Origin: a bacterium
Lineage (GTDB): Bacteria; Bacteroidota; Bacteroidia; CAILMK01; JACPUW01
Assembly: GCA_016124515.1 (NCBI GenBank)
Contig: WGNN01000037.1
Coordinates: forward strand, 13,171 to 77,170
Reading direction: 5' to 3'
Length of the DNA: 64,000 nt
Below the pieces are notes generated by a model. That model saw nothing but the letters and a program-made list of their open reading frames with translations. It searched no databases and was not told where the DNA came from. A program made the translations under genes and the position numbers. Below, one piece after another: positions 1 through 64,000 of the stretch (positions are counted from its first letter, which is position 1; each line of letters starts with the position of its first letter).

Positions 1-84
1 CCAGTCTACATATTTGAATAAATCATGGAATTCTGAAGACGTCATTACGGGGCTGTTTGCTGGTTTGATAGTCCATTTTGCCAT
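1..84 (-). CDS. 5' end (28 codons) of an unidentified gene running off the left edge
   Basis: ATG at 84..82 on the minus strand is open in frame to position 1 (MAKWTIKPANSPVMTSSEFHDLFKYVDW). It is codirectional with and 57 nt downstream of the MMPL gene stop. Too short to identify. Confidence 0.25.
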   Translation of the reverse strand, partial: MAKWTIKPANSPVMTSSEFHDLFKYVDW

Positions 85-141
85 TTAACAAGCACAATCA
101 AGAGAGTAAAATTATAGAACCATCAAAATTTCATATACCTA

Positions 142-2424
142 CTACTTGTCCTTTCGTTTTCGGTTGATGAGATAAAGCAACTGTGGCAGCACAAAAATAT
201 CGGCAAATAGTGCGGAGGCGAGGGTAATGCTCACCAAAACTCCTATATAATAGGTTCCGTTGAAATTGGAAAAAGTGAGGGATATGAAAGAAACCACCAA
301 AATAATAGAAGTAATAATAATGGCCTTGCCGCTGATGAGCATGGTTTGTCTGATGGCTTTGTCCACCGTTTTGCCTTTTCTTCGCTCCAATTTGTAGCGG
401 GTTAAGAAATGTATGGTATCGTCAACCGCAATGCCAAACGAAATGGCAAAGAAAATAGAGGTAATGGCTTGCAATTTTATATCGAGAAAACCCATGGCGG
501 CAGCGGCAATAAGCATGGGAATTACATTGGGAATAATGCTGACCAACAACATGCGGTAGTCTTTGAAAAGCAGGGCAAACAGCAAGCCCACAATTAAAAA
601 AGCCAAGCCCAGTGATTTGAAAAGGCTTTTGCGCAGGTATTCGTGGTTTTTGTCGTACATGAGTGTGGTGCCCGCAGGTTTCAATTCCAGCACCTGTTCA
701 TCCATATTATCAGCTACCCAACGCGCTATGGTTTTCATCTGCTTTTCGTGGTAAGTGGATCCGCTGTCGGCTTGCCGGCCCGAAATTCTGCCCAGGCTTT
801 TATCCTCATTCATCAGGTTTTTAAGGTTTTGTGCGGGTACTTGTTTCAGCAACAGGTTGTATTTCTTCAGGGTCAAAACGTCGGAAGGCAAATCATAAGC
901 CCGGCGACCGCGGTGGTAGGAATGTTGCAGCAAGCGGTAAGGAGTGGTGGGCGAGTTCACGTTGTTTATACCTTGACTGTCTGCAATATATTTTTCAAAC
1001 TTTGCCATTTCAAGCAAAACTTCCGGATCGGTGATGCTGTGTCCTTCGGCTGGAATAGCTGCCATTTCGAAGGTTCGAACCCCGCCAAATTTTTGCTCAA
1101 AAAAATCGAAATCGCCTTTTAGTTGCGCATCCTTGGGTATATCGCCTTTAATAAAAGCATTGGTACTAATGCGGCTTATGCCCCACAACGACAAAGCGAT
1201 AACCACCAAGACAGTAGCTGAAATGAGCTTAAAATTGGTTTTGTTGAAGCGGTATAAGCCTTCCAAAAATCCGCTCCAATTATTGACATCATTATTGGTT
1301 TGTGATTTGTTTTTAGTGAAAAATAATAATAAGGATGAAGAGAACAACATGACCACAGCAAAAGCAATGGCCACACCTGCCGCCGCATTGAGACCAAAGT
1401 ACCTGATGGCATCAATGCGCGAAGTGGAAAGCGTGCCAAAACCCACCGCCGTGGTAAACGAAGTGAGAAACAGGGCCATACCAATTTCTTTCATAGTGAG
1501 GCGCATGGCTTCAATGGGATTTTTGCCCCGGTTCAATTCATCAAGGTAATGGGTTTGCAGGTGCACCACATCGGCCATTACAAAAATGAGCATGAGTATG
1601 GGAAACAAAGAACTCATGAGGTCAAGGGTTTGCCCGGTAAGCGCTAAATAGCCAAAAAACAAAGCCATACCGCCAATAAGCGAAACCACCGGAACCAACA
1701 AACCGCGCAACGACCGATATACAACCAACAAAATAATAATGAGCAAACAGCCGGAAAGCGTGACGTAAAACTGCATCTCGAACTGCAACTGACTTACAGT
1801 AACGCTTTGCATAACGGGAAAACCGGCCAAATGAAAATGGAGCCCACCGTGCGACTCTAATATACGGCGCAAACCGTGGTAAATTTCATCGGCTTCCTGT
1901 TGCGTATCTATCACCTTGGTTTTCACCAAAATATTGGCGCATTTAAAATCGCTGGAAACAAGGTTGTGGAGCACATAAGGGTTTTGCGCCATGGCCACAC
2001 TATCGCGCTGCCGGTAGGTTTTATTCTCAGCCGAAAGCAGCGGAGCCATATAGTATGTAGGGCCCGCTTTTTTCAAGGTTTTGTAGTTGGTTATAGCCAG
2101 TGCATCTTCCACCAAATCAAGCGATTTGATTTGTGTAACCACACTATCAATCAATTGAAGGTTGCCACTATTGAGCACCGATTGCCCGAACTCAAGACCG
2201 GTGAGGATAAAAATATCGCCTTTTTCAATTTGGTTAAAATAATAAGCGGTAAAAGCCAAATCCTCATCATCAGCCGGAAAAAACCGCTCGCGCTTATGGT
2301 CAAATTTGAGTTGGGTAGCCATGTAAGCACCCGCCACTACCAATACGACATAAACCGCCAGCATGAGGTGTTTTTTTGACACCAATTGTATAAACCAGTT
2401 GAACAACGACATATCAGCCCACAA
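142..2424 (-). CDS. MMPL/RND-superfamily membrane transporter
   Basis: 760-aa ORF with two multi-helix hydrophobic bundles separated by large soluble loops. RND/SSD-like motifs FVMADVVHL and GIAVDDTIHFLTRY. Start could be M5. Confidence 0.8.
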   Translation of the reverse strand: MWADMSLFNWFIQLVSKKHLMLAVYVVLVVAGAYMATQLKFDHKRERFFPADDEDLAFTAYYFNQIEKGDIFILTGLEFGQSVLNSGNLQLIDSVVTQIKSLDLVEDALAITNYKTLKKAGPTYYMAPLLSAENKTYRQRDSVAMAQNPYVLHNLVSSDFKCANILVKTKVIDTQQEADEIYHGLRRILESHGGLHFHLAGFPVMQSVTVSQLQFEMQFYVTLSGCLLIIILLVVYRSLRGLLVPVVSLIGGMALFFGYLALTGQTLDLMSSLFPILMLIFVMADVVHLQTHYLDELNRGKNPIEAMRLTMKEIGMALFLTSFTTAVGFGTLSTSRIDAIRYFGLNAAAGVAIAFAVVMLFSSSLLLFFTKNKSQTNNDVNNWSGFLEGLYRFNKTNFKLISATVLVVIALSLWGISRISTNAFIKGDIPKDAQLKGDFDFFEQKFGGVRTFEMAAIPAEGHSITDPEVLLEMAKFEKYIADSQGINNVNSPTTPYRLLQHSYHRGRRAYDLPSDVLTLKKYNLLLKQVPAQNLKNLMNEDKSLGRISGRQADSGSTYHEKQMKTIARWVADNMDEQVLELKPAGTTLMYDKNHEYLRKSLFKSLGLAFLIVGLLFALLFKDYRMLLVSIIPNVIPMLIAAAAMGFLDIKLQAITSIFFAISFGIAVDDTIHFLTRYKLERRKGKTVDKAIRQTMLISGKAIIITSIILVVSFISLTFSNFNGTYYIGVLVSITLASALFADIFVLPQLLYLINRKRKDK

Positions 2425-2494
2425 ATACGCCCAAACCGTGGTTTTGGTTCAGGAAATATGTAAACCATTGGTTTTTAGCAGCCGCTGTTCCGGC

Positions 2495-4717
2495 CTAATT
2501 CACTACGAATTTGAAGGTTTCAACTTTGCCACCGCTACGGGCCGAAAGCAAATAAATACCGCTGTTGAAAGCCATTGTAGCGGTTTGCGCAGCCATGAGT
2601 TGCCGCTTTTCTACCAATTTTCCCTGCATATTGTACACGGTAATTTCTGTGGGAAAATTGCTTTCATTTCTAATATGAACCAAACTCTGCGATGGATTGG
2701 GAAACAGGCTGATGTTTCGTTGTACGGCAGGTACTTCGGCTACGCCCACCATCACGGAGTCTGTGCCAAACACTTCCAATCCGCCATTGAACGTTCCGGT
2801 GAGTAAGTCGGTTTTTCCATCGCCATTCAAGTCGCAAAAAACCGGTTTTATGTATTCGCCCAGGTCTTTGGCAAAATTGGCATTATAATATTGGTTGTGG
2901 TACCAAAAGGCATCGGGAATAAAATAAGTAGCGTTGACATCAATAGCCGGATAAAAGTACATTTTGCCCCATGCAGAACCCACCATCAGATCGGTTTTTC
3001 CATCGTTGTCTATATCGCCAATGGTAGGGTGCGAACCGCCCACACTCAGGTAGTTTTTTGTGCTGTCTATTATGTTTCCATTCCCGTCTTTGGTGTAGGT
3101 ATAATAAAAGGTATTGGTTTTTACATGTCCCCAGTTCTCTGTTTTCAAGGTAAAGGTAACACCTGCCCCACCTTTGTAATAATTCAGGTTGCCCGACAAT
3201 TCGCCGACAATCAAATCATTAATACCATCGCCATCTACATCAAACAAACAGGGGGCGGCGTTGGTACCCACATCAAGCCCTTCAATTTTGGTGGCATTTG
3301 TGCTGAAATTGAAAGCTGCTCCCGCTTTTGCATTGTTTTTATAATAATAAATCTCGCCCTTGTCGGTGCCCAATAGCAAGTCGGCCACACCATCATTGTC
3401 AATATCGCCAAAATGCGGATTGAGCAAGCCGTATTCATCATTTTTAAGTTGCAGAAAATCATCATCGGCCAGTGTAAAAACCGCCCGGCCATTTGCGGGT
3501 GTATTTATATAAAGCGAAAGACCCACCACCTGCAACGAAAAAACATTGTCGCTCAAATGGTTAACCCCGGCTACCAGCAAATCTTCATCGCCATCGCCAT
3601 CATAATCAAAAACGGCGGGCGATGCACTTGCGCCCAAATCTATCATTTGGTCTTGTAAAAAGTATTTGTTGCTCAGTTCAAAATCATAATAAGGTTGCGG
3701 GCCATTGGTATAGAGCCACACAAGGCCATTGAGCACCGGCGAGCTGCTTGTATTGGAGCAAATAAGGTCTTTTTCGCCATCAAAATTCACATCGGCCAAG
3801 CTGAACGATGGGAAATAGGTAATTTCAATGGGATTGTTGACCGGATACTCGGTATATAAAGTAACCATGCTGTCCACCTTCAGGTTATTATCGGCGCGGC
3901 CATTTTCCAAAAAATAGGCGTTGGGCGATGACAAATCAGAAACGAATAAATCCACATCGCCATCGCCGTTTTGGTCAAGGGCGAGTAAGCGGCTTCCGGG
4001 ATGTGCTTTTTTTGCCGCACCCAGCGAAATATCGAAATTGAGGCCATTTTCAATAAAAAAGCCCCATTTGGTAGTTACTTCTTCAAATAGCAACGATTTG
4101 CCTTTGCTAATATTTCTATAATAAATAACGCGTTGGCCGTTGTTGTCAAACACCAACACGTCGGGTCGGCCATCGCCATCAATATCGGCCATAGTGGGTT
4201 GCTCGCCAATCTGAAAAACTATGGGTTCGTCGCCATCGGGTGTTTGGTATTTCAATACCTTGCCCGGCGCGCTAAACCGTACCGAATCGCTGGATGCATT
4301 GAAAAAAACGCGTAGTTTGTCTTCGCCGGTTACCACATCCGTAAGGCCATCGCCATCCACATCAAGAAACAGCGAAAAAGCCGCCATACGGGGCAGAACT
4401 TCTTCAAGGTCTTTTTGCAAAATGTAGTGGTAGTTGCCGGCAGTTCCGCTGCGTTGGTACACCATTTTTCGGTCGTTAAAAACGTCCCAAGCCACAAGCT
4501 CTTCCACCCCATCGTTGTCAAGATCTATATTGCCAAAATAAGGCGATTGCAAGCCACCGGCAAAGCCCAAAACCGAGGTATCGGCATTTTGAACCAACAA
4601 GGGTTGCTGGTCGGCCACAAAGCGCACTTTCATGGCACGCTGGGCAAATGCAGGCGAAGCTACGAAGGCGCTAAACAAAACGGTAAACCACAAGGATGTT
4701 ATTTTTCTCAAGTTCAT
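2495..4717 (-). CDS. FG-GAP/VCBS-repeat protein with T9SS type-A C-terminal sorting domain
   Basis: Many DxDGDGxxD repeats (DVDGDGLTDVV, DIDGDGRPDVLV, DYDGDGDEDLLV, DIDNDGVADLLL, DVDGDGINDLIV, DIDNDGKTDLMV, DLNGDGKTDLL). C-terminal about 75 aa are Por_Secre_tail-like (LFPNPSQSLVHI...GIYLLSARSGGKVETFKFVVN). Signal peptide follows the internal ATG at 4717 (MNLRKITSLWFTVLFSAFVASPAFAQ). Confidence 0.85.
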   Translation of the reverse strand: MNLRKITSLWFTVLFSAFVASPAFAQRAMKVRFVADQQPLLVQNADTSVLGFAGGLQSPYFGNIDLDNDGVEELVAWDVFNDRKMVYQRSGTAGNYHYILQKDLEEVLPRMAAFSLFLDVDGDGLTDVVTGEDKLRVFFNASSDSVRFSAPGKVLKYQTPDGDEPIVFQIGEQPTMADIDGDGRPDVLVFDNNGQRVIYYRNISKGKSLLFEEVTTKWGFFIENGLNFDISLGAAKKAHPGSRLLALDQNGDGDVDLFVSDLSSPNAYFLENGRADNNLKVDSMVTLYTEYPVNNPIEITYFPSFSLADVNFDGEKDLICSNTSSSPVLNGLVWLYTNGPQPYYDFELSNKYFLQDQMIDLGASASPAVFDYDGDGDEDLLVAGVNHLSDNVFSLQVVGLSLYINTPANGRAVFTLADDDFLQLKNDEYGLLNPHFGDIDNDGVADLLLGTDKGEIYYYKNNAKAGAAFNFSTNATKIEGLDVGTNAAPCLFDVDGDGINDLIVGELSGNLNYYKGGAGVTFTLKTENWGHVKTNTFYYTYTKDGNGNIIDSTKNYLSVGGSHPTIGDIDNDGKTDLMVGSAWGKMYFYPAIDVNATYFIPDAFWYHNQYYNANFAKDLGEYIKPVFCDLNGDGKTDLLTGTFNGGLEVFGTDSVMVGVAEVPAVQRNISLFPNPSQSLVHIRNESNFPTEITVYNMQGKLVEKRQLMAAQTATMAFNSGIYLLSARSGGKVETFKFVVN

Positions 4718-4989
4718 GAAAATGGCTCTTTTATGCGGGATGCGTGTGTTTGGTGTCGCAGCCAAAAATAGGCAGTGTTGGCAAGAAATAGCCCATGTTT
4801 GGCATCTCTACTTTTCAAATTGGTTAATTGTTTTGGCCATCCTGCGGCATTCAACAAAATGAAGGGTTTATATGTTTTCCATTTCAATTGAGCCATAATG
4901 CATAAAATACAAGGCCTTTCAACAGCAATTTAAACGATGAAAACAAGTGCAAATAGTGACGAATAAATCTTGGTGGTTGCGCCTTTGCG

Positions 4990-5826
4990 ATGGTAACATT
5001 GTGGCAGGATTTGACACAAAAACAAAAGCCTATGCCAACCGGTGATTTAAGTAAGATGAAAACCCGCTATGCCAAACCCATAGAATACAGCCTGCTGTTG
5101 GGCGAGGAAAGCATTGACATGAACAAGCTGCTGGGGCAGGAAATTTCGCTTCGCTACACCGGCACCATACACTGCGTATCGTGCGGCAATGTGACCAAAA
5201 AATCGTTTGGACAGGGTTTTTGCTACAAATGTTTTATGAACAGCCCCATGAATGCCGAATGCATTGTGCGGCCCGAACTGTGCGAAGCCCACTTGGGTAA
5301 GGGCCGCGATGCCGCATGGGAAGAAAAAAACCACAACCAACCGCATATTGTGTATTTGGCTTTTACCGACTGCACCAAAGTGGGTGTGACCCGTGTGGAC
5401 CAAATACCCACGCGATGGATAGATCAGGGTGCCTGGAAGGCGATAATTTTGGCCGAGACGCCCTACAGGCAAATAGCGGGGCAAATAGAAGTGGCCATGA
5501 AAGAATATTATAAAGACAAAACCAACTGGCGCAGCATGCTCAAAAACGAGGTGGACGAAGCCTTGGATCCCGTGGCCGAAAAGGAGGAAGCCCTGGAAAT
5601 GTTTCCCCCCGAATTTGAAGAGTTCTACACCGACAACAACACCATATATGAGTTTGAGTATCCGGTTTTGCAGTTTCCCACCAAAGTAAACAGCATAAAC
5701 CTGGAAAAAATAAACGAAGTGGAAGGCCGTTTGGTGGGCATAAAAGGACAGTATTTGCTACTGAGCAACAACCGCGTGCTGAACATTAGAAACCACAGTG
5801 GTTTGGAAGTGGAAATTATGTACTGA
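4990..5826 (+). CDS. DUF2797-like Cys-cluster protein
   Basis: 278-aa ORF. The Cys cluster CVSCGNVTKKSFGQGFCYKCF matches my memory of DUF2797. Alternative ATG at 5032. Confidence 0.6.
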   Translation: MVTLWQDLTQKQKPMPTGDLSKMKTRYAKPIEYSLLLGEESIDMNKLLGQEISLRYTGTIHCVSCGNVTKKSFGQGFCYKCFMNSPMNAECIVRPELCEAHLGKGRDAAWEEKNHNQPHIVYLAFTDCTKVGVTRVDQIPTRWIDQGAWKAIILAETPYRQIAGQIEVAMKEYYKDKTNWRSMLKNEVDEALDPVAEKEEALEMFPPEFEEFYTDNNTIYEFEYPVLQFPTKVNSINLEKINEVEGRLVGIKGQYLLLSNNRVLNIRNHSGLEVEIMY

Positions 5827-5851
5827 TGTAAAAAGGTACCCCATTGCATGC

Positions 5852-7030
5852 TTATTCAACTGCTTGGAGTTCCCATTGGCCCGAATTCCGCTGCAGGATT
5901 AACTGTTCTATTGGTTTCAAACCATAAAACTCCATTCTCTTTTTGCGCTGCTTATCTTCAAGCTTGTTGTAGTTTCTTGAAACAAACAGGTACTGGACAG
6001 GATCATCATATTCAACAATAACTATACACGTCCCATCCTCTCGTGGCTGTACATCCTCAACTTTGAAATTCGGCACTTTACGATTAATCAACCCGTAACT
6101 GACATGATAATCTGCTAATTCTGTTTGCTCCTCAAACAAAAATGCCTTAAACAAATCCAGCTTAAATGAGCTTTCCAACTGATAATCGCCAGGAACAATA
6201 CCCGCCGTTGTCAAATTCTTTTTAAACTGTATTTCCTCTATACCATTGGAAAAAGAATAATAGTTGCGCTGGTACTTAGCTGTTTTCTCGTATGGAACAC
6301 AGCTGCGAATCAAATGATTTATGGTAACTTCTTGGGTATGCGGATAGGCATCCATCAGCCCCTTGTGCTGGGCATTAATCCACTCCAGGCACTGATTTAT
6401 GCGGCCTCGAATAATTTTATTAATTCTGACTTGATTTGGAAAAGCGATTTCTTTAGGAATCTCAATACGAACTGTTTTCCCGGGCTCAGCATTCTGTAAA
6501 TTTACCAAAGTATCATAACTACCCCAGTGTACTTTCACATTGCGGCTATCACTGTCTCTGTTTCGATAAAAAGGAAGAAAAAATGAACCTGAGTTGTTTG
6601 TTGTAGATATCTGGTCATATTCTGACAGGCTTAGCTCAGCGCCAACCACTGGTTCACCGGAAAGAACAACGTAGCCTTCAATGAAATCATAATTAAACTG
6701 GCAGTCATCGCTCAATACCAAAGATGCGGGGTTGGTTAAATATGCAAGACTAAAAGTACCCAACATCCATAACAACTTAAGAGGTACCCAATTTTCATTT
6801 TTAATAAATACCAATAACCCAATTGACATCCCTGAAATACCCGCGGCAAGTGCAATGCGCAAAACACTGTACTGCGCGCGGGTAGGACAAGGCACGGCAA
6901 ATACAATACACAGAACCAAAACAAACAGGAGGGTACCAAAAGCAACAGTTACCCAGCCTGATTTGTAATTGACAATCATATCGCGAAGTGCGATAAATCT
7001 ACCAGCTATACTATGATTAGCCTTACCCAC
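5852..7030 (-). CDS. Membrane protein with carboxypeptidase-regulatory-like beta-sandwich and unknown C-terminal domain
   Basis: 392 aa with three N-terminal hydrophobic helices. The segment IEGYVVLSGEPVVGAELSLSEYDQISTTNNSGSFFLPF resembles CarboxypepD_reg; the remainder is unrecognised. Its start shares one nucleotide (7030) with the HNH gene stop. Confidence 0.6.
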   Translation of the reverse strand: MGKANHSIAGRFIALRDMIVNYKSGWVTVAFGTLLFVLVLCIVFAVPCPTRAQYSVLRIALAAGISGMSIGLLVFIKNENWVPLKLLWMLGTFSLAYLTNPASLVLSDDCQFNYDFIEGYVVLSGEPVVGAELSLSEYDQISTTNNSGSFFLPFYRNRDSDSRNVKVHWGSYDTLVNLQNAEPGKTVRIEIPKEIAFPNQVRINKIIRGRINQCLEWINAQHKGLMDAYPHTQEVTINHLIRSCVPYEKTAKYQRNYYSFSNGIEEIQFKKNLTTAGIVPGDYQLESSFKLDLFKAFLFEEQTELADYHVSYGLINRKVPNFKVEDVQPREDGTCIVIVEYDDPVQYLFVSRNYNKLEDKQRKKRMEFYGLKPIEQLILQRNSGQWELQAVE

Positions 7031-7335
7031 TATCTATGACCATATTTACAAGTCCAATTGGGATAGTCATCTCCTTTGTGACGGTTGTTTTCCCACTGAA
7101 GTGGCTGCAGGTTAGAAATGTTATCATCTCCTCCCTTGGCTCTGGGTTTTATGTGGTCAATTTCCCATCCTGTCACCAATTCCCTACCGTGGTTAGTGCG
7201 AATAATCCTGACTCCACATGTGTCCATGCGCTCTACATTTGGATCTTTGCCGGGAATTGGAGTTCCCTTTTCCCAAACAGCATCTTTTTGGCTTTCGCTA
7301 AAGGATAGGCCACTTACTGTTTTGTTTCTACTCAT
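7030..7335 (-). CDS. Small stand-alone HNH endonuclease
   Basis: HNH core GWEIDHIKPRAKGGDDNISNLQPLQWENNRHKGD. ATG at 7335 is preferred over the track's GTG at 7395, which would read through direct-repeat element A. Confidence 0.8.
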   Translation of the reverse strand: MSRNKTVSGLSFSESQKDAVWEKGTPIPGKDPNVERMDTCGVRIIRTNHGRELVTGWEIDHIKPRAKGGDDNISNLQPLQWENNRHKGDDYPNWTCKYGHR

Positions 7336-7394
7336 TGTACTTGATTTAAAAATTTGATGCAAGATTTGCTCATTTGGTTTGGTATAGAAATTCA

Positions 7395-7424
7395 CTTTCT
7401 GAATGGCAACTTTTTCTTTCTGAA
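7395..7424 (-). promoter_or_regulatory. Direct-repeat element A (LytTR-box-like): CTTTCTGAA-N12-CTTTCTGAA on + strand
   Basis: Perfect 9-mer at 7395-7403 and 7416-7424 with a 12-nt spacer (tggcaacttttt). It lies 59 nt upstream of the HNH ATG (7335). Confidence 0.55.
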
Positions 7425-7451
7425 AGAGGTGAGCAACACGTCACAGCCAGC

Positions 7452-8489
7452 TCAATGTGATAAATATGGCACTTCGTGTGAAGTAACAATAACTTTTTTA
7501 ACGTCTCTCACAGCCCAGGTTTCTTCCAAAATAACGGCTGCAACTTCAATCGTTACGTTAATACCATACAAACGATCCGGATTTTTAATGCCAATGTAAA
7601 ATATTCCAGAGTTCAAATCGGTAATTTTAACAACTCCTGATTTAATATTTTGTCTGGAACCTATTGTTTTGTAATAAAAAGTTCCACCATTATTGTCAAC
7701 CTTTTGCTCAAACATGCGTGAATTATTGAAATCAAGAAGATATATATCACATACATTTCCTCCCGGGGGTGTTGTCAACATGCTAAGCGCAAAACCTAAT
7801 GACCCTGTTTGGTCCAGGGCGCTGGTAAGCTCACCTACCAGATTTAATCCACCAGTAGTTTTTTTTATCTGTTGTTCATCTCTATCCGCAGAAAATGTAT
7901 AGTACCATTCAACAGTGCCCGCGGGTAATTCAACGGGAATGGTTATTCTGGATGAACCACCTTTAAACAAACTATTACTACCGCTATTGATGTAGAAATA
8001 TTGTGGAGCCTGTACGCTTTTCGTAATGTACTTTTTTTCAACCAGATACTTTTCCTGTACAGTATAAAATGAAGAATCATGCTCAGTTCTCCAGTACACT
8101 TGTGGATTGAAGGAACTAAGGCTATCATGAGCAGGTGTGCGGGTAATGCTTAGTTGGCAAACCCGTTTTGCAACATTGGCATTATAAAGACGAATCAAGT
8201 AAATACCTGTTTCAACCGGCGTAAATGTAAAGGTAGAATTTGTGGTTTCATAATCTATAAAAAGCGAATAGTCGGGATATTGGTAGATCTCAATTTCCTT
8301 CAGGTCTTTACGGTCCTCTACACTTAGACTGACGTTTACCTGATCTCCTTTCGCAAATCCGTAATACAGCTTTTCCGATGTAAGCCCTGATACTTTAATG
8401 TGTAGGCTTGCAACAACAATTGGATCAAGCGCTAGTACAGATTGCCACAATACCGAAAAAAGAATTAGTAAATTAACTTTTTGCATCAT
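7452..8489 (-). CDS. Secreted hypothetical protein (beta-rich)
   Basis: 345 aa with an N-terminal signal peptide (MMQKVNLLILFSVLWQSVLA). No recognisable motif. Start overlaps the upstream gene's end by 17 nt. Confidence 0.6.
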   Translation of the reverse strand: MMQKVNLLILFSVLWQSVLALDPIVVASLHIKVSGLTSEKLYYGFAKGDQVNVSLSVEDRKDLKEIEIYQYPDYSLFIDYETTNSTFTFTPVETGIYLIRLYNANVAKRVCQLSITRTPAHDSLSSFNPQVYWRTEHDSSFYTVQEKYLVEKKYITKSVQAPQYFYINSGSNSLFKGGSSRITIPVELPAGTVEWYYTFSADRDEQQIKKTTGGLNLVGELTSALDQTGSLGFALSMLTTPPGGNVCDIYLLDFNNSRMFEQKVDNNGGTFYYKTIGSRQNIKSGVVKITDLNSGIFYIGIKNPDRLYGINVTIEVAAVILEETWAVRDVKKVIVTSHEVPYLSH

Positions 8490-9525
8490 AGTATTTGGTT
8501 GTTTCTATCAAATGTTCTGAAAAGTTATATATGTCGCTGGGCCTATTAATCTGGATTCTGTTTTCCGTCTTTTCATTATCAAACAGTCCAATGTATTTGT
8601 TTTTTGAATTGAAATGTAATCTGCAAATCGGTTTGCGGTTTGTGTTGTCAAGTAGTACTCCAAAATAAGATTGGGTATCTCTTGCAAAAACTCGCTCCGA
8701 GTCAATCACTTTACAAACAATAGCTTTTACAATATTGAAACCTTCTATTTCTTCTTCAGTTGTTATGATTTTTGAATCATTTTGATTATCTGGTTCTGAC
8801 TGTTCCTTTTGTTCATCAGTTTCCTTTTTAAGTGCCTTTTTGAGTCTATCGTTTATGATTTCATTAATATGCTGTGAGATGGCTTTTTTTATAAAATTTG
8901 AAAACTGTTCAACCAGCTTAGACGTGACCTTTCCGGTATATACTTGTTTGGCCAAAAATCTGGTAAACTCTTCAGATGGATTCGAAAACTCGTCTTCCAA
9001 CAATTTGCGCAGCGATTTGGTATATTTCATGTTCCCGGCAGCGTCAATAATGGTATTGACATCAAAGCTTGATTTGTGAAACTTAGCCAATTCTTGAATA
9101 TCAGAATCTTTGAGATGTTCTAGGTCAACTTCAAGAAATGGACGGGCATCCATTTTATTGTCATTTTCCAAGTCTGAAAAGAAAAGATATTTGACACCAT
9201 TAGTCAATAAAGCGAATCTGGATTGGGTAACTGCAAAATAGCGATACAATTGGCTATTATGGGCTTCCAAGTTCTCTTCCCAGTATTTGCATTCTATTAT
9301 TAGTATTGGATTTCCATCTTGAAGTAAAGCATAATCCACTTTTTCACCCTTTTTTGTGCCAATATCTGCTGTAAATTCAGGTTGAACTTCATCAGGGTTA
9401 AATACATCATATCCCAAAAGGGCTATAAAGGGCAAAACAAAGGCTGTTTTGGTAGCTTCTTCGGTTTGGATGTTGGCTTTGTATTCTTCAATTTTCTGGC
9501 TTAAGGCTTTCAGTGCTTCTTCCAT
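8473..9525 (-). CDS. HsdR_N (type I restriction enzyme R N-terminal / PD-(D/E)xK-like) domain protein
   Basis: N-terminal EEATKTAFVLPFIALLGYD...KVDYALLQDGNPILIIECKYW matches the HsdR_N-type nuclease fold motif (D...E-x-K). 350 aa, with no methylase or specificity genes nearby. Confidence 0.7.
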   Translation of the reverse strand: MEEALKALSQKIEEYKANIQTEEATKTAFVLPFIALLGYDVFNPDEVQPEFTADIGTKKGEKVDYALLQDGNPILIIECKYWEENLEAHNSQLYRYFAVTQSRFALLTNGVKYLFFSDLENDNKMDARPFLEVDLEHLKDSDIQELAKFHKSSFDVNTIIDAAGNMKYTKSLRKLLEDEFSNPSEEFTRFLAKQVYTGKVTSKLVEQFSNFIKKAISQHINEIINDRLKKALKKETDEQKEQSEPDNQNDSKIITTEEEIEGFNIVKAIVCKVIDSERVFARDTQSYFGVLLDNTNRKPICRLHFNSKNKYIGLFDNEKTENRIQINRPSDIYNFSEHLIETTKYYDAKS

Positions 9526-9567
9526 ATTGTAAGCTTTGATTTGATATATTCAAATAAATGAGGATTT

Positions 9568-9846
9568 TTATTGATAATCCTTATTATTTCCTGTCGGTGA
9601 TGTTGTTAAATTTACTATTACATTTGGGGTTTGATTCATTTTACCTGGTCCTATGTATCCATGCATTAAATTGTAATTATCTACCATGCTACTTAAGATA
9701 AATAAGTCGATTATCCACCCGATTCCGAAGAGCTGAAATGTTATAAGATAGAGTATCCCACTTCCAATTTTTCCGAGGTAAAATCTATGTAGGGAAAAAG
9801 CTCCAAGTAGGAACCAAAGCAAGTAAGCTACGCCTTTTGATTTCAT
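9568..9846 (-). CDS. TM2 domain membrane protein
   Basis: 92 aa; KGVAYLLWFLLGAFSLHRFYLGKIGSGILYLITFQLFGIGWIIDLF is the typical TM2 two-helix motif. Confidence 0.8.
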   Translation of the reverse strand: MKSKGVAYLLWFLLGAFSLHRFYLGKIGSGILYLITFQLFGIGWIIDLFILSSMVDNYNLMHGYIGPGKMNQTPNVIVNLTTSPTGNNKDYQ

Positions 9847-9852
9847 AATAGT

Positions 9853-10137
9853 TTATTTTTTACAAGTTTTACTTTTATTAGCGGAAACAAGGTTAGTACC
9901 TGGAACCAGTTCTACGCTTCCAGATGCTCGGTTGTGTACATTGCAGAATGGTACAATGTACCAGTTGTCGTCATAGGTCTCATCTTTCTGTACATGTGCG
10001 CCGACAAGGTCGGACCGGAAACATCCACTTGCTCTACATATTGTTGCGGTTTGGTTACTGTAATTTCTCCAATGCTGGAGCCAACTGCCACAATTACACT
10101 TATTCTGTGATGTTCCATTAATATTTTTAACTTTCAT
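9853..10137 (-). CDS. Cys/His-rich 94-aa protein, possible zinc-binding beta-beta-alpha-Me (HNH-like) mini-nuclease
   Basis: CNCGSWLQHW...CRASGC...GAHV...WYIVPFCNVHN. ATG at 10137. The stop is 6 nt from the TM2 gene start. Confidence 0.6.
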   Translation of the reverse strand: MKVKNINGTSQNKCNCGSWLQHWRNYSNQTATICRASGCFRSDLVGAHVQKDETYDDNWYIVPFCNVHNRASGSVELVPGTNLVSANKSKTCKK

Positions 10138-10184
10138 GATTTTTCGCTCAAAAATTCACATGTGACAGATCAAAAGGAACTTAA

Positions 10185-10214
10185 TTTTCCGAACGGCGTA
10201 ATTTTCCTTCTGAA
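10185..10214 (-). promoter_or_regulatory. Direct-repeat element B: TTTTCCGAA-N12-CCTTCTGAA on + strand
   Basis: Two related 9-mers with 21-nt periodicity and spacer cggcgtaatttt. It lies 47 nt upstream of the ATG of the 94-aa gene. Confidence 0.5.
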
Positions 10215-10222
10215 AGGTAGAT

Positions 10223-10699
10223 TCATATCTCTTTATAATTCCATTCCACACTTAAAACTAGTACGATTTCGCTACTATCATTCCGCAGAGTAATCTCCCT
10301 CTTTCCTTCATAGTCCTTTGGCGTAAACAGATAACCTCCCATGTATTCATCACCACTGGTACTGTCATAGTCCCATAAACCTATACTATGTTGCAATGAG
10401 TAATTATCTACATATACAGGCAAATTCCTGATGTAATTATAGGTATTGGAGTTTACACACTCATCATAGTATTCACTGGTATAAAATCTATTACCATTAA
10501 GCACAATAGCAACATAGATATCAGGGTAACTTGACCATATGTCCCAATCCTTGCCATTATTGGTGTTGGGAAACCCAGCTACTGATATTTTATTAATCTG
10601 CATTTTAGAGAGTACTAAGTTAGGCTCATCATCAGTTTGACAAGATGCCACAAAAGCAAGCATTGACACAATAAAGAAAAAAATCAAATTTCTTTTCAT
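10223..10699 (-). CDS. Hypothetical lipoprotein
   Basis: 158 aa; signal peptide plus lipobox (LAFVASC). No recognised domain. Confidence 0.6.
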   Translation of the reverse strand: MKRNLIFFFIVSMLAFVASCQTDDEPNLVLSKMQINKISVAGFPNTNNGKDWDIWSSYPDIYVAIVLNGNRFYTSEYYDECVNSNTYNYIRNLPVYVDNYSLQHSIGLWDYDSTSGDEYMGGYLFTPKDYEGKREITLRNDSSEIVLVLSVEWNYKEI

Positions 10700-10704
10700 T
10701 GGTA

Positions 10705-11127
10705 TTAATCTTTTAGGATTTCAATAGATGTTTTCTTATTAGTGAGCCAATAAGCGACTCCCCCATGATGTGAGCACGTTCCGCTGCCTGTTGATGAACT
10801 GCTAGATCCATCACGGCACTGAGCTCCGGTCCTAACGTAATATGTGTGGTATATTGCCTTACCAAGACATACTTGGTTTGCTAATATATAGCCTGTATCA
10901 AGATCGTATGACACTTTGAGCCATTCGTTTTCAACTTTCTGAAGGACAATTAGGTTATCGTACTGTTTCAGTGTTCGCTTTGCTTCTGCATCGGCTGTGG
11001 GCCTTTGCCTGAGTTTTGCATAAGAAACAGAAACGTAATAATTTTGTGCGGTTTGAGCCAGTGTTGAAAACACCAAGCCAACAAAAATCAATGTAATAAT
11101 TAATATATGGTTTTTCATAACATTCAT
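10705..11127 (-). CDS. Secreted SH3b-like + DUF3761 protein
   Basis: Signal peptide, then an SH3-like segment (YVSVSYAKLRQRPTADAE...EWLKVSY), then a DUF3761 signature (CRDGSSSSSTGSGTCSHHGGVAYWL). Confidence 0.65.
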   Translation of the reverse strand: MNVMKNHILIITLIFVGLVFSTLAQTAQNYYVSVSYAKLRQRPTADAEAKRTLKQYDNLIVLQKVENEWLKVSYDLDTGYILANQVCLGKAIYHTYYVRTGAQCRDGSSSSSTGSGTCSHHGGVAYWLTNKKTSIEILKD

Positions 11128-11354
11128 TTACACAACCATTTTTCTACCCCACCATGCCCTGAACAAGCCCCGCTTCCGGTGGCTTTGCTAAAAGTGCCGT
11201 CCTTGCATTGACAGCCTATTCTGTCGTTTTCTCCGTAGATGCACTCATGAGAGCCCTTAAAATGGGGATCTTCCGATTCAATTGTTTTTGAGCAACAAGC
11301 ACTCACGCACAAAAAGATAAATATTGATAGTGACTTAAGCATCGGCTTTGTCAT
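11124..11354 (-). CDS. Secreted DUF3761 protein
   Basis: 76 aa; signal peptide; CQCKDGTFSKATGSGACSGHGGVEKWLC. 4-nt overlap with the downstream gene. Confidence 0.65.
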   Translation of the reverse strand: MTKPMLKSLSIFIFLCVSACCSKTIESEDPHFKGSHECIYGENDRIGCQCKDGTFSKATGSGACSGHGGVEKWLCK

Positions 11355-11775
11355 TTATAAGTGCGGCTCTTTCAACTTGATTTATAAATTCAATAACCCT
11401 TTTCCTGCCCATGCGCGTTGTATGAAACCTCACAATATCTCCGCCCATTGTAGCTATGGTAAAATAATGTCTTCTGGTAAGAAAATAAGCCAATAATCCA
11501 GTCATACCCGTTAATAGCCCGGCAGCGGTAATAAAATCCTCCCTTTCAGATGCGCCATAACTTGCAATGAAAATGCCGGCGACAAGAACTAATAGAAGTG
11601 CGGGACGACTTTTATATGCCACTGTAATAGATGCCATCCTTGAAAGCAACATGCTTACTACATGGGCACGCCCCCATGACGAGTCATGATACCTCAACCT
11701 TAAGTTGGTTAATGTTATCAGTTTGTTTTCAGATTGGGTAATTATTTCTTCTCCTGGTATATATTCTATACTCAT
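11335..11775 (-). CDS. Membrane protein with bacterial PH-like organisation
   Basis: 146 aa. N-terminal beta segment (ITQSENKLITLTNLRLRY), two central hydrophobic helices, and a C-terminal segment (GGDIVRFHTTRMGRKRVIEFINQVERA). Overlaps both neighbours. Confidence 0.5.
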   Translation of the reverse strand: MSIEYIPGEEIITQSENKLITLTNLRLRYHDSSWGRAHVVSMLLSRMASITVAYKSRPALLLVLVAGIFIASYGASEREDFITAAGLLTGMTGLLAYFLTRRHYFTIATMGGDIVRFHTTRMGRKRVIEFINQVERAALINDKADA

Positions 11776-12650
11776 ACTTGATTTCCTTTATTATTAATAT
11801 TTATAGTCATATCTCTCGATGAAATGTACTTGCCTTTTACAGTAGTGTTCTTTCCCAGAAAAACCGCTCCGGAGTTTTCAATAACAGTATGGTTTTTTGA
11901 TGTACTGTTTTCAGTAATTTTTGCACCCACTTTGTTTATAGTTAAAATATATTGCATTGCAAGTGCAAGATGTTCAGTAGTTATTATTTGCTCTTGTGGC
12001 AACTCCGGAAAAACTGACTTTAGCTCATCAATATCAGCATCATACCACAGTGGAATTACCAGCGCGTTAATATCTTTATCCAACTCATAAAACACTTTCA
12101 ATTGATCATAAAATGAACTTATAAAAAATTCTTGGTTAAGAATAAGCAAACACTTTTTGCCTTTAACAATTTTTCTAAAATTGCAACCACCCTTACAATC
12201 TATAAGCTCAAACTTTAATTCCGGCTCCTGTCCTTGGTATAAAGAGTTTTTTACCTGTGGATTAATAAATTTCTCATCTTCCGGATTGCAAATAATATGT
12301 ATAAAATCATCAACCACTTGGTTTGTTGGATATAAAACAATAGATTTTTCCACCTTTAACAACCATTCATTAAAATCTTTAAAATTCTCGTATCCAAGAT
12401 AATTGCAAAGCTTATCCACTTTGTCTTTCCCCAAGGAGATAGTTGACGAGTTCGGATCAGATGCCCGCTCAATAGGTTTTACAACATGCTCATCAAGGTA
12501 TCTCTGATTAATTTCCGTTTCTTCTGGCTTATAACCATCATTTATTTTCATTTCTAATTCAAGCAGACCACTCCTCGAAAGGTCTGTACCGGCTTTTGCT
12601 GCCGCCATTTTAATGATAATAGAAATCTGCTTTACTGAAAAACTGGGCAT
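11772..12650 (-). CDS. Hypothetical cytoplasmic protein
   Basis: The track ORF extends to 12794, but the first ATG is at 12650 (MPSFSVKQ...). The upstream extension overlaps the regulator gene and contains element C. No motif recognised. Confidence 0.55.
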   Translation of the reverse strand: MPSFSVKQISIIIKMAAAKAGTDLSRSGLLELEMKINDGYKPEETEINQRYLDEHVVKPIERASDPNSSTISLGKDKVDKLCNYLGYENFKDFNEWLLKVEKSIVLYPTNQVVDDFIHIICNPEDEKFINPQVKNSLYQGQEPELKFELIDCKGGCNFRKIVKGKKCLLILNQEFFISSFYDQLKVFYELDKDINALVIPLWYDADIDELKSVFPELPQEQIITTEHLALAMQYILTINKVGAKITENSTSKNHTVIENSGAVFLGKNTTVKGKYISSRDMTININNKGNQV

Positions 12651-12702
12651 GAGTAAACATTTGTTCGCAAAATGAAACACATGCCAACTTTGGGCAAACC
12701 TA

Positions 12703-12732
12703 TTTTCTAAACGCCGTAAATTTGTTTCTGAA
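12703..12732 (-). promoter_or_regulatory. Direct-repeat element C: TTTTCTAAA-N12-GTTTCTGAA on + strand
   Basis: 21-nt periodicity; spacer cgccgtaaattt is nearly identical to that of element B. It lies 52 nt upstream of the ATG at 12650. Confidence 0.5.
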
Positions 12733-12738
12733 CGACAT

Positions 12739-13476
12739 CTAAATGGTTGGGAACATTGACTTGACTGACTCAATATAAGTTTTCCCGATATCAATTTTGT
12801 CAGCGCCTATCATTACTCTATTGCCATCCAACCCTGTGATATGGTCAAGATTTACAATATGGCTTTTGTGTATTTGTCTTAACCTATGGTTTATTGAGTG
12901 AGACTCTATTTGCCTCATAAACTTTGCCATGCTGATTGACAGGCTATATGTCTTATGAACGGTATGAACTTCACAGTAAGAAGAATCGGCATCTATCCAG
13001 GTAACATCATAGATACTTACCTTTTCGTAGGTATCTTTAGACTTTAAGAAGATACAGTCATCATAGAGATGTTCTGCCTTTTTGATAGAACCCACCATAT
13101 CGTTGTGGTAATCCATTGCCAATTCAATAGCCTGAGTCAAATTAAGATTAGACACTGGTTTGGTCAGATAAGCAAACGGCCTTGATTCTTTTGCCTTATT
13201 GAATGTTTCAATATTATCTAAATGGGTAAGAAAAACAATAGGAATGTTCCATTGTTCCTTTATCTCTTTTGCAGTTTCAATACCATTTTTATCACCTTTT
13301 ATTTCAATATCCATCAAAATCAAATCAGGTAACCTTTTCCTTATAGCATCAAAAGCTAAACCCGCACTGTCGGCAACATCAACAGATGAATAGCCAAGCC
13401 GTGACAGCTTGTTGGTAATATCAGCAGCTACCAAAAACTCATCTTCAACTAAAAGAATTCTAACAGGAGAAACCAT
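12739..13476 (-). CDS. Response regulator, receiver + LytTR DNA-binding domain
   Basis: ILLVEDE, DLILMDIEIKGDKNG and FLTHLD are receiver motifs. C-terminal LytTR motifs are VTWIDADSSYCEVHT...LRQIHKSHIVNLDHI. ATG at 13476 is preferred. Confidence 0.85.
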   Translation of the reverse strand: MVSPVRILLVEDEFLVAADITNKLSRLGYSSVDVADSAGLAFDAIRKRLPDLILMDIEIKGDKNGIETAKEIKEQWNIPIVFLTHLDNIETFNKAKESRPFAYLTKPVSNLNLTQAIELAMDYHNDMVGSIKKAEHLYDDCIFLKSKDTYEKVSIYDVTWIDADSSYCEVHTVHKTYSLSISMAKFMRQIESHSINHRLRQIHKSHIVNLDHITGLDGNRVMIGADKIDIGKTYIESVKSMFPTI

Positions 13477-13533
13477 ACCTAATGCTTTTAACCAAAACAA
13501 AGTTAGAAAGATACGACAACAATCTGTCCACAA

Positions 13534-13563
13534 AATTTAAAACGCTGTAAAATAATGTTTTAT
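13534..13563 (-). promoter_or_regulatory. Degenerate copy D of the direct-repeat element
   Basis: AATTTAAAA-cgctgtaaaata-ATGTTTTAT. The spacer is clearly related to B and C, but the half-sites are weak. It lies 57 nt upstream of the regulator ATG (13476). Confidence 0.3.
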
Positions 13564-13764
13564 GCGGTTCATATTCCTTGTTCACGTCTCGGTTTTGTTT
13601 ACTACAAAATTCAATCGGATATTTTTGACAATGGAGTCGCGACACATCTGTAGGCAGGCAAAACGCCAATACTCTTTGACAGGCCAGAATAGTTTTATCT
13701 CCCCTACCCTTCACTTATTCTTTGATTAAAGGAGTTCACCGCTTCTGATTATCCTGAATTTGAG

Positions 13765-13782
13765 AGCCAATTGCAATTGGCT
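13765..13782. promoter_or_regulatory. Perfect 18-bp palindrome AGCCAATTGCAATTGGCT in the divergent intergenic region
   Basis: Read directly from the sequence. It lies between the divergently transcribed LytTR regulator and TPR kinase genes. Confidence 0.4.
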
Positions 13783-13922
13783 TATTCAATGGACACTACC
13801 AAATAGTAAGTAGCCTTGATTTCGTCTGCGTTGTGCATCCCTTATTTTTGTGCATGAACTACACTGCAAACATTTTGATGTACCACGCCATGATTACACT
13901 TCATAGTTAAACTTTGCTTACA

Positions 13923-15806
13923 ATGGTTAAGCCAAAAAATATAGCAGACATTCCAAAGGTGCTCATTTTACCGTTAATCTTAATCCTGGCAAACTGCCAA
14001 CTGAGTGGTCAGGAAATAAATGACCTTTCAATCATTAAAAAAAAGCAGGAAAACATAAGAAAACTGATCGAAGAAAAACAATATACACCCGCTCTTGAAA
14101 TTGCAGAAACGATAGTGCAGTTGGGTAGAAAACAAGAAAACATATATTGGATGGCATTGGGTTGGGCACACACAGGAGAGATATACCAAAAACAAAAGAA
14201 AAATAAAATTGCACTGGAGTACTACGAACGAATTTTATCTACTCAACATCAATGGAGTAATGATGCATTCCTATTAAATGTTATATACAATATTGGATTA
14301 ACTCATAAACAAATGTCAAACCTTGATTTGGCATCTTCATATTTTCACGAATTTCTTGAGATAGAACGTCAGTCAGAGTTAAAGCACCCGGAATGGACAG
14401 CCAAAGTATATGATGCGCTTGGAAATATTCAACGTGAACTGAAAGAGTTTGACAAATCACTGCGATACCATTTCAAATGCCTGAAAATAGTTAAACCAGA
14501 GAATGACTTCGCAATAATGGCAACGTCATACAACAACTTAGGCCATACATATATGGACATGGGAAAACCTGATTCTGCCAGATTCTTCATCAATAATTCC
14601 ATTAGACTCAAAAGAAAAATTAATAGCAATAATAATTTGGGTTATTCCTATCACCTGTTGGGGAAACTCTATTATGACCTTGACCAGACAGATAGTGCTT
14701 CTATATATCTTTGGATGGCCCGAAAACTACACGATGCGGAAGGCCAAACAGATCAATGCACTTATGTTTTAGTTGATTTGGCAAAAACACAATTATTAGC
14801 CGGAAAACCCGACTCAGCACTATTTACCATTGAAAGTGCACTGAACATTGCACAGAAAATTGACAGTAAAGATTTGTTGGCTCTTGCTTACCGACAAAGA
14901 AGCTATATATATGAAGATCTGAGCAACTTGAAAGGTGCTCTCCGAGACATGGAATCATATGAGCCTTTAAGAGAAGAAATATTGGACGAAGTCAGACAAC
15001 ATGCCCTTTCAGAGCTTGAAATCAAATACCATTTAAATGAAGCAAAGGAAAATCTGCTCGTTGAAAAAGAGAGGCTACAGCTGAGCACTGCACGTGTTAG
15101 TAACCAACGACTATGGATATTGGTTTTGGTTTTGGCGGTTGTTGTAATGGCTCTTTTTGTATATATTCTTAGAAGCAATGTAAAAAAGGAACGACAACTA
15201 AAAGAACAAGAGAAAAAGCTCCTGAAAGAACTTCATCACAGAGTAAAGAATAATTTAAGCAACCTGTCGGGTTCTCTGGCCATTCAAGTCGATATGGCAA
15301 GTAACTCTAATGTTATTGAAGCACTGGAAAACCATAGAAAACGATTAGATGCAATTGCCCTTCTTCACGAAGAACTTTTTGATCCGGCCGGCTCCGAAAG
15401 AAAATCTCAGGTTGACTTCACTGCATTTGTAGAGAAATTATGCCAAAGCATTATAAGTGCAAGTATCTGGAATAACAAAATTGACCTTGAGTTGAAATTG
15501 GATAAAGTAAGTCTTCCAATGAATGAGGCAATTCCACTTGGCATGATGGTTAATGAAATAATTACAAATGCAGTTAAGCATGCATTCGCTGAAGTAAAAT
15601 CACCATCACTGGAAGTGATCTTGTCAAAAAATGAAGACTTTATTATTGAAATAAAAGACAATGGAATTGGTTTCAAAGATAATATCCTTCCACAGTCAAC
15701 ATCTGTAGGCATGGCAATCCTCACAGGCCTGGCTTCTCAGTTAGACGCTAAACTATTATTTGAGAGTAAATCCGGTTTAAAAGTGAGCATAATATTGAAT
15801 AAATAA
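13923..15806 (+). CDS. TPR-repeat sensor histidine kinase (HisKA_2-type H-box + HATPase_c)
   Basis: N-terminal signal/TM, multiple TPR-like repeats, coiled coil, and a TM helix (LWILVLVLAVVVMALFVYIL). H-box ELHHRVKNNLSNLSGSL. ATPase boxes MMVNEIITNAVKHAF and KDNGIGF. First ATG at 13923; the track start at 13914 is TTG. Confidence 0.85.
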   Translation: MVKPKNIADIPKVLILPLILILANCQLSGQEINDLSIIKKKQENIRKLIEEKQYTPALEIAETIVQLGRKQENIYWMALGWAHTGEIYQKQKKNKIALEYYERILSTQHQWSNDAFLLNVIYNIGLTHKQMSNLDLASSYFHEFLEIERQSELKHPEWTAKVYDALGNIQRELKEFDKSLRYHFKCLKIVKPENDFAIMATSYNNLGHTYMDMGKPDSARFFINNSIRLKRKINSNNNLGYSYHLLGKLYYDLDQTDSASIYLWMARKLHDAEGQTDQCTYVLVDLAKTQLLAGKPDSALFTIESALNIAQKIDSKDLLALAYRQRSYIYEDLSNLKGALRDMESYEPLREEILDEVRQHALSELEIKYHLNEAKENLLVEKERLQLSTARVSNQRLWILVLVLAVVVMALFVYILRSNVKKERQLKEQEKKLLKELHHRVKNNLSNLSGSLAIQVDMASNSNVIEALENHRKRLDAIALLHEELFDPAGSERKSQVDFTAFVEKLCQSIISASIWNNKIDLELKLDKVSLPMNEAIPLGMMVNEIITNAVKHAFAEVKSPSLEVILSKNEDFIIEIKDNGIGFKDNILPQSTSVGMAILTGLASQLDAKLLFESKSGLKVSIILNK

Positions 15807-15827
15807 AGGGGGCGTACTGCCCCCTTT
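15805..15827. terminator. Bidirectional hairpin between convergent genes
   Basis: AAAGGGGGC-gtact-GCCCCCTTT is a 9-bp perfect stem, A-rich on the 5' side and T-rich on the 3' side. It sits directly after the kinase stop. Confidence 0.6.
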
Positions 15828-15849
15828 AACTACTCCAAACCGAGCAATT

Positions 15850-16275
15850 CTACAAAACCAACTGAATGGTAAAGGTTGTATCACTTTGATAAAAATGATA
15901 TGCCGAAGTATATTGAACACTTCCTCCCACAGGTGTAACACCGAAATAATACCAACCAGGATTTACCTGAATTGCAAAATCGCCGTTACTATCTGCAAAA
16001 GTTCCTCCCACCGAAATTGAAGTCAAATTATCAAATACTTCAACTGCAGCACCACCGATAGGATCGAGGTTTTGATCAACTAATGATATAAAACCTATTG
16101 GGTCTTCCTCGTCTCCACCACAACAATCAAATCCCGTGTCCATAGTCATATCAACAACGTTGCAGGTGTCTATGTGTGGGCCATTCATTAACTTACCAGA
16201 AGGCCCGGAGCTACTTATACCAATAAACAAAACAGCAATAAAAGGCCATGTAAAAGAAAAAAGATATTTTTTCAT
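15850..16275 (-). CDS. Small secreted protein with carboxypeptidase-regulatory-like fold
   Basis: Signal peptide follows the ATG at 16275 (MKKYLFSFTWPFIAVLFIGISS). The segment LVDQNLDPIGGAAVEVFDNLTSISVGGTFADSNGDFAIQVNPGWYYFGV is CarboxypepD_reg-like. Confidence 0.5.
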   Translation of the reverse strand: MKKYLFSFTWPFIAVLFIGISSSGPSGKLMNGPHIDTCNVVDMTMDTGFDCCGGDEEDPIGFISLVDQNLDPIGGAAVEVFDNLTSISVGGTFADSNGDFAIQVNPGWYYFGVTPVGGSVQYTSAYHFYQSDTTFTIQLVL

Positions 16276-16873
16276 GATTTTAGATTTTATGCCCTTTCTC
16301 AGGAAGAATATGGATATACCATCCCCTGGCATATTTAAATGCATAAAAAGAGCTATTAGTAAAAAATTTGATCTCTCGGCCTTTTACACAACAGAGTTCC
16401 GGCTATCTGTCAAGTAATCAGCCTGCTACCCATTCATCATATTATCTCAATTTTATTCATTGAACTTTCGCTGTACGATATAGCAACCTTGTTGACTTAA
16501 AGTACTCGTCCAAACTCATTTTTTTGAGCATTGTGTGATGGCCATCATTTTTCTGATTAATTGATCTTGCCGACTATATGATCAGAGCTATTAATCAGTT
16601 AGTTGATGAATGAATCATGGTTCAAATATCTGATGTTGAATTGTGATGACCTTCCGGGGAATTTCCTTAGAAATCCCGGGAATTATAAGTAAATAACATA
16701 CTCATTCATTTAATTATGAAGTTATGTGAGATCTGCTTTGGTAACCAAGAAGTTTCCATGCTGCAAAGTGAGATGCCGCTATGTATAACACACACGCTAT
16801 AATTCAGGAGGCAACAATATTTTTGATGCATTGCTCCTGTATTTGTTTCTTTGCAGTCTTGCTACATTTACTT

Positions 16874-17653
16874 ATGAGCCATGTAAAACATTTGGAACTG
16901 AAACCCAACGACGGCCAAACCTGGGTGATTGGCGACATACACGGCTATGCCAAAACTTTTGAAACCGTCATGCAAAAAATAGCTCCTTCGGCTACAGATC
17001 GCGTGATTTTGCTCGGCGATTTGGTGGATCGCGGACCCGACTCAAAAGGGGTGTTTGATGCTATAATGCGCTATAGAAAAGAAGGTGTTGACCTGCTGCT
17101 GGTGCGCGGCAACCACGACGACCTGATGCATAAAAGCTATGTGGAAGAGCAGGAAAACACCGGCTTTTTAAAATTTATAAAACGCGACTACACCAAGCGA
17201 AGCTGGATAAACATGGGCGGCGACACTACCTTGCAGAGTTTTGGCGCCAAAAAAATGGTGGAAATCGATACCGTTTATTATGATTTGATAGAAAGTATGT
17301 ACCACTACATTGAAGACGAAAACCATTTGTACGTACATGCCGGTTTTGATTTCACCCAAGCACAACCCTTTGAAAATGAACAGGCCATGATGTGGATTCG
17401 CGATTTTAAACCGGATAAAAAGCAAACGAAAAGCAAAACCATAGTGCACGGCCACACACCACTTGACCTTGAATTTATTACAGATGTAATTGAAAACGCG
17501 GGCAGCTACGGATTTATAGCACTCGACAACGGAATATCTATAGACAAGCAAAAAAATAAAGGCCATTTATTGGCTTATGAAACCAAAAGCAAAAAACTCA
17601 TTGTACAGAGCCGGCAAGATGCCGCCACCGGCGCGGGCAAATATGGGTATTGA
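16874..17653 (+). CDS. Metallophosphoesterase (PPP-family Ser/Thr phosphatase / ApaH-like)
   Basis: Motifs GDIHGY, LLGDLVDRGPDS, RGNHD, VHGHTP. Internal ATG at 16874 is preferred over the hydrophobic N-terminal extension. Confidence 0.8.
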   Translation: MSHVKHLELKPNDGQTWVIGDIHGYAKTFETVMQKIAPSATDRVILLGDLVDRGPDSKGVFDAIMRYRKEGVDLLLVRGNHDDLMHKSYVEEQENTGFLKFIKRDYTKRSWINMGGDTTLQSFGAKKMVEIDTVYYDLIESMYHYIEDENHLYVHAGFDFTQAQPFENEQAMMWIRDFKPDKKQTKSKTIVHGHTPLDLEFITDVIENAGSYGFIALDNGISIDKQKNKGHLLAYETKSKKLIVQSRQDAATGAGKYGY

Positions 17654-17655
17654 GC

Positions 17656-18396
17656 CTACTCGCCATAGGCGCAATGAAAAAATTGGCTGAGTGTATCGGC
17701 TCCGCACACAATTTTAAACCTGAGAATTTCGCCGTAGTTCAAATCTGTTACGGGTATTATTTTTCCGGTTGAAACGGCCTTCAAATACGCATCTGAATGC
17801 ATGTTTCTGATATCGGCGCGTGTAATTGCCTGTGTATGTTGCTCCAAAAAATGAAGGCTGATTTTGTACCAATACAAGTGGTTGTTTATGTTGTAAAACA
17901 CTGTCTTATATGCACTTCCATTAATGTACAAAGCAGGAAAGTGGCTGCCAGCACTGCCCTGCACACCCGGTGTAAATACCGCTATATAGAGGTTGGTAGC
18001 CGGATTCCATTCAGCTCCGTTGGGGCCGCCCCCATGATGCCCGAAAAGGTTGTCCAAATCCTTGTTAGCCTCTATATCGTTTGATTTTTGTCTCAGCCAT
18101 TTCATAACTTCTGCTGAATCGGCACGCGCATTTTTATCGTCCAACTCATAAAAACAATAGGCGGCCATTTTGCCTGAATCCTCGTGGTTCAATTCAGGGC
18201 TCTTTTCTTCAACCATTTCTACCGTTGCCCTTTTTTTGCAGGCAGTTGAGCTTGCAAGCAAAAGGAAGGCAATAGCAAGTGCATTAATGAAATGGTGGGA
18301 GGTGGTGGATGGTTTTTTATGTGTTCTCACCAAAAATTGATTTTGCCAAACATACGGCAAATTGGTCTGTGGTATGTTGGCGATAGAATAAAACAA
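17656..18396 (-). CDS. Hypothetical lipoprotein
   Basis: 246-aa ORF with a lipobox-like LLLASSTAC. No recognised domain; start uncertain. Confidence 0.5.
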   Translation of the reverse strand: MFYSIANIPQTNLPYVWQNQFLVRTHKKPSTTSHHFINALAIAFLLLASSTACKKRATVEMVEEKSPELNHEDSGKMAAYCFYELDDKNARADSAEVMKWLRQKSNDIEANKDLDNLFGHHGGGPNGAEWNPATNLYIAVFTPGVQGSAGSHFPALYINGSAYKTVFYNINNHLYWYKISLHFLEQHTQAITRADIRNMHSDAYLKAVSTGKIIPVTDLNYGEILRFKIVCGADTLSQFFHCAYGE

Positions 18397-18475
18397 GCAG
18401 GTGTGAAACTTCTAGTCGATGTTTTCATTCATGGTTCTAAAATACTCTGAGACAACTTTACTTAAGTCAGGCTCC

Positions 18476-19237
18476 TTATTTATCTATAATTGCCCGGTAG
18501 TCATACTCTTGGGGCAGGCGAACCCTATTATCATAAAAAACCAATGATTCATTCCGGTTGGGAAACGAGTAACTATACTCAACAGTTAATTGCCCTTCAG
18601 ATAGCTGTTGAATTGCAATGTCAATAATTTCGATGGGGGTTATCCTTCCATTTTCCAGTTTATATTTTGCAGCAGTGCCGCCACCTAAACCATAAGAATA
18701 TTCTGTAATTATCCCCAATTCAGGATAAAAGGCCGGATTTTTTAATTGCCAACAACTATCAGAAAATTCATCCAAATTTTTATCATAAAAATATACATCA
18801 ACCGTGTTCTTTAACCCCGTTCCATTTAAGCCATAGTATTCAAAAAACAAATCGTTAAAGCCATCTAAGTTGAAATCAAGCAATCCGAAACGTGGTTGCT
18901 CCATAGTGTATCTTTCGCTTATTTTGAATGGAATTTTAATGGTTGAATCATTCACGCAACTCGCATGTGGTTTTTTAAAGCGTAGGCTATCCACGAGCCT
19001 AATATTGAGATAGTTGTGGTAAATATTACTTTGATCTTTCTCGATAATACCTATGGAATCAAATTCGGTTTTAGCCTGCGCATCATCATGTGGCGAATCG
19101 CTCAATTTATTATCATTGATGTGCTTATTTATTTCCTTGTTTTTAATTTCGGGCAATTTATTGGGTTGACATGCCGAACAAAACAGAAATATCCATAGAC
19201 AATGAAAAAGCAATTTTATCCTATACGATTTGTTCAT
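18476..19237 (-). CDS. Hypothetical lipoprotein
   Basis: ATG at 19237 gives MNKSYRIKLLFHCLWIFLFCSAC (lipobox). One FG-GAP-like segment (LDFNLDGFNDLFF). Confidence 0.55.
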   Translation of the reverse strand: MNKSYRIKLLFHCLWIFLFCSACQPNKLPEIKNKEINKHINDNKLSDSPHDDAQAKTEFDSIGIIEKDQSNIYHNYLNIRLVDSLRFKKPHASCVNDSTIKIPFKISERYTMEQPRFGLLDFNLDGFNDLFFEYYGLNGTGLKNTVDVYFYDKNLDEFSDSCWQLKNPAFYPELGIITEYSYGLGGGTAAKYKLENGRITPIEIIDIAIQQLSEGQLTVEYSYSFPNRNESLVFYDNRVRLPQEYDYRAIIDK

Positions 19238-19288
19238 TATACCAGCTTGGTTGGTTTCTTGGTTGTGCGATTTACATGATTTCAATTG

Positions 19289-20886
19289 TCATTTCAGGAG
19301 TCTGTTCAAATCAATCAAATTTACATTGAAACCCAATTGCAACATTGGAAAAATACTTGGTGTATTGGAGCGGAAATAGTTCAAATTAATACCGTATTGC
19401 ACAAAAACCCTTTGTACGAGGGCCCCATATTGTGTATTTACAGCGGCTAGCCCAACATGAAAATTTTGTTGAAGCTTGTAGGGTTCCGTATGCGAGTACA
19501 CACTATGTAGTGATGAACCAACATAAAGGCGACCATATCTTCTGAGGGAGAAGGCCGGTTTGGGTGTTTGCCAGGTTGCGAATGGATTGATATTTTGAAA
19601 AGCAAAGGAAAGAAAATGAAATTGATAGCTCAAATAACTATAATAACTGTGGTTGGTTTGGTAGCCCGCTTGCAAATTAAATCTACTGAAACTAAATTGC
19701 TTACTCACACCTATAGTGGCGTATTGAATGCTGCCGGCGTACATGCATCTGCTCCCCAATTCCATATTAAACGAATAATGCTTGTTGATGGCGTCCAAAG
19801 GGAACAACTGCAACACAGGCTTATTGTTACAGTCAATGATATTGCTGTCGCAACACTTCATTATCCTGGTAATATTTTCTATGTGGTGAAATGTTATTGG
19901 TAGCTTTGAATAATAATATTTCTCACGCCTTCCGGCTCTTTTGGTTGTCCAAGTCAGCTTGTTTTGCATGCTGCAATTGACAAAATAATCAGCTTCCGGA
20001 TGAACATACTCTTTTGGTGCTCTTATTTTAACTTGTCGCCAATTAAACAGTATGCGTTTTACTTGCAAGTTTTCCTTTAAGAAGGTATCCATTTGAATAC
20101 AGTCAACTTCGTGCAAAATAGGCTTACCGGCTTGAAAATTTTCCGCACAAGAGCCGCAAGGCGCAGGTTTAATTCTAAAAATTTTATAGCTGTCAAAATC
20201 CTTTTTGGGAACGGTGGTTATGAACCTTCTTTTTGCCCACCATAATTTTCCGGTTCGTTTTTGCAACCATTTTACCTTTTTTGATCGGAAAACCCCTTTT
20301 CTTGTTGTTTTCCCATAATAATACACATTATTTTCTAAGATTTCTGATGCATTTGTCTCAATAACTACCCACTCCTTATTACCCCTTTTGAATGTGTGTA
20401 AATGGCAAAGATGCAACAATTTGTAGTCTATTACATAACATTGGTCATCCGGAGAGAAATCTTCGATGGCCGGTTCTTCCGGTTCATCGTCAATTCTAAC
20501 ATACAAAATAATATCAATCCGTCTATTCTTATAGGCCTCATTTGATTCCTTTTCGCCAAGTGCCGCTACATTATATACGATATTGGATGGAAATGCTTTC
20601 ATGCAATATGCGGCCACTTTTTTCGCCCGCTTTTCGGAAAGTTTCAGGTTTGCCTTGATCTTTCCAACTGAATCCGCTCTTCCAATGAAGTGCACTGAAT
20701 CCAACAACAAAAAGTCGTAGTTTAGCAAAACCATATCCAGTCTTTCCTGCTCATTTTCATCAAAATTAGCCTTTCCAAAATCAAAAAAACGGACAAGGTA
20801 TCCTGTGCGTGCACAACTGTCTTACTGCCCAATATAAGTAATAAAGCAATATGTATGAGCCTATGCACTCTCACAAATAATATCAT
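19289..20886 (-). pseudogene. OmpA-like-domain protein disrupted by a frameshift in an A7/T7 homopolymer
   Basis: A 54-codon ORF from ATG 20886 encodes a signal peptide (MILFVRVHRLIHIALLLILGSKTVVHAQDTLSVF) and stops at 20722. The 481-aa track ORF (19289..20734) continues the OmpA-type domain in another frame (FFDFGKANFDENEQERLDMVLLNYDFLLLDSVHFIGRADSVGKIKANLKLSEKRAKKV). One extra base in the run at 20783-20789 fuses them. Confidence 0.65.
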
Positions 20887-20919
20887 TAATTTATTAATGA
20901 TTTCATTCGCACTCCAATT

Positions 20920-21594
20920 CTACTGCCCAATGAGCTTATTTTCTGCTAGTTCCTTCATTATATTAGCGTAGTTTAGCGATGCCTCGGTGGCCAGCGACTC
21001 ATCCAAACTATCGGTAAGTTTAATCAAATCACCGCATTTTGTGGTAAAATAGTTCTTAACCATTGGTTCCACTTTTTTTCTTTGAATAATAACTTCATCC
21101 GGCGTTGTGTCGCTTTCGAGAGCTGTTTTTACCATTTTCCTTTGAACCCATTGATCAAAAATTAGCCTTAGCTCAAAATCAGCTAATCTGTAAGTGCCTT
21201 GCCTTACAATTTCGTCGTTCATACAATTTGAAATGCTGTAAAATGTGGAGTCTGTAGGAAACACATACAGGCCCGAACAGCAGTCGCATTCAAAATAAAA
21301 GGCACAACTGTCTTTGATAAAATGATAGGTGGCGCCCTTTTCAAAAACAGTTTCTTTGAGCGATTCAATCCTTACATAATTCGCAGTATTTCCTTCGTTT
21401 TTTCTGTTCAATTGCAGGTTCTTTGCCATTTCGTTCTCATAAGCTTTCTCTATTGGCACTATTTGATTTGAATGCCCTTTGCCTTTGGTTTTCCCGTTGT
21501 CTGTGCCACAGGCCACCAACGCAAGGAGAAGGGCAATGCTAATTTTCAGCCGTAACGCGCTGATTTTATTATTTATAAAGCTTTCACAAAACAT
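20920..21594 (-). CDS. Hypothetical lipoprotein
   Basis: 224 aa with lipobox LLALVAC. No recognised domain. Confidence 0.55.
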   Translation of the reverse strand: MFCESFINNKISALRLKISIALLLALVACGTDNGKTKGKGHSNQIVPIEKAYENEMAKNLQLNRKNEGNTANYVRIESLKETVFEKGATYHFIKDSCAFYFECDCCSGLYVFPTDSTFYSISNCMNDEIVRQGTYRLADFELRLIFDQWVQRKMVKTALESDTTPDEVIIQRKKVEPMVKNYFTTKCGDLIKLTDSLDESLATEASLNYANIMKELAENKLIGQ

Positions 21595-21600
21595 CTATTC

Positions 21601-22026
21601 CTAGGCAACCGGATCGAATGACACCATCCATTCTATGCCGTATTTGTCTCTGAACATGGCAAAATAATTTCCATCGGGGCCTTCGTTCATAGGTATTTCA
21701 ATTTGCCCGCCTACCGACAATCCATTATAAATAGCAAGTGCTTCTTCCTTGCTTTCGGCGTTGACCGCAATTTTACTTCTGTGCTCGTTTTCGTTGGTAC
21801 GGCCCATTCGCGCGGGTACATCGTTGGCCATTAGGTAGTTTTTGCCAATGGGCAGGGCAATGTGCATTATTTTTTCGGCTTCACTTTCGTCTATGGGAAA
21901 ATGCGGACCGGCTATGTCTTTGAAACGCACGATTTTGGAAAACTCGCCGCCAAAAACCGATTGGTAAAAAGTAAAGGCTTCCTCGGCATTTCCGTTGAAA
22001 TTGATGTGGGGATTGATTAGTGCCAT
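21601..22026 (-). CDS. VOC/glyoxalase-fold protein (PhnB-like)
   Basis: 141 aa. MALINPHINFNGNAEEAFTFYQSVFGGEF...MHIALPIG...YFAMFRDKYGIEWMV is typical of the PhnB/3-demethylubiquinone-methyltransferase-like VOC family. Confidence 0.7.
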   Translation of the reverse strand: MALINPHINFNGNAEEAFTFYQSVFGGEFSKIVRFKDIAGPHFPIDESEAEKIMHIALPIGKNYLMANDVPARMGRTNENEHRSKIAVNAESKEEALAIYNGLSVGGQIEIPMNEGPDGNYFAMFRDKYGIEWMVSFDPVA

Positions 22027-22297
22027 ATTGTTGTTCTATAAGTTCGAAATGAATGAGTGGTGCTTGAAACATTTCAGTCACCATACATAGTTTTGGTTTG
22101 GAAATGTAGCACCAAAATGGTTTATACGGTTGTTGTTGCGCAGATTTTTATTTGAGTGGATGGGTATTGCTTTCCTTTAAGGCTGGTAGTAATTCTTTCA
22201 GGACTTTTAAGTGTGCATATCCCTTTTTAAGGCAACCTAGCTTTTAATAAGGCGTGGCGCCATCAGATTTTTCTACCAATTGCCTGCCGATTGTGGT

Positions 22298-22522
22298 CTA
22301 TGCGTTAAACTCTTCTCTTTTTCGTTGCATCCATTCTTCCATTGCACCGGGTTTTTGCATTATTTGCTGCATTTCCTTCATGGCGTTTAGGTGGGCTTCA
22401 TCGCCGGCCGCAAACATCTCTTTTGCATGGCTTTGGCTCATTTTTGATATTTCTTCAAATGTTTCGGCGGTAAATTCCGCGTTGCAAGCGCCACCCAATT
22501 GTCGGCAAGTCATGGTTTTCAT
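22298..22522 (-). CDS. DUF1059-like small protein
   Basis: From ATG 22522: MKTMTCRQLGGACNAEFTAETFEEI..., matching my memory of the DUF1059 N-terminus. Confidence 0.55.
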   Translation of the reverse strand: MKTMTCRQLGGACNAEFTAETFEEISKMSQSHAKEMFAAGDEAHLNAMKEMQQIMQKPGAMEEWMQRKREEFNA

Positions 22523-22610
22523 TAGAGTACGTTTTATAAATATTTTGCCAATATAGTTGATTTTCAAATAATTCCCGTTTTTATATGCAGCATTTTCGCT
22601 ACGTGGCGAA

Positions 22611-23246
22611 CTACTTACCCACTTTTTTAATCACCTTTTCCAGTCGTTTGCGTTTCGATTCTTTTTCAACATCCACAAGCCGCATTTGCAGCGTGTTTAT
22701 AAAGAGCTCTCTGTTGTGGTCGGCAATTACCGGAATGGTCTTTTCGGCGTACATGGGTAGTTGGTTGGTGGCACATTGCGATAGCTGTTCCATCAACAAA
22801 CCAAAAACATAATGGCCATATTCGTTTAGCGCACTGAGCTTTATAAGAATGTTCACAGCGTGGTCTTTGGTAATAACCGAACCTTTGTTTGCGGCAAAAA
22901 GCAGGGTTGGCAACACTTCAAACACCCCTTTGGGATGCACAGTACAAATGGTGTCAATGGCGGTCATGGCGCCCCACTGCATGCGGTTGTTTTTGCTCGA
23001 TAGCAGGTCAACAAAACTCTGAAGGTAATTTGCTATAAGTTCGGGTTGGCGTTCCCCTATTTCATAGAGCACTTTAATGCAATCATTTTGTATGGCGGTT
23101 TTTCCCTTTAGGTTGGCCACCAAAGTGGCAACGGCCTTTTCATCGTTTTTACTAATTATTTCCTTTGCCAATTCAATGTTCGGCTCTTCATCGCGCCTGT
23201 TGAGCGTAGAGGCAAGTTTTTCAATGACATTTATTTCGCTTTCCAT
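22611..23246 (-). CDS. HEAT/ARM-like helical repeat protein
   Basis: 211 aa, all-helical repeat character. No catalytic motif recognised. Confidence 0.45.
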   Translation of the reverse strand: MESEINVIEKLASTLNRRDEEPNIELAKEIISKNDEKAVATLVANLKGKTAIQNDCIKVLYEIGERQPELIANYLQSFVDLLSSKNNRMQWGAMTAIDTICTVHPKGVFEVLPTLLFAANKGSVITKDHAVNILIKLSALNEYGHYVFGLLMEQLSQCATNQLPMYAEKTIPVIADHNRELFINTLQMRLVDVEKESKRKRLEKVIKKVGK

Positions 23247-23316
23247 TTTATTGGGTTTTCTATTTTTTTATTTTAATAAAAGGCTCAATATGCCATATTC
23301 TTAATATTTCAATAAG

Positions 23317-23715
23317 CTAAGGCATGAGGCCCGGTATGGCTTCTACCAGCATTTTATTACCTTCTTTGTCAGAATAGGTTACTTTCATTTCTATAATATG
23401 CGTGGTCCATTTATACACACCCGCAGCGGCAGCTTCCTTGCAAAATGTCATGTAATCGGTGCGGCCCTGTTGGTGGGTGGCCAAGGCTTGTTTCAGGTCT
23501 TCGGCTGAGCTGTTTTCGCTTACCGGCAACTCAGGATATTTTGGTGCCATATTCAACTCAAAACCATCGGTTCCGTGGTAGATGGTTTGTCCGTCTTTTA
23601 CATAATTCTCGTAGTGTGAAACGCCAATATCTCTCAGATCCTGAACGAATTGTGGAAAATCGGCACCGGTTTTTGTGCGTGATGAAGCTTCATCGATCTG
23701 TGCTTTGGTAAACAT
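23317..23715 (-). CDS. DUF1398-like protein
   Basis: 132 aa. MFTKAQIDEASSRTKTGADFPQFVQDLRDIGVSHYE...YMTFCKEAAAAGVYKW resembles the DUF1398 (YbcV-like) family. Confidence 0.6.
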   Translation of the reverse strand: MFTKAQIDEASSRTKTGADFPQFVQDLRDIGVSHYENYVKDGQTIYHGTDGFELNMAPKYPELPVSENSSAEDLKQALATHQQGRTDYMTFCKEAAAAGVYKWTTHIIEMKVTYSDKEGNKMLVEAIPGLMP

Positions 23716-23867
23716 CTTTATCTCTTTGGTTTTAGGTGCCTAAAGGTAGGCTTTTTTTGGTGGAAGCGCTGTGGTAAATTTTGAAAGATAAATGCAGGGC
23801 GGTGGAGGAAATTGTGGGGCAACTTCTACTTGGCATTACAATAAACAACAATCTATTGTTTATATTA

Positions 23868-24260
23868 TTATTTCTGGATTAAATTTATTTCTGACAACTC
23901 CTGACCTATTTGGTGTATTCCCATTAAAATTTTTGCCGTTTGTTTGCTTGAAGGTTTTTTGTGTCCTTGCACGTATTGCGAAAGCAGCGTTGGGTTCATA
24001 CCTATTTTTTCAGCTAAAAACTTGGCGTTTAATACACGATAGTATTGAAAGAACTGCCTGATGTCAATTTCGAATTTAAGCTTTTCGTGAGGTACATTAC
24101 CCGAATTTTCAAAGTAAAAATTGACCGCCTCATGTGTGTTGTCAATCAAATCCGGTATGGATTTACCTGTAGTAAAAATTGGATAGTCTTCTGCATAAGC
24201 TGAAAACCCAGTATCGGTTTTTTCTACTATTATTTTTATATCTTGCTGTTTTGGTTTCAT
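23868..24260 (-). CDS. hicB: HicB-like antitoxin with C-terminal XRE-type HTH
   Basis: N-terminal IVEKTDTGFSAYAEDYPIFTTGKSIPDLIDNTHEAV is HicB-fold. C-terminal LAEKIGMNPTLLSQYVQGHKKPSSKQ is an HTH. It lies 2 nt downstream of hicA. Confidence 0.7.
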   Translation of the reverse strand: MKPKQQDIKIIVEKTDTGFSAYAEDYPIFTTGKSIPDLIDNTHEAVNFYFENSGNVPHEKLKFEIDIRQFFQYYRVLNAKFLAEKIGMNPTLLSQYVQGHKKPSSKQTAKILMGIHQIGQELSEINLIQK

Positions 24261-24262
24261 AA

Positions 24263-24454
24263 TTATTTATCTTTCAATCCGGCATCATTTTTTATTTTCA
24301 TTTCCAGTCCTTTACCAATCTCCTGACTACCATGGTTAGGGAAAATAATAGTCCCGGATTTTATGTCGTGCTTCAGTTTGACATGAGAACCTTTTTGAGA
24401 CACCGGGTACCAACCGTCCCTTGTCAAAATTCTGTAAAGTTCCGAACATTTCAT
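24263..24454 (-). CDS. hicA: HicA family mRNA interferase toxin
   Basis: 63 aa; LTRDGWYPVSQKGSHVKLKH is the characteristic HicA motif. Confidence 0.75.
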   Translation of the reverse strand: MKCSELYRILTRDGWYPVSQKGSHVKLKHDIKSGTIIFPNHGSQEIGKGLEMKIKNDAGLKDK

Positions 24455-24663
24455 TCAGTATTTGATGCATTCAATGACCATCAAAAGTAAGTAATTATTT
24501 ACTTTTTAGCAAGAGCACCTAGTGTTTGTCATGACATTCATTCCAATATAATGTTTTTGGGTGTCCTTCGATAAACAATTGATTATCAAATCAAAGCAGT
24601 CAAGTCAAAATACCTGATGCACTTTAAACAGCCATTCAATAAAGCAATTGTTTGGGTTTACCT

Positions 24664-25194
24664 CTACTTCCTGCTCACAAACCCTATGATGGTTTTGTGT
24701 TTGTTCATCGCTATGTTGTCAAAATCAGGGTCGCGCGCCACACGGTCCAGCTTTGGTATTTCCATATCAAGGTCAATTTTATCTCCCTTCTTTACCTTTT
24801 CGAGCAAGCCATCATCATAAAATATCTTTTTCGTTTCATCAACATCCTTGGTAAATATAAAAATGCGGTCTTTATCATCTTCATTCAGCTCTATGGCTTC
24901 AGGGGTTAAAATATTTACGGTATCGCCGCTCCCGGCATCCATTACCACATAGTGATTGTAGTAATCCAATACCCGAAATGGATCAAACGAGGCGCCACTC
25001 ACTGATGTTATGGTGCCAATTTGACCGTCAAATTTTTCGGGAATATCGGGTCCGCGGCTACAGTAAATCAATTTTACCTCAGCGCTATCATCCAGGGCGT
25101 TTTCGTCTATGGCAAATTCAGAGACCTTGCGATAGGTATAGTTCTTGCCACAACTTGTCAGTACCGCTACCAATGCTATCAACAGGTATTTCAT
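24664..25194 (-). CDS. Hypothetical lipoprotein
   Basis: ATG at 25194 gives MKYLLIALVAVLTSC (lipobox). Confidence 0.55.
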   Translation of the reverse strand: MKYLLIALVAVLTSCGKNYTYRKVSEFAIDENALDDSAEVKLIYCSRGPDIPEKFDGQIGTITSVSGASFDPFRVLDYYNHYVVMDAGSGDTVNILTPEAIELNEDDKDRIFIFTKDVDETKKIFYDDGLLEKVKKGDKIDLDMEIPKLDRVARDPDFDNIAMNKHKTIIGFVSRK

Positions 25195-25213
25195 ATTCAA
25201 TATTTCTGTGTTA

Positions 25214-25786
25214 TCACCCATTCTTTTTCAAATGCTCCACCAAGCGTTCTTTCATACTTGCGGCAAAACCTTCTGTGCCTTTGTCTATTAGTATTTTCAC
25301 CGGATCGGCCGATGCATTTTCCTTCAATATATCCTGCAACTCACTGTCGCTAAGGCGGTAGGTTTGGTGCACATCTACCCGCACGCTTTCGCCTTTTTTA
25401 TCTACGCTGCCAAAACCACCCATTATAGTAAGTTCCAAGCCTTCATTTGGATTGCTCGCCGCGGGCGAGGGTATTGGGGGGCGCGAATCCATTATGTTTA
25501 CCGCACCCAACTCTATGGTTATATTATCGGGTTTTTTAATATCGGCAGCGCCAAAACCACCAATTTGGGTTTTAATTCCCTCTTTGTTCAAAGCCTTAAC
25601 CAATGCATCAGAAAAATAAGGCACGTAGCGCATGGGGTCCATTTCTTCAGGACTTGCTCCGGGTTTGCCGCCCATAACCTGTATAGGTGGAATAGTGCCC
25701 ACAAAAGCTACTACATCTTTCAGTTCGCGTGTAGGATTGCAGGCCAACACCACGAGCGATACCATCAAAAACGAAAAATATTTCAT
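25214..25786 (-). CDS. Hypothetical lipoprotein
   Basis: MKYFSFLMVSLVVLAC (lipobox). 190 aa with no recognised domain. Confidence 0.55.
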   Translation of the reverse strand: MKYFSFLMVSLVVLACNPTRELKDVVAFVGTIPPIQVMGGKPGASPEEMDPMRYVPYFSDALVKALNKEGIKTQIGGFGAADIKKPDNITIELGAVNIMDSRPPIPSPAASNPNEGLELTIMGGFGSVDKKGESVRVDVHQTYRLSDSELQDILKENASADPVKILIDKGTEGFAASMKERLVEHLKKNG

Positions 25787-25789
25787 GCG

Positions 25790-26290
25790 TTACACGGGTT
25801 TAAATTGTTCAAAGGTTTCTTCGCAATCGTTGCAATAATACACCGCTCTGCACAAAGTGGGGCCAAACGGACTTATCTGCGCGGTTTTTTCGCTGCCACA
25901 GCGCGAGCAGGTTACGGCAGGTGGAGCTTCCAAATCAAGCTCGCCGCAATAACGCTTGGGCGATGAAAGACCAATTTTTTCAATATCGCGCAAACCTTGT
26001 TCACTAATCATATTGGTGCTCCAGGCTACTTCATTGTCAAGCACCACGGTCACATTTTCTACACCCATAGCTTCTACGCGCTGTTTCACCTCGGCTTTCA
26101 TTACATGCAGGGCCGGGCAACCCGAAAAGGTGGGAATCATTTTTACTTGCACCTCCTGCTCGTTGGCAATGTTTATTTCGGTTATCAAACCCAAATCTAC
26201 CAACGAAACCGTGGGTATTTCGGGGTCTTTCACGTCTTTTAGCGCTTCTCTTATTGCTGCCTCGCTAAGGCTTGCCGTTTGCTTGCTCAT
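25790..26290 (-). CDS. PaaD/PaaJ-like protein (DUF59 Fe-S assembly domain + C-terminal zinc ribbon)
   Basis: DVKDPEIPTVSLVDLGLI and PTFSGCPA are MIP18/DUF59 motifs. C-terminal CSRCGSEKT...YYCNDCEETFEQFK is a zinc ribbon. Confidence 0.7.
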   Translation of the reverse strand: MSKQTASLSEAAIREALKDVKDPEIPTVSLVDLGLITEINIANEQEVQVKMIPTFSGCPALHVMKAEVKQRVEAMGVENVTVVLDNEVAWSTNMISEQGLRDIEKIGLSSPKRYCGELDLEAPPAVTCSRCGSEKTAQISPFGPTLCRAVYYCNDCEETFEQFKPV

Positions 26291-26438
26291 AATTTGTGCT
26301 TTTTAAATAAAGGTGTCCGGCTCATTAAACGAAGCACGGGCTTTGCTGGTTCAAAGGTATTATTCACTCAGAACCCAATCGGTTTCAAAAATATAGAACT
26401 GATATTGCCCGCAAAATGACAGTAGTCATTAGTAGTTG

Positions 26439-29372
26439 ATGGTTCAAAAAGTGTTTTACGCCTTGCTTCTTTGCGGGGCGCTGTGTGCGTATGCGGCAGC
26501 GCAACAACCCAGCATGCGCCAGCTTACCGATGAAGACGGCTTGCCCAGTTTACTTGTTTATGACATTGAACAAGATGCGCAAGGCTACATTTGGGTAGGC
26601 ACCGAGGCGGGATTGTACCGCTACAATGGACTTGAATTTGAGCCCTATACCCACAAAAACGCCAAGGCAAGTGCGGTGGGCAACCTCGTGCTCGATGAGC
26701 AAAACCGGCTGTGGTGTCAAAATTTTTCAGACCAGATTTTCTATGTGCAAAATGGTAAAATGCATGAGTTTACCGCCCACCAAAACAGCAGCTGCGAAAA
26801 ATTTACCTCATTTGGTGTAGATGCTTACGGCGTGTGGTTGTGCCACAAACAAGGCAGTTGCATCCTCAGGTTCGAAATTGAATCGGGTAAAAAACACGAA
26901 TACACTTTTGGCAATGGCAACCTGTGCAATAGCACCGTGGTTACCAACCAAGGTTTTATAACTTTTATGGCCACCAAAAACGGTATAGCCACCTACCACA
27001 AAGACAGCGACAAACTCGTGTTTGACCCGCAATACCAGTTTGGCCAAGTGCAAAATGACGCCCATGCAGAACAAATGTTTTTCAGTGGAATGAACCGCGT
27101 GGGCTACAAAAACAATGGCAATCAATTGTTTTTGGTTTTTGACAGTTTGCGGGCAACTATCAATTTTGATTTGCGACGCAAAGGGCAGGTTTTGTCGGTT
27201 TTTACGCTCAACGACAGCACCTTGTGGCTCGGTTCTTCCAATGGAATTTATCCTGTTATTCGGCGGCACAACCAACTCATTATTGCAGAAAACCCATTGT
27301 ACCAAGGCAGCTACATTACCAGCATTTTTCGCGATAAAGAAAACTCAATTTGGATTGGAACACTTAGAAACGGCATTTACATAGTGCCCAACTACCAGTT
27401 GGTAACCCACCAATTGGTAGGCAACAAGTCCACCAACGCGGCGGTAACCACCCTGTTGCAACTTCCACAAGGTATCATGGTGTGCAACAACTCGGGCGAG
27501 GTGTTGCAAGGCGCTTCGCAAACACCTTTTTTGGTGCAAACTCCACACTTTCAGTATGAGATAGAGGCGGCTTGCCTTGCGGGCAAAAAACGAATAATCA
27601 TAGGGCCCAATTACTACCGCCTGCCGGGTTACGAGTTTATAAAAACCCTATCGCAATCAACCTGTAAGGAAATTGCGGTATATAGCCAAAAAGCCTATTT
27701 TGCCACCAATGCAGGTACCTTTATCAGGGATTTGCACAGCAATGAAACGGCACAAGACTACCTGCGCAGCCTGCGTACCCGTGCTACTGCTATAGACAGC
27801 AGCAATTTAAAGTGGTACGTTGCCTACTCCGACGGGCTCTTCGTGCACCAACTTGACCAACCTGAAGTGTTTGAAGAAATTACTTATAACGGCTCCCCTA
27901 TTTATGCCAAATGCCTCACCTTGGGCAACGACAATACGCTGTGGATTGGTACCATGGGCAATGGGCTGTTTGCCTGCAACCAACAACAAATTGTGCAACA
28001 TGTGAACCATGCAGGCGGGTTGCTGAGCGACCATATAAACGACATTGCCGTGTATGAATCAAGGCTTTGGATAGCCACCTCGCGGGGTTTACAAAATTTT
28101 GATCCCGCCACCGGCGAAAGCCATATTTACACCCGGGCCGACGGCCTGAGCAGCAATGAAGTTTCGAAAGTATTGGTTGACAGCAGCACCGTGTGGGTGG
28201 CCACCGCCCGCAGCCTGCATTCTTTTCCGCTGGGTTTGCATTCAAAAAACAGCTTTACCCCACCTATATACATCAATAAATTTACCGTAGGCAAGCGCGA
28301 CACCAGTCTTGAAAACCAACTCTCGTTTGACTACCACCACGATATGCTCACCATTTCGTTTACGGGACTTACCTACAAAAGCGGGCAGAATTTTTTGTAT
28401 AAATACCGCACACTGGGGCTCGACTCAAGTTGGCAAACGCAACACGCCACCAACAACTCGGTAAACCTGTATGCCTTGCAGCCGGGCGCCTATACATTTC
28501 AGGTGCTTGCACAAAACGAAGATGGTATGGAAAGCGCCCATCCTGCTGAGTTGAGCTTTGTTATTAAAACACCCTTTACCCAAACCTGGTATTTCTATCT
28601 GTTGCTCACCGCTGCCATAGCCGGTATTACCAGTATTGTGTTTAGCTACCGCATCAGGTTTATAAGAAACAAAAACGAGGTGGAAAAGCTGCGTAGCAAA
28701 ACCGAACTCGAAAAATCTGAATTGCAAAAAGCCCTGCGCGAATCGCAGTTATCGGCGCTCAAAGTGCAACTGAACCCGCACTTTATGTTCAACGCGCTCA
28801 ATTCTATACAAGAGTTTATCTTGCTCAACGAGAGCCGGCAAGCCAACCGTTTTCTGGGCAAGTTTGCTGACCTCATGCGCATTACGCTCGATATGTCGAA
28901 CCAAAATGCCGTTTCGCTTGAAGAAGAAATCCGCTGCCTGGAGCTCTACCTTGAGTTGGAAGGCCTGCGCTTTGAAGACACTTTTTCGTACCGAATAGAG
29001 ATAGACCGCAATGTGCAGCCCGCCGCTATTGAAATTCCTTCAATGCTCATACAACCTTATGTAGAAAATGCCATAAAACACGGGCTTTTGCATAAGAAAG
29101 AAAACCGCAGGCTGCGCATAGCCTTTGAACTAAGCCACCAAAATTCCATATTAAAGGTGGAAATAGAGGACAATGGCATAGGTAGAAAAGCAGCGGAAAA
29201 CATAAACAAGCTGCGCAAGAAAAGCCACAAGCCCTTTGCCACCTCGGCCAACCAAAGACGCCTTGAGTTGCTGAACATTGAACGCCAAAACAGCATAGTG
29301 GTGGCTATAACCGACCTTGACGAACGCAGCCAAACAGGTACCATGGTTACCCTTGAAATACCCGTAAAATAG
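26439..29372 (+). CDS. Hybrid-architecture sensor kinase: beta-propeller repeats + Y_Y_Y + TM + LytS/YehU-type histidine kinase
   Basis: Signal peptide. Propeller repeats (DAQGYIWVGTEAGLYRY, DNTLWIGTMGNGLF, SRLWIATSRGL). TM helix WYFYLLLTAAIAGITSIVF. H-box LNPHFMFNALNSIQ. ATPase boxes QPYVENAIKHG and EDNGIG. Confidence 0.85.
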   Translation: MVQKVFYALLLCGALCAYAAAQQPSMRQLTDEDGLPSLLVYDIEQDAQGYIWVGTEAGLYRYNGLEFEPYTHKNAKASAVGNLVLDEQNRLWCQNFSDQIFYVQNGKMHEFTAHQNSSCEKFTSFGVDAYGVWLCHKQGSCILRFEIESGKKHEYTFGNGNLCNSTVVTNQGFITFMATKNGIATYHKDSDKLVFDPQYQFGQVQNDAHAEQMFFSGMNRVGYKNNGNQLFLVFDSLRATINFDLRRKGQVLSVFTLNDSTLWLGSSNGIYPVIRRHNQLIIAENPLYQGSYITSIFRDKENSIWIGTLRNGIYIVPNYQLVTHQLVGNKSTNAAVTTLLQLPQGIMVCNNSGEVLQGASQTPFLVQTPHFQYEIEAACLAGKKRIIIGPNYYRLPGYEFIKTLSQSTCKEIAVYSQKAYFATNAGTFIRDLHSNETAQDYLRSLRTRATAIDSSNLKWYVAYSDGLFVHQLDQPEVFEEITYNGSPIYAKCLTLGNDNTLWIGTMGNGLFACNQQQIVQHVNHAGGLLSDHINDIAVYESRLWIATSRGLQNFDPATGESHIYTRADGLSSNEVSKVLVDSSTVWVATARSLHSFPLGLHSKNSFTPPIYINKFTVGKRDTSLENQLSFDYHHDMLTISFTGLTYKSGQNFLYKYRTLGLDSSWQTQHATNNSVNLYALQPGAYTFQVLAQNEDGMESAHPAELSFVIKTPFTQTWYFYLLLTAAIAGITSIVFSYRIRFIRNKNEVEKLRSKTELEKSELQKALRESQLSALKVQLNPHFMFNALNSIQEFILLNESRQANRFLGKFADLMRITLDMSNQNAVSLEEEIRCLELYLELEGLRFEDTFSYRIEIDRNVQPAAIEIPSMLIQPYVENAIKHGLLHKKENRRLRIAFELSHQNSILKVEIEDNGIGRKAAENINKLRKKSHKPFATSANQRRLELLNIERQNSIVVAITDLDERSQTGTMVTLEIPVK

Positions 29373-29376
29373 CTAC

Positions 29377-30120
29377 ATGAAAGCAATAATAATAGACGAT
29401 GAAGCGAAGGCGCGCCGCATATTGGAAGCCCTGCTTGCCGAACATTGCCCCGATGTGCAGGTAATTGCGTCCGCAGATGATGTACCCGCCGGTGTGAAAG
29501 CCATTAACCGCGAAAAACCCGATGTGGTGTTTCTGGATATTGAAATGCCCGGATATACGGGTTTTCAGCTATTGGATTTTTTTGACAACATCAGCTTCGA
29601 CATCATTTTTACTACCGCATATAGCGATCACGCACTCAAGGCTTTTGAAGTATCGGCAATTGATTACCTTCTAAAACCCATACAAATAGAGCAATTGGTA
29701 AAGGCGGTAGAAAAGGTGCGCAAGAAGAAAAACCACCAATTGGCGGAAAAAATAGAGGCACTCAAGCAAAACCTGCTGGAAAATAAACCTGCAAAAATTG
29801 CGCTTCCTGTAGCTGACGGGCTGTTGTTTGTAAAACCTGAAGATGTGCTCTACCTCAAAGCAGAGTCGTCATACACCCATATTTATCTGCAAACCGACCG
29901 CGCCCTGCTGGTGAGCAAAACCCTCAAAGAATTTGAGAAATTGCTCGACCATCCCCATTTTATGCGCATCCACCGCTCCTACCTCATCAACCTTAACCAT
30001 GTGAAACAGTATGTTAAATCGGATGGCGGCCACCTTGAAATGGACAACGGTGATATTGTGTATTTCTCAAAAGACAAAAAAGACGAGTTGATGGCAGCCT
30101 TTAACAGCATGGCAGGTTGA
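29377..30120 (+). CDS. Response regulator, receiver + LytTR domain
   Basis: IIIDDE and DVVFLDIEMPG are receiver motifs. LytTR motifs are VLYLKAESSYTHIYL...FMRIHRSYLINLNHV. It starts 4 nt after the kinase stop. Confidence 0.85.
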   Translation: MKAIIIDDEAKARRILEALLAEHCPDVQVIASADDVPAGVKAINREKPDVVFLDIEMPGYTGFQLLDFFDNISFDIIFTTAYSDHALKAFEVSAIDYLLKPIQIEQLVKAVEKVRKKKNHQLAEKIEALKQNLLENKPAKIALPVADGLLFVKPEDVLYLKAESSYTHIYLQTDRALLVSKTLKEFEKLLDHPHFMRIHRSYLINLNHVKQYVKSDGGHLEMDNGDIVYFSKDKKDELMAAFNSMAG

Positions 30121-30164
30121 TGTAAACAAGCCTGGAGTTTCCGTACCCTTTATTTACAGGCATC

Positions 30165-30956
30165 TCAATCTATTTCGCAAGCTTTGGCAGCTAGGTCAAA
30201 ACCCATTGCACCCAGCTCATTTAAGTCACTCTCTCTACGGCCTTTACTGCTTTGCAAATCATTGTACAAATTGCGCTCGTGTATAAGCCGCAGCCACCCA
30301 ATCGGCTTTTTCAGGTTTTTCAATCGGTAGTGTTTTTTCATTTCCACGTGGCGGTAATTGAAGCAAGTAAGTGGCTCTTTCCCGCTTTGGTATTTCTCAA
30401 TAAACGAAAGAAAGCTGTGCGAATAATGCGGACTGTGTATTTGCCAGACTTTTTTCTGAGGCAGGCTCAATTCAAATCCATCACTGTATTGCACAATACG
30501 GTGTTTTAGCCAAGCCATTTTATTCACCTGTGCATTTATACCCGCTACAAAATCGGGGTGCAGGGCATCGTCATTGTCCAGCCTTGTGGTTATCAAGTAT
30601 TTATAGCTTTCATTTTTTACAATTTCGCCCAACACTTCCTGCACCATTCCACGGTCGTCGTAGTAATGCTCGTTGTCAATCAGGCATACCCGCACCTGCG
30701 GCAGCGCATCGTATTTCTTCCACACTTCGGCCTTGGTTTCACTGTCAAAAAACAAGAGCCACTCAAAGTTTTTATCAGTTTGCTGCAAAACCGAGGGCAG
30801 GCAAAAGCGTTCAAAAAGCGCACAGCGATGCAACAACCAATCGCCGTGCTGATCTACTGAGCGTCCCTTCTTGTCGTTTTTACCAAAAATGATATTGAAC
30901 CGGGTTATGATAAAATGCTTGAAGGGAGGCCATTTTTCCTGCGCAATAAAAATCAT
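30165..30956 (-). CDS. Glycosyltransferase (putative rhamnosyltransferase-like family)
   Basis: FIITRFNI...LFERFCLPSVLQQTD..FEWLLFFD...TTRLDNDDALHPDFV matches my memory of the Rhamno_transf-type family. ATG at 30956 is preferred. Confidence 0.55.
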   Translation of the reverse strand: MIFIAQEKWPPFKHFIITRFNIIFGKNDKKGRSVDQHGDWLLHRCALFERFCLPSVLQQTDKNFEWLLFFDSETKAEVWKKYDALPQVRVCLIDNEHYYDDRGMVQEVLGEIVKNESYKYLITTRLDNDDALHPDFVAGINAQVNKMAWLKHRIVQYSDGFELSLPQKKVWQIHSPHYSHSFLSFIEKYQSGKEPLTCFNYRHVEMKKHYRLKNLKKPIGWLRLIHERNLYNDLQSSKGRRESDLNELGAMGFDLAAKACEID

Positions 30957-31074
30957 GGGTGGTCTTTTTTGAAAGGGCCAAAATAAGTTGGCTTTTTTAG
31001 AAAGCAATCACCCGGCGGCATAGTTTGCCCCATACTTGGTGCTTGCCTATTTTTGCCAGCTATAAACTTTACTG

Positions 31075-33129
31075 ATGCATACAGATAAGGATTTTCTGAA
31101 AAAAGTATATACCCACATGGTGCGTGCACGGGCCATGGCTCGCGTTTACGAAGCCAACAGACCCATAACCAAATATGTGCATTCCACCTCGCGCGGACAC
31201 GAAGCCATACAACTTGCGTTGGGCATGCAGCTAACCCCATCGGACTGGGTGGCACCCTATTACCGCGACGAAAGTATTTTGCTGGGCATTGGTATGGAGC
31301 CTTATGAAATGATGCTGCAATTGCTGGCCAAAGCGGGCGATCCGTTTTCAGGAGGCCGCTCTTACTACGCCCACCCCAACCTTAAAGACGACGACAAACC
31401 AAAGATACCGCACCAATCATCGGCCACCGGCATGCAAGCCATACCCACCACCGGCGTGGCCCACGGTATCAAATACAAAGAAGGCCGCGGCTTGGAAAAA
31501 AGCCCGGTGCCACCCGTTGTGGTTTGTTCGTTTGGCGATGGCTCGGTAACCGAGGGCGAAGTTTCAGAAGCCTTTCAAATGGCGGTTTTGCACCAATTGC
31601 CAATTATGTATCTGGTGCAAGACAATGATTGGGGTATTTCGGTGAGCAAAGAAGAAATGCGCGCCATGGACGCCTACGAGTTTGCCGCCGGTTTTAAAGG
31701 CATGAAACGCATGCGCACCGATGGCTCAGACTTTGCCAAATCGTTTGATGCGGTGGCAGAATGTATAGATTACGTACGACAAGAGCGCAAACCCATTTTG
31801 CTGCATGCCAAAGTACCATTGCTCAACCACCACACTTCAGGGGTGCGCAAAGAGTTCTACCGCACGGCAGCTGATTTAGAAAAACACGCCAAGGACGATC
31901 CCATTCCCAAGTTTGAAAAATATTGCCTCAAAAACGGTTTTACCGCCGATGAATTGAAGGCTATTGACGAAGAAGTAAACACCTTTATTGAGGCGGAGTT
32001 TGAGCGCGCAGTAGCCTCGCCCGATCCGGCTCCTGAAAACCTGACCGAACACATTTTTGCCCCCACACCCATTACAGAAGAAAAAGGCGAAAGAGCCCCA
32101 AAAAACGGTAGAGAAATCATCATGGTTGATGCGGCACTTTTTGCCTGCAACGAAATGATGGCGCAAGACGAAAGCGTGTTGCTCTATGGACAGGACGTAG
32201 GCCGACGCCTGGGTGGAGTTTTCAGAGAAGCAGCCACTCTGGCAGAAAAATATGGCGACGACCGCGTGTTTAACACGCCCATTCAAGAAGCTTATATATT
32301 TGGCTCCACCGCGGGTATGTCGGCAGTGGGCCTGAAACCCATAGTAGAAGTACAGTTTTGCGACTATATTTTTACCGGCATCAACCAACTCATTACCGAG
32401 CTTAGCAAATCGTGCTACCTCAGTCAGGGCAAATACCCTGTCAATGCCATTTTGCGTGTGCCTATTGGCGCCTATGGTGGCGGAGGCCCGTATCACTCAG
32501 GTTCTCACGAGAGCAACCTTACAAGCACCAAGGGTATAAAAATAGTGTATCCGAGCAACGCCGCCGATATGAAAGGTTTGCTCAAAGCTGCCTATTATGA
32601 TCCCAATCCAGTTGTAATTCTTGAGCACAAAGGATTGTACTGGAGCAAAGTGCCCGGAACCAATGCCGCCAAGGCTATAGAACCCGACAGCGACTATGTA
32701 GTGCCCATTGGCAAAGCCCGGATTTTTAAAGAAGCTGACCCTCAAAAAATAGAAGAGGGCGAAAGCTTGGTAGTGGTAACCTACGGCATGGGTGTACACT
32801 GGGCGCTCAATGCCAGCAAAAACCGCGAAGGAGCGGTAGAAATACTGGACCTGCGCTCGCTAACACCGGTTGACGATACAATGGTATTTGAGCGCGTACG
32901 AAAACATGGCAAGTGTTTGGTGCTAACTGAAGAAACCCTGTACAACTCTTTTGCACAGGCACTTGCGGGCCGCATCAGCGAAAACTGTTTTACCCACTTG
33001 GATGCCCCGGTGTTTACTTATGGTGCGGTTGACCTGCCCGCTGTTCCACTCAATATGAGTCAGGAAGCGCTTATGCTGCCATCCGCCGAAAAAGTATCGC
33101 AAAAAATTAAAGAAGTACTTAGTTATTAA
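31075..33129 (+). CDS. Fused 2-oxoacid dehydrogenase E1 component (alpha + beta, TPP-dependent)
   Basis: 684 aa. The N-terminal half carries the TPP motif (FGDGSVTEGEVSEAFQMA...VQDNDWGIS). The C-terminal half is transketolase-like (FNTPIQEAYIFGSTAGMS...PVVILEHKGLY). Confidence 0.85.
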   Translation: MHTDKDFLKKVYTHMVRARAMARVYEANRPITKYVHSTSRGHEAIQLALGMQLTPSDWVAPYYRDESILLGIGMEPYEMMLQLLAKAGDPFSGGRSYYAHPNLKDDDKPKIPHQSSATGMQAIPTTGVAHGIKYKEGRGLEKSPVPPVVVCSFGDGSVTEGEVSEAFQMAVLHQLPIMYLVQDNDWGISVSKEEMRAMDAYEFAAGFKGMKRMRTDGSDFAKSFDAVAECIDYVRQERKPILLHAKVPLLNHHTSGVRKEFYRTAADLEKHAKDDPIPKFEKYCLKNGFTADELKAIDEEVNTFIEAEFERAVASPDPAPENLTEHIFAPTPITEEKGERAPKNGREIIMVDAALFACNEMMAQDESVLLYGQDVGRRLGGVFREAATLAEKYGDDRVFNTPIQEAYIFGSTAGMSAVGLKPIVEVQFCDYIFTGINQLITELSKSCYLSQGKYPVNAILRVPIGAYGGGGPYHSGSHESNLTSTKGIKIVYPSNAADMKGLLKAAYYDPNPVVILEHKGLYWSKVPGTNAAKAIEPDSDYVVPIGKARIFKEADPQKIEEGESLVVVTYGMGVHWALNASKNREGAVEILDLRSLTPVDDTMVFERVRKHGKCLVLTEETLYNSFAQALAGRISENCFTHLDAPVFTYGAVDLPAVPLNMSQEALMLPSAEKVSQKIKEVLSY

Positions 33130-33181
33130 GCTTCTGCGTAAACTTGCAGCACATTTTTAAAGAAAACAAAAGAAAAAATTA

Positions 33182-34453
33182 ATGCCTTATTTATTCACCT
33201 CTGAATCCGTATCAGAAGGCCATCCCGACAAAGTGGCCGACCAGATATCAGACGCGCTTATTGACCACTTTTTGGCTTTTGACCCATCGTCAAAAGTGGC
33301 CTGCGAAACCTTGGTTACCACCGGGCAGGTAATATTGGCCGGTGAAGTAAATACCTCGGTATATCTTGATGTGCAAACCATTGCCCGCGATGTGATAAGA
33401 AAAATTGGCTACACCAAGGCTGATTATATGTTTGAAGCCAACTCATGCGGCATATTGTCGGCCATACATGAGCAAAGCCGCGATATAAACCAAGGTGTTG
33501 ACCGCGTGAAAGATGGCGATTTTGAAGCAAGAGCCAATGCACAAGGAGCGGGCGACCAAGGTATGATGTTTGGCTACGCCACCAAAGAAACCGAAAACTA
33601 CATGCCGCTTGCACTTGATATTTCGCACAAAATACTGCAAGTGCTTGCCGATATACGCCGCGAAAACAGCGACATCACCTACTTGCGCCCGGATGCCAAA
33701 GCACAAGTGACCATTGAGTATTCTGACGACAACAGCCCCATACGCATTGATACCATAGTGGTTTCAACCCAACACGACGAGTTTGATACAGATGAGGCCA
33801 TGCTTGCAAAAATCAAGAGCGACATTATAAGCATAGTTATTCCACGGGTAAAAGCACAATTGACCGACAAAATACAAGCCCTTTTCAACGACCAAATAAC
33901 CTACCACATAAACCCCACAGGGAAATTTGTGATAGGCGGACCACATGGCGACACCGGACTTACCGGACGAAAAATAATTGTGGACACTTACGGTGGCAAG
34001 GGTGCCCACGGTGGTGGTGCCTTCTCGGGCAAAGACCCCAGCAAGGTAGATCGTTCTGCTGCTTATGCCACCCGTCACATTGCCAAAAACCTGGTAGCTG
34101 CCGGTGTGTGCGACGAAGTGTTGGTGCAGGTTTCGTATGCCATTGGCGTAGCAAAACCCTGTGGATTGTTTGTAAACACCTACAACACTGCCAAGGTGAA
34201 CCTTTCGGATGGCGAAATTGCTCGCAAACTGGAGAAATTGTTCGATATGCGTCCGTATGCCATTGAAACCCGCCTGAAGCTGCGCAACCCCATTTACTCA
34301 GAAACCGCAGCCTATGGCCACATGGGCAAAGAGCCACAAACAGTAACCAAAGTATTTGACAATGCGGGTCAGCACGCCGAGGTGGAGGTAGAACTCTTTA
34401 CCTGGGAAAAGCTTGACTATGTAGATCAGGTAAAAGAAGCTTTTGGCCTGTAA
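33182..34453 (+). CDS. metK: S-adenosylmethionine synthetase
   Basis: Motifs [43 protein letters not shown]. 423 aa. Confidence 0.95.
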
Positions 34454-34483
34454 GCCAAAGTAAGAAATACATTTTTTTAAAGA

Positions 34484-34514
34484 AGCACACAAGCCCTTGT
34501 TTGTGTGCTTTTTT
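34484..34514 (+). terminator. Rho-independent terminator after metK
   Basis: AGCACACAA-gcccttgt-TTGTGTGCT is a 9-bp stem followed by a T-run. Confidence 0.7.
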
Positions 34515-34547
34515 ATGACTTATTTTCGAAGCCTAATTCGCATTTAA

Positions 34548-35648
34548 GTGGCTTATCCTAAGTACGAACAAACCCGTTTCTTGCGCAGCGCGCTGGCCCG
34601 TGCCAACTACCTCAACTCGTTGGTAAACTTTGTTTGGCCCAGTCTCAAAAACGAGAAACAACTAACCGATGCTGCGGCAACCGACCGCATAAGGGCATGC
34701 CTCACACAACAGCAAATTGAATGCGATTTTAATCAGGTGCGCAAAACCCTTGAAAACAAGGAAATTGTGGATCAGAACCTGAAAAGCCACATAGTAGGTT
34801 TTGCCAAATGCAACAAATACCTGGAGCAACGTATGGAAACCCTGCAGGTAGGTAATTTGAAAAAAGCCCACGAAATTCTGTTGCGAAATACCAGCCTTGA
34901 GAAGTATGGAGGCATACTGCGCAACGTGGCGCAAACCCAAAACCAACTGAACTACGAGCTGCCTGAAGAAGAACAGTTGAGCGACCTGACCAGCCTGTTG
35001 ATTGAAGACATAAACCTTGATAAGGACACAGAAAACCACCCCATCATAAAAGCCCTTAGTCTGTATTTGCTTTTTGATATTGTGCAGCCCTTTATTGTGT
35101 TCAACCACAGCTTATCGCTTATTGTGTTCAATCAGGCGCTACGCAGGTACAATTGCCATTTTATGGACCTGTTGAGTTTTGAGAAACACCTGCTGAACGA
35201 TTGGAATACCCACCAATCCATTAAACTCAACTCGCTGTTTCCGGTGAGTGCCAAAGAGCGCCTCGAAATGGATTTGACTGCGTTTTTTGAAAACTGTATG
35301 CAGGTAATGCAAGAATCGTTTGACGAGATAGAAGACAACCTGATGGCGGCACTGAAGGAATCGGTTTCGTACCCTAAATTGAAGCCCATACAGAAAAACA
35401 GTTTCAACTACCTGTTTCAGGTGGGTTTTAACAAGCACCACGAAAAAATTGACCTTCTCAACAACCGACAGAAATCCATTTTATGTGATGTAGCCTGCAA
35501 ACGAAGTGTGACCACCAAGGAAATGGTAATGAAATACCGCTGCGACAGAAAAACCATACAGCGCGACTTTGCTGACCTGATAGATATAGGAATAGTAGAA
35601 CAGGAAGGCATTACCAAAACCATCAACTACCACCTCAGCTTTGAGTGA
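34548..35648 (+). CDS. Fic-fold-like protein with degenerate active-site motif and C-terminal DeoR-type wHTH
   Basis: At the position of HPFxxGNGRxxR the sequence is QPFIVFNHSLSL. C-terminal RQKSILCDVACKRSVTTKEMVMKYRCDRKTIQRDFADLIDIGIVE is a wHTH. GTG start. Confidence 0.5.
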   Translation: MAYPKYEQTRFLRSALARANYLNSLVNFVWPSLKNEKQLTDAAATDRIRACLTQQQIECDFNQVRKTLENKEIVDQNLKSHIVGFAKCNKYLEQRMETLQVGNLKKAHEILLRNTSLEKYGGILRNVAQTQNQLNYELPEEEQLSDLTSLLIEDINLDKDTENHPIIKALSLYLLFDIVQPFIVFNHSLSLIVFNQALRRYNCHFMDLLSFEKHLLNDWNTHQSIKLNSLFPVSAKERLEMDLTAFFENCMQVMQESFDEIEDNLMAALKESVSYPKLKPIQKNSFNYLFQVGFNKHHEKIDLLNNRQKSILCDVACKRSVTTKEMVMKYRCDRKTIQRDFADLIDIGIVEQEGITKTINYHLSFE

Positions 35649-35667
35649 TGTTGGGATTTCTTAGGTG

Positions 35668-36042
35668 TTAATCTTTGAACAGGAAGGGAAGGAAACGACC
35701 CAGCATGCGTTTTTCTACCTGATAAAAAAACTTAAACTGCCCGGCAAGGGTGCCGAAAACAATAAGTAATACCTGGTAAATGGGCAAAATAATAAGAATT
35801 CGCAAGGGCCAGAATAGCCAGGGGTTCAATGCTTCTTTATGAATACCCAACCACTCAAGCACGGGCTCGCCTACCCTTACACTCAATGAACCTGTAACAG
35901 CAAAGACCGCTATAATAAGCAAGGCTTGCCACGGGCTGCTAACACCCCATTTGGTTTGCAGTTTGAGCGCTATTTCGTTGGTTTCGAGTTTCATATTGCG
36001 AGCCTGCAAAACTATGCATTGCCAATTGTACTGAGCTGACAT
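35668..36042 (-). CDS. Small membrane protein
   Basis: 124 aa with three predicted helices. Family not recognised with confidence. Confidence 0.45.
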
Positions 36043-36111
36043 ACATCAAAATCAACTCCTATTTCATCATTCAATATTATTCATCTATCATTGCCTTATA
36101 CAATTAGTTTT

Positions 36112-37884
36112 ATGCAGCAACTGAACGACATACTGGCAACCATAGACTCGTATATAGGTGGAAGCCAATGGTTTGTGTACTTGTTACTTGCCGTAGGTGT
36201 CTTTTTTACGATTTACCTTGGGTTTCCGCAAATCCGCTTTTTTGGCCATGCCCTGCGCATAGTGCGCGGCAAGTTTGACAAAGATGGCGATGAAGGTGAT
36301 ACCTCTCACTTTCAGGCTTTGGCCACCGCGCTATCGGGCACTGTGGGCACAGGCAATATAGCCGGAGTGGCTTTTGCGCTGCACCTGGGCGGACCACCCG
36401 CGCTGTTTTGGATGTTGGTAACCGCCTTTTTGGGTATGACTACCAAGTTTGTAGAGGTTACTCTTTCGCATAAATACCGCGAAAAAACCGATGATGGTTC
36501 TATGGCGGGTGGGCCCATGTATTATATGAAAAACGCCAACTTTACCTTTTCGGGCAAAAAAGTAAATCTCAAATGGTTGGCCGCCATTTTTGCTGTGGCA
36601 ACCGTTATTTCATCGTTTGGAACAGGAAATTTGCCACAGATAAACAGCATTGCCTCCTCGGTATATGCTTCGTTTGGCATTGAGAAAATGGTAACCGGTG
36701 GTGTATTGGCTGTTTTGCTGGGTGTAGTTATTATTGGTGGCATTAAGCGCATAGCCAAAGTAACTGAAAAACTGGTGCCCAGCATGGCCCTTATTTATGT
36801 GATTGGTGCACTTTCGGTACTTTTATATAATAATGAAAACATTATTCCCGGTTTTATTTCGGTATTCAGCAATGTATTCAGCGGTTCGGCTGCCACCGGT
36901 GGATTTTTAGGGGCAAGCATTATATATGCCTTCAACCGTGGAGTTAATCGCGGCTTGTTTTCAAACGAAGCCGGACAAGGTTCAGCACCTATTGCCCACG
37001 CCTCAGCCAAGGCACACGAACCCGTATCAGAAGGTATGGTGGCCATATTGGAGCCTTTTATCGACACCATAATCATTTGTACCTTAACAGGAATAACCCT
37101 CATATCGTCCGGTGTGTGGAGCGAAAAACACCTCAACGATTTTCAGTTTGCCGAAGTGGAAGTGCTGCAAGGCGACTACAACGAAGATGATAATGAGCGC
37201 AGGCTGTATTGCCATATCAATAATGTGAAAAGGCTCGAAGTAGATGGACAAAAACTAACTTTTGATTCAATACCGCCTTTTCGCGGTGAGCTTCAGGTGG
37301 CGGACGGAAAAATAATAACTGACAACATAACCATATTGCATGCACGCTCTGTAGCCGAAGACTTGAAGGTGCTGAAACTGGAAGAGCAGGACAACCTGCT
37401 GCCCGAAGAAGTGCCCTATACCGGAGCAATTCGGGTGAAAAATGGCTCGATAGTGGAAACGGACGGCCTCATTTTCAGGGGTATGTCGCTCATACACAGC
37501 GCACCGCTCACATCTGTGGCCTTCAACCAAGGTTTGTTTGGCAATTTTGGTGGCTATATCGTCACCATTGGTTTGTTGTTGTTTGCCTTCTCCACCTCCA
37601 TTTCATGGTCGTACTACGGCGATAGAGCCATTACCTATCTCATTGGTAGCAAGGGAATTTTACCTTTCAGAATATTATATATTTTGGGTTTTTTCCTTGC
37701 ATCATTTACCGACACGCAAATAATATGGACCTTTTCGGGCATTGCCATTGCCCTGATGACCCTACCTAACCTGATTGGTATTTTTTGGCTGAGACAAGAT
37801 ATGAAGCGCACCTTGAAAGAATATTGGGAAGATTTTGACAGTATTTTTCCAGGTGGCCGAAAAAATAAAAAAATAACCAAATGA
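36112..37884 (+). CDS. Alanine/glycine:cation symporter (AGCS family)
   Basis: Motifs [15 protein letters not shown] and [15 protein letters not shown]. First ATG at 36112; the track start is TTG. Contains a soluble insertion of about 130 aa. Confidence 0.85.
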
Positions 37885-38249
37885 TGAGCAATTGGCTGTT
37901 TGTGGGCGCGGGCGGATTTTTGGGCGCACTGGCACGCTACGGCATTAACAACCTGAGCAAAGGTTGGGTAAAAGAGTGGCCCTTGGGCACTTTGATTGTA
38001 AACTTAATAGGAAGCTTTTTGCTAAGCAGTTTGCTCTATGGCGTATTTAACCACAAATTGCTCAACGACCAATACCGCTTGCTCCTTATGGTGGGGTTTT
38101 GCGGCTCGCTTACCACCATGAGCACTTTTGCGCTCGATGTGGTACAGCTTGAGCAAAGCCACCGACTGCTTGAAGCCATTATCTATTTTATTATAAATTC
38201 ACTGGGTTGTATTTTCATGATTTATGTGGCCAAATTGCTTTTTGCCTAA
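37881..38249 (+). CDS. crcB: Fluoride ion channel CrcB
   Basis: 122 aa, 4 TM. Motifs [10 protein letters not shown] and [16 protein letters not shown] overlap with the upstream gene. Confidence 0.85.
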
Positions 38250-38261
38250 GGCGGTACGTTT

Positions 38262-38657
38262 CTACTCGGATGGGTTATCCGTGCGAATGTGCTCTATAAC
38301 AAAGTGTTTAGAGAATTCAAATTTTTGGCCTTGCCAGCGCATTTCGTTACCGCTGATGTTATAGGTCCAGTAGCTGTCGTCAGCCTCGCCGGCATCGCTA
38401 TCGAGCCACAGCCAGCCTTCCTTTGTAATAGACCACCTACCGGTATTTCTGCCAAATGGAGTGCCATCTGATACAAAAGTGTGGTCAGCATTCAACTCAA
38501 TCCAGCGGTCATTTTGTGGGTTGTGTTCGCTGCTTACATCCACGCCATCGTTTGTAATACGCGTCATTTTCCAATGGCCTTCAATTGTTTTTGGGGGCGA
38601 GCAGGAATAAGTTAACAAAACCAATATTCCGATTAAACAAATGAAAAAATGCTTCAT
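38262..38657 (-). CDS. Lipocalin-like lipoprotein
   Basis: ATG at 38657 gives MKHFFICLIGILVLLTYSC (lipobox). GHWKMTRI...GRWSITKEGWLWLD...WTYNISGNEMRW is typical of a lipocalin-like domain. Confidence 0.6.
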   Translation of the reverse strand: MKHFFICLIGILVLLTYSCSPPKTIEGHWKMTRITNDGVDVSSEHNPQNDRWIELNADHTFVSDGTPFGRNTGRWSITKEGWLWLDSDAGEADDSYWTYNISGNEMRWQGQKFEFSKHFVIEHIRTDNPSE

Positions 38658-38767
38658 AAAAACCGTTTTTATTACTGATAACGTATGGAAATTCTTCCTA
38701 TGACTTTGCAAGACCTGTCTTTTTGTTTTGAGAGTTCAACCTTTGGTTATTACAGTTAACGAATAAA

Positions 38768-39907
38768 TCATTTCAACTTAATGTCATTTCTGCCGGCCCA
38801 CTCACCCAAATCTTGCTTGTTGAGCGCTGCGGCCATTAGGTCAGGAAATAAATTGGGCGTGCAGGCAAATACAGGCACACCAATTGAATTCAAATAATGC
38901 GCATTGTTGTGGTCGTAGTAAGGCGCTCCATCGTCGTTCAAAGCCAAAAGGGTGACCATTTGCACGCCACTTTGCACAATTTCAGCCATTTTCTGCTGCA
39001 TTTTGCTGTTGTTTCCGCCTTCGTATAAATCTGAAATAAACACCAAAACGGTATCGTTGGGTCGTGCTATGATTTGCTGACAATAGCTCAAGGCTTTGTG
39101 AATATCGGTGCCACCGCCCAATTGAATGCCAAAAAGTACTTCAACAGGATCGTCCAATTGGTCGCTCATATCGACCACGCTTGTATCAAAAACCACCAAT
39201 TTGGTATCAACTGCCGGAATTGAAGCCATCACCGCGCCAAAAATGCCTGAATACACTACCGAAGTACCCATTGAGCCACTTTGGTCTATACACAACACAA
39301 TGTCTTTCATGCTCTTTCGCTTGCGGCCATAGCCAATGCGTGTTTCGGGAATGATGGTATTGTACTCTGGTTGGAAATGCTTCAGGTTTCTTTTGATGGT
39401 TTCGTGCCAATTGATTTCATTATGACGTGGCCTTCGGTTTCGGCTTGAGCGGTTCAAACTACCGCTAATGGCCTGTTCGGTTGGCGCTTTCAATTTTTGG
39501 ATCAGGTCGTCAACCACCTTTCTTACCACCAAACGTGCCGTTTCCTTTGATTTGGCGGGCAATGCACCGCGCAAACTCATCAAGTTGGCCACCAAATGCA
39601 CGTCAGGTACCACGGTTTCAAGCATTTCGGGCTCGGTGAGCATTTGGGTAAGGCTGAGCCGGTCAAGCGCATCTTTTTGCATAACCTGCACCACACTGTT
39701 GGGAAAATACTTCCTGATATCTCCCAACCAACGGCTCACATTGGGCGACGAAGGCCCCAAACCTCCTTTGCGCTCGGTATCGTACAAGGCTTCCAGGGTT
39801 TTATCCATTCCCGCCTCGGTTTGGTTCAAATCAACATTAAGTGCTTCATCGGCATCTTTGCCCAGCACCATGCGCCAGCGTTTAATGTTGTCTTTTTCTT
39901 CGGTCAT
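38768..39907 (-). CDS. VWA-domain protein (YehP-like), last gene of the SWIM-AAA-VWA operon
   Basis: 379 aa with MIDAS motif VLCIDQSGSMGTS in the C-terminal half. 9-nt gap to the upstream gene. Confidence 0.8.
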   Translation of the reverse strand: MTEEKDNIKRWRMVLGKDADEALNVDLNQTEAGMDKTLEALYDTERKGGLGPSSPNVSRWLGDIRKYFPNSVVQVMQKDALDRLSLTQMLTEPEMLETVVPDVHLVANLMSLRGALPAKSKETARLVVRKVVDDLIQKLKAPTEQAISGSLNRSSRNRRPRHNEINWHETIKRNLKHFQPEYNTIIPETRIGYGRKRKSMKDIVLCIDQSGSMGTSVVYSGIFGAVMASIPAVDTKLVVFDTSVVDMSDQLDDPVEVLFGIQLGGGTDIHKALSYCQQIIARPNDTVLVFISDLYEGGNNSKMQQKMAEIVQSGVQMVTLLALNDDGAPYYDHNNAHYLNSIGVPVFACTPNLFPDLMAAALNKQDLGEWAGRNDIKLK

Positions 39908-39916
39908 TTCCTTGAA

Positions 39917-42163
39917 TTAATTGTCATTTTGTTCCAACACTTCCACTTGGGAAAATTCGGAAGGTGGCAATCCAACCATCCACCTCAAGGTTGGCAATAA
40001 TTTTTGGGCGCGTTCGTGGTTCAGGTTTTCTTCACTTAGCGTTTGCTTCAATCGCTTGGTACCGTGTTTGGCTTTTTCTGCAATTTTTTGTTTTTCGCTT
40101 GCGCTAAAGCTTGCAAAAGTTCTTCGCAGAAGCGGAATGGTGTCGTTAAATCCATCATCTTCCAAGCTTGAAATCCACTCATTTATGATTTCCCAAATCT
40201 CATCGTCGAGCAACAAAACCATGGCCGCATCTTTCAAAAAGCCTTCAATCCAAGCGGCGGCATGGGCGGCCTCGGTACCTATAGAAAGCGCCCTGCTGAA
40301 CCTTTTGGCTGTTTCGTTTCCAGTAATAAATTGTTGGTCGTACAACAATTTGCAACTTGTGCCATGAAGCAGTGCGGCGGCTTTTTCGTTGTCGGCCACG
40401 GCCAATAGCGTTTGCATCCAATCTTGCAGCATAGCTGAATCATCTAAGAGCAATACGCCCTGCTGCATGTCTTTGAGCACCTGCGCCATTTCGGCGGCTT
40501 GTTCTTGGTCAATGCCTGTGCAGCTCATGGGCAATGCAGCGGTAATCCGGTTAAAAATCGTGTCAACAATTTCGCCTACCACTTCAAGGTCGGTTTGCCT
40601 TACGTTGCCATATCGCTTTATTTGAATGAGCGGTAAAATGGCTTTCATCAAAACCTTGCTATCGGTGGTGGTTGATGCCAAACTGTCCATTTTTCGCATG
40701 AGCGCTTCAATGCCTTGATGCAGATCAGCCGGAAGCGCCGTTTCGAGCAAGGTGGTGATTTCGTCAAGCTTGGCACTTTCATTGGCTTTTGAAATTAAAA
40801 AAGCATTGGCGGCCATTTCAATGGTATTGCCCCAAATGGCCTTGTCGAGCAACTGCAGGGTTTGGTCGGGGCGCCACATAAGCTCCCACTGCTCCTTAAA
40901 CGTGCCTTTGCCACCCACAAAGCTTTGTTGTGCCCATTGTATTCCCAAAACAGCCACCTGATGAATCAGTACGCTTTTTTCGCGGTGGGTTTCGTCGCGC
41001 AGGTCAAGTTTCAGCGTTTTTGGTTCTTCAGTGATTTTTATTCTGAGCTTTTTGGCCTTGAGTTCCAAATCCTTTTGAATGGGAACTTGCGGCGCATCGG
41101 CGGGAACTTCGCCGTATGTATTGCCTACTATCAAATCGCGCCAAACAATGCGCATTTGCACTTCATCGCCCATGCACATTACGGTTTGGGTGGCTTCGTT
41201 TAGCTCATGCAAACCGGGTTTGGGTTTTTGCCTTAAAGCCGCAAGAGTTTGCGCAAGCCGCACACTTTCAATTACATGTGACGAGGCAATGTCAATTTGG
41301 TGTTTTCTAAAAATGGCCGCTGCTTTGCTGAGCCAAATGCTGCCGTCATCACCGGGATTTTGCCAGCAGTTTTCATAATACCCCGGTGAATTGACACCCG
41401 CGCCATAACCGCTGTAATAACTCAAACGGTCGTTGGTCCAGGGAATCCAGGTACATTCAATTTTGGTTTTGGGCAGTTTTTTGGTGAGGTCATTGTCGTG
41501 TTTGACGGTAACTTTTTTCTTAAGCGCAGGCACGTGAAAAGCACCGCAAACCACCGCTATGCTGTGAAACATTTCCTTTTCGGCCTGTCGGATGGCCTGC
41601 CGCATAAAAGCTTCGCGGCGTTGCTCGTTCAAGCTTTCGGGCAAATCCAATGCTTCGCGCAATGAAGTAAAAGCTTCTTCAATGGCCTCGAAATGCTCGT
41701 TGCTTTGGCTGCTGAGCTCAAAATGCTGTTCCCACCATTCTTCTTCGTTATCAAAACCCGCCGCCTCAGCCAAATATTGCATAGGCGATTTGTATGTAAT
41801 TGACTCATTTTCTATGTTTTCCAACAGCTCGTTTTCCGTTAGGTTTTCTGCCAATTTATGGGCCAAAGGCATGTCGATGAAACGGATGGGAATTTGGTTT
41901 TCGAGTCCGTACAAAATTGCCTGCCACTCCGGCGAATAATTGGTGAAGGGGTAAAAAGTGGCGTTTTTGGGTTCGTTTGGGTCGTAGGCCAACAAGGCAA
42001 CAGGTGGCTTCATTTCAATGTGCTGCACCCATTGCAGCATATCTTCTGCTTCGGGCGGACCTTCAATCAGGAGCACATCGGGCTTGAGTGCATTGAGCTT
42101 GTGCACCAATTGCCGCGCCGAACCGGGGCCGTGGTGGCGTATGCCTAGTAGGTGAATGGCCAT
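39917..42163 (-). CDS. Large DUF5682-like protein (YehM-like)
   Basis: 748 aa. The N-terminal IHLLGIRHHGPGSARQL matches my memory of DUF5682/YehM starts. Its position between the MoxR-type AAA and VWA genes fits that family. Confidence 0.6.
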   Translation of the reverse strand: MAIHLLGIRHHGPGSARQLVHKLNALKPDVLLIEGPPEAEDMLQWVQHIEMKPPVALLAYDPNEPKNATFYPFTNYSPEWQAILYGLENQIPIRFIDMPLAHKLAENLTENELLENIENESITYKSPMQYLAEAAGFDNEEEWWEQHFELSSQSNEHFEAIEEAFTSLREALDLPESLNEQRREAFMRQAIRQAEKEMFHSIAVVCGAFHVPALKKKVTVKHDNDLTKKLPKTKIECTWIPWTNDRLSYYSGYGAGVNSPGYYENCWQNPGDDGSIWLSKAAAIFRKHQIDIASSHVIESVRLAQTLAALRQKPKPGLHELNEATQTVMCMGDEVQMRIVWRDLIVGNTYGEVPADAPQVPIQKDLELKAKKLRIKITEEPKTLKLDLRDETHREKSVLIHQVAVLGIQWAQQSFVGGKGTFKEQWELMWRPDQTLQLLDKAIWGNTIEMAANAFLISKANESAKLDEITTLLETALPADLHQGIEALMRKMDSLASTTTDSKVLMKAILPLIQIKRYGNVRQTDLEVVGEIVDTIFNRITAALPMSCTGIDQEQAAEMAQVLKDMQQGVLLLDDSAMLQDWMQTLLAVADNEKAAALLHGTSCKLLYDQQFITGNETAKRFSRALSIGTEAAHAAAWIEGFLKDAAMVLLLDDEIWEIINEWISSLEDDGFNDTIPLLRRTFASFSASEKQKIAEKAKHGTKRLKQTLSEENLNHERAQKLLPTLRWMVGLPPSEFSQVEVLEQNDN

Positions 42164-42225
42164 TTTTGTAGCGTTTGCGTGGTTTTATTTGGTTTTAATC
42201 GTTTCATCTTTTGGTCTTTCTATTA

Positions 42226-42266
42226 TTTTGAGTGCATGGGTAACTCGGCTGGAGCCGAGCTACAAG
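42226..42266. repeat. 41-bp repeat copy 1 (REP-like, contains palindrome CTCGGCTGGAGCCGAG)
   Basis: TTTTGAGTGCATGGGTAACTCGGCTGGAGCCGAGCTACAAG is identical to 42692-42732. Confidence 0.9.
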
Positions 42267-42288
42267 ATAAAAAACAACATACGCCAAC

Positions 42289-42306
42289 GCTCGGCTCCAG
42301 CCGAGT
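42289..42306. repeat. Partial inverted copy of the REP-like palindrome
   Basis: GCTCGGCTCCAGCCGAGT contains the reverse complement of the 16-nt palindrome core. Confidence 0.7.
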
Positions 42307-42337
42307 GTAACATGTACTCCGAGTCCACAACATATTT

Positions 42338-42484
42338 CTATTCATTCTCGCCATAAACTCTTCCAGTTATTTTTTTAAGAGGATTTTCAAAATGTGCACT
42401 GCTGTAAATCCAATGATCTGGTTCAGAAACCAGCCTTGCTTTAACTGGGTTTTGCAGACTCTTTTTTGCCCCAATAGGGAACTT
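42338..42484 (-). pseudogene. C-terminal remnant of an IS200/IS605-like Y1 (RAYT-type) transposase
   Basis: The minus-strand frame reads KFPIGAKKSLQNPVKARLVSEPDHWIYSSAHFENPLKKITGRVYGENE*. The QNPVKAxLV...W.YSS signature is the conserved tail of Y1 transposases. The frame is closed by a stop immediately upstream, so only about 48 codons remain. Confidence 0.6.
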
Positions 42485-42499
42485 TCATTTATACGCCAC

Positions 42500-42703
42500 T
42501 TATAAGCCATTTACGCCATTTATTAATTCATAAAATGCCCCTTTTCTTTTTCCTTTCATAATTAGAATTTCTTTTTCAACCAGTAATTCTAGGTCTCTTA
42601 CTGATGTTCTCGCTGATGTTTGATTTAAATTTTGGTAATCACTATTCGTTATTTTTCCATTCTCTTTTACAAAAAGTACGGCCTTCACTTGTTTTGAGTG
42701 CAT
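42500..42703 (-). pseudogene. Orphan winged-HTH fragment (C-terminal type found in Fic / AlbA-type regulators)
   Basis: VLFVKENGKITNSDYQNLNQTSARTSVRDLELLVEKEILIMKGKRKGAFYELI. The longer track ORF (to 42799) reads through repeat copy 2 and overlaps the AAA gene end. It could alternatively be a 67-aa stand-alone regulator. Confidence 0.4.
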
Positions 42704-42732
42704 GGGTAACTCGGCTGGAGCCGAGCTACAAG
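42692..42732. repeat. 41-bp repeat copy 2 (REP-like)
   Basis: Identical to 42226-42266, in direct orientation, 27 nt downstream of the AAA gene stop. Confidence 0.9.
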
Positions 42733-42759
42733 GTAAAAACCAACAGTTGCCATCACTTA

Positions 42760-43842
42760 TCAAATTATATCTCTGCAAGATCGGTAAATATCTTTCCAAC
42801 CTTCGCGTTGTTTGAGCACGGTTTCCATGTATTCCTGAAAAACCACTTTGTCTTGCACAGGATCTTTAACTACAGCTCCCAAAACACCGCTCGCCAAATC
42901 ATCTGCTTTTATGCTGCCATCGCCAAAATGGTGGCTTAGGGCCAGGCCGCTGTTCATCACCGAAATGGCTTCTGCCGTGCTCAATGTGCCGCTCGGTGAT
43001 TTCAATTTGGTTTTTCCATCTTCTGAAACGCCATTGCGCAACTCCCTGAAAATGGTCACTATGCGTTTTATCTCCTCTAAAATGGGTTTTTCAATGGGCA
43101 TGTCAATGGCTTTGCTGAAGCTGCTAACCCGTTGACGCACAATTTCCACCTCTTCGTCCATAGTGGCGGGAACCGGTAGAATTACCGTATTGAACCTTCT
43201 TTTTAAGGCACTCGAAAGTTCGTTTACGCCTTTGTCGCGGTTGTTGGCGGTGGCTATCACGTTGAAACCACGGGTGGCTTGTATTTGGGTGTTGAGCTCC
43301 GGTATCGGCATCATTTTTTCCGACAAAATGGTGATGAGCGTATCTTGCACATCAGCGCCTATTCGGGTCAGTTCTTCTACACGCACGGTTTTTCCGGCTT
43401 TCATTCCTTTTATCATGGGGGTTTCAACCACGGCTTCGGGCACCGGACCTTTGGCCAAAAGCAAGGCGTAGTTCCAACCGTATCTTATGGCTTCTTCGCT
43501 TGTGCCGGCGGTTCCTTGAATTATCAGGTTTGAGTTGCCCGATATGGCCGCTGCCAAATGCTCAGAGACCCATGATTTTGCAGTTCCGGGCAAACCGTAA
43601 AGCAGCAAGGCCCTGTCGGTGGTGAGTGTGGCTACGGCAATTTCCATTAGCCTTTTGTTGCCAATGTATTTGGGTGAAATATCCACGCCGTTTTTGAGTT
43701 TGCCACCCATTAAATAAGTAACCACAGCCTGCGGTGACAATTGCCAATTTTGCGGTTTTGAATGTGTATCCGTTGCCTTCAGCGCATCAAGTTCGTGTGC
43801 AAATTGCTCTTCGGCTGATTGTCTTAGTATGTTATGTGCCAT
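42760..43842 (-). CDS. MoxR-type AAA+ ATPase (AAA_5; YehL-like)
   Basis: 360 aa. Walker A LYGLPGTAKS, a Walker B region, and a MoxR-like SSALKRRF segment. Confidence 0.8.
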   Translation of the reverse strand: MAHNILRQSAEEQFAHELDALKATDTHSKPQNWQLSPQAVVTYLMGGKLKNGVDISPKYIGNKRLMEIAVATLTTDRALLLYGLPGTAKSWVSEHLAAAISGNSNLIIQGTAGTSEEAIRYGWNYALLLAKGPVPEAVVETPMIKGMKAGKTVRVEELTRIGADVQDTLITILSEKMMPIPELNTQIQATRGFNVIATANNRDKGVNELSSALKRRFNTVILPVPATMDEEVEIVRQRVSSFSKAIDMPIEKPILEEIKRIVTIFRELRNGVSEDGKTKLKSPSGTLSTAEAISVMNSGLALSHHFGDGSIKADDLASGVLGAVVKDPVQDKVVFQEYMETVLKQREGWKDIYRSCRDII

Positions 43843-43855
43843 TCTTTATTATTTT

Positions 43856-45355
43856 TCAGTTGATGGTAAGTCGCTCCATTTCTTCAAGAATATAGAGCAT
43901 TTCATTTAGTTGGTTTTTCAAAAATCTTAGCTCAAAATGGCCGTCGCCAATTCGGTGGGCCAGTTCCTGCAAATTGTTTTTATGTGAGAGTGGAAGTAAA
44001 TAAGCCAATTCGGTGTACTGCGCGGCGGTAATTAAATAGGGTGCACGTTTTAAAGTCCTTATTACAAAAACAGTTAAATCATAATCAATTGGTTTGTTGC
44101 GGTTGATGATATACAATAAGGCTTGCGCAGGTGGACCCATATTTGTGCCCTGTGGTTCCTTTTGAAGGTTTTGTGTTAAAATTTCATTTTGTTTGGCTTC
44201 GGGTAAAACATCAAGTAAACGGTTATCTGCCATTCCCGACTTTTCAATAAGCAAGCCCGCCAATTGGGTGTCTTTAAAATTAATGGCCCATTGCACCAAA
44301 AAAGGTTTCAACAAGTCGTAATCATTATGATTTACAAAGAGTTTAAAAATTTCGTCCTTTGGTAAAATATACTTGTGCGCTATGGCATCAGGAGGTACCA
44401 CTGTGAGGCATTGCGCCATCCAAAACAAATGGTCTGAAAACCCTTTTTGAGAACTTATTTGCTCCAATCCAAAACTAAAAAGCACATCGGCAGGTCGTGT
44501 TTCCTTCACTTCAAGCAACCGTTTTTTACCCATGAGCAACCGGCGTTCTTCTTTTATATGAATGGCGTTGAAAAAATGCTCTGCAAATGCTTTGTTCACA
44601 ACGCTACCGGGCAGTTCTTGTAGAAGGGCAGCCGCCTTGTTTTGCACTTTTGTGCTTCGGTCTTGCAGCAATTCCATTAGAAATTCTTCGTCATATTTTC
44701 CGCTGTTTTGCTCCAAAACTTCTATAAAAGCCAAGCGGTTGTTGGCGTTTTCTTGCGGCAGGGTTTGTTTGAGCAAGGCAATGACTTCTTGTGGATGGTG
44801 TTTCCGCAAATCCGCTACATACAACAATCGGCTGTTGAAATCCATTAGTTCCCAATCAAGTGCTTTGGTTTTTGCGCCAAAAAGTGTTTGCCAATTTTTG
44901 TTGAATTGTGCCAACCAAGCGGCTCTGAGCCCCAGGCAATCTAAAAATGCTTGATTTGCCAACTCTTTGTGTTTTAATGCCAAATTGAGCAAAGCCGGCA
45001 CCAGCCGTGGCGAAACTATCATGTTTTTCTGTAGCAATTGCCGTTGGGCAAAGGCTATAAGCCGGGCATTCCCCTTATTTATAACCCTTTCAAAAGTGTT
45101 TTGAAAACGAAGCGGGGCATAGGTTTTTACTTCGGGCGGGGCTTCTTTGGCGGGGCCTGTATTTTTTGCCAATTGCACCGCCGCCTCAAAATAGTTGAGC
45201 ACCAAAAAACTTGATTTTAAAAAAGCATCTTCGTTGTCGCTTTGCCCCTTTTTTATGCTTTCAATTTCATTGCTTAAAATACTTCCCATGGTATTTGGGC
45301 TGTATTTGGCGGTGCCTAAAATGGCGGTTTTTATCAACTCCTTTTCTACACTCAT
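43856..45355 (-). CDS. Helical-repeat protein, DUF5691-like by position
   Basis: About 499 aa from ATG 45355, which forms an ATGA overlap with the SWIM gene stop. All-helical. From memory, DUF5691 occupies this position in SWIM-AAA-DUF5682-VWA clusters. Confidence 0.5.
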   Translation of the reverse strand: MSVEKELIKTAILGTAKYSPNTMGSILSNEIESIKKGQSDNEDAFLKSSFLVLNYFEAAVQLAKNTGPAKEAPPEVKTYAPLRFQNTFERVINKGNARLIAFAQRQLLQKNMIVSPRLVPALLNLALKHKELANQAFLDCLGLRAAWLAQFNKNWQTLFGAKTKALDWELMDFNSRLLYVADLRKHHPQEVIALLKQTLPQENANNRLAFIEVLEQNSGKYDEEFLMELLQDRSTKVQNKAAALLQELPGSVVNKAFAEHFFNAIHIKEERRLLMGKKRLLEVKETRPADVLFSFGLEQISSQKGFSDHLFWMAQCLTVVPPDAIAHKYILPKDEIFKLFVNHNDYDLLKPFLVQWAINFKDTQLAGLLIEKSGMADNRLLDVLPEAKQNEILTQNLQKEPQGTNMGPPAQALLYIINRNKPIDYDLTVFVIRTLKRAPYLITAAQYTELAYLLPLSHKNNLQELAHRIGDGHFELRFLKNQLNEMLYILEEMERLTIN

Positions 45356-46668
45356 AAGCAATGGATTTGTTGGTTTACCACTATGGCTGCCACCGAAAAA
45401 TGCATGGATTCAATCAATAGGAAAGCATCAAAACTTTTGCCGCCGCTTAACGCCAATAATTGCCACAACTGATCCTGTTTGTTTTCAATTAGTATTGTGT
45501 TGGCGTATTGGTCAACCAACTGCATTTTTTCTTCATGAAATATTATAGATACGTTTCCAATAAATGCACCTGTGTTTTCAACCAGCGGATTTTGGGCCTT
45601 CACCTTGGTTATTTTTTCGAATAAATCATCGAGCGAGCGTAAATCAGGCTTCAGCTTAAGGGGTTCGTTACTTGTGCTTTTTGACTTGACCAAAGCCCGC
45701 TGATTGCCCACACCTGGGTAAAAACACAAGGCCGCATCAATTAACTGCCGCGATGTAAGCAACTCGTGGGGTTTTTGAGCACCGGCATAAAAATCAAGCA
45801 CCAAGGCCATTTTTTTGGTGCTAGTGCCATAGAGCCAATTTTTCACAGTGGTGAGTTTTTCGTTGGTTTCCGCACTGTGCGAAAAAACCAGCCACTGATC
45901 GTGCACCGGCGTTTGAGCCAATACCTCCTCTTTGCTCACCGACCAGCCTACAAGGGCATTTATTTCAGCTTGCCAATCGCTATTTAGCTGCGCGCGTTGC
46001 TTGTAAAGCTCAGTAATGGCATACATGCGCGACAGTTTTTTGAGCAGTTGCTTTTCCCAGCCCTCCGCATAGAAATTGATGTTTTCAATACTTCTGAGTT
46101 CGGCAGCCAAACCACCGGCTTGGGCATCAACCATACGCGAGGCAATGTTGGCAGTGAACGAATAAAGGTTTTGCGGAACGTTCATAATGCCGTTTCGCAC
46201 CACATCCTTGAGCCACAATTGCAGTTCTTCAATGCCACTGTCCACCTTCAATTCGCGCTTTTCAATGCGCTTGCTTTGGGCCTTTTCATCAAGGGGTTTT
46301 TCGACTTTTTGTGCCGCTTTTTCCTGCCGGGCTTCTCTTTTGTTGAGCCACTCGTTTACAAAGTCGGGCAAGTCGTTTTGCGTAGTAAATGCATTTTGAT
46401 TTTGCGCATAAAGCAATAAAAGACCAAGACCATGTTTGCAGGGAAATTTTCGACTGGGGCAGGAACATTTAAAGGCCATGTTTTGCGCGTCGATGGCCGT
46501 TTTGTATGGGTTTTTGCCGCTGCCCTGGCAGTAGCCCCACAAGGCCTGTTGGTTGTAAGCCAATGTGAGCCAATGACTTGGAGATGCCAGTTTTTGGGCG
46601 GCTGTAAGCGAACCGCTATCAGGAGCAAGTTGGCGTATTTGGTCGGGACTTATTTTCAAATGAACCAC
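45352..46668 (-). CDS. SWIM zinc-finger protein (YehQ-like)
   Basis: 438 aa. CSCPSRKFPCKHGLGLLLLY is the CxCx(n)CxH SWIM motif. Confidence 0.8.
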   Translation of the reverse strand: MVHLKISPDQIRQLAPDSGSLTAAQKLASPSHWLTLAYNQQALWGYCQGSGKNPYKTAIDAQNMAFKCSCPSRKFPCKHGLGLLLLYAQNQNAFTTQNDLPDFVNEWLNKREARQEKAAQKVEKPLDEKAQSKRIEKRELKVDSGIEELQLWLKDVVRNGIMNVPQNLYSFTANIASRMVDAQAGGLAAELRSIENINFYAEGWEKQLLKKLSRMYAITELYKQRAQLNSDWQAEINALVGWSVSKEEVLAQTPVHDQWLVFSHSAETNEKLTTVKNWLYGTSTKKMALVLDFYAGAQKPHELLTSRQLIDAALCFYPGVGNQRALVKSKSTSNEPLKLKPDLRSLDDLFEKITKVKAQNPLVENTGAFIGNVSIIFHEEKMQLVDQYANTILIENKQDQLWQLLALSGGKSFDAFLLIESMHFSVAAIVVNQQIHCL

Positions 46669-46781
46669 AAATTAGGCTGTGCTAATATGGGGAAATGCCT
46701 TTGAAAGGAGAAGAGAAATTGACCACAATTTTTTGAGGCGGGAAGCTGTAGCTGCTTTGGGTTAGCTATGAAGTAAACCGC

Positions 46782-47240
46782 TTATGCTGGTTGGAGTAAA
46801 AGGCTTTGTAGCGTGAGAAAAAAAGGATTATTCATCAGCAACAAATCATTGCATAAGAGTGCAAGCTTGTCTTTTTGATGATGGATGACCTTGTGAACGT
46901 ATTTTGGGTCATTCTCAGAGAAATAATCGCCCAATTGCTTGCTCGATTTTTTTACCGCCTTTTGTAACCAAAATTCGAGATTTGGGCAAAGTGCAATGAC
47001 TTTGTTTTGGTTTGTGTCAATTAAGAGGCGCAGATCATGAAGTTCACTCTCAAGCCTCATGCCTTGTAAGTGAGTAGGTTGCACTTGAAATGGATCTTCG
47101 TCAATCATCGCAATTTGATGTGACAGCTTTTTGATTTTGGCCATTACCCTCCCTTTATCGTTATGGTGGCTGATAGCCTTTCTTTCAATGCCAAAACACT
47201 TTAATATATGTTCGTCTGCAAAACATTCAACATGGTACAT
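46782..47240 (-). CDS. Small Toprim-like protein (DUF4276/DUF4435/RloB-like class), partner of the upstream ATPase
   Basis: From ATG 47240: MYHVECFADEHILKCFGI...GRVMAKI...IAMIDEDP shows the Toprim pattern of a conserved Glu near the N-terminus followed by DxD. It starts 1 nt after the ATPase stop. Confidence 0.5.
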   Translation of the reverse strand: MYHVECFADEHILKCFGIERKAISHHNDKGRVMAKIKKLSHQIAMIDEDPFQVQPTHLQGMRLESELHDLRLLIDTNQNKVIALCPNLEFWLQKAVKKSSKQLGDYFSENDPKYVHKVIHHQKDKLALLCNDLLLMNNPFFLTLQSLLLQPA

Positions 47241-47241
47241 T

Positions 47242-48219
47242 TTATCCCAATTTTTCAAATTCATAAAAAATATCGGAGCCCATTTCCAATAAATCTCCGT
47301 AGGTATCTGAATTCAAGACTGTTGTTTTTGTCTCAAAATCAATCATTTCAGTTTTAATGATGTTCAAATCATCCTTTTTTGTTTTTTCAATTAAACTCAT
47401 CAACAAATAGGGGTTATGAGTAGAAATGAAATATTGGTTTCTATTGTCCATACCTATCATTTCTGCAACCATTTTTGTATAGAAAGGAAAAGTATTCGCC
47501 TCAGGTTCATCAAAAATCAAAATAGAATTTTCATTACTTTCTATAGCCAATAGCATAAAGGCGTATCGCCGAAGGGTTTCTGAAGTGGTATGGTAGGGAT
47601 AGGAAAGCAATTCATCATTAAAATCCTTCACAATTTCAATTTCCTGAGTTACCGGTTTTAACACCAATCGCAAGCCCTTGGCATTATAAATATCAGCAAC
47701 AATTTTCTTGAATTTAGTATTTCCCAAAAGCAAAGTGGGTAGGTTTTGACCAAAAGGCGGGCTTAAAAAAGGCCGGTGGTCATTATTAAAACCATTTAGA
47801 TTTTTGTATTGGTAGAATTTGAAATTCGTATCAAATAAGTGCGACGCCTCACCGATAGTTATATTGCTGTTGAAATAAGCTGTAGATAGCTCATCACTAC
47901 CTCTAAAATACTGTATTTCAAACGAAGTCATAGAATTTGGCTTCCGCTGAATTTTAAAAGACAATACATCATTCATGACCGAAATGGGTTCATTGAAATT
48001 AGAATCAAATGCCAAATTTCCAATGTCCTTTCCCCTCACAATTTCTGAAAGATATTCAGGTGCATTGATTGATAAAAAGTACAATGACTCCAAAATATTG
48101 GATTTACCCGAATTGGGCTCGCCAATAAAAACATTGACCCTTTTGGTAGGAAACTCCACCTTTTTTACAGACTTAAAATTCTTGATCTCAAGTCGCGACA
48201 TGAAATGTTTGTCTTCCAT
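47242..48219 (-). CDS. ABC/SMC-type AAA ATPase (AAA_15/AAA_21-like)
   Basis: RLEIKNFKSVKKVEF...FIGEPNSGKSNILESL (Walker A), SETLRR (signature-like), ILIFDEPEANTFP (Walker B), FISTHNPYLL (H-loop). 325 aa. Confidence 0.75.
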   Translation of the reverse strand: MEDKHFMSRLEIKNFKSVKKVEFPTKRVNVFIGEPNSGKSNILESLYFLSINAPEYLSEIVRGKDIGNLAFDSNFNEPISVMNDVLSFKIQRKPNSMTSFEIQYFRGSDELSTAYFNSNITIGEASHLFDTNFKFYQYKNLNGFNNDHRPFLSPPFGQNLPTLLLGNTKFKKIVADIYNAKGLRLVLKPVTQEIEIVKDFNDELLSYPYHTTSETLRRYAFMLLAIESNENSILIFDEPEANTFPFYTKMVAEMIGMDNRNQYFISTHNPYLLMSLIEKTKKDDLNIIKTEMIDFETKTTVLNSDTYGDLLEMGSDIFYEFEKLG

Positions 48220-48287
48220 AAAATCAAATATATTGAAACTATATAGAACCCGCTTATTAAATCAAAAGCAAGGCTCTGGTTCTAAAC

Positions 48288-49541
48288 CTACCCTCTACAC
48301 AACTCCAAAATTGTAATCTCGGGCAATATGCCGAGCCTGCCGGGAAAGCCCAGGTAGCCAAAACCGCGGTTCACGTAAAGGTATTGATCATTTTCTTGGT
48401 ACAAGTCGGCCCATTCTTCGTACATCATACTCACCGGACTCCAGCGGTAGTTGCCGGTTTCTATACCAAACTGTGCGCCGTGTGTGTGGCCGGCCAGCAT
48501 GAGGTCTATATCGCCAAATTGGGGCAAAACTTGCGCGCGCCAGTGGCTTGGGTCGTGAGACAACAAGAGTTTTACCGCCGCATCTTCTGTACCCTGCACT
48601 GCTTTTGCCAGGTTGCCATGCTTGGGAAAACGCGCCTTGGCACTCCAGTTTTGTATGCCAATCACCGCCAGTTTATCACCGCTTTCGCTAAAAATAACGT
48701 TTTCATCCATTAAAGGCTTCCAGCCCATGTTGCGCTCTATTTGCAACAAGTCTTGCAGGTTTTTTCTTTTGGCAGCTTCGCTTTCCCAATGCACATAGTC
48801 GCCGTAGTCGTGATTTCCCAAAGTTGAAAAAACCCCCATGGGTGCTTTCAGTTTGTTGAAAACCTCTCCATAATCGCGCATTTCGGTGGCCCGGTCATTT
48901 ACCAAATCGCCGGTAAAAAATATCATATCGGGTTTTTGAGTCAGCAGCATTTCTACCCCGCCCTGCACTGCGCGTTTGTTCCAAAAACTGCCTGAGTGTA
49001 TGTCAGAAAGTTGGGCTATTCGCAACCCTTCAAACGAAGATGGCAGGTTTTTTATAGGAATTTTTCTATGCCTGACCCTATAGTCGTGTGCGCCACTCAA
49101 CACACTGTAGCTGCCCGCCACTATGGGTATAGCTGCTGCCACCATGCCGGCCTGCGCTATAAACTCCCCTCGCGATATGCCATTTTTTGTTTCGGTAACA
49201 TTATTTTCGGGTTTATCAAATAATGAAGCCACCCACTTGCCCAGTCGTACCACATCATCGATAAAAGCAAAAAGGGCTAAAAATAACTTGGGCAGAATAA
49301 CTATAATAGTAAGTGCCTGAAAAAAAGCCCTTAGCCAGCGGGGCGTGTACATAAAAGCTCCTGTGGTAAACATGAGCAAACCACTTATCAAGAGTACACT
49401 ACTGGTCCAGAAACCTATAATAACCGCTCTGCTCCAAAACTGCGAATAGGAGGCTGCGGCATGTTTGACCAACTGAAAGGCATAAATATCGAGAATGAGG
49501 TAAATTACAATTAGAACAATAACGATTGACATGCGTCGCAT
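48288..49541 (-). CDS. Membrane-anchored metallophosphoesterase (YkuE-like)
   Basis: Four to five N-terminal TM helices, then motifs RIAQLSDIHSG, FTGDLVND, GNHDYG, GHTHG. Confidence 0.8.
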   Translation of the reverse strand: MRRMSIVIVLIVIYLILDIYAFQLVKHAAASYSQFWSRAVIIGFWTSSVLLISGLLMFTTGAFMYTPRWLRAFFQALTIIVILPKLFLALFAFIDDVVRLGKWVASLFDKPENNVTETKNGISRGEFIAQAGMVAAAIPIVAGSYSVLSGAHDYRVRHRKIPIKNLPSSFEGLRIAQLSDIHSGSFWNKRAVQGGVEMLLTQKPDMIFFTGDLVNDRATEMRDYGEVFNKLKAPMGVFSTLGNHDYGDYVHWESEAAKRKNLQDLLQIERNMGWKPLMDENVIFSESGDKLAVIGIQNWSAKARFPKHGNLAKAVQGTEDAAVKLLLSHDPSHWRAQVLPQFGDIDLMLAGHTHGAQFGIETGNYRWSPVSMMYEEWADLYQENDQYLYVNRGFGYLGFPGRLGILPEITILELCRG

Positions 49542-49982
49542 AAACTATTTGAATAAAGGGCTCAAAACTTGGCCTTTTTGTTTACAAATTGAGTTAAGAA
49601 TTGCAAATGTTTGCCTCTGTTTCTTTAGCCGGATTACCAAACTAAAGTTTCATGGTTTTAAATGCATCTTATATTTAGGTCCTTAAGCGAATTCACCGCG
49701 TTTGTATTATTGCCCAATAACAACATGATAGGGAGACTAAATGGGATTTTGACTTGAATTATTATTTTCCAAAGTCAAATTCGAAGCTTACCCTCTGAAA
49801 GTTGTGCTCATTGCTCCTTTCTTGTACTTTTTGCTTGACCAAAAAGTACCAAAAAGTCAAGGCTTGTTTTCTTTTCTTAACGCTCCGAAACAACCGAAAT
49901 TCCTGAACAAAAAAAAAACTCGCCGCCACTTGTTGTGTTGCAAATCGCATTTTTAGCTTATCCAAAGCTTGAACTTTTTGTT

Positions 49983-50012
49983 GCTGTATAAAGGCTCATA
50001 CAGCTTTTTTTT
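49983..50012 (+). terminator. Orphan intrinsic-terminator-like hairpin + T8
   Basis: GCTGTAT-aaaggctc-ATACAGC is followed by TTTTTTTT. There is no plus-strand ORF upstream within the 0.9-kb spacer. Confidence 0.45.
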
Positions 50013-50454
50013 CCGGGCGGAATTTCAATTATTTCTCCGCTAAAAAGAAAAAGAGGCGTCCCAATTGTTCAAAAAGAAGCCCCCTAACTGAAGGAATAAG
50101 GGAATTCAGAGCATCTATCAATCCAGAAGCTAAACACATTTGATTTACTTATATCAGCGTCTAGTTAGACAAACTGTAGCTTCCCTGAAACTACAGTTAC
50201 CTAAAAAAACCACCAAAAGGCGGTTTCATTGGTTTATTGCGCAAAAAATGGTAACATCGTACATAGAGTCTGCATAAGAAGGTCAATTATTTGGTTGCCA
50301 TCGTATTTTTTTTGAAGTGGGTAATGTGCCGGCGCCAACTCCCCACATTCAGCACTTGGCAGCATGGTTATTGGTTGTTTCGTATCAGACACTGCGTTTT
50401 CTTGTAAGCATTATATTGATTTTAATGTCATCATTTTTAAAAAATTAACGACGA

Positions 50455-53400
50455 ATGAAGTGGGCAATATTTCTTACAACGCTCTGCTTTTTGTGGTCTT
50501 CGGCACTTTGGGCGCAACCGGCCAACGACAATTGGAAAAATGCCTTGCATATAAAATTGGGCGATAAAGGATTGACCGATGGTCTTTATATTTCAAAAAA
50601 AATCAAATTGCAGGGTGCAAGTACCGAAAGCGGCGAGAACATTAGCCAAAACATGACTTTTACCGGGCTCAATAACAAAACGGTGTGGTTTGTTTTTACC
50701 ACTAAGGCACACAAAGACATTGAAATAAGCCTGAAACAACACGACGGCAGCATGAATGTGCACCAAGCCGGAATGACCGTGTATAGCAACAGTGCCAAAG
50801 TGCCCGCCAGTACAAGCGATGCGGGTTTTCCGGCCATTACGCAGTTTGGTACCATTAAAAAAAGCTGTGTAGCAGCCGGCACTTATTATGTGCAGGTTTG
50901 TGCTGACAAAAACGCTACAGACAGTATTTGGCTCACTATAAAGTTGAGCTCGCCCAATGTAGCAGGCAACACCCCACAACAAGCAATTGATGCTTCCAAG
51001 GTGCCTTCCGATTTTTTTGATAATCCCTGCTTTTCATTATCCGGCTTGTATGAATTGGATTTATATAGCCCCCGGTTATTTAATAAATCGGCATACTTGT
51101 ATTTTTCAACACCCACAGTCATCGAAAAATCGAATTTGACATTTACGGGCAACCGCTTTACGGCCATCATATATAAAGGTACACCAAGCGACCCCGCCCA
51201 ATGGGTAAAAGCATTTGAACTGTACAACCCCGGCAACACAAAATCGCTGAATAAAACGGGAGACTGCCACCACAAAGCCTTTGAACCCGACGCCGATTAT
51301 GTCATAAAAGTGCTCTTTCACGATTCAAGCCATGTTTTTACAAGCGGACCTGAGTTTGTAGGCAGTGTTGCGGCCAAGTTGTACAACCCCGCCCTAAAAG
51401 CCACACAACTCGGCAACATAAGCGCAACAAAAACCATTACCACTATTTCGGCCAAGGATGTGGTTGACTGCAATTCCAATGGTGCAAGTTATATATGCAG
51501 TAAATTTACCCACCTCATTAGCGATACGATTTATTATAATAATGGCCAACCGGTTTTAGATACTATGAATTTCGGATCGTGGCTATCCTTTACCCTCACC
51601 CAAGCCGCACAATTCACTTATCAATACAGTGGTGTGCCTTACAAAAACGGCCTTGTACCACGCCTGCAGGCTTTTCTTTTCACCGGTGATTATACATCGG
51701 GGCTGTGCCAATCGTCTCCCTTACCCATTTCATCGGGCTATACAGATTGCCTTCCCGCGGGAACCTATACCATCTTCAACGGATTGTATAAAAATAATAA
51801 AACAGCCGACGACATTCCGGTTTTAACAGGCCGGTCGCTTAATTTTACCATTAAAGTAGTGGCCAACCCCGGCGTTGCAGGAAATCCGGCTTTGTACTAC
51901 AACCCTTTGTTGCCCTGCAAGTTGCTCAATTTCTGCTACGCCAAACCCTACGACAAAAGAACCACCCCAACCGATTGGCTCAACGGGCCACTGGATACCC
52001 ATGCTATTGATGGAGATACTTTCATTGGGCATTTTAGTTTTACTACCATTTCGCTGGCGCAAAAAGCCTTTGTGAAAATATGGCCAAATGGTGGTTATGA
52101 CGAAAGTTACCACCTTTTCAGAGGCGATTGCAGCCAAGGACTTGCCACACTAAAAGATAATGTAAACAGACTAATAGGCCATAAAGAAACGGAACCCACC
52201 TACAATTTGGTAATGCTTGACAAAGGAACCTACACCCTGATGAGCGACAGACAACCCGGCACAGCCTGTGTAAAACCCGAACACCACAATGCGCAATACA
52301 CGGTATTGGCCACCACGCAGCACGACAAAAGGCCTCCTGAACCTTGTGATGCAGCGTATTACCATGCCAAATCGCCCGGCTTGCTAAACTTTGGCAAGGT
52401 GCTGCATTGGAACAGCAAGCCTACAAATGGTTTCAGCAGGTTTGCACTGCCTATAACCTGCACCGATAGTGTAAATAATAAGGGCGTGTATAATATGTAC
52501 AACGCCCAAAAATATATTCATGGTAAAACCAACAAGGTTTTGTATTATGAATTTGAACTTGGTGAGCTCTCCACCGTACAATTTAGAATAAACAATCCCA
52601 TTCAAATAATAAAAGGCAGTTTGCAAGCGGATTCAACCTTGTGCAAAAACCCCGAAAATGTATTTATTGAATACACATCAGGTAAAAATGAGGTATGTAA
52701 AATGCCGCCGGGTAAGTACACCGTGGTAGTAGTACTTGTGTCAGATGGCATTGGAGGCTATTTGGATGTGGTTCGGTTTGTACAAGCAAGCAATTATTAT
52801 ATGAAAAGGAGCTTGGACATGGGTATTTTGAGTGCAACAAATAAAAATTTGAGCGACTCGGGTTTTATGAATTGCGTGGTTAACGCCCACGCAGACCCGC
52901 CTGAGTTGTGGTACACTTTCAGGGTGGTGGGTTATGGTTCTTTTCAAGTAAGTCAAGACAATGCTAAAAAAAGCAATACCTCCTTCCCAAATTTCATGAC
53001 CGTGCCCGAGGCAGGCGGTATGGAATTCGCTGATTTGAAAAAAACCAACTTGCTTGATTCTACTTGGGCACCGGGCACCACTTACCCCGAACGTTCGTAC
53101 ATTTCTTATCAGGTTTATCTGCATGCAAGCAACGATACCATGCGCTATTTTTTGAAAGTTAACCCCATCCAAAACTATGAAAGCCAACCCTTTGCCATCA
53201 ACATAAGCTTTACACCCGAAACCGAAGGAACCACCAATGGCGACTATTGCAGCAATGCCATTACCGACACATTGAATGGCACAGGAAAAATAACCCTAAA
53301 AGTAAATGCATCGCGACATACAGCCGGCGAAGGAGTGTATGAAGACAGCCGTGCATGGATGTGCAATCGCAATGTTTTTGATACACGGAGCTATAAAACC

Positions 53401-55311
53401 ACTTGGTACAAACTGAGCCTTATGCACAATGCGGGTAATAAACTGAGTATTAGACCCAATGGAGTAGGCTTGGTAGAAACCAAAATGTATTATGGAAACT
53501 GCGATGCGCTTACCCCGCAAAGTTGCATCTCATCCAACGGAACTGTAATATTTGATTGTGTAGGCGATGGCGATTTGTACTTTCAGGTAATAACCCAACG
53601 TACCGCCTGGGGAGTTGTATCCATTGATTTTGAAGCCATTGCCGACACAGCCACCTGCCTCGGCTTTGATATGAACAAGCCCCGCGCCAATTTTGTAGGA
53701 AGCGTATTTTGCGGTATGGAACAAGCAAAGGTTAGAAACTTATCAACCCGTGGCAGCGCTATTGATTATATATGGACCATAAACCATAAAGACACAAGCC
53801 ACCGACTGGAACCTGATATTATGATAATTCCGTCAAAAAACCTGGTGGACACGGTGGCTATAAGTCTAAAGGTAACAAACAAAAGCAACGGGCTCAGCGA
53901 CAGCACCTCAGGCTATGTTTATGTTGTAAAAGAAAGCAGCAAGATTCTGTTAGACACCACATTGTGTGCCGACTCGCTGGTATATACCCTGAAACCCTAC
54001 CGACCCGATTTTTACTCTTATTCTGTAATAAACCGGCTGGGGCAATATTTAGTGAGTAACGGCGATACTTTTCCCGATTTCATTTTTGAGAAAATAAATG
54101 ATCCAAAAATTGTTTTTTATCCCTCGTACAGACCAAAATCTACCTATACTATTTATAGGTCGGCCTTGGGCTGTGGGTTTAGAGATACCGTGTACGCCGA
54201 TTACCTAGGCCAACACCTGGGAAACTACGAAGGTTTGGTGTGCAACTACTTGCCCGACACGCTATTTATAATAAAACCCAAGTGGGCACAAAGCATTACC
54301 TGGTGCGATGGCGACACCAACTGGACCAAAGTTTTTACCCACCGAGATACTTGTAGTATTTCGGTAAAAAGTAAAAAATGCACGATAAAGCAAACCATTC
54401 ACATTAAGGAATTTACACGACCTGTATATAGCATTTCAGATACCATTTGTGTAGGTGATGCGATCCACTTTGTTGACTTGAACAAGCAATTTGTATTGAG
54501 CCAAATAAATGATACCAACGCCACAAAATACAAGGCCACGGCAAGCGATAGTGTGCTGCGAACCACCTGGAAAGCTAATGGCGGATACAATTGCGTGGTG
54601 CGTGATACCAATATTTTGCACAATTTCTACAGCTACCGCTCTAAACTGCACGACACGGTTTTGTGCAACGACATGCCCATTGACATAAATGCCGGCAATT
54701 ACCGTCTCAACTGCCTGTGGAACCAACAAATTGCCAAACGGGTGCTCACTATAAGCAGCGAAGGTTTGTACCGATTGCAGGCATCAAAAGGCGCTTGTGT
54801 ATATTATGATTCGTTCTATGTATCGGCTGTTTATAATAAGATACGCGATATACACGACACCCTTATTTGCGACTTGAACACACCAATTCAGGTAAAAATG
54901 TACCAACCCGGCTCCTACTTGTGGAGCACCGGCGACCAAGGCAATCAACTTAACCTAAGCGATACAGGACAGTATTGGGTGATGCGACAGGAAAAATGGT
55001 GCAACGCAGTTGATACTTTTATTATAAAAGCCGATTGTCCGCCTCAGTTGTATGTTCCCAACGCCTTTAGCCCTAATGGCGATGCAGTAAACCCTGTGTT
55101 TCTGGCCAAAGGCTATCAGATTGACAGTTTTGAAATGTGGATTTTTGCCCGAAATGGACAACTTGTTTTTTATTCGTACCAACTAGACAAAGGCTGGGAC
55201 GGTATGGTAAATGGTGAGCCTGCCGACTTGGGGACCTATTTTTACCTGATAAAATACCGCATAGCCGGCGAGGATAAAATGCAAAGCGGCGACTTGTATT
55301 TGATTAAATAG
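50455..55311 (+). CDS. Giant secreted protein, paralog 1 (PPC-like N-domain, PKD-like domain, Cys-containing beta repeats, T9SS type-B/CHU_C sorting domain)
   Basis: 1618 aa. Signal peptide ends in WAQPANDNWKNA. Second GDYCSNAI module near 53.24 kb. C-terminal VPNAFSPNGDAVNPVFLAKG...GWDGMVNGEPADLGTYFYLIKY is the gliding-motility-associated C-terminal domain. Confidence 0.85.
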   Translation: MKWAIFLTTLCFLWSSALWAQPANDNWKNALHIKLGDKGLTDGLYISKKIKLQGASTESGENISQNMTFTGLNNKTVWFVFTTKAHKDIEISLKQHDGSMNVHQAGMTVYSNSAKVPASTSDAGFPAITQFGTIKKSCVAAGTYYVQVCADKNATDSIWLTIKLSSPNVAGNTPQQAIDASKVPSDFFDNPCFSLSGLYELDLYSPRLFNKSAYLYFSTPTVIEKSNLTFTGNRFTAIIYKGTPSDPAQWVKAFELYNPGNTKSLNKTGDCHHKAFEPDADYVIKVLFHDSSHVFTSGPEFVGSVAAKLYNPALKATQLGNISATKTITTISAKDVVDCNSNGASYICSKFTHLISDTIYYNNGQPVLDTMNFGSWLSFTLTQAAQFTYQYSGVPYKNGLVPRLQAFLFTGDYTSGLCQSSPLPISSGYTDCLPAGTYTIFNGLYKNNKTADDIPVLTGRSLNFTIKVVANPGVAGNPALYYNPLLPCKLLNFCYAKPYDKRTTPTDWLNGPLDTHAIDGDTFIGHFSFTTISLAQKAFVKIWPNGGYDESYHLFRGDCSQGLATLKDNVNRLIGHKETEPTYNLVMLDKGTYTLMSDRQPGTACVKPEHHNAQYTVLATTQHDKRPPEPCDAAYYHAKSPGLLNFGKVLHWNSKPTNGFSRFALPITCTDSVNNKGVYNMYNAQKYIHGKTNKVLYYEFELGELSTVQFRINNPIQIIKGSLQADSTLCKNPENVFIEYTSGKNEVCKMPPGKYTVVVVLVSDGIGGYLDVVRFVQASNYYMKRSLDMGILSATNKNLSDSGFMNCVVNAHADPPELWYTFRVVGYGSFQVSQDNAKKSNTSFPNFMTVPEAGGMEFADLKKTNLLDSTWAPGTTYPERSYISYQVYLHASNDTMRYFLKVNPIQNYESQPFAINISFTPETEGTTNGDYCSNAITDTLNGTGKITLKVNASRHTAGEGVYEDSRAWMCNRNVFDTRSYKTTWYKLSLMHNAGNKLSIRPNGVGLVETKMYYGNCDALTPQSCISSNGTVIFDCVGDGDLYFQVITQRTAWGVVSIDFEAIADTATCLGFDMNKPRANFVGSVFCGMEQAKVRNLSTRGSAIDYIWTINHKDTSHRLEPDIMIIPSKNLVDTVAISLKVTNKSNGLSDSTSGYVYVVKESSKILLDTTLCADSLVYTLKPYRPDFYSYSVINRLGQYLVSNGDTFPDFIFEKINDPKIVFYPSYRPKSTYTIYRSALGCGFRDTVYADYLGQHLGNYEGLVCNYLPDTLFIIKPKWAQSITWCDGDTNWTKVFTHRDTCSISVKSKKCTIKQTIHIKEFTRPVYSISDTICVGDAIHFVDLNKQFVLSQINDTNATKYKATASDSVLRTTWKANGGYNCVVRDTNILHNFYSYRSKLHDTVLCNDMPIDINAGNYRLNCLWNQQIAKRVLTISSEGLYRLQASKGACVYYDSFYVSAVYNKIRDIHDTLICDLNTPIQVKMYQPGSYLWSTGDQGNQLNLSDTGQYWVMRQEKWCNAVDTFIIKADCPPQLYVPNAFSPNGDAVNPVFLAKGYQIDSFEMWIFARNGQLVFYSYQLDKGWDGMVNGEPADLGTYFYLIKYRIAGEDKMQSGDLYLIK

Positions 55312-55389
55312 TACAACCGCATATCTTACCAGTCTGAATTGCCACAAATGGTCAGGTCTGATAGCGGTTTTTAATTACCATTGCACAAA

Positions 55390-58300
55390 ATGAAGTGGTT
55401 TTTTCCCATATTCCTAATGCTTTTGTGTGCACAAGCGCTTGCGCAGCCTGCCAACGACAACTGGAAAAACGCCATTGAAATTGAAGTAAAAGATAATGGG
55501 TTTTTTGTGGGCAGCACGCGTTCGGTAGTAAGCAGTATGCGCGATGCAAGTGTCGAAAAAAATGAAATCTTTCACCGCTCTGTAACGGTACTCGGACTCG
55601 ATCAAAAAACGGTTTGGTACAAATTTACCATAGCCACCACCCGCCAAACCGAGGTGGTTTTGCGGCAGCGCGATACATTGATTCCTGCGCGCGATGCAGG
55701 TTTCACTGTTTATAACAAAACGAATCACATACCCGGCAAAGAGTTGATTGCCTACGACCTGCCCACCATTACACAGTTTGGGTCAAGTAGCAACAACTGC
55801 CTGCAAAAAGGCACTTACTACATACAAGTTTGCAGCCGCAGCCGCGTAGAAGACAGCCTGTGGATTGAGTTGCATCTGGCACCTTCGGCCACGGCGGGCA
55901 ATACCATAGACAAACCTGTTTATGCCAACGCTCTCAATGCCTCATTTTTTAACAACCCTTGTCTTTCCATTAGTAATAAATCAGAATTAAGACCATTCAG
56001 CGATTCAAGTTTTTCAAAAAGTGTGTACCTCAATTTTACGAGCCCATCTTATATTAGCAAGGCCAATTTTAGCTTTACCGCCAGAAAGTTTGCCTTTTGG
56101 CTGTACAAAGGCGATATAAGCGACTCAAGCACTTGGCAGCTTCTCGACAGCACCTCGCACTTTGGCAAAAACTCAAAAACCCTTACCAAATATTATTCTT
56201 GTGGTAAAACACTCAACTACAGCGAACTATATTTTATAAAAATTCTATACCGCCCGGATGCGAATATGAATTTTTCGGGCATCATATACAATGGATTGCA
56301 TAGAGCGGTAGGACAAGACCCCAACAGCAGCCAATTGAATTTTGGCAATACCAAAACCTCACCCAATGTATTAACCCGCACGGTTACCGATTATATTTCA
56401 TGTGGTACTGACGGCACCCAATATGTATGTATAAACCTGAATCACTTACTCTTAGACACGGTTGATTATTCGGGTACAAAGGCCATTATAGACACCATGA
56501 CTTTTGGCTCTTGGAGTAATTTTTCCATTGCAAAAAATGCCACATTTAATTTTCAAAGCAATTATGCGCTCTATGATAGCTTGGGTGTGCATAGAAGCCA
56601 AAGTTGGCTGTTCAAGGGTTATTACAACGACCCGGGGTTTTGCAAGCAAAAACCCACAGCGCTATACAACCACTACAAAAACTGTCTTGCTCCGGGCAAA
56701 TACACCATTTTTACCGGTACTTACGGCAATATGCTCTCGGCTACCGACACCATTTACAACCAACAAATGGGCGAAACAGTGCAGTACAGCTACAGTTTGC
56801 AAAGTCTTGAAGGCGATAGCGGACCGCCCGCCTTGTATGCCGACCCGCGATATCCGGTAAAAATCAGGGGCCTTTTATTCAACAAAAACAAAGAAACCCG
56901 AACGCTGCCCACCGATTGGCTCAACAGTGGCGATAGCACCACCACCAACATTGCAGGCAACAAGCAGTCGGGTTATTTTAGTTATTATACTTTTACCTTG
57001 GATAGAAAAGGATTTGTGGTGCTGTATAGAATGGCGGGCAATTTCAATTTCCATGTGTATAGCGGCGATTGCACACGGGGAACAAAAAATCTGAAAGATA
57101 ATATTGACCCCTACATTGCACACTACAAGCGAAATGACTTTTATAATATGGTTTCCATTCCTGCCGGCACCTATACCATTGTCTGTCATCGCAATGTCTC
57201 CACGCCATGCGATCCGCCGGTAAATCCATTTGCAAGCTTGCAGTTGAAAGTAGCTTACAACGACGGAAAAATATACAAACCCGACCCGCCAAAGCCCTGC
57301 ACACCACAGTATTGTTTTGCAAAAAACGCAGGAAAAATAAATGGCGGAAATGCGCTAACCCACCGCAATACTGATACTTTCGGCTACACAGCTTATACTT
57401 TCACTTCCGGTTGCCGCCAAAATTTCAGCAACCGCGGAAACCACCATTGGTACAACCGCAAGGCCTACATCAGCCTTCCAAAAGATTTTTATTATTATGA
57501 ATTTGAATTGGCAGAAAAATCATCGGTTTACATACAGGGCGACATGTATTTTCAGGTGCTCAAAGGCAGTATCAGCACCGACTCCACTATAGCACAACAT
57601 GCTGAAAATGTATTGGTTGAATATGCCAATCCACGCTTTAGAACCTGTGCATTGCCTGCGGGCAGCTACAGCATAGTGGTGGCAAGTAGCACCGACTTTT
57701 GGGGACAAATACAAATAACACGCTACCACAAACCCGGCAATGACTTTGCCCGACAAGCGGTGGATTTGGGTATATTATCGCAAACAAATAATGGGCTACA
57801 GGCCAAGGCCACTTATGGTTGCAGTTTTAGCAGCACCGCAACCGACCTCGGCTACCACCCAAATAACCCGCCTAAAAATCAATGGTTTACCTTTAGAAAG
57901 GCAGGCAATGGCTCGCTAAAACTCCTGTTGACCGGTGGCAATCCAACATACTACCTGATGCAGTCGAAGCGAGGTGGTGGATTTGACTTTAAATACCTGC
58001 GTCAGCACCAAATGGTTGACTCATTGTACGCACAAAATTTAATGCTTTTAAAACCAGAAACCGACGGTACTTATTTAATTAACAACAATAATAAAGACAC
58101 TGTGCGGTATTATCTTTTGGTAGCACACAGCAATGCCATTATCGATTTTGGATTGTTCCAGGTTCAGGTAAACTTACTCTCCAACGCAGACCCACATTTT
58201 AGTACCATTGGCGACAGTTGTTCAAACGCTGTATTGGATTCAGTAACAAGCGCGAACACCAAAACAATAAGGCAATGGGTAAACGGACACAGCCTTGGCG

Positions 58301-60267
58301 AAGGACCCTTTGAAAGCTATAGTGCAGGATTATGCTCAAAAAACCTGTCGATAGAAAACCTAAAAACCAGTTGGTTCAAAGTAAAAATCAACACCGCTTT
58401 TGGCAATCGACTCACTGTATCGAGTGGCGATCCTGATGTGGCTGAAATAAAAATATACAGCGGCAACTGCAATGCCCTCACCCAAATAGGTTGCCTGTCA
58501 GGCGCGGCAACTGCCATATCGCTTGATTGTGTTGAGAGCGGATATTATTATATTCAGGTATTTACCTTAAAAGATCTGAAAAAACAGATTTTCATATCTC
58601 TAAAACTCAACAACGCCTTTAACACCTGCCGAATAAACAAAGACATGGGCTTGCTGGTAAATTTTACGAGCACGAAAAATTGTAAAGGCGAAAACAGAAA
58701 ATTCATCAACTTATCAACCTTTGGCCCCGCCATAAAATACAGTTGGCGCTTTGGCGATGGCGATACCTCGAGTGGCAGCAATCCAAGCCATTATTATGGG
58801 TATGATGCTCCTGATTCAGTGTGGGTTACACTAGCGGTGTACAACAGCCAAAACAATAAAAAAGACAGCCTCAGCAAACTGATCTATCTTGAAATTCCCA
58901 CTATAAAACCCCTGCACGATACCACCGTTTGTTCTAGTCCATGTGCGCTTAACGCGAGACAAGTGGGCAATAAAAATTATACCTACAACTGGTTTATGCT
59001 TAGCGACTCTGCCGATAAAAAGGCGAAATATCCGGTAGCGCGTAATTCAAATTCCGCTTCGTTTTATGTGAACAAGCCCTACTCCACCGCCCTGCTAAAG
59101 GTTTCCAATCCATATTGCCATTTATTTGACACCGTACAAATAGAGTCGGTAGCCGCAATAGTATATGACCTTAACCCAAAAAGTAATTTCAGAATTTGCC
59201 CCAATGCGCCCGTATCCATCCATTTCAACAAGCCCAATGGACTGTCGTTCAGGTGGTATGATGGCGATACCGCAAGCACAAAAGAGTTTAATAAAGGTGG
59301 TTTGTATAAGGTAAATGTAATAGACTCTACATGTAGTTTTGGCTTTACCTACCAAGTGCAGCAATCATTTAAACCCCAATACAAGCTGCCCGACAGCCTT
59401 TGTTATGGCTCGGAAATTTCCCTTTTTGATACCATCAACTTTCCGCCCTTTCGTTTAATGAGTATTAATAATAAACTGCCAAACATTGGCATTACAGATT
59501 CTCAGTTGATTATGCACTGGGAAATGCATAGTACAGACAGTTGTGCCCTTACCGATACCGCTGTTATTCCACATTTTATAAAATTGCATAAAAGCCTGAA
59601 CGACACAGGCCTATGTGCCAACGGCAGCGTGCAACTAAACGCCCGCAACCAAGGAGCCAACTACTTGTGGAGCAATGGCGATACTACACAAAAGACTATA
59701 ATAAACCGTGCAGGAAAATACCTGCTTTTCATAAACAAAGGCGCCTGCACCTTGGCGGATACCGTTTATGTTTCAAGTATAAACTATAATAGCGGCTTAC
59801 CGGTTGACACAAGCGTTTGCCTCAACAGCTTGGCGCCCAACCTGCGCTTACAAGCACAAAATGCCGATTCGGTGTGGTGGAGCAATGGTAGCCGCGGCCC
59901 CATTGCCTACACCGGCGACAGTGGTTATATTTACATGCAGGCCATGCTCAAAAATTGTCTTTTCAAAGATTCCGTTTTGGTTCTAAACCAATGTGAGCCA
60001 CAGCTTTTTGTGCCCAACGCCTTTAGCCCGAATGGCGATGCAGTAAACCCAACTTTTCTGGCCAAAGGCACCCATATTGAAGACTTTGAAATGTGGATTT
60101 TTGCGCGCAATGGTCAGGTGGTTTATTATAGCACAGACATTGCCTACGGCTGGGACGGCATGGTAAACGGCGAACCTGCTGCCCTTGGAAGTTATCTCTA
60201 TCTTATTAATTATGAAATAAATGGTATTTCCCGCACGAAATCAGGATATTTACATCTCTTAAAATAG
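55390..60267 (+). CDS. Giant secreted protein, paralog 2 (same architecture)
   Basis: First ATG at 55390 gives MKWFFPIFLMLLCAQALAQPANDNWKNA. GDSCSNAV module near 58.21 kb. PKD-like FINLSTFGPAIKYSWRFGDGDTSSGSNPSHYY. C-terminal VPNAFSPNGDAVNPTFLAKG...GWDGMVNGEPAALGSYLYLINY. Confidence 0.85.
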   Translation: MKWFFPIFLMLLCAQALAQPANDNWKNAIEIEVKDNGFFVGSTRSVVSSMRDASVEKNEIFHRSVTVLGLDQKTVWYKFTIATTRQTEVVLRQRDTLIPARDAGFTVYNKTNHIPGKELIAYDLPTITQFGSSSNNCLQKGTYYIQVCSRSRVEDSLWIELHLAPSATAGNTIDKPVYANALNASFFNNPCLSISNKSELRPFSDSSFSKSVYLNFTSPSYISKANFSFTARKFAFWLYKGDISDSSTWQLLDSTSHFGKNSKTLTKYYSCGKTLNYSELYFIKILYRPDANMNFSGIIYNGLHRAVGQDPNSSQLNFGNTKTSPNVLTRTVTDYISCGTDGTQYVCINLNHLLLDTVDYSGTKAIIDTMTFGSWSNFSIAKNATFNFQSNYALYDSLGVHRSQSWLFKGYYNDPGFCKQKPTALYNHYKNCLAPGKYTIFTGTYGNMLSATDTIYNQQMGETVQYSYSLQSLEGDSGPPALYADPRYPVKIRGLLFNKNKETRTLPTDWLNSGDSTTTNIAGNKQSGYFSYYTFTLDRKGFVVLYRMAGNFNFHVYSGDCTRGTKNLKDNIDPYIAHYKRNDFYNMVSIPAGTYTIVCHRNVSTPCDPPVNPFASLQLKVAYNDGKIYKPDPPKPCTPQYCFAKNAGKINGGNALTHRNTDTFGYTAYTFTSGCRQNFSNRGNHHWYNRKAYISLPKDFYYYEFELAEKSSVYIQGDMYFQVLKGSISTDSTIAQHAENVLVEYANPRFRTCALPAGSYSIVVASSTDFWGQIQITRYHKPGNDFARQAVDLGILSQTNNGLQAKATYGCSFSSTATDLGYHPNNPPKNQWFTFRKAGNGSLKLLLTGGNPTYYLMQSKRGGGFDFKYLRQHQMVDSLYAQNLMLLKPETDGTYLINNNNKDTVRYYLLVAHSNAIIDFGLFQVQVNLLSNADPHFSTIGDSCSNAVLDSVTSANTKTIRQWVNGHSLGEGPFESYSAGLCSKNLSIENLKTSWFKVKINTAFGNRLTVSSGDPDVAEIKIYSGNCNALTQIGCLSGAATAISLDCVESGYYYIQVFTLKDLKKQIFISLKLNNAFNTCRINKDMGLLVNFTSTKNCKGENRKFINLSTFGPAIKYSWRFGDGDTSSGSNPSHYYGYDAPDSVWVTLAVYNSQNNKKDSLSKLIYLEIPTIKPLHDTTVCSSPCALNARQVGNKNYTYNWFMLSDSADKKAKYPVARNSNSASFYVNKPYSTALLKVSNPYCHLFDTVQIESVAAIVYDLNPKSNFRICPNAPVSIHFNKPNGLSFRWYDGDTASTKEFNKGGLYKVNVIDSTCSFGFTYQVQQSFKPQYKLPDSLCYGSEISLFDTINFPPFRLMSINNKLPNIGITDSQLIMHWEMHSTDSCALTDTAVIPHFIKLHKSLNDTGLCANGSVQLNARNQGANYLWSNGDTTQKTIINRAGKYLLFINKGACTLADTVYVSSINYNSGLPVDTSVCLNSLAPNLRLQAQNADSVWWSNGSRGPIAYTGDSGYIYMQAMLKNCLFKDSVLVLNQCEPQLFVPNAFSPNGDAVNPTFLAKGTHIEDFEMWIFARNGQVVYYSTDIAYGWDGMVNGEPAALGSYLYLINYEINGISRTKSGYLHLLK

Positions 60268-60272
60268 AAATT

Positions 60273-63200
60273 ATGGCTCTTGCATCCACTGGTAGAAACA
60301 GGATATATATTATTCCAATCCTTTTTTTATTGGTGCAAACAATTGCCTTGGCACAGCCAAAAAACGACCACTACACCAAAGCAATTGCCATTACAATACC
60401 GGATTCGGGCTGGGCTAAAGGCAGGGTGCAGTCGGAACAAAGTGGTTTTAAGGGTGCTACAATAGACATCAATGAGCCTTTTTCCATATTGCATCACCAA
60501 ACCGGGCTTGACCAAAAATCGGTTTGGTATTCATTTGAACTCCCTACTGCGCGCAATATAAAAATCAGTCTGTTGCAAGAGCATCTTAATATTGAAAACA
60601 ACAAAGCGGGTTTCACTGTGTATGCCAGTCAAAACACGCCCCCAAGTGAGCGCAACATGTTTTTAAGTCCGCCCATGTCTGTGGCGCAGTTTGGTTCGTC
60701 ATCGTTTTGTTGTTTTGCCAAGGGAAAATACCTGATACAAGTAGTGGCGCGCTCAAGCGTGGTTGATTCTGTCTATTTACAACTTGAAGTGAAAAGGAGT
60801 TGCGGTAGTTATAATTCACTTAAAAATGCAGCCGATTTAAACTCAGGTTCCGTCCATTTTTCTGACTTAAGCTGTGCGGGGTTGGATAGTTTGGGAGAAC
60901 TCAAAAACGGCTTAGGCCTCAAAACAAATTATGTTTTTTATGGGAAATTTGAAACGCCTGCCTATTTCGATCAATTATATATGAATATGGAGATTTCAAA
61001 AAACAGGGGCTACGAATTGTACGAAATTGTTGACAGCACAAATAAGGTGTATAGCAAAGTATTGTCGCGAAAAGTAAAGGACACCACCGATGCTATTTTG
61101 CAATTGAAATGCGGCAGGCTGAAACGCAGCACCGCCTATTTTTTCAAATTTTACACCAATACCGCATTTTCTATTTTTCGATTTGACATACGCGGAAAAT
61201 ACCCCACAAAAGCAGCTAACCCCACCAATTTATTGAGCCCCTATGTGATGGGAAAGCTCGTGGAAGACACCTATACGGTTGAAGATTATTACTCGTGCAA
61301 CCCAAAGGCTTACAAGTACTTGTGTCCGGATCAAAACAAATTGTTTACCGACACAATTTATGGCCGCAAAAGATACATTGACACCATAAAATCAGGTTAT
61401 TGGTGCACTTTTACCATCGAATCCTATATGAATATTGATGTAATGGTTGGTGGCGACAATGTAAGCGACACCGGCTTTTATTTGGGTCGTTATTTTGTGT
61501 ACAAAGGCGATGCAAGAAATGGCCCTTGCAATTTGAGACTGCTTCACTATAATGGGTTTGGAAGAAGATACTCTGAGTGCTTACGGGCAGGCACTTATTC
61601 TATTTTTGTAGGTTTTTGGTCAAAGCGCTTAGTAACAATTAAAATAGATTCCATTTATAGCAATCTGGTGGTTGATGATTATAATTTGGGCCTTGGTGTA
61701 AAAGTGAGACTCAATTTAAAGAATCTCCTACCTGTAAGACATTCGCTGTTTTCAGACACGCTTTATCCGGCTAATTTGTGGCACATACTCAATAGATGGG
61801 GCTATGCAACCCGCAAAACGCCGCCCGATCATTTTGGTGGAACATCACAAACTTTCTATCTGAACAAGACAAAAACCACGGGCAATTTTTCCTTTTGTAA
61901 GTTTTATCTTGACCAAGCCTCCTATTTGCGTATTGTTTCAACCACACCTGTCAGGAATACTTCTATGGTTTTGTGTGGAGACATTAGTAAAGGCAGCCGC
62001 AGCCTGTACGCCGATTCCATTTTAGGCGCCCCGTATATCAACTATAGAGGCTACGACAGCCCCGGCAAGGTTGATACAGGATGGTACACTATAATAAGTT
62101 GGGTGCCCGGCATAGATACCTGTTCAAATATCAGACCCGTTGCGCAATATGAAATTTTTGCCCGACCCAATCCCTTCAAATGGATTTGTAATTACAAATT
62201 CGACCGCCCACATTTGGCCTGCAAGCTAAACCAAGGAAATGAAATTGAAATAAAGGATGACTCACGAGCTAATAACACCGCTACCTATACCTTGTATATA
62301 TGCAAAGAAAATTATAAAAAGCAAGCATCGCCAAATATTTACAACCCGGCTGATAATGCAAAGTACTTTCGGTACCTGGCCTATAGCGTTTTTACCATTA
62401 CAAAATCCATGTCAATGTACGCCTATAACTTCGGGTTGAGATATCAGTTGTTGCGCGGATCCATTTTAAAGGATTCCGTGGGTATTTTTAACGATAAAAA
62501 TGTTATAATTGAACGGAATTCAAGCATCAACAAATGCCTACTTGAACGCGGAACATATACAGTAATAGCAGGAAGTAATTCAAGCTTTTCAAACATAAGT
62601 TATACTTTCAAAAAGTATTTCAAGCCTGCTCATAACTGGGCGCGCACGGCACTTGATTTGGGCGAATTAACCAACACCGAATCAAAAAGTTTGATTACCC
62701 CATTTTCATGTCATAATACGGCAGATTCCACACATGTTGGTTATAATAATAAAATTTCACAACGGAATTTCTGGGCCACCGCAAGTCTCAATAAACCTGG
62801 CGTTTACGAAATAAAACTCTACGGAATTGGCATACAAAACAGCTACATTTATGCCGATACCATACATCCACAACTCAACTTTGGCGACCAAAAAAAATTG
62901 AATATGGTGGATTCAGGTAGTACATTAAAACTGATGGCAAATGGTTCCCTTTATTATAACAAAGATAAACCCGGCGTGGAAAGGTTGTATTTTGTGGCAT
63001 ATCATAATAATGGCATTGTCAATAATAATGAATTCGGTTCCACCGATCTAATTTTCAACTACAAGCTAACGATAGACAGCCTTGCCACTGAAAAGGGTGA
63101 TTATTGCAACAATGCCATTAGCACAACCCTGACTGACACGCTCACGCATGAACTAAAGGTTTGGAACTCAATACACAGCTTGGGCGAAGGTTATGGCGAG

Positions 63201-64000
63201 CAAAATAAAACCATCTACTTGCTGGATGACATAACTACAAAATATTATAAAACTACTTGGTTTAAGGTAAGTATTAACAACCTTGAAGGATACAATTTAC
63301 AATTGGGCTACGACTACTATTCGACTGGTACCGTTGTATATTTTGGCAGTTGCGAAGCCTTGACACCCATTGCTATTATGGGCAACGGCATTGGCAATGC
63401 CATCAACTGTATAGGAAAGGGCGACTATTATATTCAAAAATTCTATGGAAAAGAAAATAAAGGTTTTTCTTTAGAACGAGTTAAACTTAGAGAAAACAGC
63501 CAAGCCTGCAAACCCATTAACACTCAAGAAGTACTGGCCAATTTTGCTACCGAAGGCGGCTGCAACAACGAACCTGTTGTGTTTAAAAACCTATCTACGC
63601 AAGGCAGCAATGTGCAATATGAATGGCAATTTGGCGATGGAAGCAGTTCAAATGAAATGGAACCCACACACCAATACAAACTAACTAAAAACAAAGACAG
63701 CCTGTGGGTGCAGCTTGTAGTAAGCAACAAAAAGACACAGGCAAGCGACACTGTGCGAAAACCAATTTTTATTTCAAAAAACTTTCTATTTGTGCCACTT
63801 CCAAGTGATACAGTAATCTTTTGCGAAGATTCACTGACAATTCATCCTTTCAAAAACAGCGACAAAATTTGGTTTTCATGGGCTATATATGACGGTACCA
63901 TTCACAAGGGGAAAAAAGGATTGCCGGTTTTCTGGCCTTATCATTATAAATCACAGATCACCTACTATATGGAATATGCCAATTGCAGTGCGTCGGATAG
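60273..64000 (+). CDS. Giant secreted protein, paralog 3 (3'-truncated by window edge; absent from the ORF track)
   Basis: ATG at 60273, 5 nt after the paralog 2 stop, gives MALASTGRNRIYIIPILFLLVQTIALAQPKNDHYTKA. I hand-translated this frame at seven spot checks (about 60.3, 60.84, 61.5, 62.4, 63.0, 63.5 and 63.96 kb) and found no stop. GDYCNNAI module near 63.10 kb. PKD-like VVFKNLSTQGSNVQYEWQFGDGSSSNEMEPTHQY near 63.6 kb. Confidence 0.8.
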   Translation, partial: MALASTGRNRIYIIPILFLLVQTIALAQPKNDHYTKAIAITIPDSGWAKGRVQSEQSGFKGATIDINEPFSILHHQTGLDQKSVWYSFELPTARNIKISLLQEHLNIENNKAGFTVYASQNTPPSERNMFLSPPMSVAQFGSSSFCCFAKGKYLIQVVARSSVVDSVYLQLEVKRSCGSYNSLKNAADLNSGSVHFSDLSCAGLDSLGELKNGLGLKTNYVFYGKFETPAYFDQLYMNMEISKNRGYELYEIVDSTNKVYSKVLSRKVKDTTDAILQLKCGRLKRSTAYFFKFYTNTAFSIFRFDIRGKYPTKAANPTNLLSPYVMGKLVEDTYTVEDYYSCNPKAYKYLCPDQNKLFTDTIYGRKRYIDTIKSGYWCTFTIESYMNIDVMVGGDNVSDTGFYLGRYFVYKGDARNGPCNLRLLHYNGFGRRYSECLRAGTYSIFVGFWSKRLVTIKIDSIYSNLVVDDYNLGLGVKVRLNLKNLLPVRHSLFSDTLYPANLWHILNRWGYATRKTPPDHFGGTSQTFYLNKTKTTGNFSFCKFYLDQASYLRIVSTTPVRNTSMVLCGDISKGSRSLYADSILGAPYINYRGYDSPGKVDTGWYTIISWVPGIDTCSNIRPVAQYEIFARPNPFKWICNYKFDRPHLACKLNQGNEIEIKDDSRANNTATYTLYICKENYKKQASPNIYNPADNAKYFRYLAYSVFTITKSMSMYAYNFGLRYQLLRGSILKDSVGIFNDKNVIIERNSSINKCLLERGTYTVIAGSNSSFSNISYTFKKYFKPAHNWARTALDLGELTNTESKSLITPFSCHNTADSTHVGYNNKISQRNFWATASLNKPGVYEIKLYGIGIQNSYIYADTIHPQLNFGDQKKLNMVDSGSTLKLMANGSLYYNKDKPGVERLYFVAYHNNGIVNNNEFGSTDLIFNYKLTIDSLATEKGDYCNNAISTTLTDTLTHELKVWNSIHSLGEGYGEQNKTIYLLDDITTKYYKTTWFKVSINNLEGYNLQLGYDYYSTGTVVYFGSCEALTPIAIMGNGIGNAINCIGKGDYYIQKFYGKENKGFSLERVKLRENSQACKPINTQEVLANFATEGGCNNEPVVFKNLSTQGSNVQYEWQFGDGSSSNEMEPTHQYKLTKNKDSLWVQLVVSNKKTQASDTVRKPIFISKNFLFVPLPSDTVIFCEDSLTIHPFKNSDKIWFSWAIYDGTIHKGKKGLPVFWPYHYKSQITYYMEYANCSASD

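What the first reader, a model, noticed from the sequence alone, without database searches (positions are those of the whole stretch)
46782..48219. Compact ABC-type ATPase + Toprim-like two-gene module, strongly AT-rich, adjacent to the SWIM-AAA-VWA operon
The 325-aa ATPase has Walker A GEPNSGKSN, a signature-like SETLRR, Walker B ILIFDEPE and an H-loop STHNP. This is typical of the AAA_15/AAA_21 ATPases of OLD, PARIS (AriA), Septu (PtuA) and RloA-type defence modules.

One nucleotide after its stop begins a protein of about 150 aa. Its HVECFADEHIL...AMIDEDP pattern fits the Toprim Glu...DxD arrangement found in AriB/DUF4435, DUF4276 and RloB partners.

Both proteins are markedly smaller than the described AriA/AriB or OLD proteins. 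Hand counts on two 60-nt lines (47501, 47801) give about 27-33% G+C, against about 48% in the neighbouring operon, which suggests recent acquisition.
Basis: partly seen in the sequence, partly recalled or inferred. Interest (0 to 1): 0.7.

Follow-up and report, generated by a model that had tools for sequence, protein, structure and literature searches.

The report
Compact ABC ATPase plus mini-Toprim-like gene pair
Two tightly coupled genes, a small ABC-type ATPase and a 152-residue protein with a nuclease-like cluster of acidic residues, form a widespread uncatalogued cassette that resembles known anti-phage ATPase-nuclease systems but has never been tested.

Summary
Both ORFs and every quoted motif are real. 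The ATPase (47242-48219, minus strand, 325 aa) passes Pfam AAA_15/AAA_21. Its AlphaFold model matches SMC, Rad50, GajA, PtuA and OLD heads. One nucleotide after its stop begins a 152-aa ORF (46782-47240).

The pairing is strict. All 76 related genome loci with room downstream carry the small gene or a remnant of it directly downstream, mostly overlapping by 1 or 4 nt.

The small protein belongs to a family of at least 836 clusters that no Pfam, PADLOC, NCBIfam or PHROG model recognises. Its invariant residues (E5, D47, E89, plus D9 and D49) repeat the E-x3-D...DxD...E pattern of the AriB Toprim site.

Toprim homology is only weakly supported:
- MAD4 hits in 19 of 123 members.
- hhalign E of 0.005-0.02 against a genuine OLD-like TOPRIM/RloB partner, with all motifs in register.
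- A pLDDT-97 model gave no Foldseek match in PDB.

Neighbourhoods vary and are barely enriched for defence genes. AT-richness is family-wide, so it does not show recent acquisition here.

Verdict: an uncatalogued compact variant of the ABC ATPase plus Toprim class (PARIS, MAD3-MAD4, HEC-01, AbiL). It is a member of none of them. Function is inferred.

The parts
47242..48219 (-). Gene for a compact ABC-type (AAA_15/AAA_21) ATPase of 325 aa. The true start is probably M7 at 48201, giving 319 aa.
   Evidence: ORF. Pfam AAA_15 2.5e-15 (57.4 bits, cutoff 32.1) and AAA_21 8.6e-13 (49.4 bits, cutoff 27). AF2 model pLDDT 93.8. Foldseek PDB hits: SMC head 4i99 3e-12, Rad50, GajA, PtuA, OLD 6p74. Family N-termini begin 3-4 residues before LxIKNF.
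48097..48123 (-). Walker A / P-loop GEPNSGKSN (residues 33-41).
   Evidence: G33 E34 N36 G38 K39 N41 are invariant in 68 homologues.
47566..47583 (-). ABC signature-like motif SETLRR (residues 213-218).
   Evidence: S213 T215 R218 are invariant.
47500..47523 (-). Walker B ILIFDEPE (residues 233-240), with the D-loop EANTFP following.
   Evidence: D237 is at least 90% conserved. E238, P239, F244 and P245 are invariant.
47410..47424 (-). H-loop STHNP (residues 266-270).
   Evidence: T267 and H268 are invariant.
47238..47244 (-). Gene junction: TAA stop of the ATPase, one base, then the ATG of the small gene. This arrangement suggests translational coupling.
   Evidence: In 75 related loci the gap is -38 to +5 nt, mostly -4 or -1.
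46782..47240 (-). Gene for a 152-aa protein: an N-terminal alpha/beta domain carrying an invariant acidic cluster, followed by a C-terminal three-helix region. It is the putative mini-Toprim-like nuclease effector.
   Evidence: The family has at least 836 clusters at 50% identity. AF2 model pLDDT 97.2, pTM 0.90. No Pfam, PADLOC, NCBIfam or PHROG hit.
47211..47231 (-). Motif I VECFADE (residues 4-10). E5 lies directly after predicted strand 1 and D9 is four residues later.
   Evidence: E5 is invariant, C6 and D9 at least 90% conserved. Secondary structure. Aligns to VEGDTE of the OLD-like TOPRIM/RloB partner.
47091..47105 (-). Motif II IDEDP (residues 46-50). The DxD lies at the end of predicted strand 3.
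   Evidence: D47 is invariant, E48, D49 and P50 at least 90% conserved. Aligns to FDTDR.
46968..46985 (-). Motif III PNLEFW (residues 86-91). E89 lies at the start of the helix after the last strand.
   Evidence: E89 is invariant, P86, L88 and W91 at least 90% conserved. Aligns to NFEDEL of the RloB-type partner and to SIENY of an AriB.
48220..48287 (-). 68-nt upstream intergenic region with promoter-like elements.
   Evidence: A sigma-70-like TTGATT-16-TATAGT lies at 48265-48238, but such hits are no more frequent than in shuffled sequence. Reading the reverse complement of the sequence shows TATATTTG just 5' of 48219. That this matches the Bacteroidota -7 consensus TAnnTTTG is from my own knowledge and was not tested.

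Best explanation
This is a self-contained two-gene cassette of the "ABC ATPase plus Toprim-type nuclease" class.

**Shown by computation.**
- Gene 1 encodes a minimal ABC/SMC-head-like ATPase with all nucleotide-binding motifs intact.
- Gene 2 starts one base after gene 1's stop. It encodes a 17.7-kDa protein whose family-invariant residues form an E-x3-D ... DxD ... E acidic cluster at the C-terminal ends of predicted strands of an alpha/beta domain.
- The two genes are inherited as a unit across Bacteroidota, Verrucomicrobiota and several archaeal lineages, in unrelated neighbourhoods.

**Inferred.**
- The ATPase probably forms ATP-sandwich dimers through Walker A and the SETLRR signature.
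- It probably binds the small protein in a stoichiometric complex.
- The acidic cluster probably binds two divalent metals and cleaves nucleic acid.
- The ATPase probably acts as sensor and gate, holding the nuclease inactive until a trigger changes its nucleotide state. The trigger could be a phage protein, foreign DNA ends or nucleotide depletion. The comparison systems are AriA-AriB (PARIS) and GajA (Gabija).
- The nuclease would then attack tRNA or DNA, aborting infection or destroying the invader.
For: **ATPase.**
- Pfam AAA_15 and AAA_21 above their cutoffs.
- Motifs invariant in 68 homologues.
- AF2 model pLDDT 93.8. Foldseek E of 1e-10 to 1e-12 against SMC and Rad50 heads, GajA, retron Eco8 effector, PtuA and OLD.

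**Pairing.**
- In 80 species genomes the small gene sits directly downstream on the same strand in 75, with a gap of -38 to +5 nt.
- Three more loci end at a contig edge. One has a split ATPase. The single apparent exception, L079, holds a 50-residue remnant of the small gene (E 6e-10).
- Pairwise identities of the two proteins correlate: r = 0.81, Mantel p = 0.001.
- A distant pair (38% and 34% identity) lies in a different context.

**Small protein.**
- E5, D47 and E89 are invariant. C6, D9, H25, E48, D49, P50, P86, L88 and W91 are at least 90% conserved in 123 diverse members.
- The predicted order b1-a1-b2-a2-b3 puts E5 after b1 and the DxD after b3.
- This repeats the AriB site E26, D30, D88, E90, E122 (PMC11464382).
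- NCBIfam MAD4 is hit by 19 of 123 members, while the next family is hit by 3. PADLOC mad4 is hit by 8, AbiLii by 3, AriB by 1 and GajA by 1.
- The MAD4 alignments are collinear over about 100 residues, for example residues 34-140 against profile positions 63-171 of 206.
- hhalign against a 172-aa AAA_21-associated partner from E. coli P2 hotspots gives E = 0.0047, and E = 0.021 against that partner's family. All three acidic motifs align in register. Four of 300 column-shuffled controls reach the same score.
- That partner family passes Pfam OLD-like_TOPRIM in 13 of 13 members and RloB in 7 of 13.
- The ATPase's best NCBIfam hit is MAD3. [quoted passage not shown]

**Accessory, mobile character.**
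- 536 of 185,579 species genomes carry a relative.
- Identity to archaeal copies (41-44%) is about the same as to most Bacteroidota copies (44-46%).
- Neighbourhoods are heterogeneous.
- The pair is AT-richer than its flanks in 69 of 71 loci.
Against: - Foldseek of the pLDDT-97 model found nothing better than E = 0.25 in PDB and 0.57 in BFVD. No Toprim appeared among the 50 listed hits, although OLD and GajA structures that contain Toprim domains are in that library.
- No Toprim-type Pfam family appeared among the families listed for the 123 members.
- All MAD4 and hhalign scores are far below family thresholds (12-16 bits against a cutoff of 160; hhalign probability 2-7%).
- The canonical Toprim "EG" is "EC" here.
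- The two AriB sequences gave only a local motif-III match or nothing.
- Only about 8-9 of 126 immediate neighbours match defence models, and no true pair was found in 2.9 million viral contigs. Guilt-by-association for defence is therefore weak.
- The architecturally closest tested candidate, HEC-01, showed no defence in its assay.
- No experiment exists for this family.
Confidence: 0.6

Rival explanations
1. The pair is an ATPase-regulated effector module, but the small protein is not a Toprim. It would be a separate, so far undescribed metal-dependent hydrolase or nuclease fold, or a very derived Rossmann-like or PIN-like one, that merely converges on an acidic cluster.
For: - High-confidence model (pLDDT 97.2) with no significant structural neighbour in PDB or BFVD.
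- No Toprim-type Pfam hit among the families listed for 123 members.
- hhalign probabilities are only 2-7%.
- "EC" replaces "EG", and there is a beta-hairpin insert between motifs II and III.
- Weak Csa3/CARF hits in 3 members.
Against: - The E-after-b1 and DxD-after-b3 placement is specifically Toprim-like (PMC12065111).
- The recurrent weak hits fall on Toprim-type families (MAD4, AbiLii, AriB, GajA) rather than on PIN or other nucleases.
- The in-register alignment to an OLD-like TOPRIM family has an empirical p of about 0.013.
- A genuine small Toprim family (A7) is equally invisible to a PDB sequence search, so negative searches are weak evidence.
Confidence: 0.2
2. The pair has a cellular housekeeping or repair role rather than a conflict role. 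Examples would be an ABC ATPase-nuclease couple acting on DNA ends (a miniature Rad50-Mre11 or RecF-like function) or an RNase M5-like RNA-processing enzyme with an ATPase cofactor.
For: - The best structural matches include SMC, Rad50 and RecN heads, and the best PDB sequence-profile hit is RecF.
- Most neighbours are ordinary metabolic or surface genes.
- There is conserved local synteny in Thermococci and in a Verrucomicrobiota clade.
Against: - Present in only 536 of 185,579 species, patchily across phyla and both domains.
- Context differs even among the closest relatives.
- Consistently AT-richer than the host flanks.
- Decay events occur: a split ATPase in L047 and a truncated small gene in L079.
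- These are features of accessory, horizontally moving genes.
Confidence: 0.08
3. The pair is a selfish addiction or toxin-antitoxin-like cassette. The small nuclease would be a toxin and the ATPase its neutraliser, kept mainly by post-segregational killing rather than by protecting the host.
For: - A tight two-gene operon with overlapping stop and start codons.
- AT-rich and mobile-looking distribution.
- Pfam describes AAA_21 as a "putative AbiEii toxin, Type IV TA system" domain.
- AbiEi and SoFic occur among the neighbours.
Against: - For PARIS, deleting either gene was non-toxic, which excluded a toxin-antitoxin model for that relative (PMC9122126).
- No family member was found on any of 72,556 plasmids, apart from one truncated ATPase remnant.
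- None was found as a pair on viral contigs.
Confidence: 0.1

Closest known systems
MAD3-MAD4 sub-module of the methylation-associated defence system (MADS)
   Same: - The ATPase's best NCBIfam hit is MAD3 (2.8e-10).
- MAD4, a DUF4276-type Toprim according to PMC12065111, is the only family repeatedly hit by the small-protein family: 19 of 123 in NCBIfam and 8 of 123 in PADLOC, collinear over about 100 residues.
- It has the same ABC ATPase plus small Toprim-type partner architecture (PMC11464382).
   Different: - Scores are far below the equivalog cutoffs: 39.9 against 420 bits, and 16 or less against 160 bits.
- The MAD3 model is 427 positions long and the MAD4 model 206, against 325 and 152 aa here.
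- No methyltransferase or other MADS gene lies next to the pair in the window. Only 2 of 126 immediate neighbours in the related loci matched mad2.
PARIS (AriA-AriB)
   Same: - A two-gene AAA_15/21 ABC ATPase plus Toprim nuclease system whose partners co-evolve.
- The AriB acidic set E26, D30, D88, E90, E122 has the same order and similar spacing as E5, D9, D47, D49, E89.
- The best PADLOC hit of the ATPase is AriA (8e-18).
   Different: - AriB is a 35-kDa DUF4435 protein. No DUF4435 hit was obtained, and hhalign to two AriB sequences gave E = 0.03 (motif III only) and 0.15.
- AriA is 53-55 kDa with coiled-coil inserts IS1 and IS2, which are absent from the 325-aa ATPase.
- PARIS is often carried by phages and satellites. 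This pair was not found on viral contigs.
AAA_15/AAA_21 plus small RloB/OLD-like TOPRIM pair of E. coli P2 prophage hotspots (Rousset et al. 2022, supplementary tables)
   Same: - The partner is similarly small (172 aa).
- The motif layout is the same (VEGDTE ... FDTDR ... NFEDEL) and aligns in register with VECFADE ... IDEDP ... NLEFWL.
- The upstream ATPase is of the ABC type.
   Different: - Similarity is only marginal (hhalign E 0.005-0.02).
- That family passes Pfam OLD-like_TOPRIM, while the window family does not.
- The hosts are Enterobacteria and the context is a prophage hotspot.
HEC-01 (Hma-embedded candidate; ABC ATPase plus TOPRIM protein)
   Same: - A two-gene ABC ATPase plus separate TOPRIM protein system.
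- The ATPase hits HEC-01A models (5.7e-17).
- HEC ATPases also extend the N-terminal hairpin into a beta-sheet insert, and the window ATPase has a beta-rich insert at residues 79-136.
   Different: - No HEC-01B model matched the window protein, and none appeared among the twelve PADLOC families hit by the 123 family members.
- HEC-01 was defined by being embedded in Hma systems. This pair stands alone.
- HEC-01 itself gave no defence phenotype in its assay.
OLD-family nucleases, Gabija GajA and the retron Eco8 effector
   Same: - An ABC ATPase head of the same structural class (Foldseek hits 8x5i, 6p74, 9lpa).
- A Toprim-type acidic site coupled to ATPase control.
   Different: - In those proteins the ATPase and Toprim are fused in one polypeptide of about 560-740 residues (chain lengths).
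- Here they are two separate, much smaller genes.
- There is no GajB-type helicase or reverse transcriptase partner.
AbiL (AbiLi-AbiLii)
   Same: - A two-gene ATPase plus Toprim-type abortive-infection system.
- Weak hits to AbiLi (1.9e-12) and to AbiLii (3 of 123 members).
   Different: - The window small protein itself does not hit AbiLii.
- The scores are generic P-loop level.

Membership tests
ABC-type ATPases of the AAA_15/AAA_21 (OLD/RecF-like) group | Pfam AAA_15 or AAA_21 match above the gathering score. | tested here: met
   AAA_15 57.4 bits (cutoff 32.1). AAA_21 49.4 bits (cutoff 27) over residues 28-273.
ABC-type ATPases of the AAA_15/AAA_21 (OLD/RecF-like) group | Walker A, ABC signature, Walker B with catalytic Glu, D-loop and H-loop all present and conserved. 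| tested here: met
   Present at residues 33-41, 213-218, 233-240, 240-245 and 266-270. Invariant or at least 90% conserved in 68 homologues.
ABC-type ATPases of the AAA_15/AAA_21 (OLD/RecF-like) group | ABC/SMC-head fold. | tested here: met
   AF2 pLDDT 93.8. Foldseek E of 3e-12 to 1e-10 and TM about 0.5 to SMC, Rad50, GajA, PtuA and OLD heads.
Toprim superfamily (small protein) | Conserved Glu at the end of strand 1. | tested here: met
   E5 is invariant in 123 members. Predicted strand 1 spans residues 2-4.
Toprim superfamily (small protein) | Conserved DxD at the end of strand 3. | tested here: met
   D47 is invariant and D49 is at least 90% conserved. Predicted strand 3 spans residues 43-47.
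Toprim superfamily (small protein) | Three-layer alpha/beta fold with sheet order 2-1-3-4, superposable on solved Toprim domains. | tested here: inconclusive
   The secondary-structure order b-a-b-a-b is compatible. Foldseek gave no hit below E = 0.25 in PDB or 0.57 in BFVD, and no Toprim among the 50 listed.
Toprim superfamily (small protein) | Sequence-model match to a Toprim-type family (Pfam Toprim, OLD-like_TOPRIM, DUF4276, DUF4435, RloB). | tested here: not met
   The window protein has no hit. No such family is among those listed for the 123 members at E up to 1.
Toprim superfamily (small protein) | Profile-profile homology to a genuine Toprim family. | tested here: inconclusive
   hhalign E = 0.0047 and 0.021, probability 2-7%, 94-100 columns, three motifs in register. 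Shuffle control 4 of 300. The target family is OLD-like_TOPRIM in 13 of 13 members.
PARIS (AriA/AriB) | Effector is a DUF4435 (PF14491) protein. The published detection rule requires AAA_15/21 plus DUF4435 (PMC9122126). | tested here: not met
   No DUF4435 hit. PADLOC AriB was hit by 1 of 123 members at E = 0.022.
PARIS (AriA/AriB) | AriA-type ATPase with coiled-coil inserts, about 53-55 kDa. | tested here: not met
   37.6 kDa. The model shows a beta-rich insert and no coiled coil. The PADLOC AriA hit covers residues 7-142 only as its best stretch.
MADS (MAD3/MAD4) | NCBIfam equivalog scores above the cutoffs (MAD3 420 bits, MAD4 160 bits). | tested here: not met
   MAD3 39.9 bits. MAD4 16.3 bits or less.
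MADS (MAD3/MAD4) | Embedded in a multi-gene locus with a methyltransferase and other mad genes. | tested here: not met
   The window neighbours are a metallophosphoesterase and a SWIM/DUF5691/AAA_5/DUF5682 operon. mad2-like neighbours occur in only 2 of 126.
HEC-01 | Both HEC-01A and HEC-01B PADLOC models match. | tested here: not met
   HEC-01A 5.7e-17 as a partial match. No HEC-01B hit for the window protein, and none among the twelve PADLOC families hit by the 123 members.
OLD-family nucleases (classes 1-3) | ATPase and Toprim fused in one polypeptide. | tested here: not met
   Two separate ORFs with a stop codon between them, as in 75 related loci.
Anti-phage defence system (generic) | Enrichment in defence islands or on mobile elements. 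| tested here: inconclusive
   About 8-9 of 126 immediate neighbours match defence models (JetA, PtuA, AbiEi, SoFic, mad2/3). Most neighbours are housekeeping genes. No pair was found on viral contigs or plasmids. The pair is AT-richer than its flanks in 69 of 71 loci.
Anti-phage defence system (generic) | Protection phenotype. | not testable with these tools
   This needs cloning and phage challenge.

The most novel reading that the evidence does not exclude
The pair would be the founding example of an uncatalogued, minimal ABC-ATPase plus 150-residue nuclease immune or conflict system. It is spread by horizontal transfer through Bacteroidota, Verrucomicrobiota and several archaeal lineages. 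Its effector is so derived that current Toprim models and PDB structure searches do not recognise it. That makes it either the smallest stand-alone Toprim nuclease partner known or a separate fold.
Probability: 0.4. Interest if true: 0.6.

Novelty: new variant of a known kind. Interest (0 to 1): 0.45.

Why it matters
ABC ATPase plus Toprim systems (OLD, Gabija, PARIS, retron effectors) are a major theme in prokaryotic immunity. Catalogues such as Pfam, PADLOC and NCBIfam do not recognise this family's effector, so the pair is invisible to defence-system annotation in the 536 of 185,579 species genomes (0.3%) that carry it, mostly Bacteroidota but also Verrucomicrobiota and several archaeal lineages.

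With a 37-kDa ATPase that lacks the AriA coiled-coil inserts and a 17.7-kDa effector, it would be a compact model for asking how an ABC head gates a Toprim-type nuclease. If the effector fold proves to be non-Toprim, it would add a new nuclease type to ATPase-gated systems.

Tried and rejected
**Searches that returned nothing useful.**
- Word-indexed homologue search with the small protein found only itself and one relative. The exhaustive profile search was needed to reveal the family.
- Sequence-profile search of PDB with the small-protein family found nothing relevant. The same search with a genuine small Toprim family (A7) also found nothing, so this negative is uninformative.
- Foldseek against PDB and BFVD for the small protein gave no significant hit.
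- Plasmid tblastn found one truncated ATPase remnant in a Parabacteroides plasmid and no small protein.
- The viral-contig scan found only distant AAA_15 ATPases and one truncated relative, with no small-gene partner.
- A genome scan with the small-protein alignment failed because it has no conserved 7-10-residue stretch. The ATPase alignment was used instead.
- A metagenome scan with the adjacent SWIM protein, meant to find an "empty site", returned no relatives.

**Ideas tested and dropped.**
- A second ATPase plus 256-aa pair beside the module in L064 was tested as a possible MAD4-like seed. It is unrelated (hhalign E = 0.24).
- A conserved third gene was rejected. Neighbour clusters exist only inside small clades: a Macro-domain gene in Thermococci, and two genes in a Verrucomicrobiota group.
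- A functional link to the SWIM-DUF5691-AAA_5-DUF5682 operon was rejected, because none of the 80 related loci shares those neighbours.
- No flanking direct or inverted repeats, tRNA or terminator delimit an inserted element.

**Not available.** The MADS primary paper was not in the library.
Full report
**1. The observation**

The ORF list shows a 325-aa ORF at 47242-48219 (-) and a 160-aa ORF at 46782-47264 (-). The sequence at the junction reads TAA (47244-47242), one base, then ATG (47240). It matches both the NCBI protein P0001 and the family N-terminus, whose consensus is MIFVEC.

All quoted motifs are present at the positions computed. They are conserved across homologues, so they are not chance strings.

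G+C of the module is 35.5% (ATPase 33.9%, small gene 38.8%). The two flanking genes are 45.9-47.1% and the window as a whole is 42.5%. Only 2.2% of equal-length windows in the 64 kb are as low. The two hand-counted lines are 26.7% and 35.0%.

A minor correction concerns the ATPase start. Family N-termini begin 3-4 residues before "LxIKNF", so the real start is probably M7 (48201), giving 319 aa like the closest relative P0004.

**2. The ATPase**

Pfam AAA_15 and AAA_21 both pass their gathering scores. PADLOC, NCBIfam and PHROG hits (AriA, ATPase-Toprim_I-B, HEC-01A, HEC-02A, AbiLi, Old, GajA, NsnB, mad3, MAD3, retron Eco8 effector, RecF) rest largely on the N-terminal P-loop or C-terminal Walker B/H-loop segments and are far below family cutoffs. 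They place the protein in a class, not in a family.

An alignment of 68 relatives shows an invariant Walker A (G33 E34 N36 G38 K39), signature (S213 T215 R218), Walker B/D-loop (D237 E238 P239 ... F244 P245) and H-loop (T267 H268).

The AlphaFold model has pLDDT 93.8 and pTM 0.92. It matches SMC heads (4i99, 3e-12), Rad50, GajA (8x5i), the retron Eco8 effector, PtuA and Thermus OLD (6p74), with TM about 0.5. It is a minimal ABC head with a beta-rich insert (strands between residues 79 and 136) and no coiled coil.

**3. The pair is a unit**

The small protein's only word-index relative (P0002, 34% identity) lies directly after a 323-aa ATPase that is 38% identical to the window's, in a different context flanked by a cupin and a Fic protein. 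ATPase relatives of 68%, 64% and 49% identity each carry a gene of about 150 aa that overlaps or abuts their stop codon.

A scan of one genome per species found relatives in 536 of 185,579 genomes. I analysed the 80 best loci with HMMs built from the two families:
- 75 have the small gene directly downstream on the same strand, with a gap of -38 to +5 nt, mostly -4 or -1.
- 3 end within 142-373 nt of the ATPase gene.
- 1 has a split ATPase (L047).
- 1 (L079) retains a 50-residue N-terminal remnant of the small gene (E 6e-10).

Every locus with room therefore has the partner or its remains. Pairwise identities of the two proteins correlate (r = 0.81, Mantel p = 0.001), so partners are not swapped.

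**4. The small protein**

An exhaustive profile search found 836 cluster representatives at E up to 1e-3 and 501 at E up to 1e-10. Nearly all of the 150 listed are 140-165 aa long.

No library recognises the family:
- The window protein has no Pfam, PADLOC, NCBIfam or PHROG hit.
- No Toprim-type Pfam family appears among those listed for 123 diverse members.

In those 123 sequences, which are 23-45% identical to the window protein, E5, D47 and E89 are invariant. C6, D9, H25, E48, D49, P50, P86, L88 and W91 are at least 90% conserved.

AlphaFold with this alignment gives pLDDT 97.2 and pTM 0.90. The predicted order is b1(2-4)-a1(7-15)-b2(23-25)-a2(29-37)-b3(43-47), a beta-hairpin (62-74), b(80-84), a(88-98), then three C-terminal helices. 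This places E5 just after b1, D47-x-D49 at the end of b3, and E89 at the start of the helix after the last strand.

That is the Toprim layout as described in PMC12065111: a conserved Glu before the first helix and a DxD after b3. It repeats the five acidic residues of AriB, which are E26, D30, D88, E90 and E122 (PMC11464382). The corresponding residues here are E5, D9, D47, D49 and E89.

**5. How strong is the Toprim assignment?**

Evidence in favour:
- NCBIfam MAD4 is hit by 19 of 123 members (best E 0.002), while the next family is hit by 3.
- PADLOC mad4 is hit by 8, AbiLii by 3, AriB by 1 and GajA by 1.
- On subfamily consensus sequences the MAD4 match is collinear over about 100 residues: 34-140 against 63-171 of 206, and 40-133 against 68-162.
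- From the supplement of Rousset et al. 2022 I took a 172-aa partner of an AAA_15/21 ATPase from E. coli P2 hotspots. Its family (A7) passes Pfam OLD-like_TOPRIM in 13 of 13 members and RloB in 7 of 13.
- hhalign of the window family against that sequence gives E = 0.0047, and E = 0.021 against its family. The alignment covers 94-100 columns and pairs VEC with VEG, IDED with FDTD, and LEFW with FEDE.
- Only 4 of 300 column-shuffled controls reach that score.

Evidence against:
- hhalign probabilities are 2-7%.
- Two AriB sequences gave only a motif-III match (E 0.03) or nothing.
- Foldseek with the pLDDT-97 model found nothing better than E = 0.25 in PDB and 0.57 in BFVD. The top hits were generic Rossmann-like domains.

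A PDB sequence search is uninformative here, because it also fails for the genuine Toprim family A7.

I therefore rate "Toprim-like metal-dependent nuclease" as likely but unproven. I keep a separate-fold alternative at about 0.2.

**6. Context and distribution**

In the window the pair lies between a metallophosphoesterase gene (48288-49541) and a SWIM / DUF5691 / AAA_5 / DUF5682 operon (39917-46668), all on the minus strand. None of the related loci shares these neighbours.

The 126 immediate neighbours of 63 related loci are heterogeneous: Radical_SAM 8, Por_Secre_tail 5, Macro 4. Conserved neighbours exist only inside small clades. Only about 8-9 of the 126 match defence models, including JetA, PtuA, AbiEi, SoFic and mad2/mad3. 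No member pair was found on plasmids or among 2.9 million viral contigs.

Hosts are mostly Bacteroidota. They also include Verrucomicrobiota, Thermoanaerobaculia, Thermococci, Methanosarcinales, Bathyarchaeia and Archaeoglobaceae. Identity to the window ATPase is 41-44% for archaeal copies and 44-46% for most Bacteroidota copies, which indicates horizontal transfer.

The pair is AT-richer than its flanks in 69 of 71 loci, by 6.7 points on average (p = 4e-13). The G+C dip in the window is therefore a family trait, not evidence for a recent event here. No repeats, tRNA or terminators delimit an insertion.

**7. Mechanism**

Shown by computation:
- An intact ABC ATPase.
- A gene arrangement that suggests translational coupling.
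- Strict co-inheritance with a small protein that has an invariant acidic cluster.
- An accessory, mobile distribution.

Inferred by analogy with PARIS, Gabija, OLD and Septu:
- The ATPase dimerises around ATP.
- It binds the small protein and gates its metal-dependent nuclease activity in response to an infection-associated cue.
- Release or activation leads to cleavage of tRNA or DNA, and so to abortive infection or destruction of the invader.

Which substrate, which trigger, and whether ATP binding or hydrolysis activates the nuclease are all unknown.

**8. Comparison and novelty**

The architecture is that of the known ABC ATPase plus Toprim class: PARIS, MAD3-MAD4, AbiL, HEC-01, and the AAA_21 plus RloB pair. 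Every family-level membership test failed:
- DUF4435 is absent.
- MAD3 and MAD4 scores are about 10% of their cutoffs.
- No HEC-01B or AbiLii hit was obtained for the window protein.
- The pair is not fused as in OLD.

The pair is distinctly smaller than PARIS (37.6 and 17.7 kDa against 53-55 and 35 kDa). Its effector family is absent from Pfam, PADLOC 2.0, NCBIfam 20 and PHROGs. I found no paper describing it.

I classify it as a new variant of a known kind. Interest is moderate (0.45). It is a solid, well-delimited and widespread candidate, but the concept is established, defence association is weak, and the nearest tested analogue (HEC-01) gave no phenotype.

Noticed in passing
window 39917-46668 (-): There is an operon of SWIM zinc-finger (45352-46668), DUF5691 (43856-45361), AAA_5/MoxR-like ATPase (42760-43842) and DUF5682 (39917-42163) proteins. 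All are families of unknown function. It lies next to the module, but no relative of the module shares it.
   Followed up: partly
window 42164-42799: A low-G+C stretch (36-38%) lies between the DUF5682 and AAA_5 genes. It holds a 99-aa ORF (42500-42799, -) that overlaps the 3' end of the AAA_5 gene by 40 nt and has no Pfam hit. From memory only, its C-terminal half looks like a winged-helix DNA-binding tail. It may be a small insertion inside the operon.
   Followed up: no
window 48201-48219: The annotated ATPase start (M1, 48219) is probably 6 codons too long. Family N-termini point to M7 at 48201.
   Followed up: partly
L064:7839-9880: In a Bacteroidetes MAG the pair is followed by a second, unrelated AAA_15/AAA_21 ATPase (424 aa) and an overlapping 256-aa protein with no Pfam hit and no similarity to the small-protein family. 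This is a tandem of two ATPase-based two-gene modules, possibly a small defence cluster.
   Followed up: partly
L079:6972-7121 and L047:5998-6981: These are decayed copies. L079 keeps only the first 50 codons of the small gene behind an intact ATPase gene. L047 has the ATPase split into two ORFs and no small gene.
   Followed up: yes
L063, L065, L069, L076 (Thermococci): A gene for a 186-189-aa protein, probably a Macro-domain protein, follows the pair within a few bases in four Thermococci contigs. A radical-SAM-sized gene lies upstream in three of them. This could be vertical synteny or a lineage-specific third component.
   Followed up: partly
L057, L062, L071, L074 and L042 (mostly Verrucomicrobiota): A clade shows conserved same-strand neighbours: a gene of about 465-513 aa immediately upstream (L042, L071, L074) and one of about 483-505 aa immediately downstream (L057, L062, L071, L074). 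Their families were not identified individually.
   Followed up: no
L009:5049-5525 (Parabacteroides distasonis plasmid NZ_OY725749.1): A 158-aa ORF annotated "AAA family ATPase" is only the C-terminal half of an ATPase of this family (36.7% identity to residues 150-322). No partner gene accompanies it.
   Followed up: yes
window 50455-55311 (+): A 1618-aa ORF lies here, preceded by about 900 nt of low-G+C sequence (49542-50454) that has no ORF of 60 aa or more except short ones. From reading the sequence, its C-terminus looks like a type IX secretion sorting domain, which would fit a Bacteroidota host. This was not tested.
   Followed up: no
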